A stretch of DNA of 64,000 bases from Rhizophagus irregularis (lineage: Eukaryota). The position numbers and the translations under genes were made by a program. Numbering within the stretch: position 1 is the first letter of the stretch; every line of letters starts with the position of its first letter. Positions 1-64,000 of the stretch are shown here, piece after piece. The stretch spans positions 2,604,001 through 2,668,000 of the forward strand of contig NC_089432.1 in the NCBI RefSeq assembly GCF_026210795.1. The letters are read 5' to 3'. Under the pieces are notes generated by a model. That model did no database searches and was not told the origin of the DNA. It saw only the letters and a list, made by a program, of their open reading frames with translations.

Positions 1-2261
1 TAAATATAAAATCCCAAGATTATAAATAGCTATTAAATGTCCATTATTTGCAGCTTTATTATACCAATTAGAAGCTCTTTTAAAATCTTTTTCAACACAT
101 TTTCCAAAATTATAAAAACAACCTAATTTAAATTGTCCCATTGCATAGCAATCTTTAGCTATTTTTTCATAATATACAAATGCTGATTTTTCACCTTTTG
201 TAATCATTCCATGTCCAAATTCATAACAATTTCCAACATAATATTGTGCTAATATATGACCCTGTACCGATGCATTAATAAATAAATTCAATGCTCTCAC
301 GTTATTTTCGGGTGTTCCAATTCCAAAATAATTAAAATATCCAAGTAAAAAATTGGAATTTGAATTGGTTTGGTTATATGATAGCCAATTATAGATTTCT
401 TCTGAATTTATATTATGGTTATTAAGATAATCAAGAACATGCTGTTTTGACTCATCTTTTCTATTTTCTTCCCTAAAAATAAGATCAACTATTTCATCAA
501 CTGCTATACTTAAATTCTTCTCAAATGAAATATTTATATTAATTTGATTATTTGTAGACATCATAAATAATTCATTTGCATTTGTATTATTGAATTTTTG
601 AATCATTTGAGATAATTCTCCATGCAATGAATTTTCTATACTATTTGGAATTAAACTTTCATTTGACGTAGGAATAATGTGATTAAACATACTTTGTTGA
701 TAAATTGTTGTGCTACTTGAATTTAGAGATATTCTTAATCTATTAACAACTTCATGTATTGATGGTCGTTCATTTGGTTCACAATTCCAACATTCTAATA
801 ATTATATTTGATTAAACTATGATAAAAATAAATACAAGAACTGAAATTAATAAGTGAAAATTAAATTTACCAGTATAAAGATCAGAATAATCATTAGGAG
901 TATCGGAAATAATTTCTTCTCTTCGACCTTGTGAAATTTTATACATTAAACTAAGATCATAATTTTCTTCATGAAATGGTGGTTTCCCACTTGATATTTC
1001 CCATAACAATACACCAATACTATATACATCGCTCTTCTCATTTAGTTTTAAATTGTCCGTTATTGCTTTCGGATCGATATAAGGAATCATACCACGTAGT
1101 CTTGATTGTGAATTAGATGATTCATCAACCCTTTTTGATAACCCAAAGTCTGCCAACTTAATGGAATTCTGATGAACTAACACATTACAGGAATGCTATA
1201 ATACACCAGCAGTATTAAATTAACTGTTAACTTAATTCATGTAAGGCCACACAAATTCGAATTTTCGGTTCACTTCACCCGGCCGGGTCACTTTTTCAAA
1301 TTTCAATAAAAAAAAGTTTATATATAAAAAATTTATCATGTGATCAGGACGTAATTTTATTGGCGGGTAAGTTTATCACGCGGCTGAGAACTTCTAGAGC
1401 GAAAATAAATTCCTCCCTTTTAAAAGTCAACCAATCAAATGTCACGATTTTATATATAAACTTTTTTTACTAATAAACAATAAACCCCGGGTCCCCGGGT
1501 TGATTTTAAATTTCAATGTTACATGAACCGAAAAATTGAATTTGTGTGGCCTAATATAGAAATTTTTTTTTAAAAAAAAATTACCAAGTCCCGGTGAACA
1601 ATCCCTTCGTCATGCAGGCATAATACAGAACAAGCTAATTGGTATCCCAAACTGTATTTATTATACCAGGTAAGTCTATGGAAATAATTTTTCAAATAGT
1701 CACGAAGAGCACCACTGTTTGCGTATTCCATTACTAATAAATAATCTTTTGTTGGATTAAGTATATTATCTAATAAAAAATGGTCATTATTAATTATTTC
1801 ATTAAAAAAAATATATATTTCAATCGTTATTAAATTTATTTAATAAAATTCTCACCTGTACCTGACTCATGTTTTGTAATTCCGTAAAAGCGAATAATGT
1901 TATCATGAAAATCTACATCTCGTTGAAGTTTAAGCTAAATTAATAATAAAAAATAAATAAATATAAAGAAAATATAAAAAAATAAATATTTTTTAGAATA
2001 TGCAATCAAATTTTTTAATAATAATAAAATTACCTCATGAATAATTTCTTTCAAAGTAATTTTATTAAGATTATAAAAAGATTTTAACGCTAAATAATTA
2101 TCAAAATTTTTCCAATTTGCACGAAAAACTTTTCCGAATGCTCCGGAACCAATTTCTTGAATATTTTTAAAATCTTCAAATTCATAATATTTAATATGTT
2201 TTTTATTGATAGCTTCTTCAATCCAATTGATCCATTCATTTATGTTTTCAATATTTTGCAT
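1..2261 (-). CDS. TKL-type protein kinase fused to Sel1-like repeats (multi-exon; 3' end runs off the window start)
   Basis: Exons encode GSGAFGKV, ALK, HRDL|HS, DFG and KSDVYSIG. The last exon starts ECWNCEPNERPS and stays open into Sel1 repeats through base 1. GT-AG introns; close paralog of 12975-15266. Confidence 0.9.
1245..1551. mobile_element. PIF/Harbinger-type MITE inside a kinase intron
   Basis: TIRs GGCCACACAAATTC...GAATTTGTGTGGCC, flanked by TAA (1242-1244, 1552-1554). Absent from the same intron of the paralog (about 14510-14577). Confidence 0.85.
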
Positions 2262-5200
2262 TTTGTTACTATTGCTATTATTCGAAATAGTGAATAGAGT
2301 ATGAAATAAAAATTTTTGACGGTAAAAGTAAAAAAAAAAGAAAATATATTCTAATTATGGATTTGTTGTGTAATATTAAAATTAAATTAATTGTTGATCA
2401 ACCGCAGTATTTGTTTTTTGATAAAAGTTATACTAATTTTCGCCCCAGATTCCCATTGGATCCGACGTGGAATTCCATGTAATGACGGCAGAAGACATGG
2501 ACCCGGATGATTACAAATGATTACAACTGAAATCAAAAAAATTCCAGATGTCGATCAATCGGACCCGGTTCACCGGCCAGAATCAATAGAAGTAGTGGCG
2601 AAAATTAGCTAAATTTTAATAATTCAGTTAATATACGAGCAAATATACCAATTTGCTTAGCCCGCCAGAGCGTTGGGGAAATAAGGGATTATAAATTATA
2701 CGCTGAGTCACAAACTGACAAAATTTTGATACTGGTCTTTGTCACGTGTTAATAATAATTGCTGATATAATATTAAATCAACCGCTTTACAAGTCATGGT
2801 GTTATTATCATTTATAAAAATAATTAAAGAACTTCCTTAATATTATTTTCATTATATATAAGATTTACTGAAGATAAATTACTATTATTAACACATTCAC
2901 AAATTATTATTGTTAAAATCGCCCGTGTTCAAAATTCAGTAAATATGTTTTTTTTTTTAGTAATTTATTTTATATTATTTAATATTTAATATTTTAGATA
3001 TCAACATAAATATTTTTTTCCTATTTTGGAATACTTTAACAATGTGAAGAAATTGTTACCTTAATTTTTATGCTTAACTGAAAGATAAAGAAATACTGAA
3101 ACAATTTTTAACCTAAATTATCAAACAAGTATATTTATTTTGTTTGTTATAGGATGTTATTTTTTTTTTGGTTTTTATTAAGAGGAGCATTTGTGATACA
3201 GTATCTATAAATTATACTTAGAACGTTAGTGCTCGTTATATAAACGGGCTATTTCACGGATCAGCCTCATGGCGATCATTATGATCGGTGAAATAACTAT
3301 CAATATATATTTTCACCGGTTAACAATAAAATAATGTCTGGATTTTCATTTGAAATTTTTTTTTTTCATTTTAATCTAATATGATCTAAATTGAAAAATA
3401 AAGCTCAATTTTGAAAAAAATTTTTTATCAGTCTTTTGACGAATTTCAAGAAACGAGATCTAAAATCTACGTATATGATTCTATATTATAAAAACTAAAA
3501 AACTTGTTTTGCAGGAATAAATTATAAATACTGTAATATTCAGGTAAAGGATATATGAAATGAATTTTTTTCTTTTGATGCTATAATTTTAAAAAAAATC
3601 TCATGACAAAACGAGTATATAGTAAATTAGTATGGTACGATATAATATAATAATTAATAAGTAAGGTTTAAGTACAGGTACGATGAGTAAAATATCATAG
3701 GAATTATAATATCACATGAATAACCTTTGGGCATGATTTAGTAAAAATTCCGAATTACAGAATGAATCTTATTTTAAAATAAATCTTTAATATAAATTTT
3801 TTTTTAAGATGTAAAAGTGTAATTTAAAAGACGTTGATATTAAATTTTAGTATTTTGCAGTTGTATCATAGACGAAATGAAAATTAATTTATAGAAAAAT
3901 TTCCTTTAATTTTTTAATGGTAAATTTTTAAAATGAAATTGAAAAAGAAAAAAATAATATAGGTATTATATTTTATTAACTTCGTACCGTTCCGGAGAAA
4001 CAGGTACGGTGAGATCGGCAAATGGAAACAGCATACCGGTTAAAGTTTCATATCTAAAAAACAATAAAGCACAATACCGTAACAAATGCACTAAAATATA
4101 CCATAAATAACACCCTAACAAACTTGATGTTTGAATTAAATTTACATAATTATTTTTTTTCTCAAAATATTGAACAAAATTTAATATCACAAAGACGATT
4201 TCTAAGCCTAAGATTGTACCGAAATTATATATTTCTATATATTCAGTTTGTTAAATAAAAAATAAAATAATGGGTAAAATTAAAATGACATAATATTAGA
4301 GAACTGCATAATTCATTGCTGCTATGAGTCGCTTTAATAATGTTCATAAAACTAAAATTTGAAAATATTATACAGTAAAATTCGATAAATCGGAAATTTC
4401 GATATACGAAAATCCGTTATATTAATTGACCTACATTATATTTAACATTTTCTTTATTTTAAGTAAAAGAAATCATGAAAATGAGTATAAAATATTTTTT
4501 ATTGCGAATAATTACATCAATGACTACGGCCGGAATTAAGATTTCATAACTCTGGCCAAAATTAAGATTCAATTTTATTGGTTACTGTATATCGAATCAT
4601 TTTTTAGAGAAATTTGATCTCTGATTTTTTACTAATAAATTTCGGTATATCCGGTTTAAGCCCAAATCTGGTTTAGACAAATTTCACTTACCAGTTACTG
4701 TTATATAATGCGTCTATCCTCCATCCAAAGATATAGTGCGAATAACCATCATGTGCAGATACGGATTGACGGATGGAAAATATCCGCGGATTGTAACACT
4801 AATTTCATTAATATTCCATTATCAGTTATCTAATCCCCACTTTCGTTAAAAATAGAAATTTATTACTATCCGGTTCATTGCATCGCGTTTCTCTATTTCA
4901 TTACCAATTAACATTCACAAAATCAATAATATTAGTCCTTCGCGGGTGATGAGTCATGAGTGTAAGTATTACTTATTAACTAAAGTGGGTGATGTTTATT
5001 CTGGCATTGTTAGTATTCCTAATATTAGTAATTTAAACCGTTCTATAATAAAAAATAATATAAGGAAAGGCTATATTGTAAATTTATTTATAAAAACTCC
5101 TGTAAAAGATAAAAATAGTTCTGGTAGATGATTTAATAAACGTAAACTTTTTGGGATTTATCTTATCACTTTTATTAATAAGTTAGACCATTCACTTGTT

Positions 5201-5844
5201 TCATTATAAAATAAATTTTAAGCTTGCTATCGTTTATCTTATTTTAGTTGTTGAGCCTAATACAGTTAATATCGTAATTAGAAATGCAATGAGATTAATA
5301 TTTTAGATAAATCAAACCTTCAAGATTAGATAACAAATTTGACTAAAAGATCCACAAAATACCGTTCCAAAATAAATCAGTTTAGATTTTGGTAACATGA
5401 TTATTATTTGTTATATTTTTTGTTCGTTTCATCTTCATTTGCTTAAGAAATGTGCTTGTTGCAATATACTAGAAATATTTCCTTTATAATATGTCATTTA
5501 AATTCTTTTTCAAAAGGTAAAATCGTATTAAACGAGAAAAGTAATTAGTTCATATAAATAATAATTTTATTGCCACGGCCAAGCCAATTTGTTTGGCCGT
5601 TGACCGATTTAGCCGATCGGCCAAAGCCAACGGTCAAAATTGACGGGCCAAAGTTGATTGGGAATTGACCGTGACCAGGAACTAAATCAGCCGTTTTGGC
5701 CGGCCAAATCGGTCAAACATAATGTTAATCAAATGGCCAAATATCTAATTCATTTTCATACTTATTCATTAGAACGGTAAAAAATTGTTTTATAAAATTA
5801 TTTTATTAAAATGTCACAATTTTGGTGATTTTATTGAAGTATTA

Positions 5845-6041
5845 CAGCTGATTTCATAATGTACGGGACACTTAGCAAATTTTAAAGAACTCGGAAATAT
5901 TCGGTAAAGCTTGATATAAAATAAAAATTATACGCTAATTTTGGAGTACTATTCCGAGAATGGTGGTATAATTTTATCTTATTTTGAGCTTTACCGATTA
6001 TTTCCGAGTTCTTTAAAATTTGTACATTGTGAAATCAGCTG
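5845..6041. mobile_element. Fold-back Tc1/mariner-type MITE
   Basis: CAGCTGATTTC...GAAATCAGCTG ends flanked by TA; inner arms AAATTTTAAAGAACTCGGAAATA / TATTTCCGAGTTCTTTAAAATTT. Confidence 0.75.
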
Positions 6042-6684
6042 TAATAGTAAATGTGTGCCGATCTCCCTTTACCTATATATATCCTAAAACGCCCCTTCGG
6101 TGAAATATCCCTTCGGTGAAATGATATCGGCGAAATGTACCGTACCGTACGAGCAATGACAATTATTATTGGGTGTGTACCGAAATTGGAATGGATCAAG
6201 TGCGACTTCCACTTGACGATAAAGATATAACAACTTTTTACCTTGTTTTTTTTTGCGTTAAATTCTCATAATACTCAGGATATCTGTTGACACTTTCATG
6301 GTCACCTTGATTATACCCTTGTCCTTAACTTTTGAAATAAAATAATTTAATAATTTTTTACTTTTTTAATAATAAGGGTTTTATTTTTTGCCAAACTTTC
6401 GAGATTAAAAAACTACTTTTGACTAAAGATCCACCAAATACTGTTAAAGTAAATCAGTTTTGAGGTAACATGATTATTATTTGTTGTACTTTATGTTTCA
6501 TTTTATCTTCATTTGTTTAAGAAACGTTTTTGTTGCGATATACTATATCATTTATTTTCTTTTTCAAAAGGTAAAATCATTCTAAATGAAAATTAATTAG
6601 TTCATTATACTAGGTATAAATCATAAAATCAACATTACATAATAATTTAATAAATTCTTGTCTAAATATACAATTTAAATGTCT

Positions 6685-7084
6685 TTAAATAATTTTACAT
6701 AAACTGTTTCTAATTTTTTTAAGCATTTTTAATTTATTTTGAGCATCTTGATGTCCTTGTTTAACAGATTGCTTATACCAATAAATTGCTTTGTCTATAT
6801 TTTTTTCAATTCCATCTCCATTCTCATACATAATAGCAAGATTATATTGTCTAATTTTATTTCCTAAATTTGCAGCTTTCTGATATAATTCAACAGCCTT
6901 TTTCCTATCAATACTTATTCCAATTCCGTTACAGTAACAATTCCCTAACATCGTTATTGCTCTTGGATATTCACTTTCAGCTGATTTTTTAAATAATTCA
7001 AAAACTTTTTGATGATTTTTATCAACACCTTTTCTATGTAAATATAAAATTCCAAGATAATCATAGCTGTCAAATAACCATTAT
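6685..7084 (-). pseudogene. 3' remnant of a kinase-Sel1 gene (last Sel1 repeats only)
   Basis: MLGNCYCNGIG...QYNLAIMYENGDG...KAIYWY. Frameshift near 7060; similarity stops abruptly at about 7084 where foreign sequence begins. Confidence 0.8.
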
Positions 7085-7089
7085 TTAAT

Positions 7090-9000
7090 TAATTACGATT
7101 TTCAATCTCCAAAAAGAAAAAGGAAAAGGGGGAGCTAATCTTGGATGTACCGTATCTCCGAGATCATCTACTAACATCGGTACATTGTACCGATGTTGGT
7201 AGATGATCTCGGAGATAAAGGAAAAGAGATGGCACGTGACTTATTCTTCCATCAATTTGTCGAAGACAGGGAAAGTTTTTAGGATACAAGTGAGACAACA
7301 TTACAAATACAAGGCCGTAATTGCAAAAATTTTGTTGAAAGAAAATTTTGAAACTACTTCAAAAATGGCACTTTTGGAATTTTTATTAGCAAAAATTATA
7401 TTAGATGGTACAACGCAGCAAATGGACTGAAAGCAAGACAGGAACGAGATAAATGGCAATTGGTCAGGAACCTAACTAAAGAAGAAATGGAGAATATAAA
7501 AAGGAGCAGTGAATGCGTTTTAAGAAAAAGCTTCTTACATTAAAATTATTAGAATCACGCAAAAATTGGAAAGTGATTGGATACTTTAATGATCAAAAAG
7601 CATCGGAAAACACGGTAGAGATTTCTTTGAAGAAGAAGGATTTAGTGAAGATTTGGATGGTAAGGAACTTCAAGATGATATATAAAAACGGCAAAAGTAA
7701 GGATGAGAAAAAAAAGAAGATTGTGAATTTAATAAGTACGAATCATGGTGCAGAGAAAGATTTTCGACACCGCAGACGCCTCCAAATAGGACATACTGTA
7801 TATGGAGCTATCAAACATGGCGGCAAAGAATAAGCAAAAACTGACATCAACGTACCGACTGATGAAATGATAGTGAACATGATTAATGAATGTCGTTTAA
7901 GTGAGAAAGGGGAATTGGAAGAAAGCGACATAGAAGATGAGGACGATCTAGCTTTTGACAAATTGGAAAATAGAATTAGCTAGTAAACCTCTAAAACGTG
8001 ATAATGTCGCACCAGAAGATCGTAAAAGATTACCGAGCGAAAAAAAATTGAGTACGCTCGATATCAAGTATCTAATAATGAGTCTGAAAGAGATTTGGTG
8101 AGAGAGGTGCAAGCCAAATTAGAGGAAATAGAGGAGATTTTTGCGGAAACTTCTAATGAAATGGAATGGGAAAAAATCAACATAGACTCATAGAGGCCTT
8201 GCGATTGATAAAGAGCGAATATAAGTTGACGAAGCCGAGGCAAGTGAAAAGCTGGGCGATGAAGACGAACAACTTTATGATGATGAGTCAGAGAATCATC
8301 AGCATGGCGGAACAAATAAAGCGATATATTGCGCGAATACACCACACTTAATGATGATTTCAAAAAAAAGACTGAAGGATGAAAATCGCAAGACGGACGA
8401 AAAAGAAATTGGAGAGAAACGACCAATGACGGAGACGCCACCACCACGAAAGCCGAAAAATTTTAGAGGATAATAATTGAGGAGATAGAGATGTCTGATA
8501 ATTTTGCATCGTATAATCGAGGTCACGTGATCTCACGTAAAAAAATTTTTCCGATAGAAAAAATAGGATAAATTCGATGTAAATTTAGTCAGTAGGGATG
8601 GGTAACACAAGACTAGTTTTTTTGTAGGCGGAAACGTGATGAAGGGAAAGTTTGGGATAATGATTACTGGGATGTGGGGCTGTTGGGCCTCGTCTGAATT
8701 TTCAGCTTAGATCTCAGTCGTATAACGAAATTTCTCCTGTAACGTTTATTTGGTTTATTTGGTAATGGTTTTTGTTTTTGTTTCTTTTTTTAGTTTTTTT
8801 GTCTTCTTTAGTTAGGTTTTATTTTATTTGTGGATTTGAGATAATTTATTAGGATCCTAGCATTGCATGACAGTACATATTATGATCTAGCCCGTTGTAT
8901 TTAGAATAGATTATGCCCTAACTGCTATAGAGCCCACGATCCTTGAGGTCTGCGGTTCTAAGTATTTCGAATATTAATATGTACTAATACAAATATTAAT
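7090..9000 (+). mobile_element. Degenerate retrotransposon gag-like fragment
   Basis: Purine-rich broken ORFs with gag-like segments (QKASENTVE) and a decayed zinc knuckle (YNRGHVISR, about 8510). Many stops; no pol seen; boundaries approximate. Confidence 0.4.
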
Positions 9001-9141
9001 AAAGAAATGCAATGCATGGTTTTTTTTTTAAAAAAAAAGATTTTCTATTCATCTACCCAAAATAAAAATAGAATAGTCTCCATATAAATAATTTGAATTA
9101 TGTAACTTAAAATTCCGTGCATATAATTAGACCCGTGACAT

Positions 9142-10100
9142 TGTGGTGGTCAGTCAACTAAGTAAATCAAAACTATATGTGGTTAACTAACTATAAGCTT
9201 ATTTAAATTTTTTGATCAACATAATATTTATATAAATTCATATATATAAACGTAAAGCTTATTTTTTTAGATGCCCAGATTGAATAACAACTTCTTTCTC
9301 GGTTATTTTGGTATTAATTAATTTTTATGAACTATGACCATAAAGTTACGAAGCATTTTTTTACATTAGCCATTAAATTTTCTAGTATTATAGACTAAAA
9401 ATCCATCTATATATCAAAGTTTGACTCTTCAAACCAAATACTAGGTATCTTATATTAAATGTAACAAATAGCTTCGTAACTTTGTTTATATGGTTGCATT
9501 AATGATTTTCATATAGTTTTTTTCTTAAGATACAAAATAGTTAAAGCTGTACATCTAATTTAACAGTAAGTTATGGGTATATATAAATAATACAAACGCC
9601 GGTTCCATTTAAAAAAAGCAAATAAAGCACGTCTTGATAATATTGAAAAACTAATGAAAAGGTATCATCTACCAGTGAAGATGTATATTTTGTCAATGAA
9701 GAGGTGTTTTTTGATGAAGAAGTGTTTTCTATTAATGAAGAGACGCCTATTGATGATAAGAATCCACAAAAATCTTATTTAATTTCGATGATACAAGAAT
9801 TACCTGATAAAGATATATCTCAAGCAAGAAATCTTATTTCAATTATGTGATATCCAAAAGGACCAAATAAAGAGAAGATATTTTCGCCATATTTACAACA
9901 AAAAACATAGCTATTTTTTATAAGCATCATTCTTCTCATCAATTTTTAAAGACTCAAATTTAACAATTTACGATAATGATATTGCTACCTCAATATTACA
10001 TAATCAAGGATCGACATCTTTGTTTCACAAAAAATTCGATAATAAGTTTTTATATGGTACCACATATAGTTTTGATTTACTTAGTTGACTGACCACCCCA
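9142..10100. mobile_element. Non-autonomous Mutator/MULE-like element
   Basis: About 42-bp TIRs (GGTGGTCAGTCAACTAAGTAAATCAAAACTATATGTGGT and its reverse complement); perfect 9-bp TSD CCGTGACAT (9133-9141, 10101-10109); broken coding fragment at about 9590-9910. Confidence 0.85.
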
Positions 10101-10559
10101 CCGTGACATGCCCCTTCCAACCGGTTAATGAAAAAACTTTTCTTTTTTTGCTGATTCGTTAAAAAAAACTGTTTGTATTATTAATGATTTTTCATCGGCC
10201 GCAACTACTATCCTTTTCGGTCTTTTTTTAGACCAAATTATTCTTTTACAGTAAATATTTTCGGTCCTTTGGTCTTTATGTTTAGACCTCAAATATTTTT
10301 TCTGTCTTTTTAGATCGAATTCTTTTTTTTTTATAATATTTCTTTTTTGATTTTTTAAAACCGATATTTTAATGATTTATTTTGATATTTTTGTTCCGGT
10401 TTTTTTAAATCCGAATTTTTTGAATTTTTTTCTTTATTAACATTAATAAAAAGACTTTCTTGCTATTTTTTTTATTATTCATTTTTATTGTATTTATTCA
10501 TTTATAATTAACACTAATAAAAGGATAATTTTCTTGGTTATCTCCATCCTATAGCATAA

Positions 10560-10870
10560 GTTATAGTAAATTTTTAGTTATATAAAATAAAATGTTTAAT
10601 TAAAATCATAATAAATGCTGTTGTAAATAGTAAAATGAGAGTATCGTTAAAAAATAAGAATATTTTGTCTTTAGAACAAATAATAGAGATAGACAATAAC
10701 AAGATTATGAAGTGGAAGTATTTGTACTTAGAAAATGATAACAAAATCAAAGGGAAAGGACCTTTGTGATATAAGCAAATTAAAGTTATAATTATGATAG
10801 ACGATAATTGACGCAGGGAAAAAGAGAAATTTAAAACTTTAACAACTACTAACAGTGAGTTCGTAAAGAT
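10560..10870 (+). mobile_element. Small decayed non-LTR retrotransposon ORF2 fragment
   Basis: Reads RVSLKNKNILSLEQI...KWKYLY...KGKGPL*YK; resembles the LINE fragment at about 50390-50560 (-). Confidence 0.45.
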
Positions 10871-11006
10871 TGCTCAAGAAACGTCTGTACTCTGTAATAA
10901 TATTATTATATTAGTTGAAAACAATAATAAGAATTCACGTGAATTGCACGTGGTTTGTTTAACAGTTAATAGAAAATTTAGCATAAATTAACCCTAGCTA
11001 ATTTAA

Positions 11007-11251
11007 AATACGGATCTTCTTTTAGTTGATTGGTTTGTTTCTTTTTTATTTCTTTCCGGGTTGGCGGGTGAGTTCTGGGGGTGGTCGAGGATCCTTTCCG
11101 TTGCTCGCTTTTCTTCAAGGTCAGATGTCACTGCCTGTTGTGGCGGTTTTTTCGTTAGTGATAGAATTACTTTCGGCTCAATTTATTTGTTGTCCTTGTA
11201 ATTTGTACTTCGAATTGGTTCGTCTGAAACATAAAAATAAAATAAAAATAA
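11007..11251 (+). mobile_element. 5'-truncated non-LTR retro-insertion (LINE 3' end or SINE)
   Basis: Flanked by a 17-bp direct repeat AACCCTAGCTAATTTAA (10990-11006, 11252-11268), with an (AAAAT)n tail at about 11230-11251. Confidence 0.8.
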
Positions 11252-12974
11252 AACCCTAGCTAATTTAATACTTAATATATCTTATACTAATTTGATTAGC
11301 CCGCCGGAACGTCGGGAGCGAAATAAGGGACTATAAATTCTACACTGAGCGACACAGAAGTGTCCGCTGCTCGTCTCGCAGAATGAATTCTTTCAGTACA
11401 CAATAATTTTGAGGTAAAGATCCGTAATGGAATGATTTTTATAAATTTTTTTTGGCGCGAATCTGTAAACTCGGATTTTATAAAAATTATTTAAGAGAAA
11501 TTAAATTAATCTTTAATATTATTTTTAGAGAATTAAATATAATGTTTGATGTTTAAATACCACCATTTTTTTTGGAAATTAAATATAAATAAAATTTCCT
11601 AGAGAATTAAGAAATAAATATTTAATTAATTGCCGATTTTTATAATCTCGACTTTTGCGACGCAACATAATGATATTATTAAATTTAAATCATGGTTTTA
11701 GAGAGTCAAAATAACATTTGATAAGAGAATTTTGATTACATTTATATATTTAATATTTTGTCATATTTTATGGTATAATTTTTTTTTAATAAATGTTGCA
11801 ATTTTATAAAATTTTTTGAGCCGAGATCCGGGTCTTCATATTATAAACGAAATTTTAGATTGTCTAATTTCACTGATGTTACACTATCTAGTCACTACTT
11901 TCATTAAAAATAGATTCGAATTTACCATTATCTAGTTCATTGGTAGCACGGTTCTCTACTTCATCACCAATAGCACTTTCTAATATTAGTCCTTCACAAC
12001 GAGTGTAATTTATTCACAATTGAATTAACTCAAGTGGGAAACGTTTATTCTGATATTATTGCTACTCTATTCTTGATTTAAAACGTTCTATAATTAACTG
12101 TTAAAGTAATATAAGGTAAAATTGCATAACGGATTTATTTATCATTAATTCCTATGCTAATTTTATAAATTTATTGTTTGTTAAAAACTCCTTTAAAAGA
12201 TAAAAATATTTATACTTACTTCAAATGTTTTTGTAAATATAAACGTACACTATTTGTAATTTATCTTTTTTATTGAGTTAGTCCATTCACTTGTTTCATT
12301 ATGAAAAAAAATAGATTTTTTAAGACTAATTTTTAGTTGTGAAGCCTATACAATAAATACTCTAATATATTTACGATCATCGTATATAGAAATGACAATA
12401 TCCGTTAATTGTTTCACAATAAAATCGTTACGTGACGTTTTTTTACATAAAAAAATACCAGTACTCGTTATCCATCCATGTTATTTACCCGTTAATAACC
12501 CGTTATTAACCCGCTATCCACCCATTATCCATCCGTGATTTATCCGTTCATCCGCTAAGATAACGGTTAACCCGGATTGAACTCGATAATAAACCGGATT
12601 AAAAATTCATTAATAATGGAACGACCCGGGTCTGAACACTATTTTAGATAAATCAAAACTTCAAGAATATATAACTACTTTTGACTAAATGGTTCAACAA
12701 ACAGTACTTTAGCCTTTAGGCTTCGTTTTATCTTCACTTGTTTAAGAAATGTTTTTGTTGCGATATACTATAATATTTCCTTGATAATATTGTATCATTT
12801 ATTTTCTTTTTCAAAGGTAAAATCATTTAAACGTTTTAATGGAAAATTAATTAGTTCATTATACTAGGTATAAATAATAATTTTACTATAATCAACATTA
12901 CATAATAATTTAACTAATTCTTATGTTTGGAAAGATAATTTTTAAAAAAAAGAAAATACTATCTTTAATTGTTT

Positions 12975-15266
12975 CTAATTTTTTTTAAGTATTATTAACC
13001 TATTTAGAGCTTTTTGAAATCCTTGCTTAGCAGATTGTTCATACCAATAAATTGCTTTGTCCATATCTTCTTCGATTCCGTCTCCCTTCTCATACATAAC
13101 AGCAAGTTTATATTGTGCAACATCCTCTCCTAAATTTGCGGCTTTTTGATGTAATTCAACTGCCCTTTTTTTATCAATACTTATTCCAATTCCGTCACTG
13201 TAACAATATCCTAACATCATTATTCCGATTGGATGTTCTCCTTCAGCTGATTTTTTAAATAATTCAAAAGCTTTTTGATAATCTTCATCAACACCTTTTC
13301 CTAGTATATATATAAGTCCAAGACAAAGCATAGCTGCCAAATGTCCATTATTTGCAGCTTTTTTATGCCAATTAGAAGCTATTTTTAAATCTTTTTCAAC
13401 ACATTTTCCAATATAATAAAAATAACCTAATTTATATTGTCCCATTGCATGATCTTCATTAGCTATTTTTTCATAATATACAAATGCTAGTTTTTCATCC
13501 TTTGTAATCATTCCATGTCCAAATTCATAACATTTCCCAACATAATATTGTGCTAATATATGATTCTGTACCGATGCATTAATAAATAAATTAAATGCTC
13601 TCCCATCATCCGCGGGTGTTCCAATTCCATAACAATTAAAATATCCAAGTAAAAAAATGGAATTTGAATTGGTTTGGTTATATGATAGCCAATTATAGAT
13701 TCCTTCTGAATTTATATTATGGTTATTAAGATAATCAAGAACATGCTGTTTTGACTCATCTTTTCTATTTTCTTCCCTAAAAATAAGATCAACTATTTCA
13801 TCAACTGTTATGCTTAAATTCTTCTCAGATGAAATATTTATATTAATTTGATTATTTGTAGACATCATATATATTTCATTTGCATTTGTATTATTGAAAT
13901 TTTGAATAGTTTGAGACAATTCTCCATGCAATGAATTTTCTATACTATTTGGAATTAAACTTTTATTTGACGTAGGAATAGTTTGATTAAATATATCTTG
14001 TTGATAAATTGTTGCACTACTTGAATTTAGAAATATTCTTAATCTATTAACAACTTCATGTATTGATGGACGTTTATTTTGATTACCATTCCAGCATTCT
14101 AATAATTAAATATAGAATATGTATTTGATTATACTTATGATAAAAAATAAATATAAAAATAAACAGTGAAATCAAACTTACCAGTATAAAGATTAGAATA
14201 ATCATTAGGAGTATCGGAAATAATTTCCTCTCTTCGACCTTGAGAAATTTTATACATTAAACTAAGATCATAATTTTCTTCATGAAATGGTGGTTTCCCA
14301 CTTGATATTTCCCATAACAATACGCCAATACTATATACATCGCTCTTTTCATTTAGTTTTAAATTGTCCGTTATTGCTTTCGGATCGATATAAGGAACCT
14401 TACCAAGTACTCTTGATTGTGAATTAGATGCTTCATCAATCCTTTTCGATAACCCAAAGTCTGCCAACTTAATGGAATTCTGATGAACCAATACATTACA
14501 AGAATGCTATAACACAAATAGTATAAATTAACTGTTAACTTAATTCATGAAATGTTAATTTTTTAATAAAAAAATTACCAAGTCTCTGTGAATAATCCCT
14601 TCATCATGTAGGCATAGTATAGAACAAGCCAATTGGTATGCCAAACTATATTTATTATCCCATGTAAGTATATAGAAGTTATTCTTCAAATAGTCACGAA
14701 GAGTACCACTGTCTGCATATTCCATTACCAACAAATAATTTTTTGTTTGATTAATTATATTTTCTAATAAAAATAATCATAATTAATTTTTTGATAAAAA
14801 ATAAATAAAAATAAATAAATTTAACGTCTTATTTCTTTAATCGTTATTAAATATTTTACGATACTCTTATCATACCTGACCCGAATTTTGTAATCCCATA
14901 AAAGCGAATAATGTTACCATGAAAATCTACATCTCGTTGAAGTTTAAGCTAAATTATGAACGTGCAATAATTAAAAAAAACAAAAATAAATATTTTTAAA
15001 AATTATGTAATCAAATTTTCTAATAATAATAAAATTACCTCATGAACAATTTCTTTTAAAGTAATTTTATTAAGATTATAAAAAGATTTTAACGCTAAAT
15101 AATTATCAAAATTTTTCCAATTTGCACGGAAAACTTTTCCAAATGCTCCGGAACCAATTTCTTGAATATTTTTAAAAATTTCAAATTCATAATATTTAAT
15201 ATGTTTTTTACTTATAGCTTCTTCAATCCAGTTAATCCAATCATCCACATTTTCATTATTTTGCAT
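12975..15266 (-). CDS. TKL-type protein kinase fused to about 6 Sel1-like repeats, apparently intact, 5 exons
   Basis: ATG at 15266 (MQNNEN); GSGAFGKV, HRDL, DFG; terminal exon includes the 318-aa Sel1 ORF ending at 12975. Confidence 0.92.
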
Positions 15267-16299
15267 TTTATTATTATTGTTATTATTCGAAATAGTGAAT
15301 AGAGTAAACAATAAGAATTTTTGACGGTGAAAGTATGAAAGTAAAAAAAAAAAATTTTTATTCTAATTATGGAGTTGTGTAAACTTAAGTATTACGTAAC
15401 AAACCTAAATTAATTGTTGATCAACCGCAGTCCGCAGTATTTATAATGAATATTACGCCTGATGAATTATCTAAAATCTGTGCACTAAATAAATATAATT
15501 AATTGTCCACTCAAATATAAGTGACTAAATTTAATATATTTCAGACAAATATAATAATTTGATTAGTCCGGAGGACTTCAATACTGCACGCAGAATGAGT
15601 GCGATAGATGATTTGCTCTTTTCGATGTATGATCGTGATCTTCGTCACGTGATCAAAATAATTGTTGTTCTGCTTTGTCTTAAATTCTCTCTTGCTAAAT
15701 TTACCTGCAAATAAAAATGCTGGTAAGCGATTTAATAAGCGTAAACCTTGAGAAAATAAAGTTAACCGTATTGATATTTAATTAACGTTATATTGACATT
15801 TTATATTAATTATAACTTATAGGAATAATTCTCATTTCTCTTAATATTGTTTTCATTATGTGAAAGAATTTTTATAGAAAATATTATATATAAAATTATT
15901 CTAATAAGTTACATACAATATATATATAAGAATATAATGTATATACATATACGGTATATCACGTCATTTTTCGTAAAACGGGTTTTTTTTCGCAGGATAT
16001 TTGGAATTAACAATAAAAGAAACAATGAAATTTATCTGGACAACTCCTTTAACCCCAAAAAATCCATCTCAGATGTCTTAAAAGACAAAGATATGTTAGT
16101 AACGTATATCTCCATATTTAATATCAGCTATGAAATTTTTTAATATATAAATAATTAACAGAAACAAAATAATCAATTCAATAAATCATAATTTTATTAA
16201 ATAATTCAATAAATTCTGGTATTTGGAAAGGTGACGTTTCAATAATTCTATCTAAATTGTAGTAATAAATAAAGCAAAAATGGTTTTAATAATTTTTAC

Positions 16300-16730
16300 A
16301 TAAGTTTCTAACATATTTTCTTAAGTAATTTTAAGCTTTTGATATCCTTTATTTATATCTCTTTCAATTTCAATCTCCATCTTGATTTTCTAAATTTGCG
16401 GCATTTTGGTATAATTTCAATACTAATTCATTCCAATACTATAACAAAGTCTTAGCATCATTATTCCAAGTGAATACTTATAATTCAATGGCTTTTCGAT
16501 AATTTTTATCAACATCATCTAAATATGAAAATCTCAAGATTACACGGTTATCAAATATCCATTATTTGTGCCTAACAAGCAGCTATTCTTTAAATCTTTT
16601 TTAATATATATTCCGTTCTTATAAAAAAACCTACTTTAATTATCCTATTATATAATCATTATCACCACTTCTTCATGATATTCATATACAAGTTTTCATT
16701 TTGTAATTAATATATGATTCTGTTTCGATG
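16300..16730 (-). pseudogene. Highly decayed Sel1-repeat remnant
   Basis: Patchy similarity to the Sel1 exon of 12975-13931 with many indels. Confidence 0.6.
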
Positions 16731-17619
16731 CTATACACTTGTCTTACTGAAAATTTTTTCTTTTTTACTTATCATCGCATTCTTTGAAGACGCGACTTGA
16801 AACACGTTCCTGAAGCCACCGCAAGAAAAGAAAGAAGTAAAATATGTCAACCGTTCATGTTCATTTATACTCGGTAAAGAAAGAACCATAACCTGATTTT
16901 GGCTACACATTAGGTATTTTATCCTTACTTTATATCTATAATGTGATTATCGAGGAATGAATAAATTTAAAAAATTTTGTTGGTCGTTATCACTGTTTAC
17001 GATTAGCGTATTTATGATTTGTCGATCAATTATCTAAAAAAAAAATAGTAAAAATTATTCGCGAAGTCATTTTCTTTCAATTTCTTAATTTTATTAAACT
17101 TCATAACTCAAAGTATTAAAAATTTAGAATTTTATATCAATTTGAATGATAAATAACGATAAGGTTTTTTTTAGCAACCAAATTTTTTTACTTTTCATAA
17201 AAATCTAACGAAAAAAATTTAATCTTCTATACGATTTGTTATTCTTTCTTAATAAATTCATTTTATAATTTGTATATGATAGTTTTATATTACTTATTGT
17301 TTTGTATTTTAATAAGTTTTTATTTTTATTTTCTTTCGGTTTTGTTTTCAGCATTTTTTTCTTAGACAAATCACTAGATCACAGTAATTCGAAGACTACG
17401 ATAAAATATGAAGGTAACGGTAATGGAAGTTTCCCTCAGAAATAATTCATTTTTAATTTTAGTTAGAGAATTTCCATAATCAACATTTACAAGATTTAGT
17501 CTTTTTTAAAAAGTACGATAGTTTTAAAAGTTTAACAAAAATAACAGTAATTCGTCATTAATACTCAATTTAAATTATTATGTAATGATATAATTTATAA
17601 ATAAATGAAAATAATTTTA

Positions 17620-18810
17620 GCTAATTTTACAAATTCTTTTCTCCTAAAGTTTATTAGCATCTTGATATCCTTTTTAAGCAGATTTTTTTATACCAATAAA
17701 TTGCTTTATCTAATTTTTTTCATCGTAGCAAGATTTTATTGAGTCAAATATGCAGCTTTTCGATACAACTTAGGATATTGTGCCAGTAATGGAATAGAAA
17801 TTAATATTGATAAGCAAAAAGCAGCTAACATCGTTATTCCCCTGGATATTCTCACACCTTCAGCTGATTTTTTATATAGTTACAAAAGCTTTTTGATGAT
17901 TTTTATCAACACCGTTTCCATCATTATATAGGTGGCTAAGATTAAATATAGCTGTCAAATGTCCACTATTTGCAGCTTTTTTCATATCAATGTGCAGTTA
18001 TTTTAAAATTTTTTTTTATTATTTTTTATCCTTTGTTTCATAATATTCGTTTGTCATTTTTTGTGATTCTGTCTCTCTGTCTCCATATGGATGACAATAT
18101 CCAACAAAATATTGTGCTAATAATATATGATTCTCTTCCGATTCATTAATAAATAATTTAAATACTCTTTCCTCATTTTCGATTGTTCCAATTCCATAAT
18201 AGTTAAAATATCCAAGTAAAAAATGGAATTTAGATTGTTTTGATTATTTAATAACCAATTGTAAATTTCTTTTGAATTTATATTATGATTACTAAGATAA
18301 TAAAAAACATGTTGTTCCATCACAATTCTTTTTTATTAACCTTTTTAAAAATAAGATCATTTATTTTATTAACTATTATTCTTAAGTTTTTATCAGATGA
18401 AATATTTTTATTAACTTGGTTGCAATTTTGAATCATTCGTGAAAATTTCCATATAGTGAATTTCTCGTACTATTTAGAATTTAATTTTCATTTGATATAA
18501 AAATATATTATTATTTTCTTGATAAATTATTACGTTATTTGAATTTAGAAATATTCCTAATCTATTAACAATTTCATGTATAGATAATCGTTTATTTCGC
18601 TCACCATTCCAACATTCTAGTTATTAAAAAAATATGAATTCAATTAAAATATTACTAATAAATAGTGAAACCCTACCGGTATAAAGATTAGAATAATCAT
18701 TAAGAGTGTTAGAAATAATTTTTTCCCTTCGACCTTGTGAAATTTTCTAAGATCTTAATTTTCTTATGAAATGGTGGTTTTCCACTTGTATAAAGCCAAT
18801 ACTATATCTT
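17620..18810 (-). pseudogene. Kinase-Sel1 pseudogene (kinase C-terminus plus Sel1 exon)
   Basis: SGKPPFH, ISQGRRE, ECWNGE and NSKEIYNWLLNNQ motifs, with frameshifts and stops; 5' kinase exons missing. Confidence 0.85.
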
Positions 18811-20268
18811 CTAATTTAAACCAATTTATTAAAAATATCATATAATTTATATATTTATTTAAATTAATTGGTAAAAGAGAAAAGAATACAGGTTTCTAGT
18901 GAGGGATAAGAAATTGTGAAATATTAATAAAATTCATCAAAGTTCAAATAAAAAGCTTCAAAAAATTAATTTACTAAAAGATTGCGAGCTTTATTCATTT
19001 TGTTTTAGGAAATAACTAATTAATAATACATGTAAAAATTTTTAGAATTTCTGAAGTCACATGTTTTAAAAGTAAGTAGTCATAACTAAACCACGGGTAT
19101 AAGCCTACAATAAAATATTTATTATAAATCATCATCTTATTGGTTTTTTACTCTTTCAAATTTATCAAAGAACCACTTTATGTTATTTATTCGTGAGAAT
19201 TTTAAATATCATCTATCTGTTTCCTTATTTTCAGCAAAAATTGAGTTAATTAATATAATATCATGTAAATTGCAAAAGGTTCTTGATATTTTACAATGAG
19301 AATTGAATTTAATTCTAAATTTAATGACTATTCAATAAAGACAAAAAAATGGGAAATCAATTACACTTCCCAGATAATTCTGGTTACGAAAATACTACTA
19401 TTAACTAGCCTTATTTAGTAACTTAATAAAAGTTGGATATTACTTTTGATCCGGATGATATTAACTTTGTAATAAAAGATTCAAATCAACACATGATAAA
19501 GTTCATCATCAAAAGCTTATTATCATGAAATTTTTTTTCTGCAACATTATGAAATAAAAGTTTTTTCGTTAACTAGTATAGATTTTTTAACTTATTTTAT
19601 TTTTTTAAAAAAAAGAAAAAAGAATTGGTAATTATCTTCGAAATTTCAGATTTCATTAGTTATCTTGAACTCAGCGCTTTAAAAAAAAATAAAAAACGTT
19701 AAAAAAACTTTTTTTATTAAAAAAAATAAATGAAAATGAAATTTCACAATTAAAGTTGCGAAACTTACTATTTCTCATACTTACGCCAAATACTGTACCC
19801 AAAAAACAAAAACATTCAGTTAGTAAAGTTTTGTTCTTTAAAATAAATAACAAAAAAGTTACTTAAATCCAACACGTTTAGACCCAAAGAACAAGCCATC
19901 TAAAAAAGAAAGAAATGAAACGTTAGATAATATTATATTATAAGGAATAAATTCCCTCTTACCAAAATATACGTGTCTAAAAATCACAAGAACAGAAAGA
20001 AGCATTAGTGACTTCGTCATTGTTTCATTAAAAATAAATAATTAAATGGTACCTTACCATCCAAATACTTGAAAACTAAACTGTTGTCAAAAGAAAAAAA
20101 GATGTGTCATTAGAAATAGAAACAATTTGTTCGTTAAAACAAAAAAAAAAAAGGAAATTATAAAATATAAGTTAAAATAAGAATTTACTGAAAGATTTTG
20201 TGTCTACAGATGTTTGTTAAGGATATATAAATAATGCCTCAAAAATATTATTTCAACACATAAAAATA

Positions 20269-20830
20269 ATGGAAAAAAATGAAAAATTGTTTCTTAAATA
20301 TATTTTAAGACATAAACATAACTGTGACTGGTATCTTTGCAATGAAAGCTTTACTCTATTGCGGGAACTTGAAGAACTTATTAAAGAACATAAGAGAATC
20401 CATCCCGAAGAACCACCTTATAAATGCGTTTGTGGGAAAAGTTTTACCCAAAAATCTGGACTTAACAGACATAAGAAAATCCATACTGATGAACGACCAA
20501 TTTGATAACTGTAAGAAGCGGTTTAGGGAAAGATCCAAATTAACAACTCATCAAAGAATTCTTTACAATATTAAGCCTTACATTTGCAATTTTCCTAATT
20601 GTACACGTTCTTTTAGTGATGTAAGAAGCATAATTTTTTATATTTAATATTTTATATTACTAACAATCAAAAACAAATAAAACTGATATTAATACTTTAT
20701 TTTAGTCATCGGCTTTTAAAAGACATAAAAGAACTCATTCTGGAGAAAAGCCCTACAAATGTTTAAAATGTGGAAGAACTTTTACAAGATGTTACTATGT
20801 TAATAACTTTCATCAAAATAAATGTAAAAA
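20269..20830 (+). pseudogene. C2H2 zinc-finger gene (about 5 fingers) with a frameshift
   Basis: [27 protein letters not shown], then a frame change at about 20500 into NCKKRFRERSKLTTHQR and YICNFPNCTRSFSD, an intron (20621-20705), then SSAFKRHKRTHSGEKPYKCLKC. 3' end approximate. Confidence 0.75.
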
Positions 20831-21706
20831 TGAAATTTTTTATTACGATAAAAATGAACTTTTTAAATATAGTAAAATTGTAATAATGTTATTCTGTATG
20901 TATCAGCACTTATCATTTCATACTATAAAAAATTGGTCAAATAGTAAGGATAGTTTATGTAAGTCAGACAAGAAATTAGGTATAGCGCGTCGGCATTATA
21001 ATTGTTTTTTATATTTTTATTATTATTATCTAATTGATATTAAATTTAAGTAAAAAATAAAAGAAGTTTATAGAAATTTAGACAATTAGCTTTAAAGTTA
21101 TAAATTAGTTTTAAAATAATTCTGTTAGCAAATTTTTTTTAATTGAACAAGATTTGCATATGAAGATATTTGTGCGAATTTCTTGTTTGGTAATAAAGTA
21201 ATTTAAATAAATATTTCTTGTTTCTATAATTTTACAGACAACAAAGTTGATTTTTCATTAATACTAATAATTAATTCAGTAGTGTTTTTTATTTATATAT
21301 ACAAAACACAATAAAATTATGTATTGATGGATTAATTGTTTTATTGTTCGCCTAATCTACCTGATTTACATTTATCAGTGGTATTAGAATTCTAAATAAC
21401 AAAATTCGGACAAGCAATCTCAAGTGGAAATAAGTGACTATACATATACTATGCAAATAATGACCATCTTCATTCGATGTATTCAGAAAATTACATGAGT
21501 GTGTTATAATTGTGTCCTCTAGAAAACCCCTCAAGATCTACGTAAAGTAATCAACACTGGTATCATTGATCAATATCGTTAATTTTTTCGCTTTTAATTT
21601 CTTCACGGTAAATTTGGTGGATAGAACATTCTGATCGACATTCTTTAATCGGTATAGACAAATAAAAATGGTAAGATCGGTACTGGTCAAATTTGGTAAT
21701 GTGGAT

Positions 21707-22754
21707 TAGTGTTAAGATCCGGATGAATCCGTGATCTGTTAATCCGATTCATAATTAATTTTGTAAATTCGGATGTCCGTAGCAGACCTGCGGATCATCC
21801 GGATTATCCACCAATATTTATCCGGATCACGATTTTTTTTCTATTGTAACCAGATTTTAAATAAAAATTTAATAAAATTGATATTATCAATTATCAATTA
21901 TCTTCGTAGAAACAATTTAGTCTATAGATTAGATAAGTAGATACAAAACCTATATGTATATTTGTATATTATACAATTATTACTAATAAAGAAATGTAAA
22001 AAAAAAAATTAATGCCTTTTTTATGGGGGCCTTCAACATAAACCTACAAATTCCGGACATAGTAAAAATTCAGATAATTTGAGCTGGGCAAATTCCGGAC
22101 ATGAAAAAATTCTGGACAAATTCTGGATGCTACTTCCAAAAAAGGATAAATTAATTTTGTAAAAAAATGCAAAAAGCACAAGACTGACATTCATAACCTT
22201 CTTTGTCATACTAATTAAATTTGCTAAGCAGGCAAAAATACTATATATCTATGATATAAAACTTTAAGTTAAAAGCAATTATAATGATGGTCACCTGTTG
22301 ATCATCTTTTTGTGCCAAATTTTATGAAAAAATATTTCAGGTCAATTTCCGGACAAATTCTGGACAAAATGAGTGTCCAGAAATGAGTGTGTTTTCAGAA
22401 CAATTTCCGAACATGGTACCTGGCATTTTCTGGACATTTTCCGGACAATTTCTGGACAATTTCTGAACACTTATTTTTTATAGGGTTTAGATTAGGTGGT
22501 GAAAACTCTCCTTTTTGTATACAACAATGTGATATTTTATTTTTTGAGGTTTGTGATAAAACTTTTAAAATCAAAGTTTGGAAAGTAACATTAATTCTAA
22601 TTTCCATATTAATAACGGATCATTCAGATTGATCCTTTTTTTCTATCTGGATTCATTCGTCATCTGACTGAAATTCTAACAGATGATCCAAATTAATTTT
22701 GAATCAGATATCTGTCAGATTGACAGAATAACCTTGACCCGGATTGTAACACTA
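21707..22754. mobile_element. Non-autonomous hAT element
   Basis: TAGTGTTA...TAACACTA ends; perfect 8-bp TSD ATGTGGAT (21699-21706, 22755-22762); many subterminal ATCCG/CGGAT motifs. Confidence 0.85.
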
Positions 22755-23856
22755 ATGTGGATGACTCATGTGATGCATTAACGCCCATCCAACTCTCAAT
22801 GTTCGGGTCCTAGTAAACTGCATTGACATTTGACACCTATTTTACAACCGCACTTGGAAATTAACATAAAGTGCCCAGCCTGGCCTGGCCCAGACTTAAT
22901 ATATTGAAAACCTGGTCTAGACTTGACCTGAACTTTTATTATATCATTTTGTTGTAAGAACAAAAAAATTGCCAACTTAATTTTGGCCAGAATTACAAAA
23001 ATCTGGGTTTAATGAAAAATCATGTGCTGGCCCGGCCCTGGCCTGGATGAATTTTGAAAAAAGTTTGCCAGCCCAAATCCAGATTCAGGTTCAGGTTACT
23101 ACGGCCAGGTTAGAGTTTTTGGATTTTGGGTCCCATTATTTGCAGACCTATAGTGAACTGTACACTTTTATATTTTATTTTAGTTCATATTACTTGACAT
23201 AGTTATATATTTTAAATGATAAGATAAAACCCATTTATTTAATGTAGAATTTACTTATCTTTTATTTACATTTGATTCAATTTCAAACTAAAATTTTAAT
23301 TTAAATTCATTAATTACTTGGACTATATATATACTATAATATAGCAAAATTAATAAATATAGGGATATAAACCATATAAGTATTACTTATCCCCTACCAT
23401 TTACACAATAGTAAGTGTTTTATAGTATATTGTGAGTATAATATAGTATATTTTATTGTTAAATCTTATTTTTCTTTCACTTGGTTTTTTTTTATTTAAA
23501 AGATTTTAAAAAGCTTCAGAACTATTACTATTACACTTGAAAAATAATATTGAGATTACAAATAAATTAAAAGAAAGTTTTTCTCATTTGGAAAATGCAA
23601 ATCTTTCCGAATTACTCAAATTATCAATCAGCCTATTTATAGTATAATCAATAGTTAATATCACAAAATTTCCTAAAAACGGATAAATAAATATATACAA
23701 AATTTGCCGATCAGGAGATAATACAAATAAATAATAAATATGCATTACATCAACATCTAAAAAGCAAATATAATATGCAATAAAATTCTATAAAGATTAA
23801 ATAAGTAATATAAAGCTTATATGCTTTATTATACAAAAGTCATAACACTATACTTA

Positions 23857-24229
23857 GGCTGCTCCAATTTAATAGTTTGTTTAACGTCCTAACTTTATAT
23901 AAAAATTGAGGGGAGGGAGGGGGTCAAATTAAGTAAACATTTAAAAATAAACATAGTTTTTTCTTTATTACTCAATGCATTTTTACTAAAAATACATCTT
24001 AATTTATTACAGATAATGCAATTAATAAGTTTACATATATTACTTTTATTAATTATACCATTTTCTTTGGTAGATTCAAATACACTGGAAAGAAATTCTT
24101 TTAAATATTATACAGATCGGTGATGTTATTATAAGTCACGTGATATAACATATGTTTGTTTATTTTTAAAAATTTTTCAAAAATGAGGGGGGTGGGGTAT
24201 GTTAAACAAACTATTAAATTGGAGTGGTC
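23857..24229. mobile_element. PIF/Harbinger-type MITE
   Basis: About 29-bp imperfect TIRs (core CTCCAATTTAATAGTTTGTTTAAC), flanked by TTA on both sides. Confidence 0.8.
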
Positions 24230-24594
24230 TTAGCTATACTTAGCCTAATAATATAATAATAGATTGATTATTACTTAACTCATTTATAATGAATCTTATA
24301 TAAGTAAATAGACATCTGTTTACTGTAAGCAATCACCAATAGATGAAAATTTTTATTAATTTGTGAAATAAATTTCAAATTTTAAATTATGAGTTGCAAT
24401 TTAAAAATATTTAAAAAGTAAAATTAAAATAATTATTTAGTATTGTATAAATATTCATATTCCAATTTTTAAGATTTTTAATTTATTTTAGCATCTTGAT
24501 CTCCTTGTTCAGCTAATTTATTGTACTAATAGATTGCTTTATTTATATTTTTATCAGTTTCTTCTCCATACTCATATATAAAAGTAAGGTTATA

Positions 24595-27359
24595 TTAAGC
24601 TGTCTTATTTCTTAAATCTGCTGCTTTTTGATACAATTCAAATGCTTTTTTCTCATCAATATCAGTTCCAATTCCATCTTTATAACAATCTCCTAAATTA
24701 TCCATTCCAGATGAATTTCCTAAATCTGCTGCCTTTTGATATAATTCAAATGCTTTTTTCTTATCAATATCAGTTCCAATTCCATCTTTATAACAATCTC
24801 CTAAATTATCCATTCCAGATGAATTTCCTAAATCTGCTGCTTTTTGATACAATTCAAATGCTTTTTTCTCATTAATATCAGTTCCAATTCCATATTGATA
24901 ACAATATCCTAAATTATTCATTCCAGATAAATTTTCTAATTCTGCTGCTTTTTCATATAATTCAAATGCTTTTTTCTCATCGATATCAGTTCCAATTCCA
25001 TATTGATAACAATATCCTAAATTATCCATTCCAGATGAATTTCCTAATTCTGCTGCCTTTTGATATAATTCAAATGCTTTTTTCTCATCAATATCAATTC
25101 CAATTCCATCTTGATAACAAACGCCTAAACTATTTATTCCATCTACATCTCCTAAATCTACTGCCTTTTTATATAATTCAAATGCTTTTTTCTCATCAAT
25201 ATCAGTTCCAATTCCATGTTCATAACAATATCCTAAATTATTCATTCCTGATGAATTTCCTAATTCTGCTGCCTTTTTATATAATTCAAATGCTTTTTTC
25301 TCATCAATATCAATTCCAATTCCATCTTGATAACAATTTCCTAAATTATTCATTCCTGATGAATTTCCTAATTCTGCTGCCTTTTTATATAATTCAAATG
25401 CTTTTTTCTCATCAATATCAATTCCAATTCCATCTTGATAACAATTTCCTAAATTATTCATTCCAGGTGAATTTCCTAAATCTGCTGCCTTTCGATATAA
25501 TTCAAATGCTTTTTTCTCATCAATATCAGTTCCAATTCCATGTTCATAATAATATCCTAAATTATTTATTCCAACTGCATTTCCTAAATCTGCTGACATT
25601 TGTGTCATTTGAAATGCCATTTTTTTATCAATATTAGTTCCAATCCCCTCTTCATAACAATTTCCTAAATTATTCATTCCAAATGCATTTTTTAAATCTG
25701 CTGCTTTTTGATATAGTTCAAATGCTTTTTGTTTATCAATACTGATTCCAATTCCTAAATAGTTAAAATGTCCAAGTAAAGCAATATAATTTGAATTATT
25801 TTGATTGTTTAATAATAAATTATAAATTTTTTGTAAGTCCATATTATGATTATCAAGGTAATTTAGGATTATCTGTTTTCCTATTTCATAACAATCATTC
25901 TCAAGAAGATTAATTATATCATTAACTATTATATTAAAGCTATTTTCAAAACTGTTATTTGATGATATTGAAGTTTCTATATCTTTCGTATTCATCATAC
26001 TACAATTTTGAATAACTTGAGATAATTCTCCATGTAATGAATTAGTACTTTCAGAAATTTCAACATCTAAAATTGGCTGTTGACTATTTGATGATTGAAT
26101 ATCCTTGTTATTATCATATAAGTGAAAATCTTTTATAATTATATTTTTTTTTGTTATAATTGCTTTTAATTCATCAACTACTTGATTGATAGTTGGTCGA
26201 TTATCAGGTTCAATATTCCAGCAATCTACAGAAAATTTATCTTTAATTAATTAAAATTATATGGTTTATAAATCATATAAATGTAATTTTATACATACCA
26301 GTATAAATTTTTATATATTCTTTAGGTGTATCATGAGTGGGTGTTTCTCTAAGGTCTTGTAAAATACTTGAAATTAAACTAAAATCATGTGATTTACCAT
26401 GAAAAGGAGGCTGACAACTGGCTATTTCCCATAATAATACGCCAATGCTATAGACATCACTTTTATTATTTAATATATATGGCGTTGTTGTACTTCTGTT
26501 AAAACTTTTTGGATCAATATAAGGAATTAATCCAAATATTTTTGATTGAGAGTTGGATGTTTCCTCAATTCTTTTTGATAAGCCAAAATCTGCTAATTTA
26601 ATAGTATTCTGATGGACTAACACATTATTAGAGTGCTATTTAATTACATTAAAATAGAATAAGATAAACTAATCATTAAAATACATTACGCAATCATAAT
26701 AAGATGTAAATTAATTACCAAATCACGATGCACGATCCCTTCGTTATGCAAACATGATACTGCACAAACCAGTTGGAATGCAAGATTGAATTTATCATTC
26801 CAAGTGAGTTTTTCCAAATTTACTTTCAAATATTTTCGGAGAGTACCATTGTCGGCATATTCCATTACTAACAAATACTCTTTTTTTTGGATTTCTTTTT
26901 TTTTTAAAAAAAAACAATTTAATTAATCATATTTAATATAAAAAAAAAAATATTACTAGAATTTTTGATACCTATACTGGAAGTTGTGGATGTGACACCA
27001 TAAAAACGGATAAAATTATCATGAAAATCAACTTCATGCTGAAGTTGAATCTAGCAATAAATAGTTTGTTGATATCAGAAATGTACATATATAAATTGAA
27101 ATATATTCGATATTAAAATTACCTCACGAACAATTGCTTTAAGTGTAGCGTCATTGAAAATAAAAAAGGATTTTAGTGCACAATGTTTGTAATAATTCTT
27201 CCAAATTGCACGATAAACTTTTCCAAGGCCTCCGAAACCAATTTCTTGCGGATTACAAAATTGGTCAAATTCATAATACTTAATAAGTTTTTTAGAAATT
27301 GCATCTTCAATCCAATTACACTCATTTGAGTTTTTAGTAAGTTCAGTGTTATTAGACAT
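24595..27359 (-). CDS. TKL-type kinase fused to 11 highly similar Sel1 repeats (a 12th repeat is lost to premature stops)
   Basis: Five exons splice in frame: GFGGLGKV, HRDL|HSNN, DFG, DCWNIEPDNRP, then 36-aa (108-bp) Sel1 units. Confidence 0.9.
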
Positions 27360-29187
27360 TGTTAGGTATACAAAATGTTGCTGCGGAATTTAATTTTACG
27401 CTTTTCAAAAATTAGAAAAAAATTCGAAATATTTTTTTTTTTTTAGTGCTATTTATAATAAAATGGTGTCACCGGACATTTCTATGTCGAAATATTTTTG
27501 ATCTTCAGCATGCAGGACTTACGGCTGAAAAAATCAGCGTATTCAGGAAAATCAATAAATTAATAAGTTCAATTTATATAATTTATATTAAAACTTTTTT
27601 TTTACCATTTTTGTAATAAAACTTATTTAGTATTATAGAAATATAGAAAACTTTGTAAAATAACGGATTTTTAATGCATTATTAAACATATGGGCGGATT
27701 TGACTCACTTGATGATCGACATTCCGATTAGTCAAATCCGCCCATATGAATGAGTCAACTTCTTCAATAAATTTTGATAGTATCAGTTGAATTAAAATAA
27801 TAGAACCACATGAAAATGTCAATTAAACTAGGAAACGGGAACCGTTGTAAGTCTGGAGCGAAAAACTAAAATTTGCGATTTCATTGGGTGAGGCGGACAG
27901 AGAAATTCACGTGATCGATTTTTTTCATAGTGCGTAGACATATATATATATTGTCCGGAGCGAAGCGAAGGACAATAAAAAATTTGCGCTCGCTACGTCA
28001 GCTTTTTTTTTCGTTTTTATACGCAAATTTTGCATTGTTACGGTTTCTTTCGAGACTATAAGTAAACATATTCATTTTTTTGCACAATTTTAAATTTAAC
28101 ACTTCAGCAAAAATATATTTCGCATACTGAAAATAAAGATGGTGTTGCTTGCCGTAAATAACAATTACGACATTAAGTTTACAATTTGGGTCGTAGTCTA
28201 ATTTCGGATTACGGTGGTACATTACGACACATGCTTAAATTCGGCCAAATTCATAATGCTGGGTCAAGCGTCGTGTCACGTGATGGTACACTAATTTCCA
28301 AAAAGGAAATTTTGTCCCCAATAAAAATTGGGGAATAAATCGTCGATCATTTGGACGACTTTACGACAACTATTACTAATCATCACGAACTTAATTGTGC
28401 TTATTTAAATCATTTAAAAAAAATTTTAACATGAGTAGATATTCGAAATTATGTGAATTTTCTTCATTTTCTTATTACTTATTTTATTCAGCTTTTATTT
28501 TATAACTTTTTCTAGTATTATTAACGTTAATCCATTTTAAAATTCTTTTAGTGTTACGCATAATTTCAAGTATAGGTTTCTAATTTTAAATTGATCGTTA
28601 AATTTAAAGTTTTATTTGTTGATTTTTGTTTAGATGTAAGAATTTATTTTGTTTTGTTTTCTCAATATTTCTTTTTTTGATAAAGAATATTTTGAAATGG
28701 AAAGATCAATTACATATTCCCAAAATTATACTTTATTGAAAAAAATAAATTAGATTCTGAATGTATAACAATTTTTTTGGAAAGGAAATCCTTGGACGAA
28801 TCCAATCTGAGAAATAACCAAGTTTTCAGTCTATTTTTGACTAAAAATATTGATAATAAATTCATCTTACTTTCTTAATTAGATTAATAATTCACATCAT
28901 TGTCCAAATTGGTCTACTTTACCTTTATTTGAATGTCAAGGTAAACGTTCAACGTAAAAGTAAATAAATCCTTATGATATGTACGATTTAATAGTTTTTT
29001 TTATTAAACCAAAACGTTATATATTTTATACTCGTATTTTGCTATATACAGTAGTATATAAAATTAAAAATTAGCATATTAAGCTTTTTTTAATACTTAA
29101 TAAATTCTTTAACGAAAATTGTACATTTCAAATAAAGCGATTAATATTTTTTTTTTTAAATTAAATTTCCTTTATGATTAAAATGTA

Positions 29188-30493
29188 CAGTGCCTGGAAA
29201 TAAGTCAGTAAGCACGTGACTGTAGATCATTTATTTGTTTAATTTTAAAACCAGTTTTGTCGATCATTTTATTATAAATTTGTCTCCAATTTTTTCCCAT
29301 GCGTTGTTTAGAACCTTCTTTAACTACTATGTCTTGCAAACGAAGAGAACTTACAATTTTTGAACGTGGAGAAGTCATTGGAGCTTGGAAATGTGGAGTA
29401 AGTGAACGAAAGATAGCTGAAGCATTAAATTGTCCCAGTTGTACCATTCATAAGGTTATTTCTACTTACAAGATACGTGGTGATGAAACACTCCCTCCTA
29501 GGACTGGAAGACCGCCTAAAATGACAGAAAGGGATGGCCGACATTTAATAAGAATTCTTAAAAAAGATAGGAAAATGACCCTTCAGGAGTTACATGAGAA
29601 TTTCGTTGATTCTACTTCCACACATGTATGCAAAAAAACTTTACTTAATTATCTTCATGAACAAGGTTTTTATAGTCGAGTAGGAGTAAGAAAACCTCTT
29701 GTTACTGAAACAAATAGAATTAAAAGACTCAACTGGGCCAAAGAACGAAAATTATGGATAAATGAGTGGGACAGTGTTATTTGGAGCGACGAATCCAAAT
29801 TTGAATTATTTAGAGGAAATGGTAGGAGATTGGTTTGGAGAAGGCCACATGAAAAATATGATATTGAGTGTTTAATACCTACAGTAAAGTCAGGTCAACA
29901 AGGAGTGATTGTTTGGGGATGTTTTTCAAAAAACAATCTTGGTCCATTAGTTAAATTAGAAGGTAAAATAACAGCCACAGTATATATGAATGTACTGGAA
30001 AATTATTTATTACCATTTATTAATAATTTAGACGATCAGGAAAATTTTATTTTTCAGGATGATAATGCCCCTATACATACTGCAAGGGTGGTTAAGAGTT
30101 GGGAAGAAGAAAATGAAGTAAACAGCCTTCCTTGGCAGAGCCCAGATTTGAATCCTATAGAGCATTTATGGGATGAATTGGAAAGGCAGGTGTGGGTACA
30201 TAAGCCATTACCAAAAAACAGGGAGAATTTATGGGAAATACTTCAAGAGGAATGGTCAAATATTGAAGCTGATAAATATCAAAATCTTATTAGTAGCATG
30301 CCTCGTCGTATCTCTGCTGTTATAAATAGTAAAGGTTACCCAACAAAGTATTAATAAAAAGTTGAAGGCTTTGTCTTTCAAATAAAAAAAAAAATATTAA
30401 ATTTGGCGTAGTAATTTATGAATTATTTAATTTTAAAAATTCGCATTAAAATTGATCAACATCACGTGCTTACTGACTTTTTTCCAGGCACTG
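29188..30493 (+). mobile_element. Full-length Tc1-family DNA transposon (1306 bp)
   Basis: 32-bp TIRs CAGTGCCTGGAAA(T/A)AAGTCAGTAAGCACGTGA with 1 mismatch; TA on both sides; single transposase ORF. Confidence 0.97.
29299..30354 (+). CDS. Tc1-like DDE transposase
   Basis: N-terminal HTH, GRPP, WSDESKF, FQDDNAPIH, SPDLNPIE. The true start may be the ATG at 29329. Confidence 0.95.
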   Translation: MRCLEPSLTTMSCKRRELTIFERGEVIGAWKCGVSERKIAEALNCPSCTIHKVISTYKIRGDETLPPRTGRPPKMTERDGRHLIRILKKDRKMTLQELHENFVDSTSTHVCKKTLLNYLHEQGFYSRVGVRKPLVTETNRIKRLNWAKERKLWINEWDSVIWSDESKFELFRGNGRRLVWRRPHEKYDIECLIPTVKSGQQGVIVWGCFSKNNLGPLVKLEGKITATVYMNVLENYLLPFINNLDDQENFIFQDDNAPIHTARVVKSWEEENEVNSLPWQSPDLNPIEHLWDELERQVWVHKPLPKNRENLWEILQEEWSNIEADKYQNLISSMPRRISAVINSKGYPTKY

Positions 30494-33400
30494 TATATAT
30501 ATGTCTTATTGTATATAAAAAAAAATGGAAATGTTTAAACCCCATTTTTACCAATAATTTTATAGTTGCTGTATATTAATAATTATTTTCACCTTTGTTT
30601 CAATGTTATCAAAAAGAATTATGATAAAAAAATGTGAAGAAATGCAAAGTTTACTTAAATAATATATTTTGCGAATAAAAATACGATTTGTCAAAATTTC
30701 TTTAGAAAACTTACAAAATTAGAAACTTTTATTACAACTCAAAATTGCAATAATAAATATCTGTCTTCCTTGGCCTTCTTATAATAAAGATTTTTATTTC
30801 GATAAAAATTAAAAAATTTGGGATCACTAAAAGTTCCCCGTGAGGTAAATATTGCAAATATTATAACAGAATCAATACTTTAATATACTAGAACAATTTT
30901 TACAATGGAACAAGCTTAATCGCAATCTTGAACGTTCAGCTCTTTATACCTAATATGAAGTCAGTACTACGGAAGTTCTATGTCATTCAATTGTTTATAC
31001 TGCGAAGAAATTTAATTAAAAATCAGCAAATTAACTGGAAAAATATTAGATTTTTTTGTTATTAGTTGCTTCTACTCCGTAGCAAAACGAAGGAACCATA
31101 CTACATTCTACGCAGGGTGGCAAAAAAAGATTCCGTCCCATTTGTCGCTACTCTCGTTAGATAGTTGATTCTTAATTTATCTTTGATAAGGTTCCCATGA
31201 TGTAATATATTCGTGATTCGTTACATTGTCAATTTAAATCTTTATGTTATCATTCCGGTTTCGATTCTCCAATTCTATATAAAGTCATATATCTAAATTT
31301 TTTTATAAAATTCTTTAAATTCTGATAATTAATCGCTTATTAGCATTTTATTTACGATTAAATTTAGTTAACTGTAAAACCATAGCAACATTACGAAATT
31401 AATTTTTTTTTAATTAAATTAACCGCTTTATCATTATCGTTATTGGTATAATAATAGACTTTCATTTCATTAATATATAAAAGAATTTTTATGAATTAAA
31501 ATAATGAAATTATGTAAACTGAAAATAAATTATTATTTTACTACACCATTTTTCGTTAGATGATTTTTTTTCGCAGGATATTATACATGTTTAATATTTT
31601 ATGTGCATGAATAAATATTCTTGGACAACTGCTGCTTTGAGCCAAAAAATCCACCACAACAAATTTAATTTGACATATACAGTAGAATTAATCTTTGATG
31701 AAATAGACAAAGCAAAAAAGATTGTATTTTGGATAGTATTATTGGTTGTACATCTTATATTCTTATATAAGACAATATGAGTGGCTGTTGAGTTATAAAT
31801 GATTTATTGATTTTACAAAGATTAAAGATTTACTAGTCAATTATTTAATTATAAAAATAATAAAAAAAGAATAATTTATACTTGATTTTAGACTAGCACA
31901 TTTCCTCATTTCCTTAACAATATTTTAATGTAAATCTGGATGGCATTTGTATGTTTCACAAATTCATCATTTTAAAATAAAGTCACATGTACTGTACATT
32001 AAAAAAAGATTTCCTTAACAACATTTTTCTCTTATAACAAATCATAACCATTTAAATAATGTTTAACTAAAAATCGAGGAGCAATAGAATATTGATTTTA
32101 CGCAAACATAAAACTATTCCAAGAAAACACCCACCTACCTGGTCTGCAGATGTATCCAGTGTACCCAGTAAGCTAAGCATCTATTGCGTATATTCATTAA
32201 TATCATAGTATTTTGTGGCATTTATAGTAAATATAATTAAGTTTATAAATGGATAAAGTACACGAGAACTCATATTTTGGACAAAAGTCCATAAAGATCA
32301 GTCTACATAAATTATTTTATAAGTTCTTGTGTTTGAAATTGAAATTTCCATGTTTCTACTTAAAATGTAAAACTAGTATTCTATTTATTAATAATCGTAC
32401 CAAAACACATCTAATCGATTTTGAGCATCTTGATATCCCTGTTTAGCGGATTCAATACCAATAAATTGCTGAATTAGTATTTTTTTCAAATCCATATCTT
32501 CTTTCGTACATCAAAGCAAGATTATCAATTGATCTTATTAACAATGTTTTTTTATATGTATACTAATTTAGCATATTTTAATATTCTTTTTTTTTAAAAA
32601 AGAATTTCACTATGCTTCATAAATATTGTTTGTCCATATGCCTAGTGGATTTGCTTATGAAAATTTTAATAATAAAATGTACTATTTAAAGCATTATTGA
32701 GAAGCATATTGTAATCATCAATAAACTTTTAAATTTGATGATAAAATAGTTCGATCTTACCAATAATATACGGAAAATCTAATCAATTTTTCTGAATATC
32801 CAAAAAATATTATTCTTTTTTTCCCATTTCTTGTTAAAAGTTATGAATCATAGAAAAGAATTTTATTACAAAACACCAAATTAGAATTATAGTTATATTA
32901 ATTATATTGTTTTATCATAAAGGATTTATCATAAATTCTTAATATGGCCCATAGTCAAGAGAAATACTAGCTATGTGTATGTAAATTTTGGAATTATTAG
33001 CAAGAATAAATATATGAATCTTAGATATAAAGTAATAATAAAATGGAAACAAGAAAGGATAACAAAATAATCAAGTGTATGAACAAGCAATTACGGAAAC
33101 AAAAGATAAATACAAAGAAATTAATAAATAAATTGTTAAATAGATGTAGATTGGCAAAAAGGTTAAAATCATATAGAATTAATATAAAATATAAAATAAA
33201 TTTGCAATATGATAAAACTAGATTCAAGTACTGAAGGTAAATACAATTATATTAATACTAGCTAATCAAAAAATAGCATGATAGGACTTAAAGCTGGCCG
33301 ATTTTTAGAAAATTCCAAATACGAAATCAGCAGGCGGGCATTCCTAAATTAAAAATGATTGCTAGTATTAATAATAACTACGGAAATTTATTCCATTATT

Positions 33401-33809
33401 ACAATACAATTTGGTTCTTTTAAATAAGGTTTAAAGTCGTTTAATTTTAAAGATTTCATTTAATTAATTAATTGAATATATATAAAATAAATGAACAAAT
33501 AAATAAATGTATTAATTAATAAGACAATTTAAGATTTTATCTAATACTATCATTCTTACTCCTACTCCTATTCTTCCACTATGGTCTTATAATTTATTAA
33601 ACAAATAAAATATAAATAAAAATTACAATTCAACTAACTATTGAAAAGAAAAAAAACATCATCCACATTTTTAAATCAAGAACAAAGCATAATTTGTAAA
33701 AAATTTTTTTTAATCCGCTCTACAGAAAACTATGTCAATTAGAATTTTGAATCATAATAGCGAAAAAAAATTCAAAAAAAATTAATAATAGAAATTACTT
33801 AATTATATT

Positions 33810-36800
33810 CTAGCCCTTGATTTTAACTTTGCCTTCAAAATCGCTATTCTGATCTAAAATAATTTAATAAATAAAAAAATAAATACATCAAATATAGGTA
33901 AAAATAAGTTTATTATAAGTATAGATGCTTACCAGACAATTGTGAAATGTCAATTTGCAGGGATTCTATCAAAAAAAAAATAAGTATTTTGTATACAATT
34001 AATTTGAATATTTTTTCATTAATCAATACCTTGAGACTCCATACTAATTTCAGAATACTTTTGCTCAGAAAGATTATTGTCATTGATTTTTAATTTTTTT
34101 AATTGAGAAATATCAATTAATAAGGATTCTAATTAAAGAATTGAAATAATATTAGTTAGTATTTTACAATTAATAAGAAATTTTATATTAATCATTACCT
34201 GAAGATTTTATGCTAATTATATCATCATTCTCTTTATAATAATCATCAGTATTTTTTGGTTCAGGAAGATTATTAAAATTAAGTAATCTACTGGTATAAA
34301 TAGCTTCTGAATGTGTTTTAAATGATATTCCTAAATTGGTTGAAATTGCACTGACCAATGTTCTACTATTGGTTATTTCTGATTCCTTAATTTGTTGTTG
34401 TATTCCTGTATAATTATCAAATTCGCTATGACCACTTAATTCCCTAAGCCATTGGCTTAACAATTTTTTAATTTCTTCTGCTTTTGGCCTATTTAATTGA
34501 TTTGCATCCAAGCATCTTTTAATTAAATTCACAATTAATTGAGGAACTCTAATATTGAATCTTGGTCTTAGTCCTTGACAAATTCTTATTGCTAAATTAT
34601 TATTATGGCTTACATCATGATATGGAGGTAATCCAGAAATTACCTCATACATAATTATACCAATACTGTAAATATCTGCAGCTTTGGTATAATCTTGGCC
34701 TCGTAAAATTTCAGGAGCAATATAAGGTAAAATACCATATATTTTATTTTTAGTATTTTCTGATGCATTATAATCTGCAGGTTTGCATAATCCCATATCA
34801 GTTATACATGTCATGCTTTTAAGCCTTAATATATTACCAATATGCAAATCTCGATGAATTAATTCTTCTTCATGAATATCTTTAAGTCCATGTGCAATGC
34901 TATGTAAATAATTAATTTTATCACTCCAACTTAATTTATCATAATTTCCATTTAAATAATTTCGCAAATTTCCACCTTCTGCATAATCTAAACCATAACA
35001 TAATTTTTTGTTTCTGGATCTTGAGTTATTCCATAAAATTTAATAATACGCTTTTGCAAGTTTAATTTGTAATGTAAGGTTATCTATATATTAAATAAGT
35101 ATTAGCACTAATAATTATAAAGATTTTAAATTTCAAATAGTAAAATAATTCACCTCATTCATAAATTCAAATGTAACATTTTTTGAATTATTTAAGCTTT
35201 TGAGTGCTACAAACATATTTTGATCTTTTCTTTTCCAATTTTGTTGTTTATTGTCCCATTCATCAATATATCCGTCAATCCATCTTGCTCTATATACTTT
35301 GCCAAACCCACCTTTTGCAATAAATTCAATATCATAAAATCTGTAGTAAGGTATCCATTCTAATGCTTTTTTGGACACATTATAATTACTATATGTTGAT
35401 AATTGGATACCTCGAATAAATTTATCAATATCTTCATTCCCACTAGTCCAATTTTTGAAGTTTTGCTGAAAATGGATTGTACTAAATACATATTTATAAT
35501 TATTGGTTTTTGGATCTTGAGTTACTCCATAAAGTATTTCAGCCTATAAATAAATTATATTAATGAAAATTTAAATTTTGAAATATTATTAATAATTAAT
35601 TTACCTCATATTTAAATTCTAATGCAATATCTGCCAAATTGTTCAAGTTTTTAAGAATTACATACATATTCTGGCCTCCTCTTTTCCAATTTTGATGTTT
35701 ATAATCCCATTCAATTATATATCCATCAATCCATTTCGCTCTATATACATCTTTTGTAATATATTCAATATCATAAAATTTATTGTAAGATATCCATTCT
35801 ATTGTTTTCTTGAATATTTCATAATCATCATGTGTTGATAACTGAGAATCTTGGATGAATTTATCAACTTTTTTATTACCACTAGTCCAATTTTTGAAAT
35901 TTTGTTGAAAATGTATTATACTACATGCATTTTTACATTTTTTACATTTATTATTCAAAACCATCATATAATTCTTAGCTTCTGAATCTTGAGTTATTCC
36001 GTAAGACATTTTAACCTATAAATAAATTATATTAATGAAAATTAAAATTTTAAAAATATTACTATTAATTAATTTACCTCATCTCTAAATTCTAATGCAA
36101 CATCTACCAGATTATTCAAGTTTTTAAGAATTACATACATATTCTGGCCTCCTCTTTTCCAATTTTGATGTTTATAATCCCATTCAATTATATATCCATC
36201 AATCCATTTCGCTCTATATACATCTTTCGTAATATATTCAATATCATAAAATTTATTGTAAGGTATCCATTCTATTGCTTTTGTGAATACTTTACAATTA
36301 TCATGTACTGATAACTGAACATCCTGAATAAATTTATCAACATCTTCATTACAACTAGTCCAATTTTGGAAGTTTTTCAAAAAATGCATTTTGCAACACA
36401 CATATTCACATTTTTCACATGTATCATTCAAAACTACTATATAGTTCTTAGTTACCAGATCTTGAGTTATCCCATAAAATTCATGAGTTATACAAAACTA
36501 TAAATAAATTATACTAGTGAAAATTAGATTTCAAAAATTTCATTAACCAATATATTAATTTACCTCATTTATAAATTCGGAACTGACATCTGTTGGACTA
36601 TTTAAGCTTTTAAGAACTACAGACATATTTTGGCCTTTTCTTTTCCAATTTTGATGTTCTTTATCCCATATGTCCATATATCCATCAGCCCATTTTGCTC
36701 TATATACTTTACAAAACTTATTTTCTGAAATATATTTAATATCATAAAATCTATTGTAAGGTATCCATTCTATTGCTTGGCATGTATAATTACTATGATC

Positions 36801-36950
36801 TGATAGCTGAGAATCTTGAATATATTTATCAATATAATTATTCCCACTAGTCCAATTTTTAAAATTTTGGTTAAACCGTTTTGCATTACATTCACTATCA
36901 CAATCACATGACTTAATCAGCTTTTTGGTAATTTTAGCAAAGAATTCCAT
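33810..36950 (-). CDS. Multi-module TKL-type kinase: three tandem partial N-lobe-like modules followed by one complete kinase domain
   Basis: Four repeats of NWTS(G/C)N..(I/V)DK(F/Y)I...EWI.Y..F.DI...VYRA.W.DG, each ending at an E|GT splice site. Only the fourth has GGFGKV and continues to HRDLHIGN, DMG, APE. Short 3' exons to a TAG at 33810 are less certain. Confidence 0.85.
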
Positions 36951-38199
36951 TGCGAACTCTCGAACTACATATAAAAAAGTAAATTTGAAAAAAAACTTTG
37001 CTAGTAGTTAAGTAGTAAGACGAAAAAAAAAATTCAGACCGATGTAAAAGTTGTACTTATGTACTAACTCGAGTGTCACGTGATTATATGAAGACCAGAC
37101 TGCGAAACTAAATAAATATGCAGTGTAAATTGACATGAAATTTGTGCGTTATAAGGACAATAGATATAAATAGATTAGTGGCGCAATTTAATACTATTTA
37201 TTTTAGGTAGACAATTTATTTTTAGTGACATTAGAATTGGAACTTAATTATAATTTATTTATTCCAAAGTCATAAAATTAGATAAATAAATGAGGGCTAA
37301 TTTGGGTTATTCATGCCAAATTATATTATGATCTAATAATATAATTTAAATTAATCCAAAACTTATGTCAAAATAAATATCAGTCAATTATAAAAAAAAA
37401 ATCATCATGAATTATCTGAAAATCTGGATATACAATATATTAATATTTTATTTAAAATAGGTTTTCTCTCTTTTTTTGCTTATTAAAATAATTTCTAATG
37501 GTCAATCCCGCTTCTCAAAAAATAATTTAGAATAAATATTAGAATAAAAATTGATTATATTTCATTATTTCTGAAAATAATTCTTGTCATTGATCAAATA
37601 TTTAAAGAACGTTTGTACTAACTTGGGTGTCACGTGATTATTATGATCAGTACTGGCGGTTTGGGTTCGCGGTTTTTAGAATTACTTTTGACTCTCGCAT
37701 AGTTTGTCATTAACTCCTTATAATTTGTAATTTGCAACCGTGACTTCATTCACGTGGAATGTAAAAATAAAAATAAAATTAAAATTAAAACTAAATAAAT
37801 ATGCAGTGTAAATTGATATGAAATTTGTGGACAAATTTTACTATAGATATAAATAGATTAGTGGCGCAGTTTAATATTTATTTTAGATAGAGTTTATTTT
37901 TAGTGATATTTTATTTAGTTTAGTGGTCCGCGATGACTTTAAACTATGAAATTTGGGGATTATGGTGGTCAGGGATGACCTTTAATAATGGTTATTATAT
38001 TGATATTTATTATAGTATTATTTATTATTTTTCATTATCATTTTATATATAGTTGAACTTGGGCAATATTTTGTATTTTCACGCACTAATAAACCTTTGT
38101 TTTACCCGAGAAGTATTTAACTGTATAGGTCGGCAAAGGATATACTAATCCTTACAGGTAATGCTGCGGGGTGGTCGTACAGCGTTTCATCGTTTCACT

Positions 38200-38770
38200 T
38201 TCGAAACAATAAAGAAATGTTACAAATTGTGAGAAATGTGGCGACAGATACACAAATGTAGAAGATAAATGGTGTAAACCATGTCAAATATGATAATCTT
38301 AAAAAAAAATTTTACAAATTGGACAAGCGGAAATGAAATATTTGATGATTTAACTCAAGAAAAAATCGAGATATTCGTGAACAAAATGAAGCTATATTTG
38401 AATGGATACCATACAATCAATTGAATGATATTAAAGGAATAAACAACGGTTTATATTTGGCAATATCGAAAGATGGTCCATTATACTATTGCCATCACGG
38501 AAAAGAATATCTTTGGTTTACCAATTATTACCAATGAATTTTAAATGAGGTATGAAATGACTTTATTTAATCCAAAATTTTCATATATATATATATCATT
38601 GTAATAATTTTTTTATTATTTATAATAAGCTAAATCATATTTTGGTTTAAATGATTTTCCAATATATGGAATATCTCAAAATCCAAATACAAAAGAATAT
38701 TTTATGGTTTTTCAAGATTATTATTGTGAAAAATATGATAAAAATATACAAATGTGAAGTTAATAAGTGT
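38200..38770 (+). pseudogene. Decayed kinase N-terminal module
   Basis: CEKCGDRYTNVEDKWCKPCQI*, NWTSGNE, FEWIPYNQL, YGISQNPNTKEY, with stops and frameshifts. Confidence 0.8.
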
Positions 38771-41700
38771 GAACTTTCAGAATTCTAAGTTATAAGTGTA
38801 GCATTACTATATTTAAATTTCCAATTAAATCAACTGCTTTAGCGTTTATTATGCCATTATTAGAATAATAGATTTTTCACTTTATTGTTAGGTAAAAGAA
38901 TTTTTTATGGATTAGAATGATTAAACGAATTATATAAACTACCTGAACTACATCATTTTTCGTTAAACGGTAAAACGGATTTATGAACTATTAAACTACA
39001 GTACACACGAGAATTATATTTTAGGTACATCAATTCCCAAGAATAAATATTCTTGGACAACTTCTTTGATCCAAATAATCCATCACAACTAATTTAATTG
39101 ATCATATAGAATTAATCTTTGATGAAATAGTCTAAGCAAAAAAAAAGTTATATTTTGGATAGTATTATTCCCTATAAAAAAATTGGATACGTTTTTTATA
39201 AAGTTTTTATACGATTTTTTTCCTTAGAAATAAAGTATCATAATAGGGATACGGAAAAATGCAGAATTCTGTATCACTAAAAATAAGGTTTGGATACGGA
39301 ATTTGCACAGGATTCATATGGAATTTACATGATTTGATCACTGATTTTATTATACGATTTGGTCACTGAATTTACTATTTGTATTACAGTTTACTATAAT
39401 TATATTTACATAAATCTAATTTTACTTTATTAAATTAAATAAAAAATAAAAAATAAACAAAATACAAATACATTATGAAAATTCCCTCCTTATTAAAACC
39501 ACCTATTGCAACCAAAATTATCTATAAGTTCAGGTTCATTTGGAGTCAAACAACCTAAAAACAAAAAATAGAAACATAATAACGTCTAACTTAATTGGAA
39601 ACAAAACCCCCCTCATGTAGTATCTGCAATCTTTCAAGTCACCAAAGGTCAGCATTCCTACAAAAAAAGAAAGAAAAAGAAACCAAAACAACAAAATAAA
39701 TCCAAAACTGACCTACAAAAAAAGAAGACTCTGAAGCAACAAAACTGTAACAACCTACAAAAGAAAAGAATCTGAACCCAACTTACAAAAAAAGGGAAAA
39801 TTTGAACTGACCTAAAAAAAGAAAAAAATCCTGAACCATCCTACAAAAAGGAAAGAACTTCCAAACTGATCTACAAAAAAGAAAAAAGAAACTGAATCTT
39901 CTCACAAAAAAATCTGCTGACCTATAAAATAAAAAAGGGGATAAATATAAATAAAAAAGAAAGAGGAATAAAGAATAAATCAAAAAATATTCTTTTAAAA
40001 AGAGGGTTAACAAAGTTAGAAAAATAAAAATTTTTTTTTTAAAGAGGAAATAGAAATAGAAAGAAGAAAATTTTTTTAAAAAAAAAGAAAAGTGGGAATA
40101 AAAGAATAAAATCAAAAAAAAAATTTTTTTTTTAAAGGAGAGTGACGAAAAAAAAATTTTTTTAAAGGTATGAAAAAAAAAATTTTTTTTTTAAAAGGGG
40201 GATGACAAAGAAAGAAGAAAAATTTAGAAAAAATAACAAAAATAAGACAAGAGAAAAGAGAAAGAAAAGGAAAGACAGAAAGGAAGAAAGGAAGATCAGA
40301 AGATCAAACTCATCAAAGTAAAAGTTTATATAAAAAACAAAAAACAAAAAACGTATCATAACAAAACAATAAACAATCACGTGATCTCGTGTTATGATAC
40401 GGGATTTTTGTAAAATTATCTTCTAAAGATATTAAGTTTAAAAATTCCATATAAATTCTGCATGATTAATTTTTTCCGTATACATTTCGTATACATTGCC
40501 GTGCAAGAAAAGCTGCCACCTTTTCCACGACAAGTGACGTTAAATTATCATTAAATAAATTAAGAACTTTAATATTTTTATGTAATAATAAACCAAGCAA
40601 TGCATTTATTTAATAAAAGTACGAATTTTGGGTTATATAATATAATATTTATTGGGTTAAAATAATTACATTGTGAAAATAAAATAATATTAAAATTAAT
40701 TATGTAAGAATAATTTCGTAATAACTATTCAAGAACTCCCTTTCACTTCTTCCAAAAGTTGCTCTTTATATAACTAATTTAAGGGTAATTATTTTTTTAG
40801 GGTTATTAATTAAAATGTTTCACTATCCTTTAATGTTACATCATAATTAATATTATTATTAATGTTTATCACCATGCGGGTCTTTGATTTTCATATTTGT
40901 TAAGAAACAAATAAAAGAAATGCTAAAACGTTTCTTAATTAAAATAAAAAAACACTTCCCATTTCTTACCTTAAAGTCCAGTTTCATGCTCAAGCCGGCA
41001 CCCTACAAAAGAAACAATTAAAAGGAACGTTAAAACGTTTCTTAAATTAAAATAAAAAAAAAATAACTCCTCCTCTTTCCCCATTTCTTACTTTAAAGTC
41101 TGTTTCATGTCCAAGCCATCACTTTACAAAAGAAACAATGAAAACAATGAAAATAAAGGCTTTGACACGAAACGCGTATAAACAAATAACTGATTGACTA
41201 ATATGACGAATTGTAAAGCCTGATCAGCCAATCAGTGATATAGGGTGAGTAATAACTGATCTCACCCCGGGGTGAGGAATAAATTTTCTCAATAAATAAT
41301 AAAAATTAAATAAAATAAAAATTTAAAAAGGCAAAAATAAACCTAAGAAAGGGGTCTGAAAGGTAGTCAGTACCTTTAAAAGACTAAAGTAGCTATGTAG
41401 ATTTGTATTTAATATTAGACTAACAATTTAATTTTAAGAAGACATTGTATAATACTGAACATATAGTAATTTATATTTAGAATATGATTATTAAATTAAA
41501 ATAATACATTATATATTTATTAGTATAATACAACTATCTATATTTGAATGATATAAATTATATTTACAATATTTACAATACAATAATGTGAAGCATATTT
41601 ACAATATGATTAAATTAGTATTACAATAACTTGATGCAAATATTAAACAAATGTTGCAGTATTAATTTATGGTTTATTTATATGTTTATAGACTCATCAC

Positions 41701-42332
41701 AAAATCAATTCTGAATAATTATCGCCGTTTTCAAAATGGTGTGTGCAGCTCGATCATCGAATATTGATTATGATGATTGGTCATGTGATCAAAACAAACA
41801 AAATTGGCCAATCAAATATTATAATGGTCATGTGACAATAAGTGGAAAAAATCATTGCTCCGCGAAAAAATTAATTTTTATTTAAAATTTTATTTGTTTT
41901 GTAATTTCAATCTCTTCTTTATACAATTACAAATTAAATCCTCATAAGGTTTCGATTTTACAATATAAAAATTCAAAATTTTCATATAGAATTTCTGTAA
42001 AGATAAAGAGAAAATAAATCAGAGTCAATATTATTATAAAAATGCTTAAATTTTTTTAAAATGACCATTTAAACTTGATAAAACTTTAGTCTAAGCAACA
42101 TCATACCTGTTAAATAACTTATTTAATTTTTAACTTAGCTCTTAACTTGTTTTGAGGCATAAAATATCTATTGTTATAAAATTATAAAAATAAGTATACA
42201 CAGTTAGATAGTCTCATTCAAATTTAATAAATCTAAATTCCAAACATTCCAATATTTACAGAAAAACTTTAAATAGCCTTCTAAAACCTTTTAACTTACC
42301 AAAAATGCTAAATTATTTTATAATAATGCAAT

Positions 42333-42681
42333 TAGTGTTCCGAAGGGGTCGAGTCAGGTCAGGTTTTGAGGTGTATTCGAACTCGACCCGAGTGTAAAAG
42401 TAATGACTTGAATTCGACTTGACCCGATTCAGTTATAATCTGACTCAGATAACCCAGGTTCGACCCGTCAAGTTGTATATAATATAAAAAAATTGAAATT
42501 TTTAGTTAAAAATATAATAAAAAGATTCGGGTCGCTGGGTCAAAGTAAAGGTATAACCCGACTTGACGGGTCGGGTCAAGTTCATGCGGGTTACGGGTCA
42601 TCAAATCGTGCGACCCCAACCCAACCCCTAAATACGAGTCGGGTCAATAACCCGGGTTTGACCTGACCTTTCGGAACACTA
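42333..42681. mobile_element. hAT-type MITE
   Basis: TAGTGTTCCGAA...TTCGGAACACTA ends; 8-bp TSD AATGCAAT/AGTGCAAT; many GACCCG/CGGGTC motifs. Confidence 0.85.
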
Positions 42682-43140
42682 AGTGCAATATAACGTAATA
42701 GGCAAAAAATTACAAAATTTTATTAACACTATCAATGTAATTGATTATAATTATTATAAAAAGAGAGAAAATGGTATCTAAGAATAGAAAAAAAAATGTA
42801 AGAACCTTAAAGTTTGAGAGAAAATGAAAAAATCATTAGTTATTGATGGTAAACTCAATAATCGCCAATAATCTCAAACTTTGGACGAAAGAAGTAAAGA
42901 AACTCAAAACTGTACATAATAATTGACTTATAAGGAAAAGCTGTAAACAAACCTATTAACGCAACTTCTGGCAGGGAATCTTAGAAAAGAATGCGAAACA
43001 TATATTGGGTTTAAAATATTCGGTGAAAATCCACCCCAGCCAAATGATCGACATAGTTTATAAGCTGGATGTTCGTGCGCTAACTTATAGCTTATAAACT
43101 GCCCATGGGCATATGTAGCCCACGGGATCTGATTGGTTCA

Positions 43141-44250
43141 GAATGAGGACAATAATGTCCTCATAATTATGGACTGTGATAGTCCTTTAGTTTAAAAATG
43201 AGGGCAATAATGTCCTCGTAATTATGGACTATGAAGTGCCTTCAATTTAAAAATGAGGACAATAATGTCCTCGTAATTATGGACTATGATATGCCTTCAG
43301 TTTAAAAATGAGGACAATAATGTCCTCGTAATTATGGACAATGACATGCCTTCAGTTTAAAAATGAGGACAGTAATGTCCTCGTAATTATGGACTATGAT
43401 GCGCCTTCAGTTTAAAAATGAGGACAATAATGTCCTAACGTAATTATGGACTATGACAAACCTTCAGTTTAAAAATGAGGACAATAATGTCCTCGTAATT
43501 ATGGACTATGAAGTGCCTTCAATTTAAAAATGAGGACAATAATGTTTTCGTAATTATGGACTATGATATGCCTTCAGTTTAAAAATGAGGACAATAATGT
43601 CCTCGTAATTATGGACAATGACATGCCTTCAGTTTAAAAATGAGGACAATAATGTCCTCATAATTATGGACTATGATGTGCCTTGAGGACAATAATGTCC
43701 TAACGTAATTATGGACTATGACAAACCTTCAGTTTAAAAATGAGGACAATAATGTCCTCGTAATTATGGACTATGATAAACCTTCAGTTTAAAAATTAGG
43801 ACAATAATGTCCTCGTAATTATGGACTATGATGTGCCTTCAGTTCAAAAATGAGGACAATGTCCTCATAATTATGGACTATGATAGACCTTCAGTTTAAA
43901 AATGAGGACAATAATGTCCTAACGTAATTATGGACTATGATAAACCTTCAGTTTAAAAATGAGGACAATAATGTCCTCGTAATCATGGACTATGATGCGC
44001 CTTCAGTTTAAAATGAGGACAATAATGTCCTCATAATTATGGACTATGATGCGCCTTCAGCTTAAAAATGAGGACAATAATGTCCTCATAATTATGGACT
44101 ATGATGCGCCTTCAATTTAAAAATGAGGACAATAATGTCCTCATAATTATGGACTATGGTAGACCCTTCAGTTTAAAAATGAGGACAATAATATTCTCAT
44201 AATTATGGACTATGTTGGGCTTTAGTTTAAAAATTAGGACAATAATGTCC
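43141..44250 (+). repeat. Left subterminal tandem array, about 21 x 55 bp
   Basis: Consensus GAGGACAATAATGTCCTCGTAATTATGGACTATGAnnnnCCTTCAGTTTAAAAAT. Confidence 0.97.
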
Positions 44251-44255
44251 CTATA

Positions 44256-44588
44256 CATCATGGCGGATTTATAGAATACCCAAAAATTTGTCTGTCATGT
44301 CAAATTAAATAAATATTAGATGAGGTATTATTTTAGTCATCAAATTTCTATTTAAGTCCCAAATTTATTAGTGAACAGTCAAAAATGAGTTCTAAAAAAT
44401 TTTTTTGTACCTTAAATCTTGCATCTAACCAATTTTCCCATTATCTAAACAATTATTTCAGTATTAAAGGCACATCATTATTTGACATTTTTTAGGAAAA
44501 AGCTTAATGTTTTGGTAAGTCAATTTTGATTTCTGAGGGCGCAGCAGGATTTTTGCCAAATTTCATAAATCCGCTGCAATAAATGATG
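44256..44588. mobile_element. MITE inserted into the innermost 55-bp unit (second copy at 51741-52006)
   Basis: CATCAT..GCGGATTTAT ... ATAAATCCGC..ATGATG ends. The interrupted repeat unit resumes at 44589 (GACTATGATGGACTTCAGTTTAAAAA). Confidence 0.7.
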
Positions 44589-45326
44589 GACTATGATGGA
44601 CTTCAGTTTAAAAATAAAGGAAAAAATTATATAGTGGAACGGAAAGTTCACTATGACGAGCTTTGACTGTATAACTTTAGTTGCTTATTTAAATTTTTTT
44701 TTACTAGCTAGTACTAGTATTTTTAATTATCCAATCAAAATTATAGTCCAGAGTTTAAGTATTAAATAAGTTGCAAATTCAACTGTAAAGTTCTTTAATT
44801 AATTGCATATGGTTTAATATATTTAATTTCAATTTTTATATAATGATAATATACATGATTTAAAATGTACAATTAGCTTACTGGTATATAATGAATTGGT
44901 CTGTTCTGTTCTGATCCAGTCTGGTTTTAACAAAACTAGTCTTTTAACTAGAACTGGATCAAATCAGCCTTTGAGCCATTTTAAAGATTGTTCTTTAGAC
45001 TGGTATAAAACTGAAATTATTTTGCTATATGTATGTAGCTTTGACTTAATCAGAAAGACAATGAAATTATCAGTCATAACTTAACAGTCATTATTTAATT
45101 ATATCTAATTTGTAATAAACTGATATGAAATTTGAAATATGAAATTTTAATATTATATGATAATGAAATTAAATCATTTTATTGGATGAAAAATTTATAA
45201 CCTTGGATTAAAGACCATAATAACCAGTTCTAGAACTGGGGAAATTATTTTATTACCAACTATAATGCTAACTATTCTACTATTCACTCAAATTATTTAT
45301 CTTAAAATATATGTTATTTAAATTAC

Positions 45327-46743
45327 TTAATATCTTTTCTTATCTTCAGTACTTAAATCAGAATAATTACAGAATAAAACATCTTCAGGCCATCCTATTA
45401 TAGTATATTTAGTTTGGTTATACCAATTTTTATAGGGTATTCTTTCTTTTGTTATCAAATCTATAATTAATTAAGTATAATTATTATTAACTTTCCATTA
45501 TATTTAAAATTATAATTATTACTTACTAAATTTCTCTTGTAAATATTTTCTAACTTTATCACGTGCATTCTTACTATTTGGACATTCTTTATCAATAATA
45601 GATAATTGATCATCTGCACTTTCTATCATAGTTATATCCTCTATATCTTTTTGAAATGTAACTTGTTTAATAATTTCATTTTTAGCTGATACAGAATAAT
45701 ATAAAAAGTTAGTTAATTTTTATAACATTTGTATAAAATAATATTATTATACCTGATTTTTTTAAACAAGAAAAATGATAAAAACTGTTATGAATTTCGT
45801 CTAGTTTTAAGCAGGACTTGTAAAATTCTTCACCAACTGGAGTTCCAAAATAAGAGATGTTCAATTCTTTGCTTAAAGGAATCACAAGTGTCAAAAATTC
45901 TACATCACAGGTAATTTGTAAAGTTCGATACTAGAAATCAAGCATTTAATAATTAATTATATAGAATTTTATATTTTAACTGATAATCTAATAATATATA
46001 TACATACCAATTTTCTAATTTCACAAATTTGTTTATTTAATTCAGCTTTGCGAAGTCTTATACTTTCTATTAATTTTGGTTCTTTATTGAATCTATTTTC
46101 AGATAATTCTTCAGCTCTGTTTTTAAAAGAATTCAATTGTTCTTTATTAAGCAATGCATATTCTTCAGCACATTGTTTTTGAGCTCCTGGAGTAGTAACT
46201 TTAATTTCTAGTAAATATATAATTCTTTTAATAAGTAAATATTTTATGATAAATTAAACCAATAATATTTATAGAACATACTATTTTTTTTGAACCATTC
46301 AGTTTGAAATGTATTCCATGAACTAATACTGCGAGTCTTTTTTGGTGCTGGTTCTCGATTATCTTTCATGATACTCTATAATTTATAAAAAATTTGGTCA
46401 AATCAAAATAAATTATTCTTTGAATTGTATTCAAAATTTTTAACCTTTATAAATGCTAGCTCAAGTTGGCATTCATCAGATAACATTTGGATTTCTGCAT
46501 CATGTTTTTGTTGTAAAGCAATAATCTTTTCATATTTTTCCTGTGTAAGACCTAAATTAAATTAATTAACTTAAATATAAACTGAAAGTATAAAGTATTT
46601 TAATATTTAAAACATTATATTGTAATTACCATCGCCTTTTTCTTTGAAAAGTTGATCACTAAAAGAATCAGATATGAGATATTAATACAAGGTAAATAAT
46701 TTTTAAACAGTATATCAAAAAAACTTTACGTTGAAATATCCAT
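45327..46743 (-). CDS. Transposon-borne HMG-box-like protein, 8 exons, about 300 aa
   Basis: Hand-spliced GT-AG model: MDISTDQLFK...PKKTRSISSWNTFQTEWFKKNKIKVTTPGAQKQCAEEYALLNKEQLNSFKNRAEE...IPYKNW...IIGWPEDVLF. Possible 1-nt frameshift just before the C-terminus. Confidence 0.7.
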
Positions 46744-47049
46744 TATGAGATGGGTGTAAAGAGATTAAATGATCAAAAAGATGAAAAGATTGTGATGAAA
46801 AAAGCATGAAAATGTTATTTTAATTGGCTGTCAGCTATTTTGATCAAGAATTATGATTGGCTAATAATCACCTGAAACAAACAAACAATCATTTGTACAA
46901 TAAATAATGAAAAAAATATGATTCAAAGTTTTGGTGACATACTTTTAATTACTAACTTATCAAATTGCTTCTCTTTACTGAATTTTTAGAAAGCTTACTT
47001 ATTCACTGTTAGGGTATTTAACTCATTACCATTTCTAATATTTTCTCAT

Positions 47050-47830
47050 TTTATTTTTTTAATAATTTTACTATTTTCTGAATTTTTTTGTTTTTATTAT
47101 TTATACTTAACTCCTCTGTTTCTCTATCACTTCTTTTATCCTTCTCTAATCAAGAATCTCCTTATCTTTTAATCCAATTTACCTATGCTTTGAGACTTCT
47201 CAGAACTTACTACTTCTTGACATCTCATTTTCCAAATTTTTTCATATATATACGTCAAATATAAGTCACAACATATCTTCAACATCTTTGAATCATCTAC
47301 TTTACAATGTTTATATTGCCAAATCTTGATGTTAGAAAGTCCACGCATTATCTCATATAGTAAATTCTTAATGTAAATAATCTTGATTTAACATTACTAT
47401 GTTGTAAAGCTTTTCTCTTTCTTTATTATCTTCTGTAATTACATTGACTGCATCTATCCATAAATTAATAGAAGAATCTTGTTACAATGCTACTATATAG
47501 TAGTATGATCCCATGTTTCTGTTTCTTCATTACATCTTATACATTTCTCTGAAGAAGTTCCAAAAACTTTCCTTTGATATAATATTTCATATGTTGGCAA
47601 TGTTTAAAGAAACTTTTTGATCCTAAAAGCTCTAATTTGAGTATCCATCGCATTAGTTGATGATTTTGATACACTTGTTTCATTACGAATTATCATAAAC
47701 AAAATTGGCCAATTGATGTTAACTTATATTAGTTACAAATAGCTGTTCTAATTATTTTAATAACATAATTTCTTTCTTATTGTTAAGACTACTAAGGTCT
47801 TTGGCCCATTTCTATAACAACCTTCCATAT
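47050..47830 (-). mobile_element. Decayed LINE ORF2 C-terminal fragment nested in the KDZ element
   Basis: LPTYEILYQRKVFGTSSEKCIRCNEETETWDH (Cys/His finger region), with many stops. Confidence 0.65.
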
Positions 47831-47899
47831 TTTATTTTTTAAAAAAAAATTTGCACTGCATTTCTTTATTAAACAATACCATAGATATACATATTAACG

Positions 47900-50800
47900 T
47901 CAGAAATACCTAGAGGCATGTGAAAAAGCACATGACCCTATAGCAAACCAGTCTATTTAAATACAAAGAGCATATATAATTATATATACCTGAGCGTGCA
48001 AAAAGAACTAACAACAATATATAATCGATGTCACTCAACCCAAAAGAAACAATACAAAATAAAAAAAGAAAAACAAAAAACTTTCACACATAACATATAT
48101 AAAAACTCTAGACCTAACAGAAAACTAAAATTTAACTAAAGTAAGATTACAAGTAACTTCCATTATACGGAAATGTGTTTAAAACCAAACGAAACTTTCA
48201 TTAGTGACCACTCGCCCAGAATTATCACACCTCTTTTCCAACTTCCATCACCTATAATCCACTTATCCCTTTTTTTTATTTTTTTAATTTTAATAATGCA
48301 TTTATTATCAATTACAAAAAGATTACATAAAAAAATTTTTAAAACACTAAAAAATAATTAAAAATTTTAATTATCTTCTATAACTAAAAGCATTTTATAC
48401 TAAAAAATTTTTTTATACTAATTTATTTTAATACCCCCATGATTTCGTAATTGATATACCTTCCATTATTTCTAATATTGTTTTCTATATTTTTTCTTTA
48501 TCTTTTTCTATATTATCTGCTGTTTTGTATTTTTTCTCGCTTTACCTCCTCCTTTTGCTCTTTTGATCTTTTTTACGTTTCTTTTTCTCACCTTTCTTTA
48601 AATCCTTCTTTTCTTCTATCGCCACTACATCTTTACATCTTTTATCCCATATTTTCAATCTTATATTCTCATAACAAAAACACCACAATTCTTCTATAAT
48701 CATATTGTATTCTTTTTCTTCAAAATAAGATTGAAATTGTTATTATATAATCCTCTAAGCATCTCCCATTCTCTACTAAAACCTAATAAAATTCTTGTAG
48801 GCTTTTCTAATACTTGAACAAAATCCTATTAATATCTCATAATATTGTCGAATCATCAATCTTTTTTTCATCCTCCAACTTTTTATCGAATTCTCTATAA
48901 TTTCTCTTACAGAAAATTCATTACACTCACATTTCCATTAATTATACCAATCTTCTTCTTCCTTATTGCATCTTGGGCAGGTATCATTATCAATCCAAAT
49001 ATTTTCCTTTTAAAAAGTACACTATATGTTAGTAATTCTTTTATCCAATTTTTAATTTTATACGCTCTTTCTTTTGTGTCCTCTTGCGCACATTGCCAAA
49101 ATGTAAATTTGTTCCATTGCTTATAAATTTTAAAGACTTTACCCAATCGAATTTATTTCTGTAATTATAGGAAAATAAATCTTCAATCTTTTTACTATTT
49201 AAAATTTCGTTCTTCCATATCACTTCTGAAACTTTCTTTCGCCATCCCCTTAAATCTCCTAAAATCAAATTATATTTCCAATATAAATTGAATTCGTTGG
49301 TCACTAATCCCCCTTCATTAAAGTCTATCATATATGTTTCATTTTTGCTTTCTTTCATTTGCAATAGAATTTATCCATTTCTTCTTTACATATTTTTATA
49401 TCGTTCGCCTCCTTCTCCGTACACGAAATCGTTCTTATATTCATTTGCGATCAAAACTTTTCTATTACCAATAACTCCATATTGTATTCATTATCTAACC
49501 TTCGTCTTGTACTTAAATTTTCTATAATTCTTTGATAATTCACAAAATTTCCCATCTAAACCTAAAATTAATTCGCTATTACTATTTAATAAAATGATAC
49601 CTATTATCAAACATCTTAATAAAATTTTGTATTCATTCTCAAACAATACTTTAAATTTTCTGTTAAAATTAATCTCATTCTTTGTAACGAATTCTTCATG
49701 TCTTATCTTCCACATTACTAAATATTCAATCGATTTTTTCCCATTTTCCTTAACTTTACTTTTTAGTTTCATAACCTCTATCATTAAAAAATTTACCTTC
49801 CTCCTAAAACTAAAATCGTCTTTCTCTAAAATACTATTCTTTAAAATTCTATCAGATTTTTATTTGTATTAACCAAATTATCTATCATCTCAATTCTTGT
49901 ATTAAATCTTTATTCTTTTTATTCTTCTCTTAAATATTTTTCCACCAGATCATTTATTTTTAATATTTCGGAATGTCTCATAAGGTTTGATATTCCAACC
50001 TTCGTTCCGTTTTCTAATAATCCTACTTTCTTCATTTTAAATAAATTAAACATTCAATTTTACTCTCTTTATTCATATTTTTTTTTACCTATATTCTTTT
50101 TACAACCCTTACATTTAATTAAAGTAGGTGAATCATCTATATTTATATTCTCATTTATCATGATCCAATGTATCCCTATCCTCTTATAATTTTTATTTCT
50201 TGATTTTTTCCTATCTTCTCCAAAGATAGGAAATCCTTTTTCATCATTCCATGTTATTAAATTATTTCTTGACACTTTCTCATTTTCATCAAAAATTTTC
50301 ATATGAATATTATTTCTATCAAAATTTTTATTTTTATATTAAATTTCTCATCTCTTTATTTTCTCTCACTTCGTTTTCTACAATCTTAAACCAATTAGGT
50401 ATTTTACCTCTAAAACTCAAATCATTTCCTATAAAACATGTTTCCACTTCATTATTCTAAATTGATTTGCTTCCAATAATTGTTCTAAAAAGAGAATTTC
50501 TTTCTTTCTTCGTGATAATGCACTTCTTTAAATTTCTGAATCAGGTAATAGATCTATTATCTCTATATTACCACCTTTAATCTTATGCCCTGCATTTTCG
50601 TCTAAAATCTCATGATTGCATAAACTCATGTTTCTGATTTCAACAAGTTAATTGCATCGTTAATCTAACAATTGCGTCCTTTTATTGCTTTACCATTTAT
50701 ATCTCCTATGCACACTGCGGTCCACAATCTCATTTATTCTTGCATTATCTTGATTTTAAATAAAGTACTCAATTTTTCATTACCATTTGCTAAATAAATA

Positions 50801-51170
50801 ACATTCTTACTTAAACTTTCAAGTTGCAGATCGTAAATATTTTTTAACCCATAAAATCTTTCTCATATAAAATCATTTTTTAAAGCTTTCATAATTTGTC
50901 CCCATCAAAATTTTTCCTTCGTTAGAATTTTACTTAGTCATTTACCAGAATTTTCAAAAATAATTTTCTCGCTGTCTCTATTAAAGTAATTGGTTGTATC
51001 AATTTCAAATCTTGATTCCAGTCGGATAAATTAGACCTTTTTTCCATTCTCCTAAAATTACTCCACACTCCATACCCTCATTAATTATTCCTAACAAAAA
51101 CCTTTTGTTAAATTTTTACAATATTTCCAATAGTCATATGGAATCCCACATTCCCACTAATATCTGGAGC
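47900..51170 (-). mobile_element. Second decayed LINE (ORF2 3' half plus 3' UTR) nested in the KDZ element
   Basis: Frameshifted fragments: LFLEQLLE, RGKIPNWFK, GDLRGWRKK, ERAYKIKNWIKELLTY, REWEMLRG. Boundaries approximate. Confidence 0.65.
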
Positions 51171-51740
51171 TTTATTATTTTTTGCGTGCTGGCATCTCTA
51201 TAAAAAAAATAAGAAATTTCAGAAACATTTCTTTAAAACAATTAAATTAAAGAAAAAGCTCTATCTCCTATAAGTGTCTACCTTCTTTGTTTAATGGCAC
51301 CCTTTGAAAAACTTTAAATTTATATTTCATTTATACAGTATTCTCTATTGTCTCATGTTTTATTATACAAGTAAAGATTTTGATTATCTCAAATTTAGCT
51401 ATAATAAATGATGGTACTGGATTATATTATAAATAGTTGATAGAAGCCAGGTGTAGAGTACTGAAATATTTGCAAAGAAATCTTAAAATAAAATTGGAAT
51501 TTTAACAATTTAATTAGCGTTAATTAGGATAATCATTAAAAGCCGAAACCAAATTTACTTTTATACCATGTGAAATCAGACAATCAATACAAAATATGAC
51601 GTAATAAAAGTTATTGGAAAAATCGAAAAATCAGAATTTTTTTATTTGATTATAATAAATATAAAAATAATTATTAAAAGTTTAATATTCAGTTTCATAA
51701 TAAATATATAATATTTATATAACAACTTAATTAAAATTAA

Positions 51741-52006
51741 CATCATGGCAGATTTATGAAATACCCCAAAATTTGTCTGTCATGTCAAATTAATTATATG
51801 TTTGATCACCAAATTTCTATTTAAGTCCCAAATTTATTAGTGAACAGTCAAAAATGAGCTTTAAAAATTTTTTTTTCCAGTGTTAAAGGCGCATCATTAT
51901 TTGACATTTTTTTAGGAAAAATTTCTGTAAGTCAATTTTAATTCCCAAGGGCGCAGCAGGACTTTTTCCAAATTTCATAAATCTTTATAAATCTGCTGCA
52001 ATGATG
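51741..52006. mobile_element. Second copy of the 44256-44588 MITE
   Basis: Collinear, high similarity (AAAATTTGTCTGTCATGTCAAATTAA; AAGTCCCAAATTTATTAGTGAACAGTCAAAAATGAG) with internal deletions. Confidence 0.75.
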
Positions 52007-52427
52007 ATAATCAGTAATATTTATTTCTTGAAAAAATAATCGCAAATGAAGTTAAATTTTTTCGCCTAATATGAAGAATTTTATGCCACAATAAATTTGC
52101 ATCATTTTTGTGATTGATTTAATATATAAATTTGCACAAGAAAATAATTTTTACACAAAAACCCTATAACTATCTTTTTTTATTTAGTAATCATTAATTT
52201 AAATTTGATTGATGATATATTACATTTTATTTTCAATTGACCGTTTATGATTAAATAATCCTTTGTAATTTAAATTGTATTATAGTTACTAATTAAAAAA
52301 AATTCAAATAAAATGTATAGATTTTTTTTTATTATTTTAGCCCCCATTTGATCGGAGTACAAACTATAAATAAGTTTTCTATAATTTTTAACAGGTAATT
52401 AAAGTAATTATTCTATTTTGAGTTACA

Positions 52428-52730
52428 ATCTAAAAATAGTATAGAAAACATTTCAAACATTTTCCCATTACGCGTTTAATTCTAAAAATAGTATAGAAAA
52501 CATTTCAAACATTTTCCCATTACGCGTTTGATTCTAAAAATAGTATTGAAAACATTTTAAACATTTTTCCATTACGCGTTTAATTCTAAAAATAGTAAAA
52601 CATTTTCCCATTACGCGTTTAAGTCATTTAATTCTATAAATAGTATAGAAAACATTTCAAACATTTTCCATTACGCGTTTAATTCTAAAAATAGTAAAAC
52701 ATTTTACCATTACGCGTTTAATTCTAAAAA
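52428..52730 (+). repeat. Tandem repeat, 6 units of 39-60 bp, each containing ACGCGT
   Basis: TTCTAAAAATAGTA...AAACATTTTCCCATTACGCGTTT; ACGCGT at 52470, 52522, 52574, 52613, 52673, 52712. Confidence 0.92.
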
Positions 52731-52819
52731 TAATTAATTACAAATGTACTAGAATAAAATAACATAAACAATCCCTATTTTTCTTTTTTTTAACGTTTAC
52801 GAAATTTTAAACTTTTACA

Positions 52820-54810
52820 ATGTCAAATAATATAAAGGTAAATTGTACTTTTAGTTATTATAGTTAAATAAAATTATTTATAATGTATTTAATATGTTTA
52901 TTTATTTAACTTTAAGGACAATAAAGTTTCATTATCATTATCTGATAATGACAATATAAAAATTTCAGAAGCTTTATCTTTTATTCGTAATAAACTTCAA
53001 GGCCGCCTTAAAAACATTTCTGTCATCAACGATCGTACAGCTGTCGTCATATATGGAAAACATAAAGATAGATTGATGATCGATTTGAAGGATAATAATT
53101 ATTATGAAAATTTAGAAGTAAGATTATTAAAATTAAATTCTTTTTTTTCTCTATAATTTATATTTATATTTTTATATGCATATTAGGAAAAACTCGAAGC
53201 ACTTAAAGCTGAAAATAATAATTTGCTGGTAAATAGTGTTATATATAATACAAATGTGTTTTAATTTTAAAATTTACATTTTATTAAAATTTTATTTAAT
53301 ATATTAAAATTTACTTTAGTCTGAATTGAAGAAGTTTGAAACCCTGGCGCGTTTTGATGGATCATTTTCAACAGTCGTATCATCAGATAATGATAATAAC
53401 GAAACTAGTCTAGTTGATAACATATCTACAACTTCTACTGCATCTAATAATTTGCCATCAATGTCATCCCCGTCTATATCAACTTCTTCTAAACCTTTTA
53501 AATTAGAAGATTATATTACAGTTTTAAATAATGATTTAAATACCGTTAATCAATCAATTGAAGATGATTCTGATGAAATTTGGGAGAAATTAAATTCCAG
53601 ATGCCACAAAAAATTTGGATATAATAACGAAATCAAACAACCTACAAGAGAGGATATAAAATGGGGGGCTGATATTCTACCTATTTATGCAGAATGGAAA
53701 AAACTAAAAGATTTTAAATGTTTAATAGAAAAATGGATCGCTAAAATCAACGAATATATGCAGAAAAATGATATGTTATCGTCGTCCCCAACTTTAATTT
53801 CATCTTCATCTTCGTTCTCAACATTAATTCAACCATCACCATCTTCAACATCAGTTCCATTATCATTTGTCTCTTTAATTAAAGGAAAGAAAGTAAGAGA
53901 TAATGTAAATGAAAGCATAGAAGTTGTAAAAATTAATGTAGATAATAAAAATGAAGTGGACGAAGATGTAGAAATTATGGAGATTGATGTAGAAAATGAC
54001 GATATACAAAATGAAGAAACTGAAGGTATTTCTGTTTTTTATTGAACTAATAAATATAATTATTATTAATTTATATTTATATAATCTATTATATTTCTTA
54101 AATCAATAGATAAAGCAAAAAAAAACCTTGAAGCTAAAGAATTAAAAGAGAAGAAATTCAAAAAATTTGGTGAAAAACTCCGAAAACTAGTTATGGATGA
54201 TCTTCAATCAAATACTCATGATTCACCAGTTCAAAAATTGGCAGATAAAGATATGGTTAATGAATCGGATTTACAAAATAATAATTTAACGCACTCCCTT
54301 AATCTTTTAACTGCTGAACCAATTAAGATTATAGATAAAACAAGTGGTATACAAAGAGTCAAGCAGTGGGCCCTCCAAAAGAACCAAATAGAAAAAATTG
54401 GAATAGCGTTCAATGTATTCAAGTTTTATCATAGGATGTCCTTGATTGATATTTATAATGAAATTAATGTTGTGGCAGAATCAAATTTTCCAAATCAGAA
54501 GGGTAAACAAAGGACATTTGTAAAAGAGATTATTTGTATTCAAGAAGGCATTTCAGAACGTTCAGAACGACGTTTTAAAACAAGTGCAATGAGGTTACAA
54601 CATATCGTTAGTGCAGGAATATCCTTTAATCAGATAATTAAAGTAGGAATGCACGTATCTGATTTTGAATCCACCAACCATTTTTATGAAATATTTATGG
54701 AAGCACTTGATATCAATTCAATAGAAAATTTAAATGAAGGAGTACGACCATTGAATACAAAAATTTTATTTGATAAATTGTCAGCATATGAAATAATGGA
54801 ACTAGATTAA
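52820..54810 (+). CDS. Transposon-borne protein of unknown function, 5 exons, 555 aa
   Basis: Exons 52820-52837, 52917-53117, 53187-53228, 53320-54025 and 54110-54810 are all GT-AG, in phase and stop-free. Ser-rich and acidic linkers; helical C-terminal domain. Confidence 0.8.
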
Positions 54811-55347
54811 TGAGTTTTAGCATTTATTAATTTTTAGTTAAATTTGTATTGTTTTTTTTTTTGAAGTAGGGAATTATTATAAAATCTTTACTAAATATTA
54901 TTAAAATTATTGAAATAAAAGATTCTTAAAGTAATAGTTCAGTATAAATTAAAGTTACCGTGCATTGCTTAAAAGGCCCATTTTAGCTTCTATATTTAAT
55001 ACCGACCCAAAATATCATAATATATAGATTTTTTTTATTTTCTTAAATTAAGAATATTAAACCATTAAACCATTACTATAAGTTGAATGAAATCTTTCGT
55101 ACATTAAATTTGTTTAATACAGCAGGATGTATGTATACACCCGATCTAATTAAATGTTTTAAACCTGGTAAATTGATTTATACCTAAGGTATTAGGCAGT
55201 GTTATAAGGTACTTATGGTAATATCTGCTAATCTGCTTTTATTTTATAAATAGATTTGATCTGCAGCAAGTAGTCTAATTGGCTAATTTAGTTTGATCAA
55301 TCCCGAAAAATTTTTTTTTGTAAATTTATTCTTTTTACATATTTAAT

Positions 55348-58300
55348 ATGAATAAAGGAAATTTGAATAAAAAAGGTATTTATATTATTGTTATTAAAGA
55401 AATATATTTAAATTGTTACTTAATATCTTTTATTTTTAGGTAAAATTAGTTACAGGCCTTATTTAGTTTCTTCAAATAAAAAAAATGCAAAAAAAGTAGT
55501 TATTAATCGATATGCAAAAGGAAGTAACAAATATCGAGCCAAAAATTTATCTGAAAATATATATAAATCTACTGAAATAGTGGATGAAGATAGAAACAAT
55601 GATGAATGGATAGATATTGATATTATAAAAGAAGATGAAAACTATAGTTCTGCTAAAAATACATATAAAAATGCTCAAAAAAATTTGTCCGAAAATTGGA
55701 GAAAAATCTCACCAAAATTATTTGACATTATGATAGAAAATAATGCAATTAATAAGGACTCCAAATGCTTCAAATGTAATTCACCTGCCATTTGTTATTG
55801 TTTAGATTGTGGTCTTAATACTTATTTGTGTTTAGAGTGTAATACTTTATATCATAAGGATATAAATTTATTTCATAGAAAAGTTTTTATAAGTAATATT
55901 TTTGATAAAGAAGAAATAAAACTACCACAATTATGTACAGGATTTTGTGAGCATGAAATTAAGGAAATATCAATCATTAATTTAAAAGGTAAAGTATAAA
56001 TCTTATTTGTTATACTTTAATAAAATTTTCAATTAAATAAATATTGCATTAAATAGGAATATTTAAAGCAAAATTTCCAACTTGTGAAGGTTTGGTCGAA
56101 ACATTAATCAGGCATAAATTATTTCCTTCCACCCCTATAAATCCACAAGTTGCTTTCTCATTTGAATTATTTGATATTTATCAAGAATTATTACTCGAAG
56201 CACATGTATCATATCTTTCATTTTGTCGAGTATTAGAATCATTATTCTCTGATCAAGATATAACTAGAGTTAAGTTTTTAAAAAATTTCATTATATTAAT
56301 GTTATATAGTTTACTAATATGTTTTTATTATTATTAGAACATATATTATCTTTTTAAATCTGCTTTTCATCAATATTTAGGATTAAAAACTATGATTGAA
56401 AATACTATTAATAAGTTATTTAGTAGTAAATCACAATTTAATTGTCCAGCTTGTCCACAGGTAACTTTATTTTTTGCTTGATTTACTTCCCATTTATATT
56501 TTTAAAAACTTTTTTACATTATATTTTGAATTAATAAACAAATTTAATTATAGCCAGAAGAGAAAAACTCTAAAATTATAATTGCATTGGATGCTAATTT
56601 TCAACTTAAACGAATGAAAAGTGCTGGTTCTAATATTGGTGAAAGAATAATTGAAGAATCATTTATTTTAAACCAAAATAAATATGATGAATGGGTACAA
56701 AATTCGATTAATTTAAGTTCATTAAATACATTAAATATAAATAATAATAATGCGGTAAGTATTCTATATATATATTTGTTGTTTATTTAACTTCATTTAT
56801 TATTTTAATTTGTTAATTATTAATTATTTATTATTTCATTAAGCAAATAAATGTATGTGACAGCCATTTTAAAGCGGCTAATCAAACAAAAGCAAACCTT
56901 AAATCCAATTATTTGGACGATACAGGAATATTTGGAAGTACATGTAGGCACGGCATTCCTTTAAAATTTATTAATTTAAAAGGAATTGGGGAAAGGTAAT
57001 TTATATATTATTGTAATATTAACATTTGATATTAACATTAGTTATTCATATTATATAATTACATTTTTATAGATTTTCTTTAGCAGAATATATTTTATCA
57101 GATTTACATAATATGTTTTATGAAGATTCTTCTACATTTATTGTCTTATATGATATTGCATGCAATCTTCATTCACATGTAGAAAAAAGTGAAAGTAGAC
57201 TTTTTCCATTCAAATCTCGATTTAATTGGTGTGTTTCAATATTTCATGCCTATGCACATTCAATGAAATGCCAATTAAATTACCACCCAAGGGCTTGTAA
57301 TTCCATAGGATTAACTGATGGGGAAAGTTTAGAAAGACTGTGGTCATATTTAGGACGCTTTTCTTCTACAACAAGATATATGAGACCACATCATAGATTG
57401 GATATTTTAGAAAAAGGAATTCAGCATATAAGTAGAAAAATGATTAGTAATTTAGGTAATGTTCAATTAAATTTATGATAATTTAAAATATTTATATTTT
57501 AATTTATATTTTTATTTTATATCAGCATGTAACTTAGTTAAAAGGTTTAAAAATGCTTATAAAATAATGAATGTATCAGTAAAAATATTAAAAGAAATGG
57601 AACAAATGCATGGAATTGATGAAAGTAAAATACTTTATTATATTCAGTGCCAGTATGAATCCAATTTTGGTAAATATTATGTATTTTATTATGCTAATTT
57701 TTTAAAAATTAGTTTTAATATATGAGATTTTTAGTTTTTAGGCAACATTTAATTGGAAAAGAGTTGTATTTCTTAAACCTAATGGAATTACATCCATATG
57801 AGTATGTACTAATTTTATTCAAGTAATAATTATTTTAATATTACTAAATACTAATATTATTTTTTTAGGATTGAAATATCAAAAGCTAACTCTGAAAGAC
57901 AGTTGGAATCATTAAAAAGATCTCGCTCATTATATATAAAAAAAGTTGAAAAATGTGAATCAGATTTAGATATACCTGAATCAAAAAGATGGAATCCATT
58001 TAATCCTATATATTCCAAATATTTTCATGATTATTGTGAACGTAATTTGGATTTAATTTCTGATAAGCTTAGAAAATTTCGTAATGAATATATATTTAAA
58101 AATTCACAATTATATAATCAAGACCATATAGGTAATTATATATATTTGTAATCTTAACTTATTTATTAAAATATTATTTAACCATATTTATTTTTATTAG
58201 GTCATAAGTTAACATTAAAAATTAAATCAAGTATTAAAGATATTTCAAAACAAATTGAAATAAACATTTCATATTATGAATATTTCAGATTACTTGCACA

Positions 58301-58992
58301 AGAAAATTCATTTTGTAAAGATTATCCAAAAGCAATATTTAATGAAATAGTTAATCATACGTCAGATTTTTGGCAAATATTAGATATATCAATTAATGAT
58401 AAAATGGATAATATACCTCGAATAGTTATATTCAATTCAATTAAAAATTTTAATAATTTACAACGGTCTAAAGAAGAAATATCATTAATTGTGCAAGAAT
58501 TAAAAAGATTATATGATTTCTGGATGAATTATAAAATTAAAATTGAAAATAAATTACAACAATTACAACAATTTAATGAAAAAACTACAAAAAATGTAAG
58601 TATTATTCATTTTTATCTTGTAATTATTTTGAACAAGCTATTAATAATCTAAATAAAAAATTTGTTTGTAGTATGGAATGATTTGTATTTTGATGAAATA
58701 TTATAAAAATGTAAGTAAAAATTTAGAAAATTGTCAGATAGCTTTAAACAAAATTGAAAATTACAAAGTGAATAATACTGTACAAGTAGTAGATGTTCCA
58801 ATTTATGATTTAATTAATGAGATTGAGGAAGATAATCTTTTAAAAGGAGATTTAGCAGAAAATTTAACTGAATTAGAAATTTGTGATAATGAAGAATGTA
58901 TAGAATATGAAGGGGAAATAGTAGATAAAAGTAAAGATTGTGAAGAAGAAATAATAACAGAAGGTGAAAGTATGGATTATAAAATAGTATAA
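55348..58992 (+). CDS. KDZ-family transposase with N-terminal Cys clusters, 12 exons, about 945 aa
   Basis: CFKC..CLDC..CLEC..H; LFPSTPINPQVAFSFEL (CxC-type); CPACP; ALDANFQLKR; DTGIFGSTCRHG; GERF; YDIAC; FHAYAH...CQ; GLTDGESLERLWS. Exons total 2838 nt with no internal stop. Confidence 0.93.
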
Positions 58993-59636
58993 TCGATCCA
59001 AAAGGAGCAATATGAATTGAATATCTAATAAATCTGACAAATATTTTGATACTTAAAAAAATTAGTCATATATAATATAATATTTATTATAACAACTTTG
59101 AAATAAATAGAAGAAACCTATTTTACTTTAAAAATAACTTTTCTAACAATTTGATTAGGAGTTTAAAGCGGTAAAAAAATATTGCAATTAAAATATATTT
59201 TTATTTCTCTAAATTTTCTGCCACATTATTACCTTTTAGTTTAAATGGTTATGGCACAATTTCCTGACGGGATTACATTTGCCTGAAAGATTTGGCCAGT
59301 GTTATGCAGGTTATGCATGAACACGTGATCAAACGGCCAGCGTTAGGTTATTGGAAAAATGTCCTGTCAGGGAACAGTCCATAAGTGGTTTAAATAGACA
59401 ATCAAATATGAAAATACATTTTAAACAAAAAGAACATGCTATTTATAATATAACCTGTTAATAGTAAGTTATATGAGTATACTACTGTTATTATTTTAAA
59501 TGAGATCTATAATTATAAAGACACTATGATTGTCCATTTACTAATTAGGAGGTTCCTATAATCTATATATGAATACAGAAGCTGAATATAATTTAAATGA
59601 GAGGTCCAATATTGTCTGTAATTATGAGAGCTATTT

Positions 59637-61016
59637 TAAACTAAAGGACTATCATAATCTATAATTACGAGGACATTATTGTCCTCATTTTTAAACTGAA
59701 GGCACATCATAGTCCATAAATACGAGGACATTATTGTCCTCATTTTTAAGTTGAAGGTCTATCATAGTCCATAATTACGAGGACATTATTGTCCTCATTT
59801 TTAAACTAAAGGACTATCATAGTCCACAATTACGAGGACATTATTGTCCTCATTTTTAAAATGAAGATCTATCATTGTCCATAATTACGAGGACATTATT
59901 GTCCTCATTTTTAAACTAAAGGACTATCATGGTCCATAATTACGAGGACATTATTGTCCTCATTCTTAAATTGAAGGCACTTCATAGTCCATAATTATTA
60001 GGACATTATTGTCCTTATTTTTAAACTGAAGATCTATCATAGTCCATAATCACAGGGACATTATTGTCCTCATTTTTAAACTGAAGACACTTCATACTAG
60101 TCCATAATTACGAGGACATTATTGTCCTCATTTTTAAGTTGAAGGTCTATCATAGTCCATAATTACGAGGACATTATTGTCCTCATTTTTAAACTAAAGG
60201 CTTGTCATAGTCCATAATTACGAGGACATTATTGTCCTCATTTTTAAACTGAAGATCTATCATGGTCCATAATTACGAGGACATTATTGTCCTCATTCTT
60301 AAATTGAAGGCACTTCATAGTCCATAATTACAAGGACATTATTGTCCTCATTTTTAAACTAAAGAACTATCATAGTCTATAATTACGAGGACATTATTGT
60401 CCTCATTTTTAAATTGAAGGCACTTCATAGTCCATAATTACGAGGACATTATTGTCCTCATTTTTAAACTAAAGGACTATCATAGTCTATAATTACGAGG
60501 ACATTATTGTCCTCATTTTTAAATTGAAGGCACTTCATAGTCCATAATTACGAGGACATTATTGTCCTCATTTTTAAACTAAAGGACTATCATAGTCTAT
60601 AATTACGAGGACATTATTGTCCTCATTTTTAAACTGAAGGCACATCATTGTCCATAATTATTAGGACATTATTGTCCTCATTTTTAAACTGAAGATCTAT
60701 CATGGTCCATAATTACGAGGACATTATTGTCCTCATTTTTAAACTAAAGGACTATCATAGTCCATAATTACGAGGACATTATTGTCCTCATTCTTAAATT
60801 GAAGGCACTTCATAGTCCATAATTACGAGGACATTATTGTCCTCATTTTTAAACTAAAGAACTATCATAGTCCATAATTATGAGGACATTATTGTCCTCA
60901 TTTTTAAGCTGAATAAGGCGCATCATAGTCCATAATTATGAGGACATTATTGTCCTCATTTTTAAACTGAAGGCGCAACATAGTCCATAATTACGGGGAC
61001 ATTATTGTCCTCATTC
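59637..61016 (-). repeat. Right subterminal tandem array, about 25 x 55 bp, reverse complement of the left array
   Basis: GAGGACATTATTGTCCTCATTTTTAAACTGAAGGnnnnTCATAGTCCATAATTAC units at about 55-bp spacing. Confidence 0.97.
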
Positions 61017-62527
61017 TGAACCAATCAGATCCCGTGGGCTACATATGCCCATGGGCAGTTTATAAGCTATAAGTTAGCGCACGAACATCCAGCTTATAAA
61101 CTATGTCGATCATTTGGCTGGGGTGTGAAAATCTGGGAATTTTTTTTAATCAGATGATCGACGTTGCACACACCATTTTATTTGATCACCAAGAATATCA
61201 TCATACGAATGTACTGTATTATTACAGAAGATTATATCATAGTAATCTATTTAAAAAAAAAAATTTATATCAAAAAAAATTTCCATTATCAAATCTATTA
61301 TAAAAAAAATATATTCTTATAACCAAAGCCTATTGTTATTACTAAAAAAATCAATAGAACTATTACTTAATAGTATTGGAATGACACCAGTTTATACCAG
61401 GAAGCAAAAAAAAAGTAAATTTTTTTTATAACCGGGAACTAACTATTACTATAAATTAATATTAGTAAATGTCAGTTACCGATCGGGTAAAGTCCGATCT
61501 ATTGTTGGAAAAAAATTTTTAAAAAATCTTGAAAAAATTTCTAAATTAAAAAAAAAATCCTAAAAAAAAAACAAAAAAAAATTACTAAATGATCTATTAA
61601 AAATGATTTATCATTAAAAAAAAAATAAATGAAAATTACTAAAATGATTCTGTTAAAAAAAAAATAATGATAAATGACTAAACAATCTATTAAAAAAATA
61701 AAAAAAGTTACTAAATGATTATTAAAAAAAATAAAAAAAAGTTACTAAATAATCTATTAAAAAAAAATCAATAAAAATTACTATAAGATCTATTGTTAAA
61801 AAAAAATAATTGTTTAAAAAAATAAAATTACAAATGAAAAAAATTCCGATCCAAAAAAAAAATTAAAAAATTAAAAAATTACTAAACGAAAGAAAGGCCA
61901 AAGTCCGATCTATTGCTACAAAAAAAAAAAATCCTGAAGTTAATCTATTACGGTTAAAAAATCAGAGATAAAAAAAATTACTAATCGTATAAAGAAGAGC
62001 AATATTGTATTTACAATTTATTAACTTAACAAGTTAATTGTCTATTACTTATTAATCATATTAGCCAAAACTTCAATTACCAGAAACTAAAAAATTTTTA
62101 TATTAGTAATCAAACAGTAATCAATGGATTTGCTGATCAACTACTATATGAATATGGAATAGTTCAGGCGCAGACAAATCATATTCATATTCATAAGATC
62201 AGCCGCAGTTGTAATATGTCCTGCGGTAAAAAACTTAGTAAGAAAAAAATACATTAAAAAATAAAATTTAGCCGTAGTATAAATCAAATAAAGATACTGT
62301 AAGTGACAGTAACATTAGTAATTCACCAATCAACACTTTTAATTATACAATCACGGGACACGTTTCACAATTCAAAGATTATTTATACGGGTAATCTAAA
62401 CGTTACTGATCTACACAAATTATTTTTATTATATTAATTAATAATATAGATATAGATATAGATATAGATGAAAAAAAGTAATTTAAACAATTTTAGACTA
62501 ATAAATTTACTTAATAACATTAAATGC

Positions 62528-62633
62528 TAGGTCGGGTCAGTTATTTGACTCGATTCGTATTAAAATCCCATGTCATTTTATGACTTCAAATATATCCTCA
62601 AACCCGACCTGACTCGACCCTTTCTGGGATATT
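62528..62633. mobile_element. hAT MITE remnant related to 42333-42681
   Basis: Reverse complement reads TAATATCCCAGAAAGGGTCGAGTCAGGTC, matching TAGTGTTCCGAAGGGGTCGAGTCAGGTC at 42333. Confidence 0.6.
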
Positions 62634-64000
62634 AAAAAATGCATAAGATTGACACAAATTATTTCTAATTTTAGTAAGTACATTAAATCGATTTTGAGCA
62701 TCTTGATAACCTTGTTTAGCGGATTGTTCATACCAATAAATTGCTTTGTCTATATCTTTTCCGATTCCTTCTCCTTTTTCATGCATCAAAGCAAGATTAT
62801 ATTGAGCTATTTTATTCTCTAAACTTGCTGCTTTTCGGTATAATTCAACTGCCTTTTGTATATGAATATTAATGCCAATTCCATTATGATAACAATATCC
62901 TAACATCATTATTCCACCTGAGTATATTCCTTCAGCTGATTTTTTGTATAATTCAAAAGCTCTTTGATGATTTTCTTCAACACCATCTCCATTTCTATAG
63001 GAATTCCCAAGATTGCACATAGCTATCAAATGTCCATTAATTGCAGCTTTTTCATACCAATCTGCAGCCATGCTAAAATCTGTACTAACACTTAATCCGT
63101 TTTTATAAAACCAACCTAGTTTAAATTGCCCAATTGCAAAATCTTTATCGGCTAGTTTTTTATAATATTCGAATGCCAATTTATTATTTATTGTAGTTCC
63201 ATTTCCAAATTCATGGCATTCTCCAACAAAATATTGTGCTAATATGTGACCCTTTTCAGAGGCATCAATAAATAAACTAAATGCTTTCTCCTCATCCTCA
63301 GTTATTTCAATTCCATAATAATTAAAATATCCCAGAAAAAAAATGGAATTCGGATTGATTTGATTATTTAATAACCAATTATAAATTTCATATAAATTTG
63401 TATTATAAATATTTATAATCATAAGGACGTATTCTTTTGTTACATTTCCTTTGTTCAGCCCATTAAAAATACGATTAATTATTTCATCAATTATCATATT
63501 TAAATTCTTCTCGTTTTGTTGATAAATATTTACACCATTTGAACATGAAATAAATCCTTTTAGTCTACTAACAACTTCTTTTATAGATGGTCGTTTGTTT
63601 GGTTCACCATTCCAACATTCTAATGATCAAATATATATAATTGATTAATAAATATTAATTAAAAATAGTCAATGCATTCTAATCATACTTACCAGTATAA
63701 AGATTAGAATAATCACTAGGTGTGTTAGAAATAATCTCTTCTCTTTGACCTTGCGAAATTTTATACATTAAGCTAAAATTATAACTCTTCCCATGAAATG
63801 GTGGATACCCACTTGATATTTCCCATAATAGTACACCAATACTATATATATCACTTTTCTCATTTAGGTTTAAATTGTCATCCATTAGTACTTTTGGATC
63901 AATGTAGGGAACCCTACCAAATAATTTTGTTTGTGAATTAGATGCTTCTTCAATCCATTTTGATAATCCAAAATCGGCCAACTTGATGGAATTCTGATGA
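62598..64000 (-). CDS. TKL-type kinase-Sel1 gene (5' part beyond window end)
   Basis: DFG and KSDIYSIG exon, then an intron, then ECWNGEPNKRPS in frame with the 299-aa Sel1 ORF. Confidence 0.9.

Follow-up and report, generated by a model that had tools for sequence, protein, structure and literature searches.

What is the 18-kb segment that interrupts this stretch of the Rhizophagus irregularis genome, and do the genes that it carries belong to it? R. irregularis is a model arbuscular mycorrhizal fungus, and the accessory genes of KDZ transposons are mostly of unknown function. A recently multiplied, exactly bounded element of this size with a stop-free transposase model would be a marker for present transposition and for differences between strains, which are reported to vary widely in repeats, with two-thirds of transposable elements (TEs) unclassified (PMC11075540, sections available). 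In the window, by which we mean the whole 64,000-nucleotide stretch analysed, positions 43032-61125 (18,094 bp) form a transposon of the KDZ class with both ends exactly bounded. The segment is very probably a KDZ-class DNA transposon that likely arrived by a recent cut-and-paste insertion and whose companion genes likely travel as its own equipment. Its features are as follows.

43024..43031, forward strand: left target-site duplication (TSD), TGAAAATC, present once where run X7 shows the target unoccupied
43032..43160, forward strand: left terminal inverted repeat (TIR), 129 bp, starting CACCCCAG, identical to the right TIR
43142..44250, forward strand: left subterminal array, 20.3 units of 55 bp, with the palindrome GAGGACA-N4-TGTCCTC in each unit
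44255..44575, no strand: MITE-like small repeat, copy 1, with 15-bp inverted arms
44582-44627: extra degenerate 55-bp array unit, after MITE-like copy 1
45280..46743, reverse strand: gene 3, 8 exons, predicted HMG box at about aa 62-125 and GTF2I-like domain at about aa 241-320
46900..51300, reverse strand: probably two decayed 3' fragments of LINE-like (non-LTR retrotransposon) type, edges approximate
51740..51990, no strand: MITE-like repeat, copy 2, divergent from copy 1 and with inverted arms of 13 bp
52429..52732, forward strand: third array, which has units of 52/39 bp and six ACGCGT motifs and precedes gene 2 by 100-350 bp
52820..54810, forward strand: gene 2, 5 exons, 555 aa, with a Ser-rich acidic middle and a C-terminal domain with unnamed Mucoromycota look-alikes
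55348..58992, forward strand: KDZ transposase gene, 12 exons, 945 aa, with a Cys/His cluster, CxC1/CxC2-like domain and KDZ core
59634..61015, reverse strand: right subterminal array, 25.0 units of 55 bp in the opposite orientation to the left array
60997..61125, reverse strand: right TIR, 129 bp, identical to the left TIR
61126..61133, forward strand: right TSD, TGAAAATC, directly outside the right end

The original prediction of exact ends, identical TIRs and a perfect 8-bp TSD holds, as the termini are identical over their outer 129 bases, with base 130 the first mismatch, and TGAAAATC abuts both of them, an 8-mer match with a chance of about 8e-5 given the local base composition. The outer 28-38 bp of the left TIR are common to related elements, and different flanks join the element end at 43028-43034 in contigs from all three runs with cover. 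Run X22, with a share of 0.03, yielded no contig there, which does not argue for absence. The empty site that the prediction had proposed to look for was found in a contig of public run X7, which follows 42981-43031 without difference, carries TGAAAATC once and continues with 25 letters equal to 61134-61158, a short side under the 31 letters asked by the tool. The target is itself a repeat and the depth of its flank in this contig is 101.8, against 16.7-18.9 for other flanks (about six times), so the empty site may be a paralogous repeat copy. At least 28 bp from the terminal C onward were common to five of six metagenome matches; the sixth (L001) was rejected as a chance 20-mer in GC-rich DNA. 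Another match (L002), with 28 bp of the end, was followed by 10 kb without a second end, TSD or KDZ gene and was likewise dropped. A 92-bp end-to-end mini-element (L005) lies at a contig end, where the TSD is unreadable and an assembly join is possible.

The transposase gene is modelled with 11 introns, all GT-AG, and is stop-free across its 945 predicted residues, as had been claimed. It is 99.8% identical to R. irregularis proteins, with two of 945 residues differing from public protein P0005. The proposed profile check, run on P0005, returned Pfam KDZ at 174.3 bits (3.9e-51; cut-off 26.6) together with CxC2 (34.5 bits) and CxC1 (28.7 bits), both over cut-off and matching the same residues; single exons of the window gave KDZ scores of 107.4 and 36.6 bits. 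All 20 aligned rows have D449 and a DGE(504-506)xxE motif, and 18 of them have D317; we take the acidic residues of D317, D449 and DGE504-506 to be the catalytic triad. A tree of these 20 rows, built without labelled references, sets two Pleurotus CxC2 proteins apart from the other 18 and leaves the forks near the element open. Among viral contigs, 22 pattern matches yielded no confirmed relative of the transposase. The CpG ratio is 0.47 in the transposase region and 0.45 in the gene 3 region, against 0.99 outside, a depletion that fits a history of silencing. An alternative intron 8, giving a 937-aa protein, is also possible; the 945-aa form was kept since it equals the public models.

Near-identical proteins to the transposase all come from R. 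irregularis, in keeping with the predicted Glomeromycota host. For six of seven near-identical transposase records (CAB448-449 series), genes 2 and 3 bear the next accession numbers, and these six triples sit on contigs of six different lengths; three triples with CAB5 accessions and one with CAG accessions repeat the order, which recurs in four accession series. Linkage and copy number are here read from accession order, an accession series being taken as one assembly. Consecutive numbering suggests that the three genes likely move together. Ungapped full-length copies differ at 1-2 of 945 transposase and 0-4 of 555 gene 2 residues, and in the closest copies both proteins differ by 0-2 residues. 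The original reading of a recent unit of three intron-rich genes (11, 4 and 7 GT-AG introns modelled) is supported, the unit being multi-copy, with dispersal seen in gene triples on different contigs and in other flanks at the terminus, and the paired TSD read at one copy.

The element has the features of the KDZ class, namely a KDZ domain over cut-off, a CxC cluster, conserved acidic residues and ends with a TSD. Its predicted affiliation as KDZ/Zisupton-type holds for the first term and is not supported for the second in its strict sense. The transposase of Zisupton proper has been described as carrying CxC4 and SWIM domains (PMC11343200, available sections), neither of which matched P0005 to E 0.05 or the exons of the window to E 0.1. 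An 8-bp TSD with TIRs, a Zisupton feature according to the available part of Kojima 2025 (PMC12730594), is present; so is the combination of 8-bp TSD and long TIRs seen in Dileera, for which the same part records 8-bp TSDs. CxC1, the Dileera cysteine cluster, is over cut-off on P0005, with CxC2 higher. Because CxC4 and SWIM are unmatched and the ends resemble those of Dileera, the strict Zisupton label is unsupported; the element fits Dileera better, a tentative placement. The first seven bases of the element, CACCCCA, also start Dileera-1_PTrit, whereas mushroom Zisupton rows start CAGATATG, CGGATATG, GGGGCAG or GCCTTG, and Kyakuja has a 7-bp TSD and is without TIRs, unlike the 8-bp TSD and 129-bp TIRs here (PMC12730594, same part).

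Elements of this kind are already known. In the available sections on Cryptococcus neoformans (PMC11343200; PMC12810828), KDZ1, KDZ2 and KDZ3 belong to the Dileera clade and likewise combine a KDZ and CxC1 transposase, long TIRs (139-241 bp there, against 129 bp in the Rhizophagus element), an 8-bp TSD and extra genes of unknown function, KDZ1 being an 11-kb element with three coding genes, TIRs and an 8-bp TSD. They differ from the Rhizophagus element in size (9-11 kb versus 18 kb), in having been observed to move, where movement here is inferred, and in the slight lead of CxC2 over CxC1 in the Rhizophagus transposase; those sections are silent on subterminal arrays, nested LINE DNA and any HMG/GTF2I-like gene. 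A large multi-gene architecture is shared with the rust Dileera (9.8-20 kb) and mushroom Zisupton (14-24 kb) consensuses of Kojima 2025 (by cell length; PMC12730594, in part), which carry a TET/JBP dioxygenase that was not detected in the Rhizophagus element; 'Rhizophagus' is absent from the main text and supplement of that paper as available. Giant KDZ elements of the brown alga Ectocarpus likewise exceed 10 kb, with accessory genes and nested unrelated transposons fixed among several copies, although many of their transposases are pseudogenised, unlike the stop-free Rhizophagus model (PMC12477816, in part). In R. irregularis, TE surveys have recorded KDZ/Zisupton by transposase profile or repeat label, and their available sections describe neither ends nor TSD nor gene content (PMC5751038; bioRxiv 2021.08.12.456011; PMC11075540); for its curated library, the last retained DNA/TIR consensuses of 1-17 kb, a range that stops a little short of the length of this element. 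In keeping with the suggestion that the complete architecture was undescribed in arbuscular mycorrhizal fungi, we found no full-length description in the literature on mycorrhizal fungi (Repbase and Dfam lying outside the search), and the available part of bioRxiv 2025.06.16.659975 holds nothing on this family. Cryptococcus KDZ1, the 10-24-kb fungal consensuses and the Zisupton/KDZ labels in Rhizophagus bound the novelty.

The least ordinary part of the element is the predicted join of HMG and GTF2I-like domains in gene 3, which is modelled with seven introns, all GT-AG. In the window copy the last exon is frameshifted at an A run (45335-45338), and a stop at 45327-45329 gives a 304-aa protein whose predicted GTF2I-like domain is missing its final helix and strand; most public copies have 320 aa, and two public records end like the frameshifted one. 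The original description of the element as intact-looking goes too far, given this frameshift and the nested LINE-like debris. The N-terminal half is predicted to adopt a three-helix HMG fold and the C-terminus a fold like that of GTF2I (the TFII-I repeat). Profile search matched HMGB1/TFAM at E about 1e-4 and also nine GTF2I structures, the best of them at 9.4e-4. The GTF2I-like model is confident (pLDDT 91-96 over residues 241-310), and the first ten Foldseek rows were all GTF2I domains, the best with E 0.014 and rmsd 2.8; no row reached E 0.001. VIA comparison with GTF2I gave alignments over 74 residues (Z 8.0, rmsd 2.5) and over 81 (Z 8.2, rmsd 4.8), and comparison with HMGB1 gave one over 59 (Z 8.2, rmsd 2.4). 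Protein P0090 falls under the Pfam GTF2I cut-off (16.9 versus 27 bits), and 11 of 32 gene 3 relatives match this family at E up to 0.1 (best 4.2e-6); for the HMG box, the exon in the window is by itself under cut-off (E 0.03), and relative P0137 passes HMG_box_2 (32.3 versus 22.4 bits). A MADS-like segment was dropped, as its one match, to MCM1 (E 0.055), was not recovered by a profile of that region.

The TFII-I repeat is known as an animal transcription-factor module. Fold prediction and weak sequence matches suggest a likeness of gene 3 to the repeats of animal GTF2I, GTF2IRD1 and GTF2IRD2 and to HMGB1/TFAM boxes, at 19-29% identity and under Pfam cut-offs; gene 3, which belongs to a fungal transposon, would combine just one such repeat with an HMG box, where the animal transcription factors have several repeats. 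If this likeness reflects homology, it bears on the origin of the TFII-I repeat. Our literature searches returned no paper on an origin of GTF2I-like or TFII-I repeats from a transposase or transposon, nor any linking TET/JBP, KDZ and HMG, or TET, Coprinopsis, HMG domain and transposase; three papers listed for GTF2I and HMG with fungal transposons seem from their titles to concern other subjects.

Gene 2, with four GT-AG introns and a stop-free predicted frame, likely encodes a second accessory or regulatory protein, a tentative assignment. It has no Pfam family over cut-off and no PDB sequence match, and its single-sequence structure model (pLDDT 44.7) is unfit for fold search. No Pfam match to a TET/JBP dioxygenase was obtained in genes 2 or 3 or the debris, very divergent types of which call for fold comparison. 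The 55-bp array units are about 90% alike both within one array and between the two. The predicted mirror-image arrangement is true of their orientation alone, since unit number and order differ, and the arrays are likely candidates for a protein-binding platform.

Between genes 3 and 2 lie about 4.4 kb of LINE-like debris, 24% of the element, with 121-151 stops per frame, two CxxC-x7-W motifs and a weak zf-RVT match (E 0.0037, under cut-off). Several public loci have identical gene models over this region, and the LINE-like DNA seems to be present in other element copies too, likely as an old passenger copied along with the element. We treat these public models as mis-predictions; a family search with their spliced forms found no convincing family, and P0169, an unrelated bacterial protein, was left out of the comparison.

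How far could these data be read otherwise? An assembly artefact or old segmental duplication, in which arrays were joined into a false element, is very improbable: terminal arrays of such length are difficult to assemble, and among the reads and contigs listed none spans a filled junction, but the arrays differ from each other, the target duplication is exact, an unoccupied target with one TGAAAATC exists and the gene order recurs across accession series. It is unlikely, too, that a real transposon has merely captured genes 2 and 3 from the host as Pack-type cargo without a role in transposition. The truncation of gene 3, the plainly useless DNA (LINE-like debris and small repeats) in the same element, and a gene 2 without family match whose four close matches are all from R. 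irregularis would suit such cargo; yet wherever a neighbour is listed for a named close relative, that relative lies next to the other element genes, no single-copy host orthologue appeared, distant gene 3 relatives retain the HMG and GTF2I-like layout (28% over 304 columns), and look-alike clusters occur in Basidiomycota. Iyer et al. are also said to have noted an HMG-encoding third gene in fungal KDZ elements.

A serious possibility, a little short of probable, is that the family spread recently and the window copy is non-autonomous, being silenced or reliant on other copies for full-length gene 3 product. The gene 3 frameshift and the CpG depletion point this way, as does the mobilisation in trans reported for Ectocarpus giants (PMC12477816, in part), whereas the identical ends and the stop-free transposase and gene 2, so close to their nearest copies, argue against it. 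So does the upregulation of Zisupton-labelled TEs in some R. irregularis tissues (Table S4, PMC11075540 supplement, in part), a label not tied to this element family.

If the segment is, as we prefer, a KDZ transposon travelling with its own equipment, its movement can be pictured as follows. DDE transposases bind element ends, excise the element and join it to a staggered target, repair of which leaves a TSD. Here the outer 28-38 bp at both termini would be the binding site of the transposase, which would excise the element and insert it into a target with an 8-base stagger; repair of the stagger would yield the 8-bp TSD. Gene 3 likely serves as the element's own helper, and there are about even odds that its protein binds the 55-bp arrays, bends the DNA and helps to pair ends 18 kb apart, much as host HMGB1 assists RAG1/2. 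Since gene 3 is truncated in the window copy, such help would be either supplied by other copies or not needed. Two predicted DNA-binding folds in gene 3, with the arrays as a candidate target, make the helper idea testable in vitro. It is tempting, if doubtful, to go further and speculate that in Mucoromycota, and probably in Basidiomycota, KDZ transposons bring along a gene for an end-pairing factor of their own, in which an HMG box is fused to a TFII-I (GTF2I) repeat and which reads the 55-bp subterminal arrays, that the TFII-I repeat is an old transposon-borne DNA-binding domain, and that the R. irregularis family is still active. Were the end-pairing reading true, a direct test could draw on this family for the protein, for the site that it binds and for insertions that differ between strains.

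As a minor observation, the small repeat at 44255 and 51740 was considered as a relic left end of the element, but the short inverted arms of the repeat are more in keeping with a small MITE.

The segment is a real copy of a three-gene KDZ element that has multiplied recently; the copy is slightly damaged, and we have little doubt that the element itself is real. It measures 18,094 bp (window 43032-61125). Its first 129 bases are the reverse complement of its last 129 at 129/129 positions, and TGAAAATC lies directly outside both ends, an 8-mer match with a chance of about 8e-5 at this base composition; the identical terminal inverted repeats (TIRs) and the perfect 8-bp target-site duplication (TSD) of the original prediction are thus borne out. 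Its genes, and an array beside one of them, lie as follows.

46743-45280, minus strand: gene 3, eight exons
52429-52732: array of tandem units shortly upstream of gene 2, containing six ACGCGT motifs
52820-54810: gene 2, five exons, 555 aa, stop-free
55348-58992: KDZ transposase gene, 12 exons, 945 aa, stop-free

A stop-free KDZ transposase had also been proposed, and indeed the 945-aa model differs at only 2/945 residues from P0005, an R. irregularis protein that scores 174.3 bits for KDZ, 34.5 for CxC2 and 28.7 for CxC1, all over the cut-off. The exon structure, with 11 GT-AG introns of 64-93 bp each, is a prediction that agrees with public gene models; over the three genes together, 22 introns are predicted. 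D449 and the DGE motif (504-506) are kept in 20/20 aligned rows, and D317 in 18/20; we take D317, D449 and DGE504-506 to be the catalytic triad. Judging from the near-identical public proteins, the host is R. irregularis, with which the kinase genes and the presumably Sel1-like genes around the element are consistent. For the transposase core (57074-57454), the top matches outside Glomeromycota in a word-limited search came from mussel and ribbon worm (protein identity 41-55%), above Phycomyces (42%) and Pleurotus (33-35%); the tree has open forks. The clusters of P0008, P0013 and P0015 represent at least three further multi-copy KDZ subfamilies in R. irregularis, with full-length transposases 44-51% identical to that of the element.

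The 'intact-looking' element of the original prediction is overstated, because gene 3 is frameshifted. It matches P0090, a public gene 3 protein of 320 aa, over residues 1-302, after which a frameshift in a short A run ends it at 304 aa and takes away the last predicted helix and strand of a GTF2I-like domain. Two public records, P0118 and P0120, end in the same way, and the break is therefore probably real; these records may, however, be the same locus as the window copy. The full end is found in seven close records (P0090, P0091, P0112, P0116, P0119, P0123 and P0124), and P0117 has a third type of ending.

What gene 3 encodes was approached through a search of cluster representatives, which gave 41 relatives, and a profile built from P0090, P0094 and 20 of these relatives, 22 sequences in all. 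This profile matched HMGB1 and TFAM over residues of about 65-130 (E about 1e-4) and nine GTF2I repeat structures over residues 241-321 (best E 9.4e-4). The predicted model has a mean pLDDT of 74.6, with 88-97 over residues 71-120 and 91-96 over 241-310. In Foldseek its ranks 1-10 were all GTF2I domains, none reaching E <0.001, and in a wide structural search two GTF2I rows (Z 8.2 and 8.0) and HMGB1 (Z 8.2) were the only ones with Z >=8. Among 32 aligned relatives, Pfam GTF2I was matched by 11/32 and HMG_box_2 by 6/32, to E 0.1; the profile, structure and Pfam tests draw on a common alignment, which makes them only partly independent of each other. The unnamed proteins P0161, P0162 and P0165 carry two to four tandem GTF2I-like units, resembling multi-repeat animal proteins.

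Six ungapped public copies of gene 2 show 0-4 residue differences from it. In Pfam no family passed the cut-off for this protein, a sequence search of the PDB gave no match, and unnamed clusters from Mucoromycota look similar to its C-terminal part (scores 0.94 and 0.93). The motif ACGCGT, which is the MCB cell-cycle box of yeasts, occurs once across the 43 kb on the element's left side versus six times in the upstream array, where the six count as one event because they are tandem copies; G1/S timing of gene 2 through these motifs might be envisaged.

The three genes recur together. In the CAB448-449 series, which we infer to be one assembly, 6/7 near-identical transposase records are directly adjoined in accession number by genes 2 and 3 (4496102/101/100, 4493699/700/701, 4480626/627/628, 4490608/607/606, 4491585/584/583 and 4488139/140-141/142), and the contigs concerned are of six different lengths; CAB4485418 has no neighbour among the matches listed. 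The order is repeated in CAB5180808/807/806, CAB5359134/135/136, CAB5368134/135/136 and 16996/16995/16994_t. In addition, 17 of the 24 sequencing runs listed contain half or more of the words of the stretch 52760-59500.

Contigs from four runs were aligned over window 42840-43136. In run X7, one 84-base contig equals 42981-43031 with zero differences and continues with 25 letters equal to 61134-61158; it is an unoccupied target with a single TGAAAATC. The predicted empty site is thus seen, but its short side of 25 letters falls below our 31-letter bridging rule, and this empty form may be a paralogous copy of the target, since a flank depth in X7 of 101.8, versus 16.7-18.9 at other flanks, places the element in a repeat. 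X14 and X4 hold the flank in diverged versions only, and no X22 contig aligned there. The target (42840-43031, 61134-61160) is itself repetitive and apparently non-coding: it occurs in multiple copies, and three runs contain diverged ones.

Contigs with unrelated flanks meet the element end at 43028-43034 in 3/3 runs with cover. The outer 38 bp of the TIR are roughly ten times or more as deep as its remainder, so that many relatives share the tip. When metagenomes were scanned with the terminal 20 bases, six loci were found, of which five match over runs of at least 28 bp from the terminal C and differ in their flanks; three of these five belong to a second subfamily (about 84% alike across 110 bp). 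Its members (L003:468-576, L004:107-1814 and L006:1141-1253) have three different flanks and carry another internal repeat in place of a 55-bp array. L005:3-94 is a 92-bp element, either a MITE or an assembly join, in which two ends are joined via the TIR's inner palindrome. At L002:9993-10020 the terminal 28 bp have a kinase-like gene on one side and a large gene of many exons on the other, and no second end was found across 10 kb. No second copy with its own paired duplication was readable in the run contigs and metagenome loci.

A 55-bp array lies inside each end of the element: the left one has 20.3 units, the right one 25.0, and their orientations are opposite. Units are about 90% alike, both within one array and between the two, and every unit holds the palindrome GAGGACA-N4-TGTCCTC. 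A single 55-base unit type is exactly common to both arrays and the unit order differs; the arrays proposed as mirror images therefore mirror each other in orientation only. Within the TIR, window 43055-43100 contains a further, inner inverted repeat (AGTTTATAAGCT ... AGCTTATAAACT); between subfamilies its arms are conserved and its spacer varies.

The observations on which a mechanism can be built are the ends, the duplication, the open transposase model, the recurrent gene trio and the unoccupied target. DDE transposases bind ends, excise and join staggered. Such staggered joining would produce the 8-bp duplication, the conserved tip would be the transposase site, and the 55-bp arrays may serve as a binding platform that gene 3 would bind and bend, helping distant ends to pair. 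HMGB1, entries of which are among the gene 3 profile matches, acts in RAG complexes, and by this analogy we suggest the helper role only tentatively. It is considerably more likely that genes 2 and 3 are the element's own equipment. The window copy may rely on full-length gene 3 from another copy, and gene 3 is the part of the element worth following.

By its sequence the element falls within KDZ, and this much of the proposed Zisupton type stands; neither the CxC4 nor the SWIM feature of strict Zisupton was found in it. An HMG gene is already known from fungal KDZ elements. According to the available parts of Kojima 2025 (PMC12730594), TSDs are of 8 bp in Dileera and Zisupton and of 7 bp in Kyakuja, which lacks TIRs, consensuses measure 9.8-24 kb, and one Dileera consensus begins CACCCCA. 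The element shares this CACCCCA start, and its 8-bp TSD and TIRs disagree with Kyakuja. Dileera fits best, although only provisionally, given that the CxC2 score exceeds that of CxC1 and that the tree carries no labelled references. The element would work like Cryptococcus KDZ1-3, for which the accessible portions of two papers describe TIRs of 139-241 bp, TSDs that are mostly 8 bp long, additional genes and movement that was observed (PMC11343200, PMC12810828). KDZ or Zisupton is already on record for R. irregularis in the parts available of PMC5751038, bioRxiv 2021.08.12.456011 and PMC11075540. In mostly open-access literature we found no description of a full-length KDZ element in mycorrhizal fungi and none of any KDZ accessory protein with a GTF2I-like domain, both weak absences.

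About 4.4 kb of the element (46900-51300, 24%) appears, with moderate confidence, to consist of decayed LINE 3' ends: each frame contains 121-151 stops, two CxxC-x7-W motifs are present, and zf-RVT is matched weakly, below the cut-off (E 0.0037). Six of the nine small ORFs looked up there have an entry in the protein collection. One ORF falls in a cluster with spliced models from four separate pairs of accessions (GET58306/7, GET58463/4, GET64861/2 and GET66305/6), one of which adjoins the gene 3 record GET64859. Across their exons these models are almost identical to the window sequence. Because near-identical models recur at separate pairs, the LINE-like debris is probably present in several element copies. 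This resembles the giant KDZ elements of Ectocarpus, for which nested insertions of unrelated transposons in several copies are described in the portion available of PMC12477816.

Two diverged copies of a MITE-like 250-320-bp repeat with 13-15-bp inverted arms lie at 44255-44575 and 51740-51990, the former of which seems to have cut off the last array unit. An 88-bp match (74%) links the nested debris (47829-47914) with 8957-9041, which adjoins a LINE-like frame outside the element. An open frame of 358 aa at 29278-30351 looks by eye like a Tc1-type transposase. Window 1-37000 and 62600-64000 hold a cluster of what we take to be kinase and Sel1-repeat-like genes, with arrays of 108 bp x 10.6 at 24607-25755 and 473 bp x 2.9 at 35495-36869.

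Follow-up and report, generated by a model that had tools for sequence, protein, structure and literature searches.

Why does a transposon of Rhizophagus irregularis carry, just inside each of its ends, more than 1 kb of a tandemly repeated 55-bp palindromic unit? The element lies in a window of 64,000 nucleotides (the whole stretch of DNA analysed here), AT-rich eukaryotic DNA in which it spans positions 43032-61125 (18,094 bp), beginning with CACCCC and ending with GGGGTG. An 8-bp target-site duplication, TGAAAATC, precedes it on the left (43024-43031), and the identical 8-mer follows on the right (61126-61133); KDZ transposons make duplications of 7-8 bp. Contigs of one public sequencing run (X2) read from 43031 into sequence resembling the right flank, as at an element-free site. 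The right flank is itself a repeat in the run contigs. The perfect terminal inverted repeats (TIRs) are 129 bp long (43032-43160, plus strand; 60997-61125, minus strand). Between 43055 and 43111, in their array-free part, are an inverted pair of 12-mers (43055 and 43100) and a 12-bp palindrome, TGCCCATGGGCA, which on sequence grounds are candidate primary binding sites. A 9-mer, ATGATCGAC, occurs both in the right flank (61146-61162) and at TIR base 13, which may be coincidental or may hint at how targets are chosen.

The transposase gene (55348-58992, plus strand) has 12 exons with GT-AG introns and encodes 945 amino acids without an internal stop. Its product differs at 2 residues from protein P0005, in which Pfam finds a KDZ domain (PF18758, E = 3.9e-51) together with CxC2 (2.5e-8) and CxC1 (1.6e-6), all above cut-off, i.e., the KDZ domain and upstream CxC cluster by which KDZ transposases are recognised. 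For the KDZ exon (57074-57454), identity to R. irregularis proteins is 100%, and the nearest matches outside the Glomeromycotina are from Mytilus, Lineus, and Phycomyces. A fold search with the transposase model (pLDDT 62) returned no solved fold at E ≤ 0.001. The element is a young KDZ cut-and-paste transposon, and a candidate active one.

The first-pass annotation had described 55-bp tandem arrays at both ends, and both TRF and a scan for the unit's 18-mer bear this out. The left array (43145-44255, plus strand) consists of 20 complete units (43145-44234) followed by the start of unit 21; TRF places it at 43142-44250 (55-bp period, 20.3 copies, score 1584). The right array runs in the opposite orientation (59632-61012, minus strand) and has 25 units, with a decayed unit at about 59600-59631 (TRF: 59634-61015, 55-bp period, 25.0 copies, score 1994). 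Each array exceeds 1 kb, and both lie just inside the TIRs, face inward, and start at equal distances from the tips. The 18-mer, GAGGACA-ATAA-TGTCCTC, gave 85 matches with up to 3 mismatches in the 64-kb window (0.01 expected), a count that takes both strands so that most sites enter twice. All 85 fall within the two arrays. The palindrome core does not occur in the element outside them, nor is there an array elsewhere in the window away from the transposon ends. An assembly artefact is ruled out, since the units differ among themselves and independent runs contain the TIR-unit junction. A CRISPR-like array is likewise ruled out, the variable part being only 6 bases. A scan of viral contigs for the unit gave no match, and a loose two-palindrome pattern hit at least 119 metagenome loci, none of those listed being similar to the element by BLAST. 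Many GC-rich contigs from metagenomes have GGACA-N4-TGTCC palindromes in pairs, within REP-like hairpins, and BLAST shows no relation of these to the element.

The arrays had also been taken as TIRs extended to more than 1 kb, which does not hold: identity between the ends is perfect for 129 bp only and the order of units is random between them. With so short a TIR, the first unit is inside it for only 16 of its 55 bases, not as a whole. The proposed mirroring is correct for orientation and fails unit for unit, as left and right units of the same rank differ by a mean of 6.0 bases, the same as under random pairing (6.0; P = 0.50, 20 pairs). BLAST between the two ends gives 88.7% identity over 1.2 kb, which is unremarkable because any two arrays of this unit would give as much. 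Differences within ends equal those between ends (p = 0.15), i.e., the two arrays draw on a shared pool of unit variants. Within the left array is a five-unit higher-order repeat, in which units 2-6 resemble units 7-11 (lag 5), and the right array shows in part a two-unit alternation (lag 2). These higher-order repeats, and unit distances that are equal at one end and across the two, point to two likely routes of turnover: slippage or unequal exchange inside each array, and exchange from one end to the other. Together they would keep the motif and scramble the order of units.

A rival reading is that the arrays are mostly neutral, with one or two functional units beside the TIR amplified by slippage and the apparent conservation due to recent homogenisation plus a mutable quasi-palindromic patch. 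The higher-order repeats do show recent block duplication. The innermost left unit also tolerates an insertion, bridged by contigs of runs X16 and X19: a non-coding insert of 333 bp with CATCA...TGATG ends (44256-44588) splits unit 21, the rest of which resumes at about 44589-44617. Amplification alone accounts less well for 20-25 units at both ends, in matched orientation and starting equally far from the tip, and for a unit length kept at exactly 55 bp in 34 of 44 unit-to-unit spacings. A second copy of the CATCA...TGATG element is at 51741-52006. Both copies are non-coding and roughly 270-330 bp long, we saw a clean target duplication at neither, and they have many relatives in the sequencing runs. 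Their termini agree with those of PlavakaB as given in PMC12730594.

The anatomy of the unit bears on the same question. The TAATTA, the A-tract, and the variable patch named by the first-pass annotation are present. A perfect 7-bp inverted repeat in every unit was too strong a claim; of 46 units, 31 match the 18-mer exactly and 32 have perfectly paired arms. Each unit contains three GGAC half-sites, two forming the palindrome and a third 24 bp downstream, an arrangement that gives it the look of a doubled older repeat (GGACAATAAT and GGACTATGAT). Column statistics were taken over the 35 units (29 distinct) that measure 55 bp; of the 45 units, 10 with a different length were set aside, as was the interrupted one. 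Five segments covering about 42-43 bases, including the three half-sites, are nearly fixed, with mismatch per site of 0.022 in the arms, 0.007 in the 4-base loop (the most conserved segment), 0.032 and 0.046 in the next two segments, and 0.029 in the A-tract. Mismatch rises to 0.32 in the 6-base patch and is 0.10 in the 6 bases after it. This clustering is significant by a best-window permutation (p = 0.0015), a test in which the sites are not independent. Variants at positions 35-47 are mostly shared among units (12/14), whereas those elsewhere are mostly singletons (14/22; Fisher p = 0.006, for a region picked after seeing the data). Clustered variation is the pattern expected if selection acts on a site whose spacer is free to vary, and the singletons outside the spacer argue against neutrality. 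Other details of the unit fit neutral arrays, as the palindrome arms are no better conserved than the A-tract, and two common patch variants, one of them the commonest (7/35 units), perfect a local inverted repeat. The latter is what template switching would do, so a mutational hot spot is possible, and together with homogenisation it could produce the low variation outside the patch. Taking both sides together, we regard neutral arrays as unlikely.

Could the arrays work as RNA instead? They might be a source of structured or small RNA, or their hairpins followed by a U-run might stop the transcripts of two outward-pointing genes. Seven units fold far better than shuffled sequences (z of -9.5 and -9.3), although any array of palindromes yields such z-scores, and in a bacterial-type scan the outward strand has a T run after the hairpin. 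Young TEs of R. irregularis are reported to make small RNAs (PMC8647823, in the part of the text consulted). Contigs at the inner edges of the arrays add a weak hint: X16 has contigs at 44240-44799 (continuing 111 nt past the left end of the stretch it matches) and 59239-59637, and X19 has one at 44240-44627. These two runs were guessed to be RNA, which no record says of either, and in the interior parts without cover no spliced joint was found among those listed. The structured-RNA alternative, offered earlier beside the binding platform, finds no support in covariation or Rfam. Across 41 units, 12 arm pairs have changed, of which none is compensatory, 6 are G-T, and 6 are broken, and no Rfam family came near its gathering score. 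Units that differ by only about 6 bases give such a covariation count low power, yet the absence of compensatory changes fits DNA sites better than RNA hairpins, and conservation highest in the loop is as expected for a DNA site. An RNA-level role seems very improbable.

A second part of the original proposal, that a 55-bp period of about 5 helical turns would roughly phase the sites, can be set aside. With 10.5 bp to the turn, a 55-bp period makes 5.24 turns, which is not close to a whole number of B-DNA turns and rotates each unit by about 86 degrees. Coherence of phase stays at 0.02-0.16 over the range of 10.0-10.6 bp per turn (0.09-0.11 at 10.5) and is high only at 11.0.

Shorn of the phasing argument, the multivalent platform of candidate sites put forward by the first-pass annotation is still the best reading, on account of position, orientation, link to the TIR, conservation, and precedent. 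We think it somewhat more probable than its negation that each array is a row of sites in double-stranded DNA on which many transposase molecules assemble, easing the recognition and pairing of the ends. The confinement of the palindrome to the arrays, the fixed 55-bp length, the single variable spacer, and the shared pool of variants back this reading, as do the TIR that runs straight into the unit in two other runs (X5 and X15, below) and the binding precedent in Muta1 and Galileo. The lack of phasing weakens it, as does the possibility that homogenisation and a mutational hot spot explain the low variation outside the patch; so does the transposase itself, in which we identified no sequence-specific DNA-binding domain. 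If the parallel with Muta1 holds, the palindrome and third half-site would be bound by a dimeric protein, with 20-25 units at each end making up for the 18 kb between the two ends. The TIR has no GGAC half-site over its 113 bases outside the array, which counts against the reading in that arrays and tip would need different binding surfaces. We infer from this pattern that some protein, likely the transposase, binds the arrays and that more copies mean more transposition.

The other genes of the element offer candidates for a helper. A multi-exon gene on the minus strand (45283-46743), to which P0027 maps, encodes a 320-aa HMG-box-like protein. Pfam gives HMG_box_2 (E = 0.11) and a weak C-terminal match to GTF2I (E = 0.008), both below cut-off. 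An HMG box domain-containing protein is the second Atlas match (score 0.94), and 46 of 48 listed Foldseek rows for the P0027 model are HMG-box chains or complexes (best E = 0.16). The model has a confident three-helix segment and is poor outside residues 65-130, and no PDB sequence match was found for P0027. From these three weak lines (Pfam, Atlas, and Foldseek), residues ~64-126 are likely an HMGB-type HMG box. HMGB proteins assist other transposases. The HMG-box-like protein may help the transposase load on the arrays, and an HMGB-type helper that bends DNA is plausible. The second accessory gene (53076-54810, plus strand, given as ORFs) overlaps the N-terminal part of P0003, has no assigned function, and is found in the Mucoromycota; its best Atlas match is an unnamed Mucoromycota cluster. 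Directly upstream of it, at 52429-52732, an unrelated tandem array has 5.2 copies of a 52-bp unit, in which there is an ACGCGT palindrome; it is a possible promoter-side binding array. On the minus strand at 47100-51400 are fragmented purine-rich reading frames, which gave no Pfam match in the pieces tested and which we take to resemble a decayed retroelement. This region travels with the element, as X5 and X15 contain near-identical contigs of it at interior depth. Outside the element the window contains a 108-bp coding repeat (10.6 copies), presumably Sel1-like, and a 473-bp repeat (2.9 copies), at 24607-25755 and 35495-36869 respectively, and within 1-27 kb and 62.6-64 kb there are paralogous parts.

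The accessory proteins suggest a further use of the arrays, i.e., as a dock for the HMG-box-like protein or the second gene product that would keep chromatin open or unmethylated, with no part in building a transpososome. The model for this is VANC of Arabidopsis VANDAL elements, an element-encoded accessory protein acting with non-coding tandem repeats, and PMC5735166 describes its targets as often forming tandem repeats. Other fungal KDZ elements are described as carrying TET/JBP genes with a proposed anti-silencing role (PMC12730594), and R. irregularis is reported to methylate most TE loci (PMC8647823, both from parts of those papers). The unit's CpG is intact in 27 of 35 units; observed/expected CpG in the arrays (0.57-0.61) is, however, no higher than in the interior (0.67). 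We found no VANC-like protein here, and unlike the VANDAL repeats as described in PMC5735166 the arrays are terminal and symmetric. Symmetric at the ends and several kb from the identified start codons, they would serve end pairing more readily than the control of promoters. A further point against a specific dock is the resemblance of the HMG box to HMGB boxes by Foldseek, as HMGB boxes bend DNA with little sequence specificity. We consider such a dock improbable. Similarly doubtful is a two-protein form of end recognition, in which the element-encoded HMG-box protein coats the arrays, brings the ends together, and shields the element from CpG silencing; if true, it would be a fungal counterpart of VANC and a self-supplied version of the host HMGB cofactor.

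Other copies bear on whether the arrays belong to the transposon. Of 24 listed runs, 20 (from 10 studies) contain part of the window, and none is on record as RNA. The contig comparison covered 6 of the 20, and full arrays were read in one copy only. In X5 and in X15, a single unbranched contig of 169 bases leads out of the TIR and across unit 1, its depth roughly double that of the interior contigs (239.8 vs 113-149 in X5; 122.8 vs 59-87 in X15), and in both runs long interior contigs are near-identical to the element. From the unbranched contigs and their doubled depth, we infer that in X5 and X15 the long TIR belongs to whole, young elements and leads into the unit. To judge from these TIR-unit contigs, recent copies there have at least a unit at the TIR, so the refuting case of recent copies that lack arrays does not arise in these two runs. 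Loose ends before unit 1 are all unit tails among the matches listed. X2 has 5 contigs with unlike flanks before 43032, some of which may belong to the tip-sharing family described next; together with the near-identical interior contigs of X5 and X15, they indicate several insertion sites and a probably mobile element. In each of 4 runs, some contigs match only the first 35 bases of the TIR (43032-43066), then share a word of 11-13 bases that ends like a transposon tip, and then diverge. They may represent a very short non-autonomous element of about 46 bp or a sister family with the same tip; such a tip may work without arrays, which counts against the platform. Because overlaps inflate the contig depths summed over the unit and over the 35-base tip, we did not take them as copy numbers. 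One X1 contig joins the interior of a repeat unit (43180) to the TIR tip (43032), as would result if one end of an element had gone into an array belonging to the same family.

The layout, in which a terminal motif is followed by subterminal tandem repeats at both ends in inverted orientation, is that of type-2 foldback elements such as Muta1 and Galileo, as far as the cited papers describe them. In Muta1, a MULE of Aedes aegypti, subterminal repeats are reported to increase transposase binding and excision, and differences between TIRs are confined to the linkers (PMC5499845); the concentration of variation in linkers recurs here. In Galileo (P superfamily), THAP is reported to bind sites in the TIR tandem repeats (PMC3688188), and its repetitive ends of 0.5-1.2 kb compare with more than 1 kb here. 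The present ends thus consist of inverted subterminal tandem repeats, as in type-2 foldbacks, but lack their near-identical long TIR (97% in Muta1 as cited), with 129 bp perfect and 88.7% identity overall. The transposase belongs to the KDZ superfamily, unlike those precedents, and the unit is 55 bp and internally palindromic where the published Muta1 unit is 12 bp plus a linker. As described, neither Muta1 nor Galileo has a 113-bp unique stretch before the array or an unmirrored order of units, and in both binding has been demonstrated where here it is proposed.

Among KDZ elements, KDZ1-3 of Cryptococcus share a KDZ plus CxC transposase and accessory ORFs, and the TIR and target-site duplication sizes match as given in the text available to us: 139-241 bp TIRs, an 8-bp duplication (4-8 for KDZ2/3), and 9-11 kb in length (10.1101/2024.08.15.608186, PMC12810828). 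They are placed in Dileera in the same text. Compared by description, they differ in having no tandem arrays mentioned ('tandem' occurs 0 times in the text of 10.1101/2024.08.15.608186 that we searched). Mushroom Kyakuja elements share CA..TG termini, and 3 of 14 Kyakuja rows in PMC12730594 start with CACCCC. In the first 400 bases, by eye, several of these 14 rows have a repeated GGGCC-containing word, Kyakuja-2_LB has three units of about 60 bp, and Kyakuja-2_AuPo has six copies of one 9-mer. These repeats look irregular over that length, unlike the homogenised 55-bp array. The 11 Zisupton/Dileera rows, similarly viewed, have short repeated words, one ~120-base duplication, and no regular array. 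Similar arrays in other KDZ families, suggested as a point of comparison, thus have a partial parallel in the Kyakuja words and none that is regular in the first 400 bases of the Zisupton/Dileera rows. Two Laccaria Kyakuja families are reported with a 7-bp duplication and no TIR, unlike here, and we saw no TET/JBP gene in the present element, unlike Kyakuja (PMC12730594, as far as consulted; the text portions searched do not discuss subterminal repeats). Clade features are mixed across Kyakuja, Dileera, and Zisupton, with a CACCCC tip and a CxC2 best match on one side and an 8-bp duplication with a TIR on the other.

In the literature on KDZ/Zisupton repeats and R. irregularis satellites that we covered, a scope that left the founding Zisupton/KDZ papers and Repbase outside, the array is not described, and term searches of the accessible text of PMC8647823 and PMC11075540 gave no description of it. 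We also found no paper on KDZ end recognition, again with two founding papers outside the scope. The feature is a regular, kilobase-long subterminal repeat array in the KDZ superfamily, and the surprise is limited by a layout already familiar from other superfamilies. KDZ transposons are large and widespread in fungi, algae, and animals, and are reported to be mobile in Cryptococcus. An intact transposase frame with about 45 natural variants of one candidate site is a ready motif and substrate for work on binding and excision, and the element is a candidate active transposon in a model symbiont with few genetic tools.

Follow-up and report, generated by a model that had tools for sequence, protein, structure and literature searches.

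The 64,000-bp stretch of Rhizophagus irregularis DNA analyzed here (the window; GC content, ~25%) carries an eight-exon gene for an HMG-box protein on the minus strand at 46743-45327, within an 18,094-bp KDZ DNA transposon. With a probability of roughly 0.55, we consider this gene to encode a dimeric DNA-binding helper of the transposon, likely acting on the ends of the element. We infer that the protein is made, what its binding target is, and that it promotes transposition. The presence of HMG genes beside fungal KDZ transposases was already known (divergent HMG-domain genes in this position were reportedly described by Iyer et al. in PNAS in 2014). The present locus adds an intact, multicopy element, a linkage count, a dimer model, an HMG box without wedge residues, and conserved KDZ-free paralogs.

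Gene model and product

The original prediction of a hidden eight-exon gene was borne out. Seven GT-AG introns of 66 to 78 nt separate the exons, and the window as it reads yields a 304-aa open reading frame that contains the motifs initially quoted. In the splice model, the ATG-containing exon 1 (46730-46743), the start of which matches that of the database protein P0001, is followed by exon 2 (46630-46658), exon 3 (46445-46551; N-terminal helices with a weak homeodomain-like match), and exon 4 (46282-46375; helix 1 of the HMG box), all on the minus strand, like the rest of the gene. Exon 5 (46008-46207) encodes HMG helices 2 and 3 together with the long helix of the domain predicted to dimerize, exon 6 (45753-45930) the strand and helices at the predicted interface of the dimer, exon 7 (45527-45685) a linker and helix 1 of an I-repeat-like domain, and exon 8 (45280-45460, the window frame ending at 45327) the remainder of that domain.

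The model product is identical to the named R. irregularis record P0055 over its full length and to P0001 (320 aa, 11 cluster members, 18 contigs) up to residue 302. Its annotated matches are hypothetical proteins of R. irregularis, and a search with exon 5 returned eight proteins from 56 candidates, seven of which are named Rhizophagus irregularis. A metagenome scan with alignment A5 confirmed no locus, while the scan with P0003 as the query gave a single locus, a 1,040-bp contig (L001; 73% amino acid identity). This diverged copy keeps all five introns that it covers; its alignment has no gap columns in 700 exon bases versus 46 in introns, and its exon mismatches are distributed 28/18/40 over codon positions 1/2/3. 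The identity with P0055 and P0001 and the intron/exon pattern of L001 indicate, at the level of genomic sequence, that the eight-exon model is real and is not a chance arrangement.

A possible frameshift at about 45335 had also been suspected. The window does lack one base there, but an extra T behind 45334 is present at full depth in all four contig sets compared. As the frameshift is missing from these sets, the usual product should be the 320-aa form encoded at 45280-46743, and a true frameshift as the usual state was rejected. The missing base is most likely a homopolymer assembly slip; a real rare allele is possible, as P0057 shares the short tail and the contigs collapse copies.

Splice junctions, proposed as a check on the model, received no support from RNA. 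None was seen in four raw runs (three of poly-A RNA and one doubtful; ~11 million records each), of which a quarter to a third was covered. Only 3, 3, 8, and 3 reads fell on 45100-47000; nearly all of them came from diverged sequence and clustered at the far end of this interval, leaving the gene itself almost without reads. These counts bear on expression only if the sampled strains carry the element. Likewise, no spliced joints were present among 15 of the 38 joints in the contig sets, and contigs of sets X1 and X3 contain introns and thus represent DNA.

The host KDZ element and linkage to KDZ transposases

The location of the gene inside a transposon, as originally predicted, was confirmed. 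Perfect terminal inverted repeats (TIRs) of 129 bp with a 5'-CA start (43032-43160 on the plus strand and 60997-61125 on the minus strand) and an 8-bp target-site duplication (TSD; TGAAAATC at 43024-43031 on the left, 61126-61133 on the right) delimit an element at 43032-61125, identified as KDZ by its ends, its TSD, and its KDZ and CxC1/CxC2 domains. KDZ elements are already listed for Rhizophagus in the accessible part of PMC5751038. The apparently intact, multi-exon transposase gene (55348-58992, plus strand) encodes the KDZ (PF18758; E value, 1.1e-30), CxC2 (3e-8), and CxC1 (4e-7) domains, and 941 of the 945 residues of the transposase P0080 are present as exact 8-mers in the reading frames of the window. 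Subterminal arrays abut both TIRs, with 20.3 units of 55 bp on the left (43142-44250, plus strand; 13 to 15 palindromic sites) and 25 units of 55 bp on the right (59634-61015, minus strand; 20 to 21 sites). The palindromes are of the two-fold symmetric type GAGGACA-n4-TGTCCTC, of which no example occurs in the rest of the window.

At 52893-54810 on the plus strand is a probable second accessory gene with several exons and no Pfam hit; where the accessions of the HMG gene and the transposase are 2 apart, we take this gene to be the one in between. An array of 39- to 52-bp units upstream of it (52429-52732) may contain regulatory sites. No match to TET/JBP was obtained by Pfam (E of ≤0.005) among 102 stop-to-stop frames of at least 42 aa in the element, a null result that is weak, as exons are short and could be missed.

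A decayed coding-like stretch with a strong strand skew and no Pfam hit (47000-51300, minus strand) adjoins the HMG gene; from motifs read by eye, we presume it to be a non-LTR retroelement remnant. In contigs from sets X15 and X17, it runs on from the HMG gene without a break, and no joint skipping only this stretch is among those listed, so that it may be fixed in the element family. The HMG gene and the decayed stretch together sit between two copies, in direct orientation, of a short, high-depth, MITE-like repeat (44255-44587 and 51740-52008; identity at 233 of 258 aligned bases), and recombination between these copies could delete or duplicate the intervening segment. In X15 and X17, depth over the HMG-gene segment is ~2-fold that over the transposase, a ratio that is not a copy number; X1 lacks this step, and X3 shows a small one. 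Taken together, the direct repeats and the depth in X15 and X17 suggest that the HMG-gene segment may also occur without the transposase.

Outside the element, a short MITE-like sequence with terminal inverted repeats was seen by eye to its left (42333-42681). Several paralogous genes with 108-bp (36-codon) repeats occupy 1-27000 and 62598-64000 and are, judging from the repeat period, likely of the kinase/Sel1-repeat type. A further gene (34188-37007, minus strand) comprises four related units spaced ~450 to 490 bases apart.

Linkage of the gene to KDZ transposases was assessed indirectly, by comparing the accession numbers of its homologs with those of KDZ transposases and by shared listed contig sizes. 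The KDZ list, for which 15 of 23 transposase matches were looked up (large clusters in part), covers this clade only, and only four accessions from the 18 contigs of P0001 entered the count. The pair 16994_t/16996_t, linked by locus tag and contig, was left out, as were second halves of split models and species without a KDZ transposase in the list. On this basis, a listed KDZ transposase is no more than 10 numbers away from 19 of 23 homolog accessions and no more than 3 away from 12 of these. No listed KDZ transposase is near the remaining four, nor near PKY56074 and GES96265, which are outside the 23. Within one accession block, taken as one assembly, six of seven homologs are within 3 numbers of a KDZ transposase (P of ~3e-13 under random placement). 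Ten gene-KDZ pairs share contigs of equal listed size (e.g., 764,386; 2,388,329; 78,747; and 8,104), while one counted pair sits on different contigs. In a sister family with 43 to 44% identity, all three counted accessions are beside a diverged KDZ cluster (52 to 55% identical to P0080). Copies of the gene are thus shown to reside beside KDZ transposases in several assemblies and in the sister family.

This co-occurrence agrees with the link to KDZ genes originally proposed. The precedent invoked for it, basidiomycete KDZ transposons accompanied by HMG and TET/JBP genes, applies with respect to KDZ linkage, but the host is a glomeromycete and no TET/JBP match was obtained. The further suggestion that transposons add to HMG gene numbers in these fungi gains modest support from the seven copies in one accession block and from two paralog groups; nothing in the present data ties these copies to the MATA-HMG expansion of arbuscular mycorrhizal fungi.

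These two Glomeraceae paralog groups have the same architecture and are 24 to 26% identical to P0001. One (P0165, P0075, P0168, and P0170) is 96% conserved across R. irregularis, R. clarus, and Glomus cerebriforme, and the other (P0061, P0030, and P0065) has 97% identity and includes R. diaphanus. None of nine tested accessions is near a listed KDZ transposase, the nearest being 355 numbers away. Both groups look like host genes and are candidates for tamed or ancestral host transcription factors; these KDZ-free paralogs show that the architecture also serves without the element. P0173, which UniRef lists under a plant, shares 95% identity with P0165 and probably has a fungal origin.

The paralogs raise the question of whether the gene is passive cargo, i.e., a host transcription factor gene captured between the two short repeats and useless to the element. 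Such a reading is compatible with the conserved, KDZ-free groups of the same architecture, with the direct repeats on either side of the gene and the decayed stretch, with the tolerance of the element for other dead cargo, and with the lack of RNA support. However, the sister family, at 43 to 44% identity, also adjoins its own diverged transposase, the reading frame is open while the neighboring stretch has decayed, and L001 is free of exon indels. The host paralogs, moreover, are only 24 to 26% identical, so any capture would be very old, with the gene kept since. We therefore regard simple cargo as improbable and favor a function of the gene for the element.

Domains of the encoded protein

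The 320-aa protein comprises an N-terminal helical, helix-turn-helix-like part (residues ~18 to 55), an HMG box (~62 to 122), a predicted MADS/NRF1-like dimer domain (~131 to 206) followed by a linker, and a TFII-I/GTF2I-like repeat (~245 to 316). For the N-terminal part, engrailed was matched at an E of 0.071 with profile A3 only, and homeodomains reached Z scores of 4.3 to 4.7 among unrelated matches.

Single sequences gave little indication of these domains. P0001 scores 13.6 bits against Pfam HMG_box_2, below the cutoff of 22.4, although its relative P0060 passes the HMG cutoff with 31.2 bits; single exons matched only HMG_box_2 (E of 0.015), among noise, and a single-sequence PDB search returned one irrelevant match. 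In contrast, the profile A3, built from 15 relatives, matched TFAM (E of 1.5e-5) and HMGB1 (E of 2.5e-5) over residues ~64 to 121. AlphaFold2 placed helices at residues 69 to 81, 90 to 99, and 103 to 122 with a pLDDT of ~90, and a fold search against 48,161 chains gave 31 matches at a Z of ≥5, consisting of 29 HMG boxes and two GTF2I repeats (best HMG match: Z of 7.7, root mean square deviation [rmsd] of 2.6, 59 aligned residues). The aromatic core (W70, F73, Y/W98, and F/Y109) is kept in the family. A three-helix, L-shaped HMG fold with an aromatic core is therefore a good prediction, as had been recognized from the sequence pattern at the outset. With regard to HMG type, the profile favors TFAM/HMGB, while the fold ties SOX with HMGB in a comparison that included no fungal MATA-HMG protein.

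The gene was originally interpreted as encoding a DNA-bending accessory factor. In its strong form, this would be a mainly architectural HMG protein that bends DNA sharply, as HMGB1 does with RAG or Sleeping Beauty. The best HMG matches are indeed the nonspecific TFAM and HMGB boxes, and the aromatic core is retained. However, the intercalating positions of HMGB, SOX, and TFAM, which we take from the A3 alignments to correspond to N71, T87, and Q91, are not occupied by wedge-like residues in the family. Position 71 is N or D in 11 of 11 rows, position 87 is small or polar in all 12 and bulky in none, and position 91 is polar in 8 of 11. With polar or small residues at these likely wedge positions throughout the family, sharp bending is doubtful, and the HMG box is more likely to strengthen the hold on DNA than to bend it sharply. 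The box also makes up only about one-fifth of a protein with at least three domains. The bending interpretation is thereby weakened, and we consider it very unlikely as an account of the gene compared with a helper that grips the element ends.

The C-terminal segment IPY..W..GWPEDV.F noted originally is present, but its identity as a TFII-I/GTF2I-like repeat had been missed. P0001 scores 16.9 bits against Pfam GTF2I (PF02946), below the cutoff of 27; 6 of 15 family members match at an E of ≤0.5 (best, 4.2e-6), and the family fragment P0047 passes the cutoff (27.4 versus 27). Profile A3 matched nine GTF2I-family structures over residues ~246 to 318 (E of 0.001 to 1.2). Profile A6 matched ten (E of 6.5e-6 to 0.014), with alignment spanning the whole GTF2I repeat (E of 6.5e-6 and 1.9e-5), and profile A7 gave weaker E values (0.027 to 1). 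In the AlphaFold2 model, the HMG and I-repeat parts have a pLDDT of 85 to 93, and the top two of the 48,161 chains are GTF2I repeats (Z of 8.0, rmsd of 4.3, and 80 aligned residues; Z of 7.8, rmsd of 2.5, and 74 aligned residues). GTF2I likewise occupied Foldseek ranks 1 to 9 (E of 0.015 to 0.5), although no Foldseek match had an E of ≤0.001. From these profile and fold matches, the quoted segment appears to be the core of an I-repeat-like domain, and assignment of the C-terminal domain to the TFII-I/GTF2I-like repeat is a good fold prediction.

TFII-I proteins carry several tandem I-repeats. Membership in the TFII-I family was rejected, as the protein has a single repeat (residues ~245 to 316). 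TFII-I, GTF2IRD1, and GTF2IRD2 share the I-repeat with it by full-length profile and fold; in contrast to these proteins, the one repeat here is joined to HMG and MADS-like domains and is borne by a fungal transposon. Proteins P0044, P0045, and P0048, two of them from short contigs, have two to four tandem segments resembling the C-terminal domain, as in TFII-I (P0048 versus the C-terminal domain: hhalign, 68%; E, 5e-5), and nothing was found with P0048 or alignment A5 among viral contigs.

The middle domain is the least clearly assigned. Two profiles matched MCM1 at E values of 0.53 and 0.18, and an NRF1 match (E of 1.2) spans both NRF1 domains. MEF2 took Foldseek ranks 1 to 4 (E of 0.8 to 1.6). 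Fold matches to MADS and NRF1 proteins had Z scores of 2.3 to 3.6, no better than unrelated matches; a wide fold search with a middle-domain model built from P0007, an annotation without the HMG part, was filled by an N-terminal helix, with NRF1 at rank 50, and an ESM Atlas search with residues 125 to 320 gave nothing useful among named clusters. The model nevertheless shares with NRF1 (PDB 8k4l), SRF, MEF2, and MCM1 a succession of long helix, strand, and helices and a predicted antiparallel-sheet dimer, and as in NRF1, a linker connects the dimer domain to a distinct C-terminal domain. Direct matches to NRF1 and MADS proteins are below significance (E of 0.18 to 6; Z of ≤3.6), and unlike these proteins, the present one has an extra N-terminal HMG box and a C-terminal domain far closer to the I-repeat. 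Residues 131 to 206 are thus assigned weakly, though by hints that agree with one another, as a MADS/NRF1-like domain.

For two copies of residues 126 to 320, a homodimer was predicted with a score of 0.69, compared with 0.41 for the best of three controls; contacts agreed by at least 61% between runs, and pLDDT was at least 72. In calibration, 21 of 30 solved homodimers from microbes attained the mark for a dimer, versus 0 of 23 single chains; for eukaryotes, the counts were 17 of 29 dimers and 0 of 30 single chains, but only one of seven without an older solved relative. The pass may stem from likeness to solved MADS/NRF1 dimers. The predicted interface (residues 134 to 168 and 180 to 206) consists of an antiparallel strand centered on residue 162 and antiparallel helices at residues 134 to 152, resembling the NRF1/SRF interface described in the accessible part of PMC10810270.

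Possible action on the element ends

A protein predicted to be two-fold symmetric is encoded beside diverged transposases, and the end arrays contain two-fold symmetric sites; it is this correspondence that points to a role in end binding. In the proposed mechanism, the 320-aa protein would homodimerize via its MADS/NRF1-like domain and would contribute two kinds of DNA-binding domain, the HMG box and the TFII-I-like repeat. The dimers would most likely coat the palindromic 55-bp arrays, and the coated arrays could then be paired and held together for the transposase or serve to load it. The En/Spm TnpA protein and the Harbinger Myb-like protein act in a comparable manner, each being the DNA-binding product of a separate gene in an element that, as here, has subterminal arrays; the transposase superfamilies differ, and the likeness is one of functional analogy only. 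The palindromes could equally be read by the transposase or by the product of the second accessory gene.

Alternatively, the protein could be an element-encoded regulator of transcription or chromatin that keeps the transposase expressed or counters silencing, outside the cutting complex, in the manner of the plant VANC proteins or TnpA. All of its recognized domains come from transcription factors, its layout of dimer domain, flexible linker, and DNA-binding domain is NRF1-like, and the KDZ-free paralogs are 96 to 97% conserved across species, as regulators would be. Fungal KDZ elements also carry TET/JBP anti-methylation genes, according to the accessible part of PMC12730594. However, the 102 frames of this element gave no TET/JBP match (a weak point, given short exons), the gene looks silent in the four RNA runs, and the arrays abut the TIRs, with the left one at least 11 kb away from where the transposase starts, a position that fits end recognition better than promoter control. 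We consider a purely regulatory function unlikely, and binding to the element ends is the reading that we prefer.

With other fungal KDZ-linked HMG genes, the locus shares the placement of an HMG-box gene next to a KDZ transposase. It differs from the genes reportedly described by Iyer et al. in its glomeromycete host, its complete, TIR- and TSD-bounded element, and the absence of a TET/JBP match, and for its MADS/NRF1-like and I-repeat-like domains we found no description among the titles and abstracts searched. In the ESM Atlas, the protein is closest to basidiomycete clusters (0.95, 0.94, and 0.93), one of them automatically named HMG box protein, and a cnidarian cluster with homeobox and GTF2I at 0.80 is a lead only.

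The Cryptococcus elements KDZ1 to KDZ3 are ~10 kb in length, with CxC1, long TIRs, an 8-bp TSD, and extra open reading frames (PMC11343200, accessible part). KDZ1 thus has TIRs and an 8-bp TSD, like the R. irregularis element, whereas the extra frames of KDZ1 to KDZ3 are reported there without predicted domains, unlike the gene described here. Kyakuja elements of Laccaria have a 7-bp TSD and no TIRs (PMC12730594, accessible part), in contrast to the 8-bp TSD and long TIRs of the present element, a comparison that covers the ends of the elements. In general, KDZ accessory genes are mostly described without known domains in the accessible parts of PMC11343200 and PMC12477816, and those of PMC5753468, PMC11075540, and PMC12810828 hold nothing further on this subject. 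A search of titles and abstracts found no paper on the I-repeat (GTF2I) in fungi or in KDZ elements.

The KDZ elements of fungi and algae are large and active. As an intact, multicopy element, its transposase, a putative helper protein, and a candidate binding site are all defined at this locus, recognition of KDZ ends becomes testable in vitro. The I-repeat domain is known mainly from Williams syndrome factors and vertebrate TFII-I, and the match described here would extend it to fungal transposons. The conserved KDZ-free paralogs, in turn, may represent transcription factors tamed in a fungus that is a key symbiont of plants. We tentatively suggest, at somewhat less than even odds, that the KDZ helper (HMG, MADS/NRF1-like, and I-repeat domains) is ancient and was tamed repeatedly, twice in Glomeraceae, giving the KDZ-free paralogs, and again from elements of animals, giving TFII-I/GTF2IRD. 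If true, the I-repeat would be a transposon-borne domain that predates the divergence of fungi and animals. A transposon link in TFII-I ancestry may thus be hinted at, with transfer from host to element and from element to host both possible. The nearest nonfungal transposases found are those of Mytilus (P0094 to P0096 and P0098), with 48 to 49% identity over the core exon and 29% overall identity for P0094.
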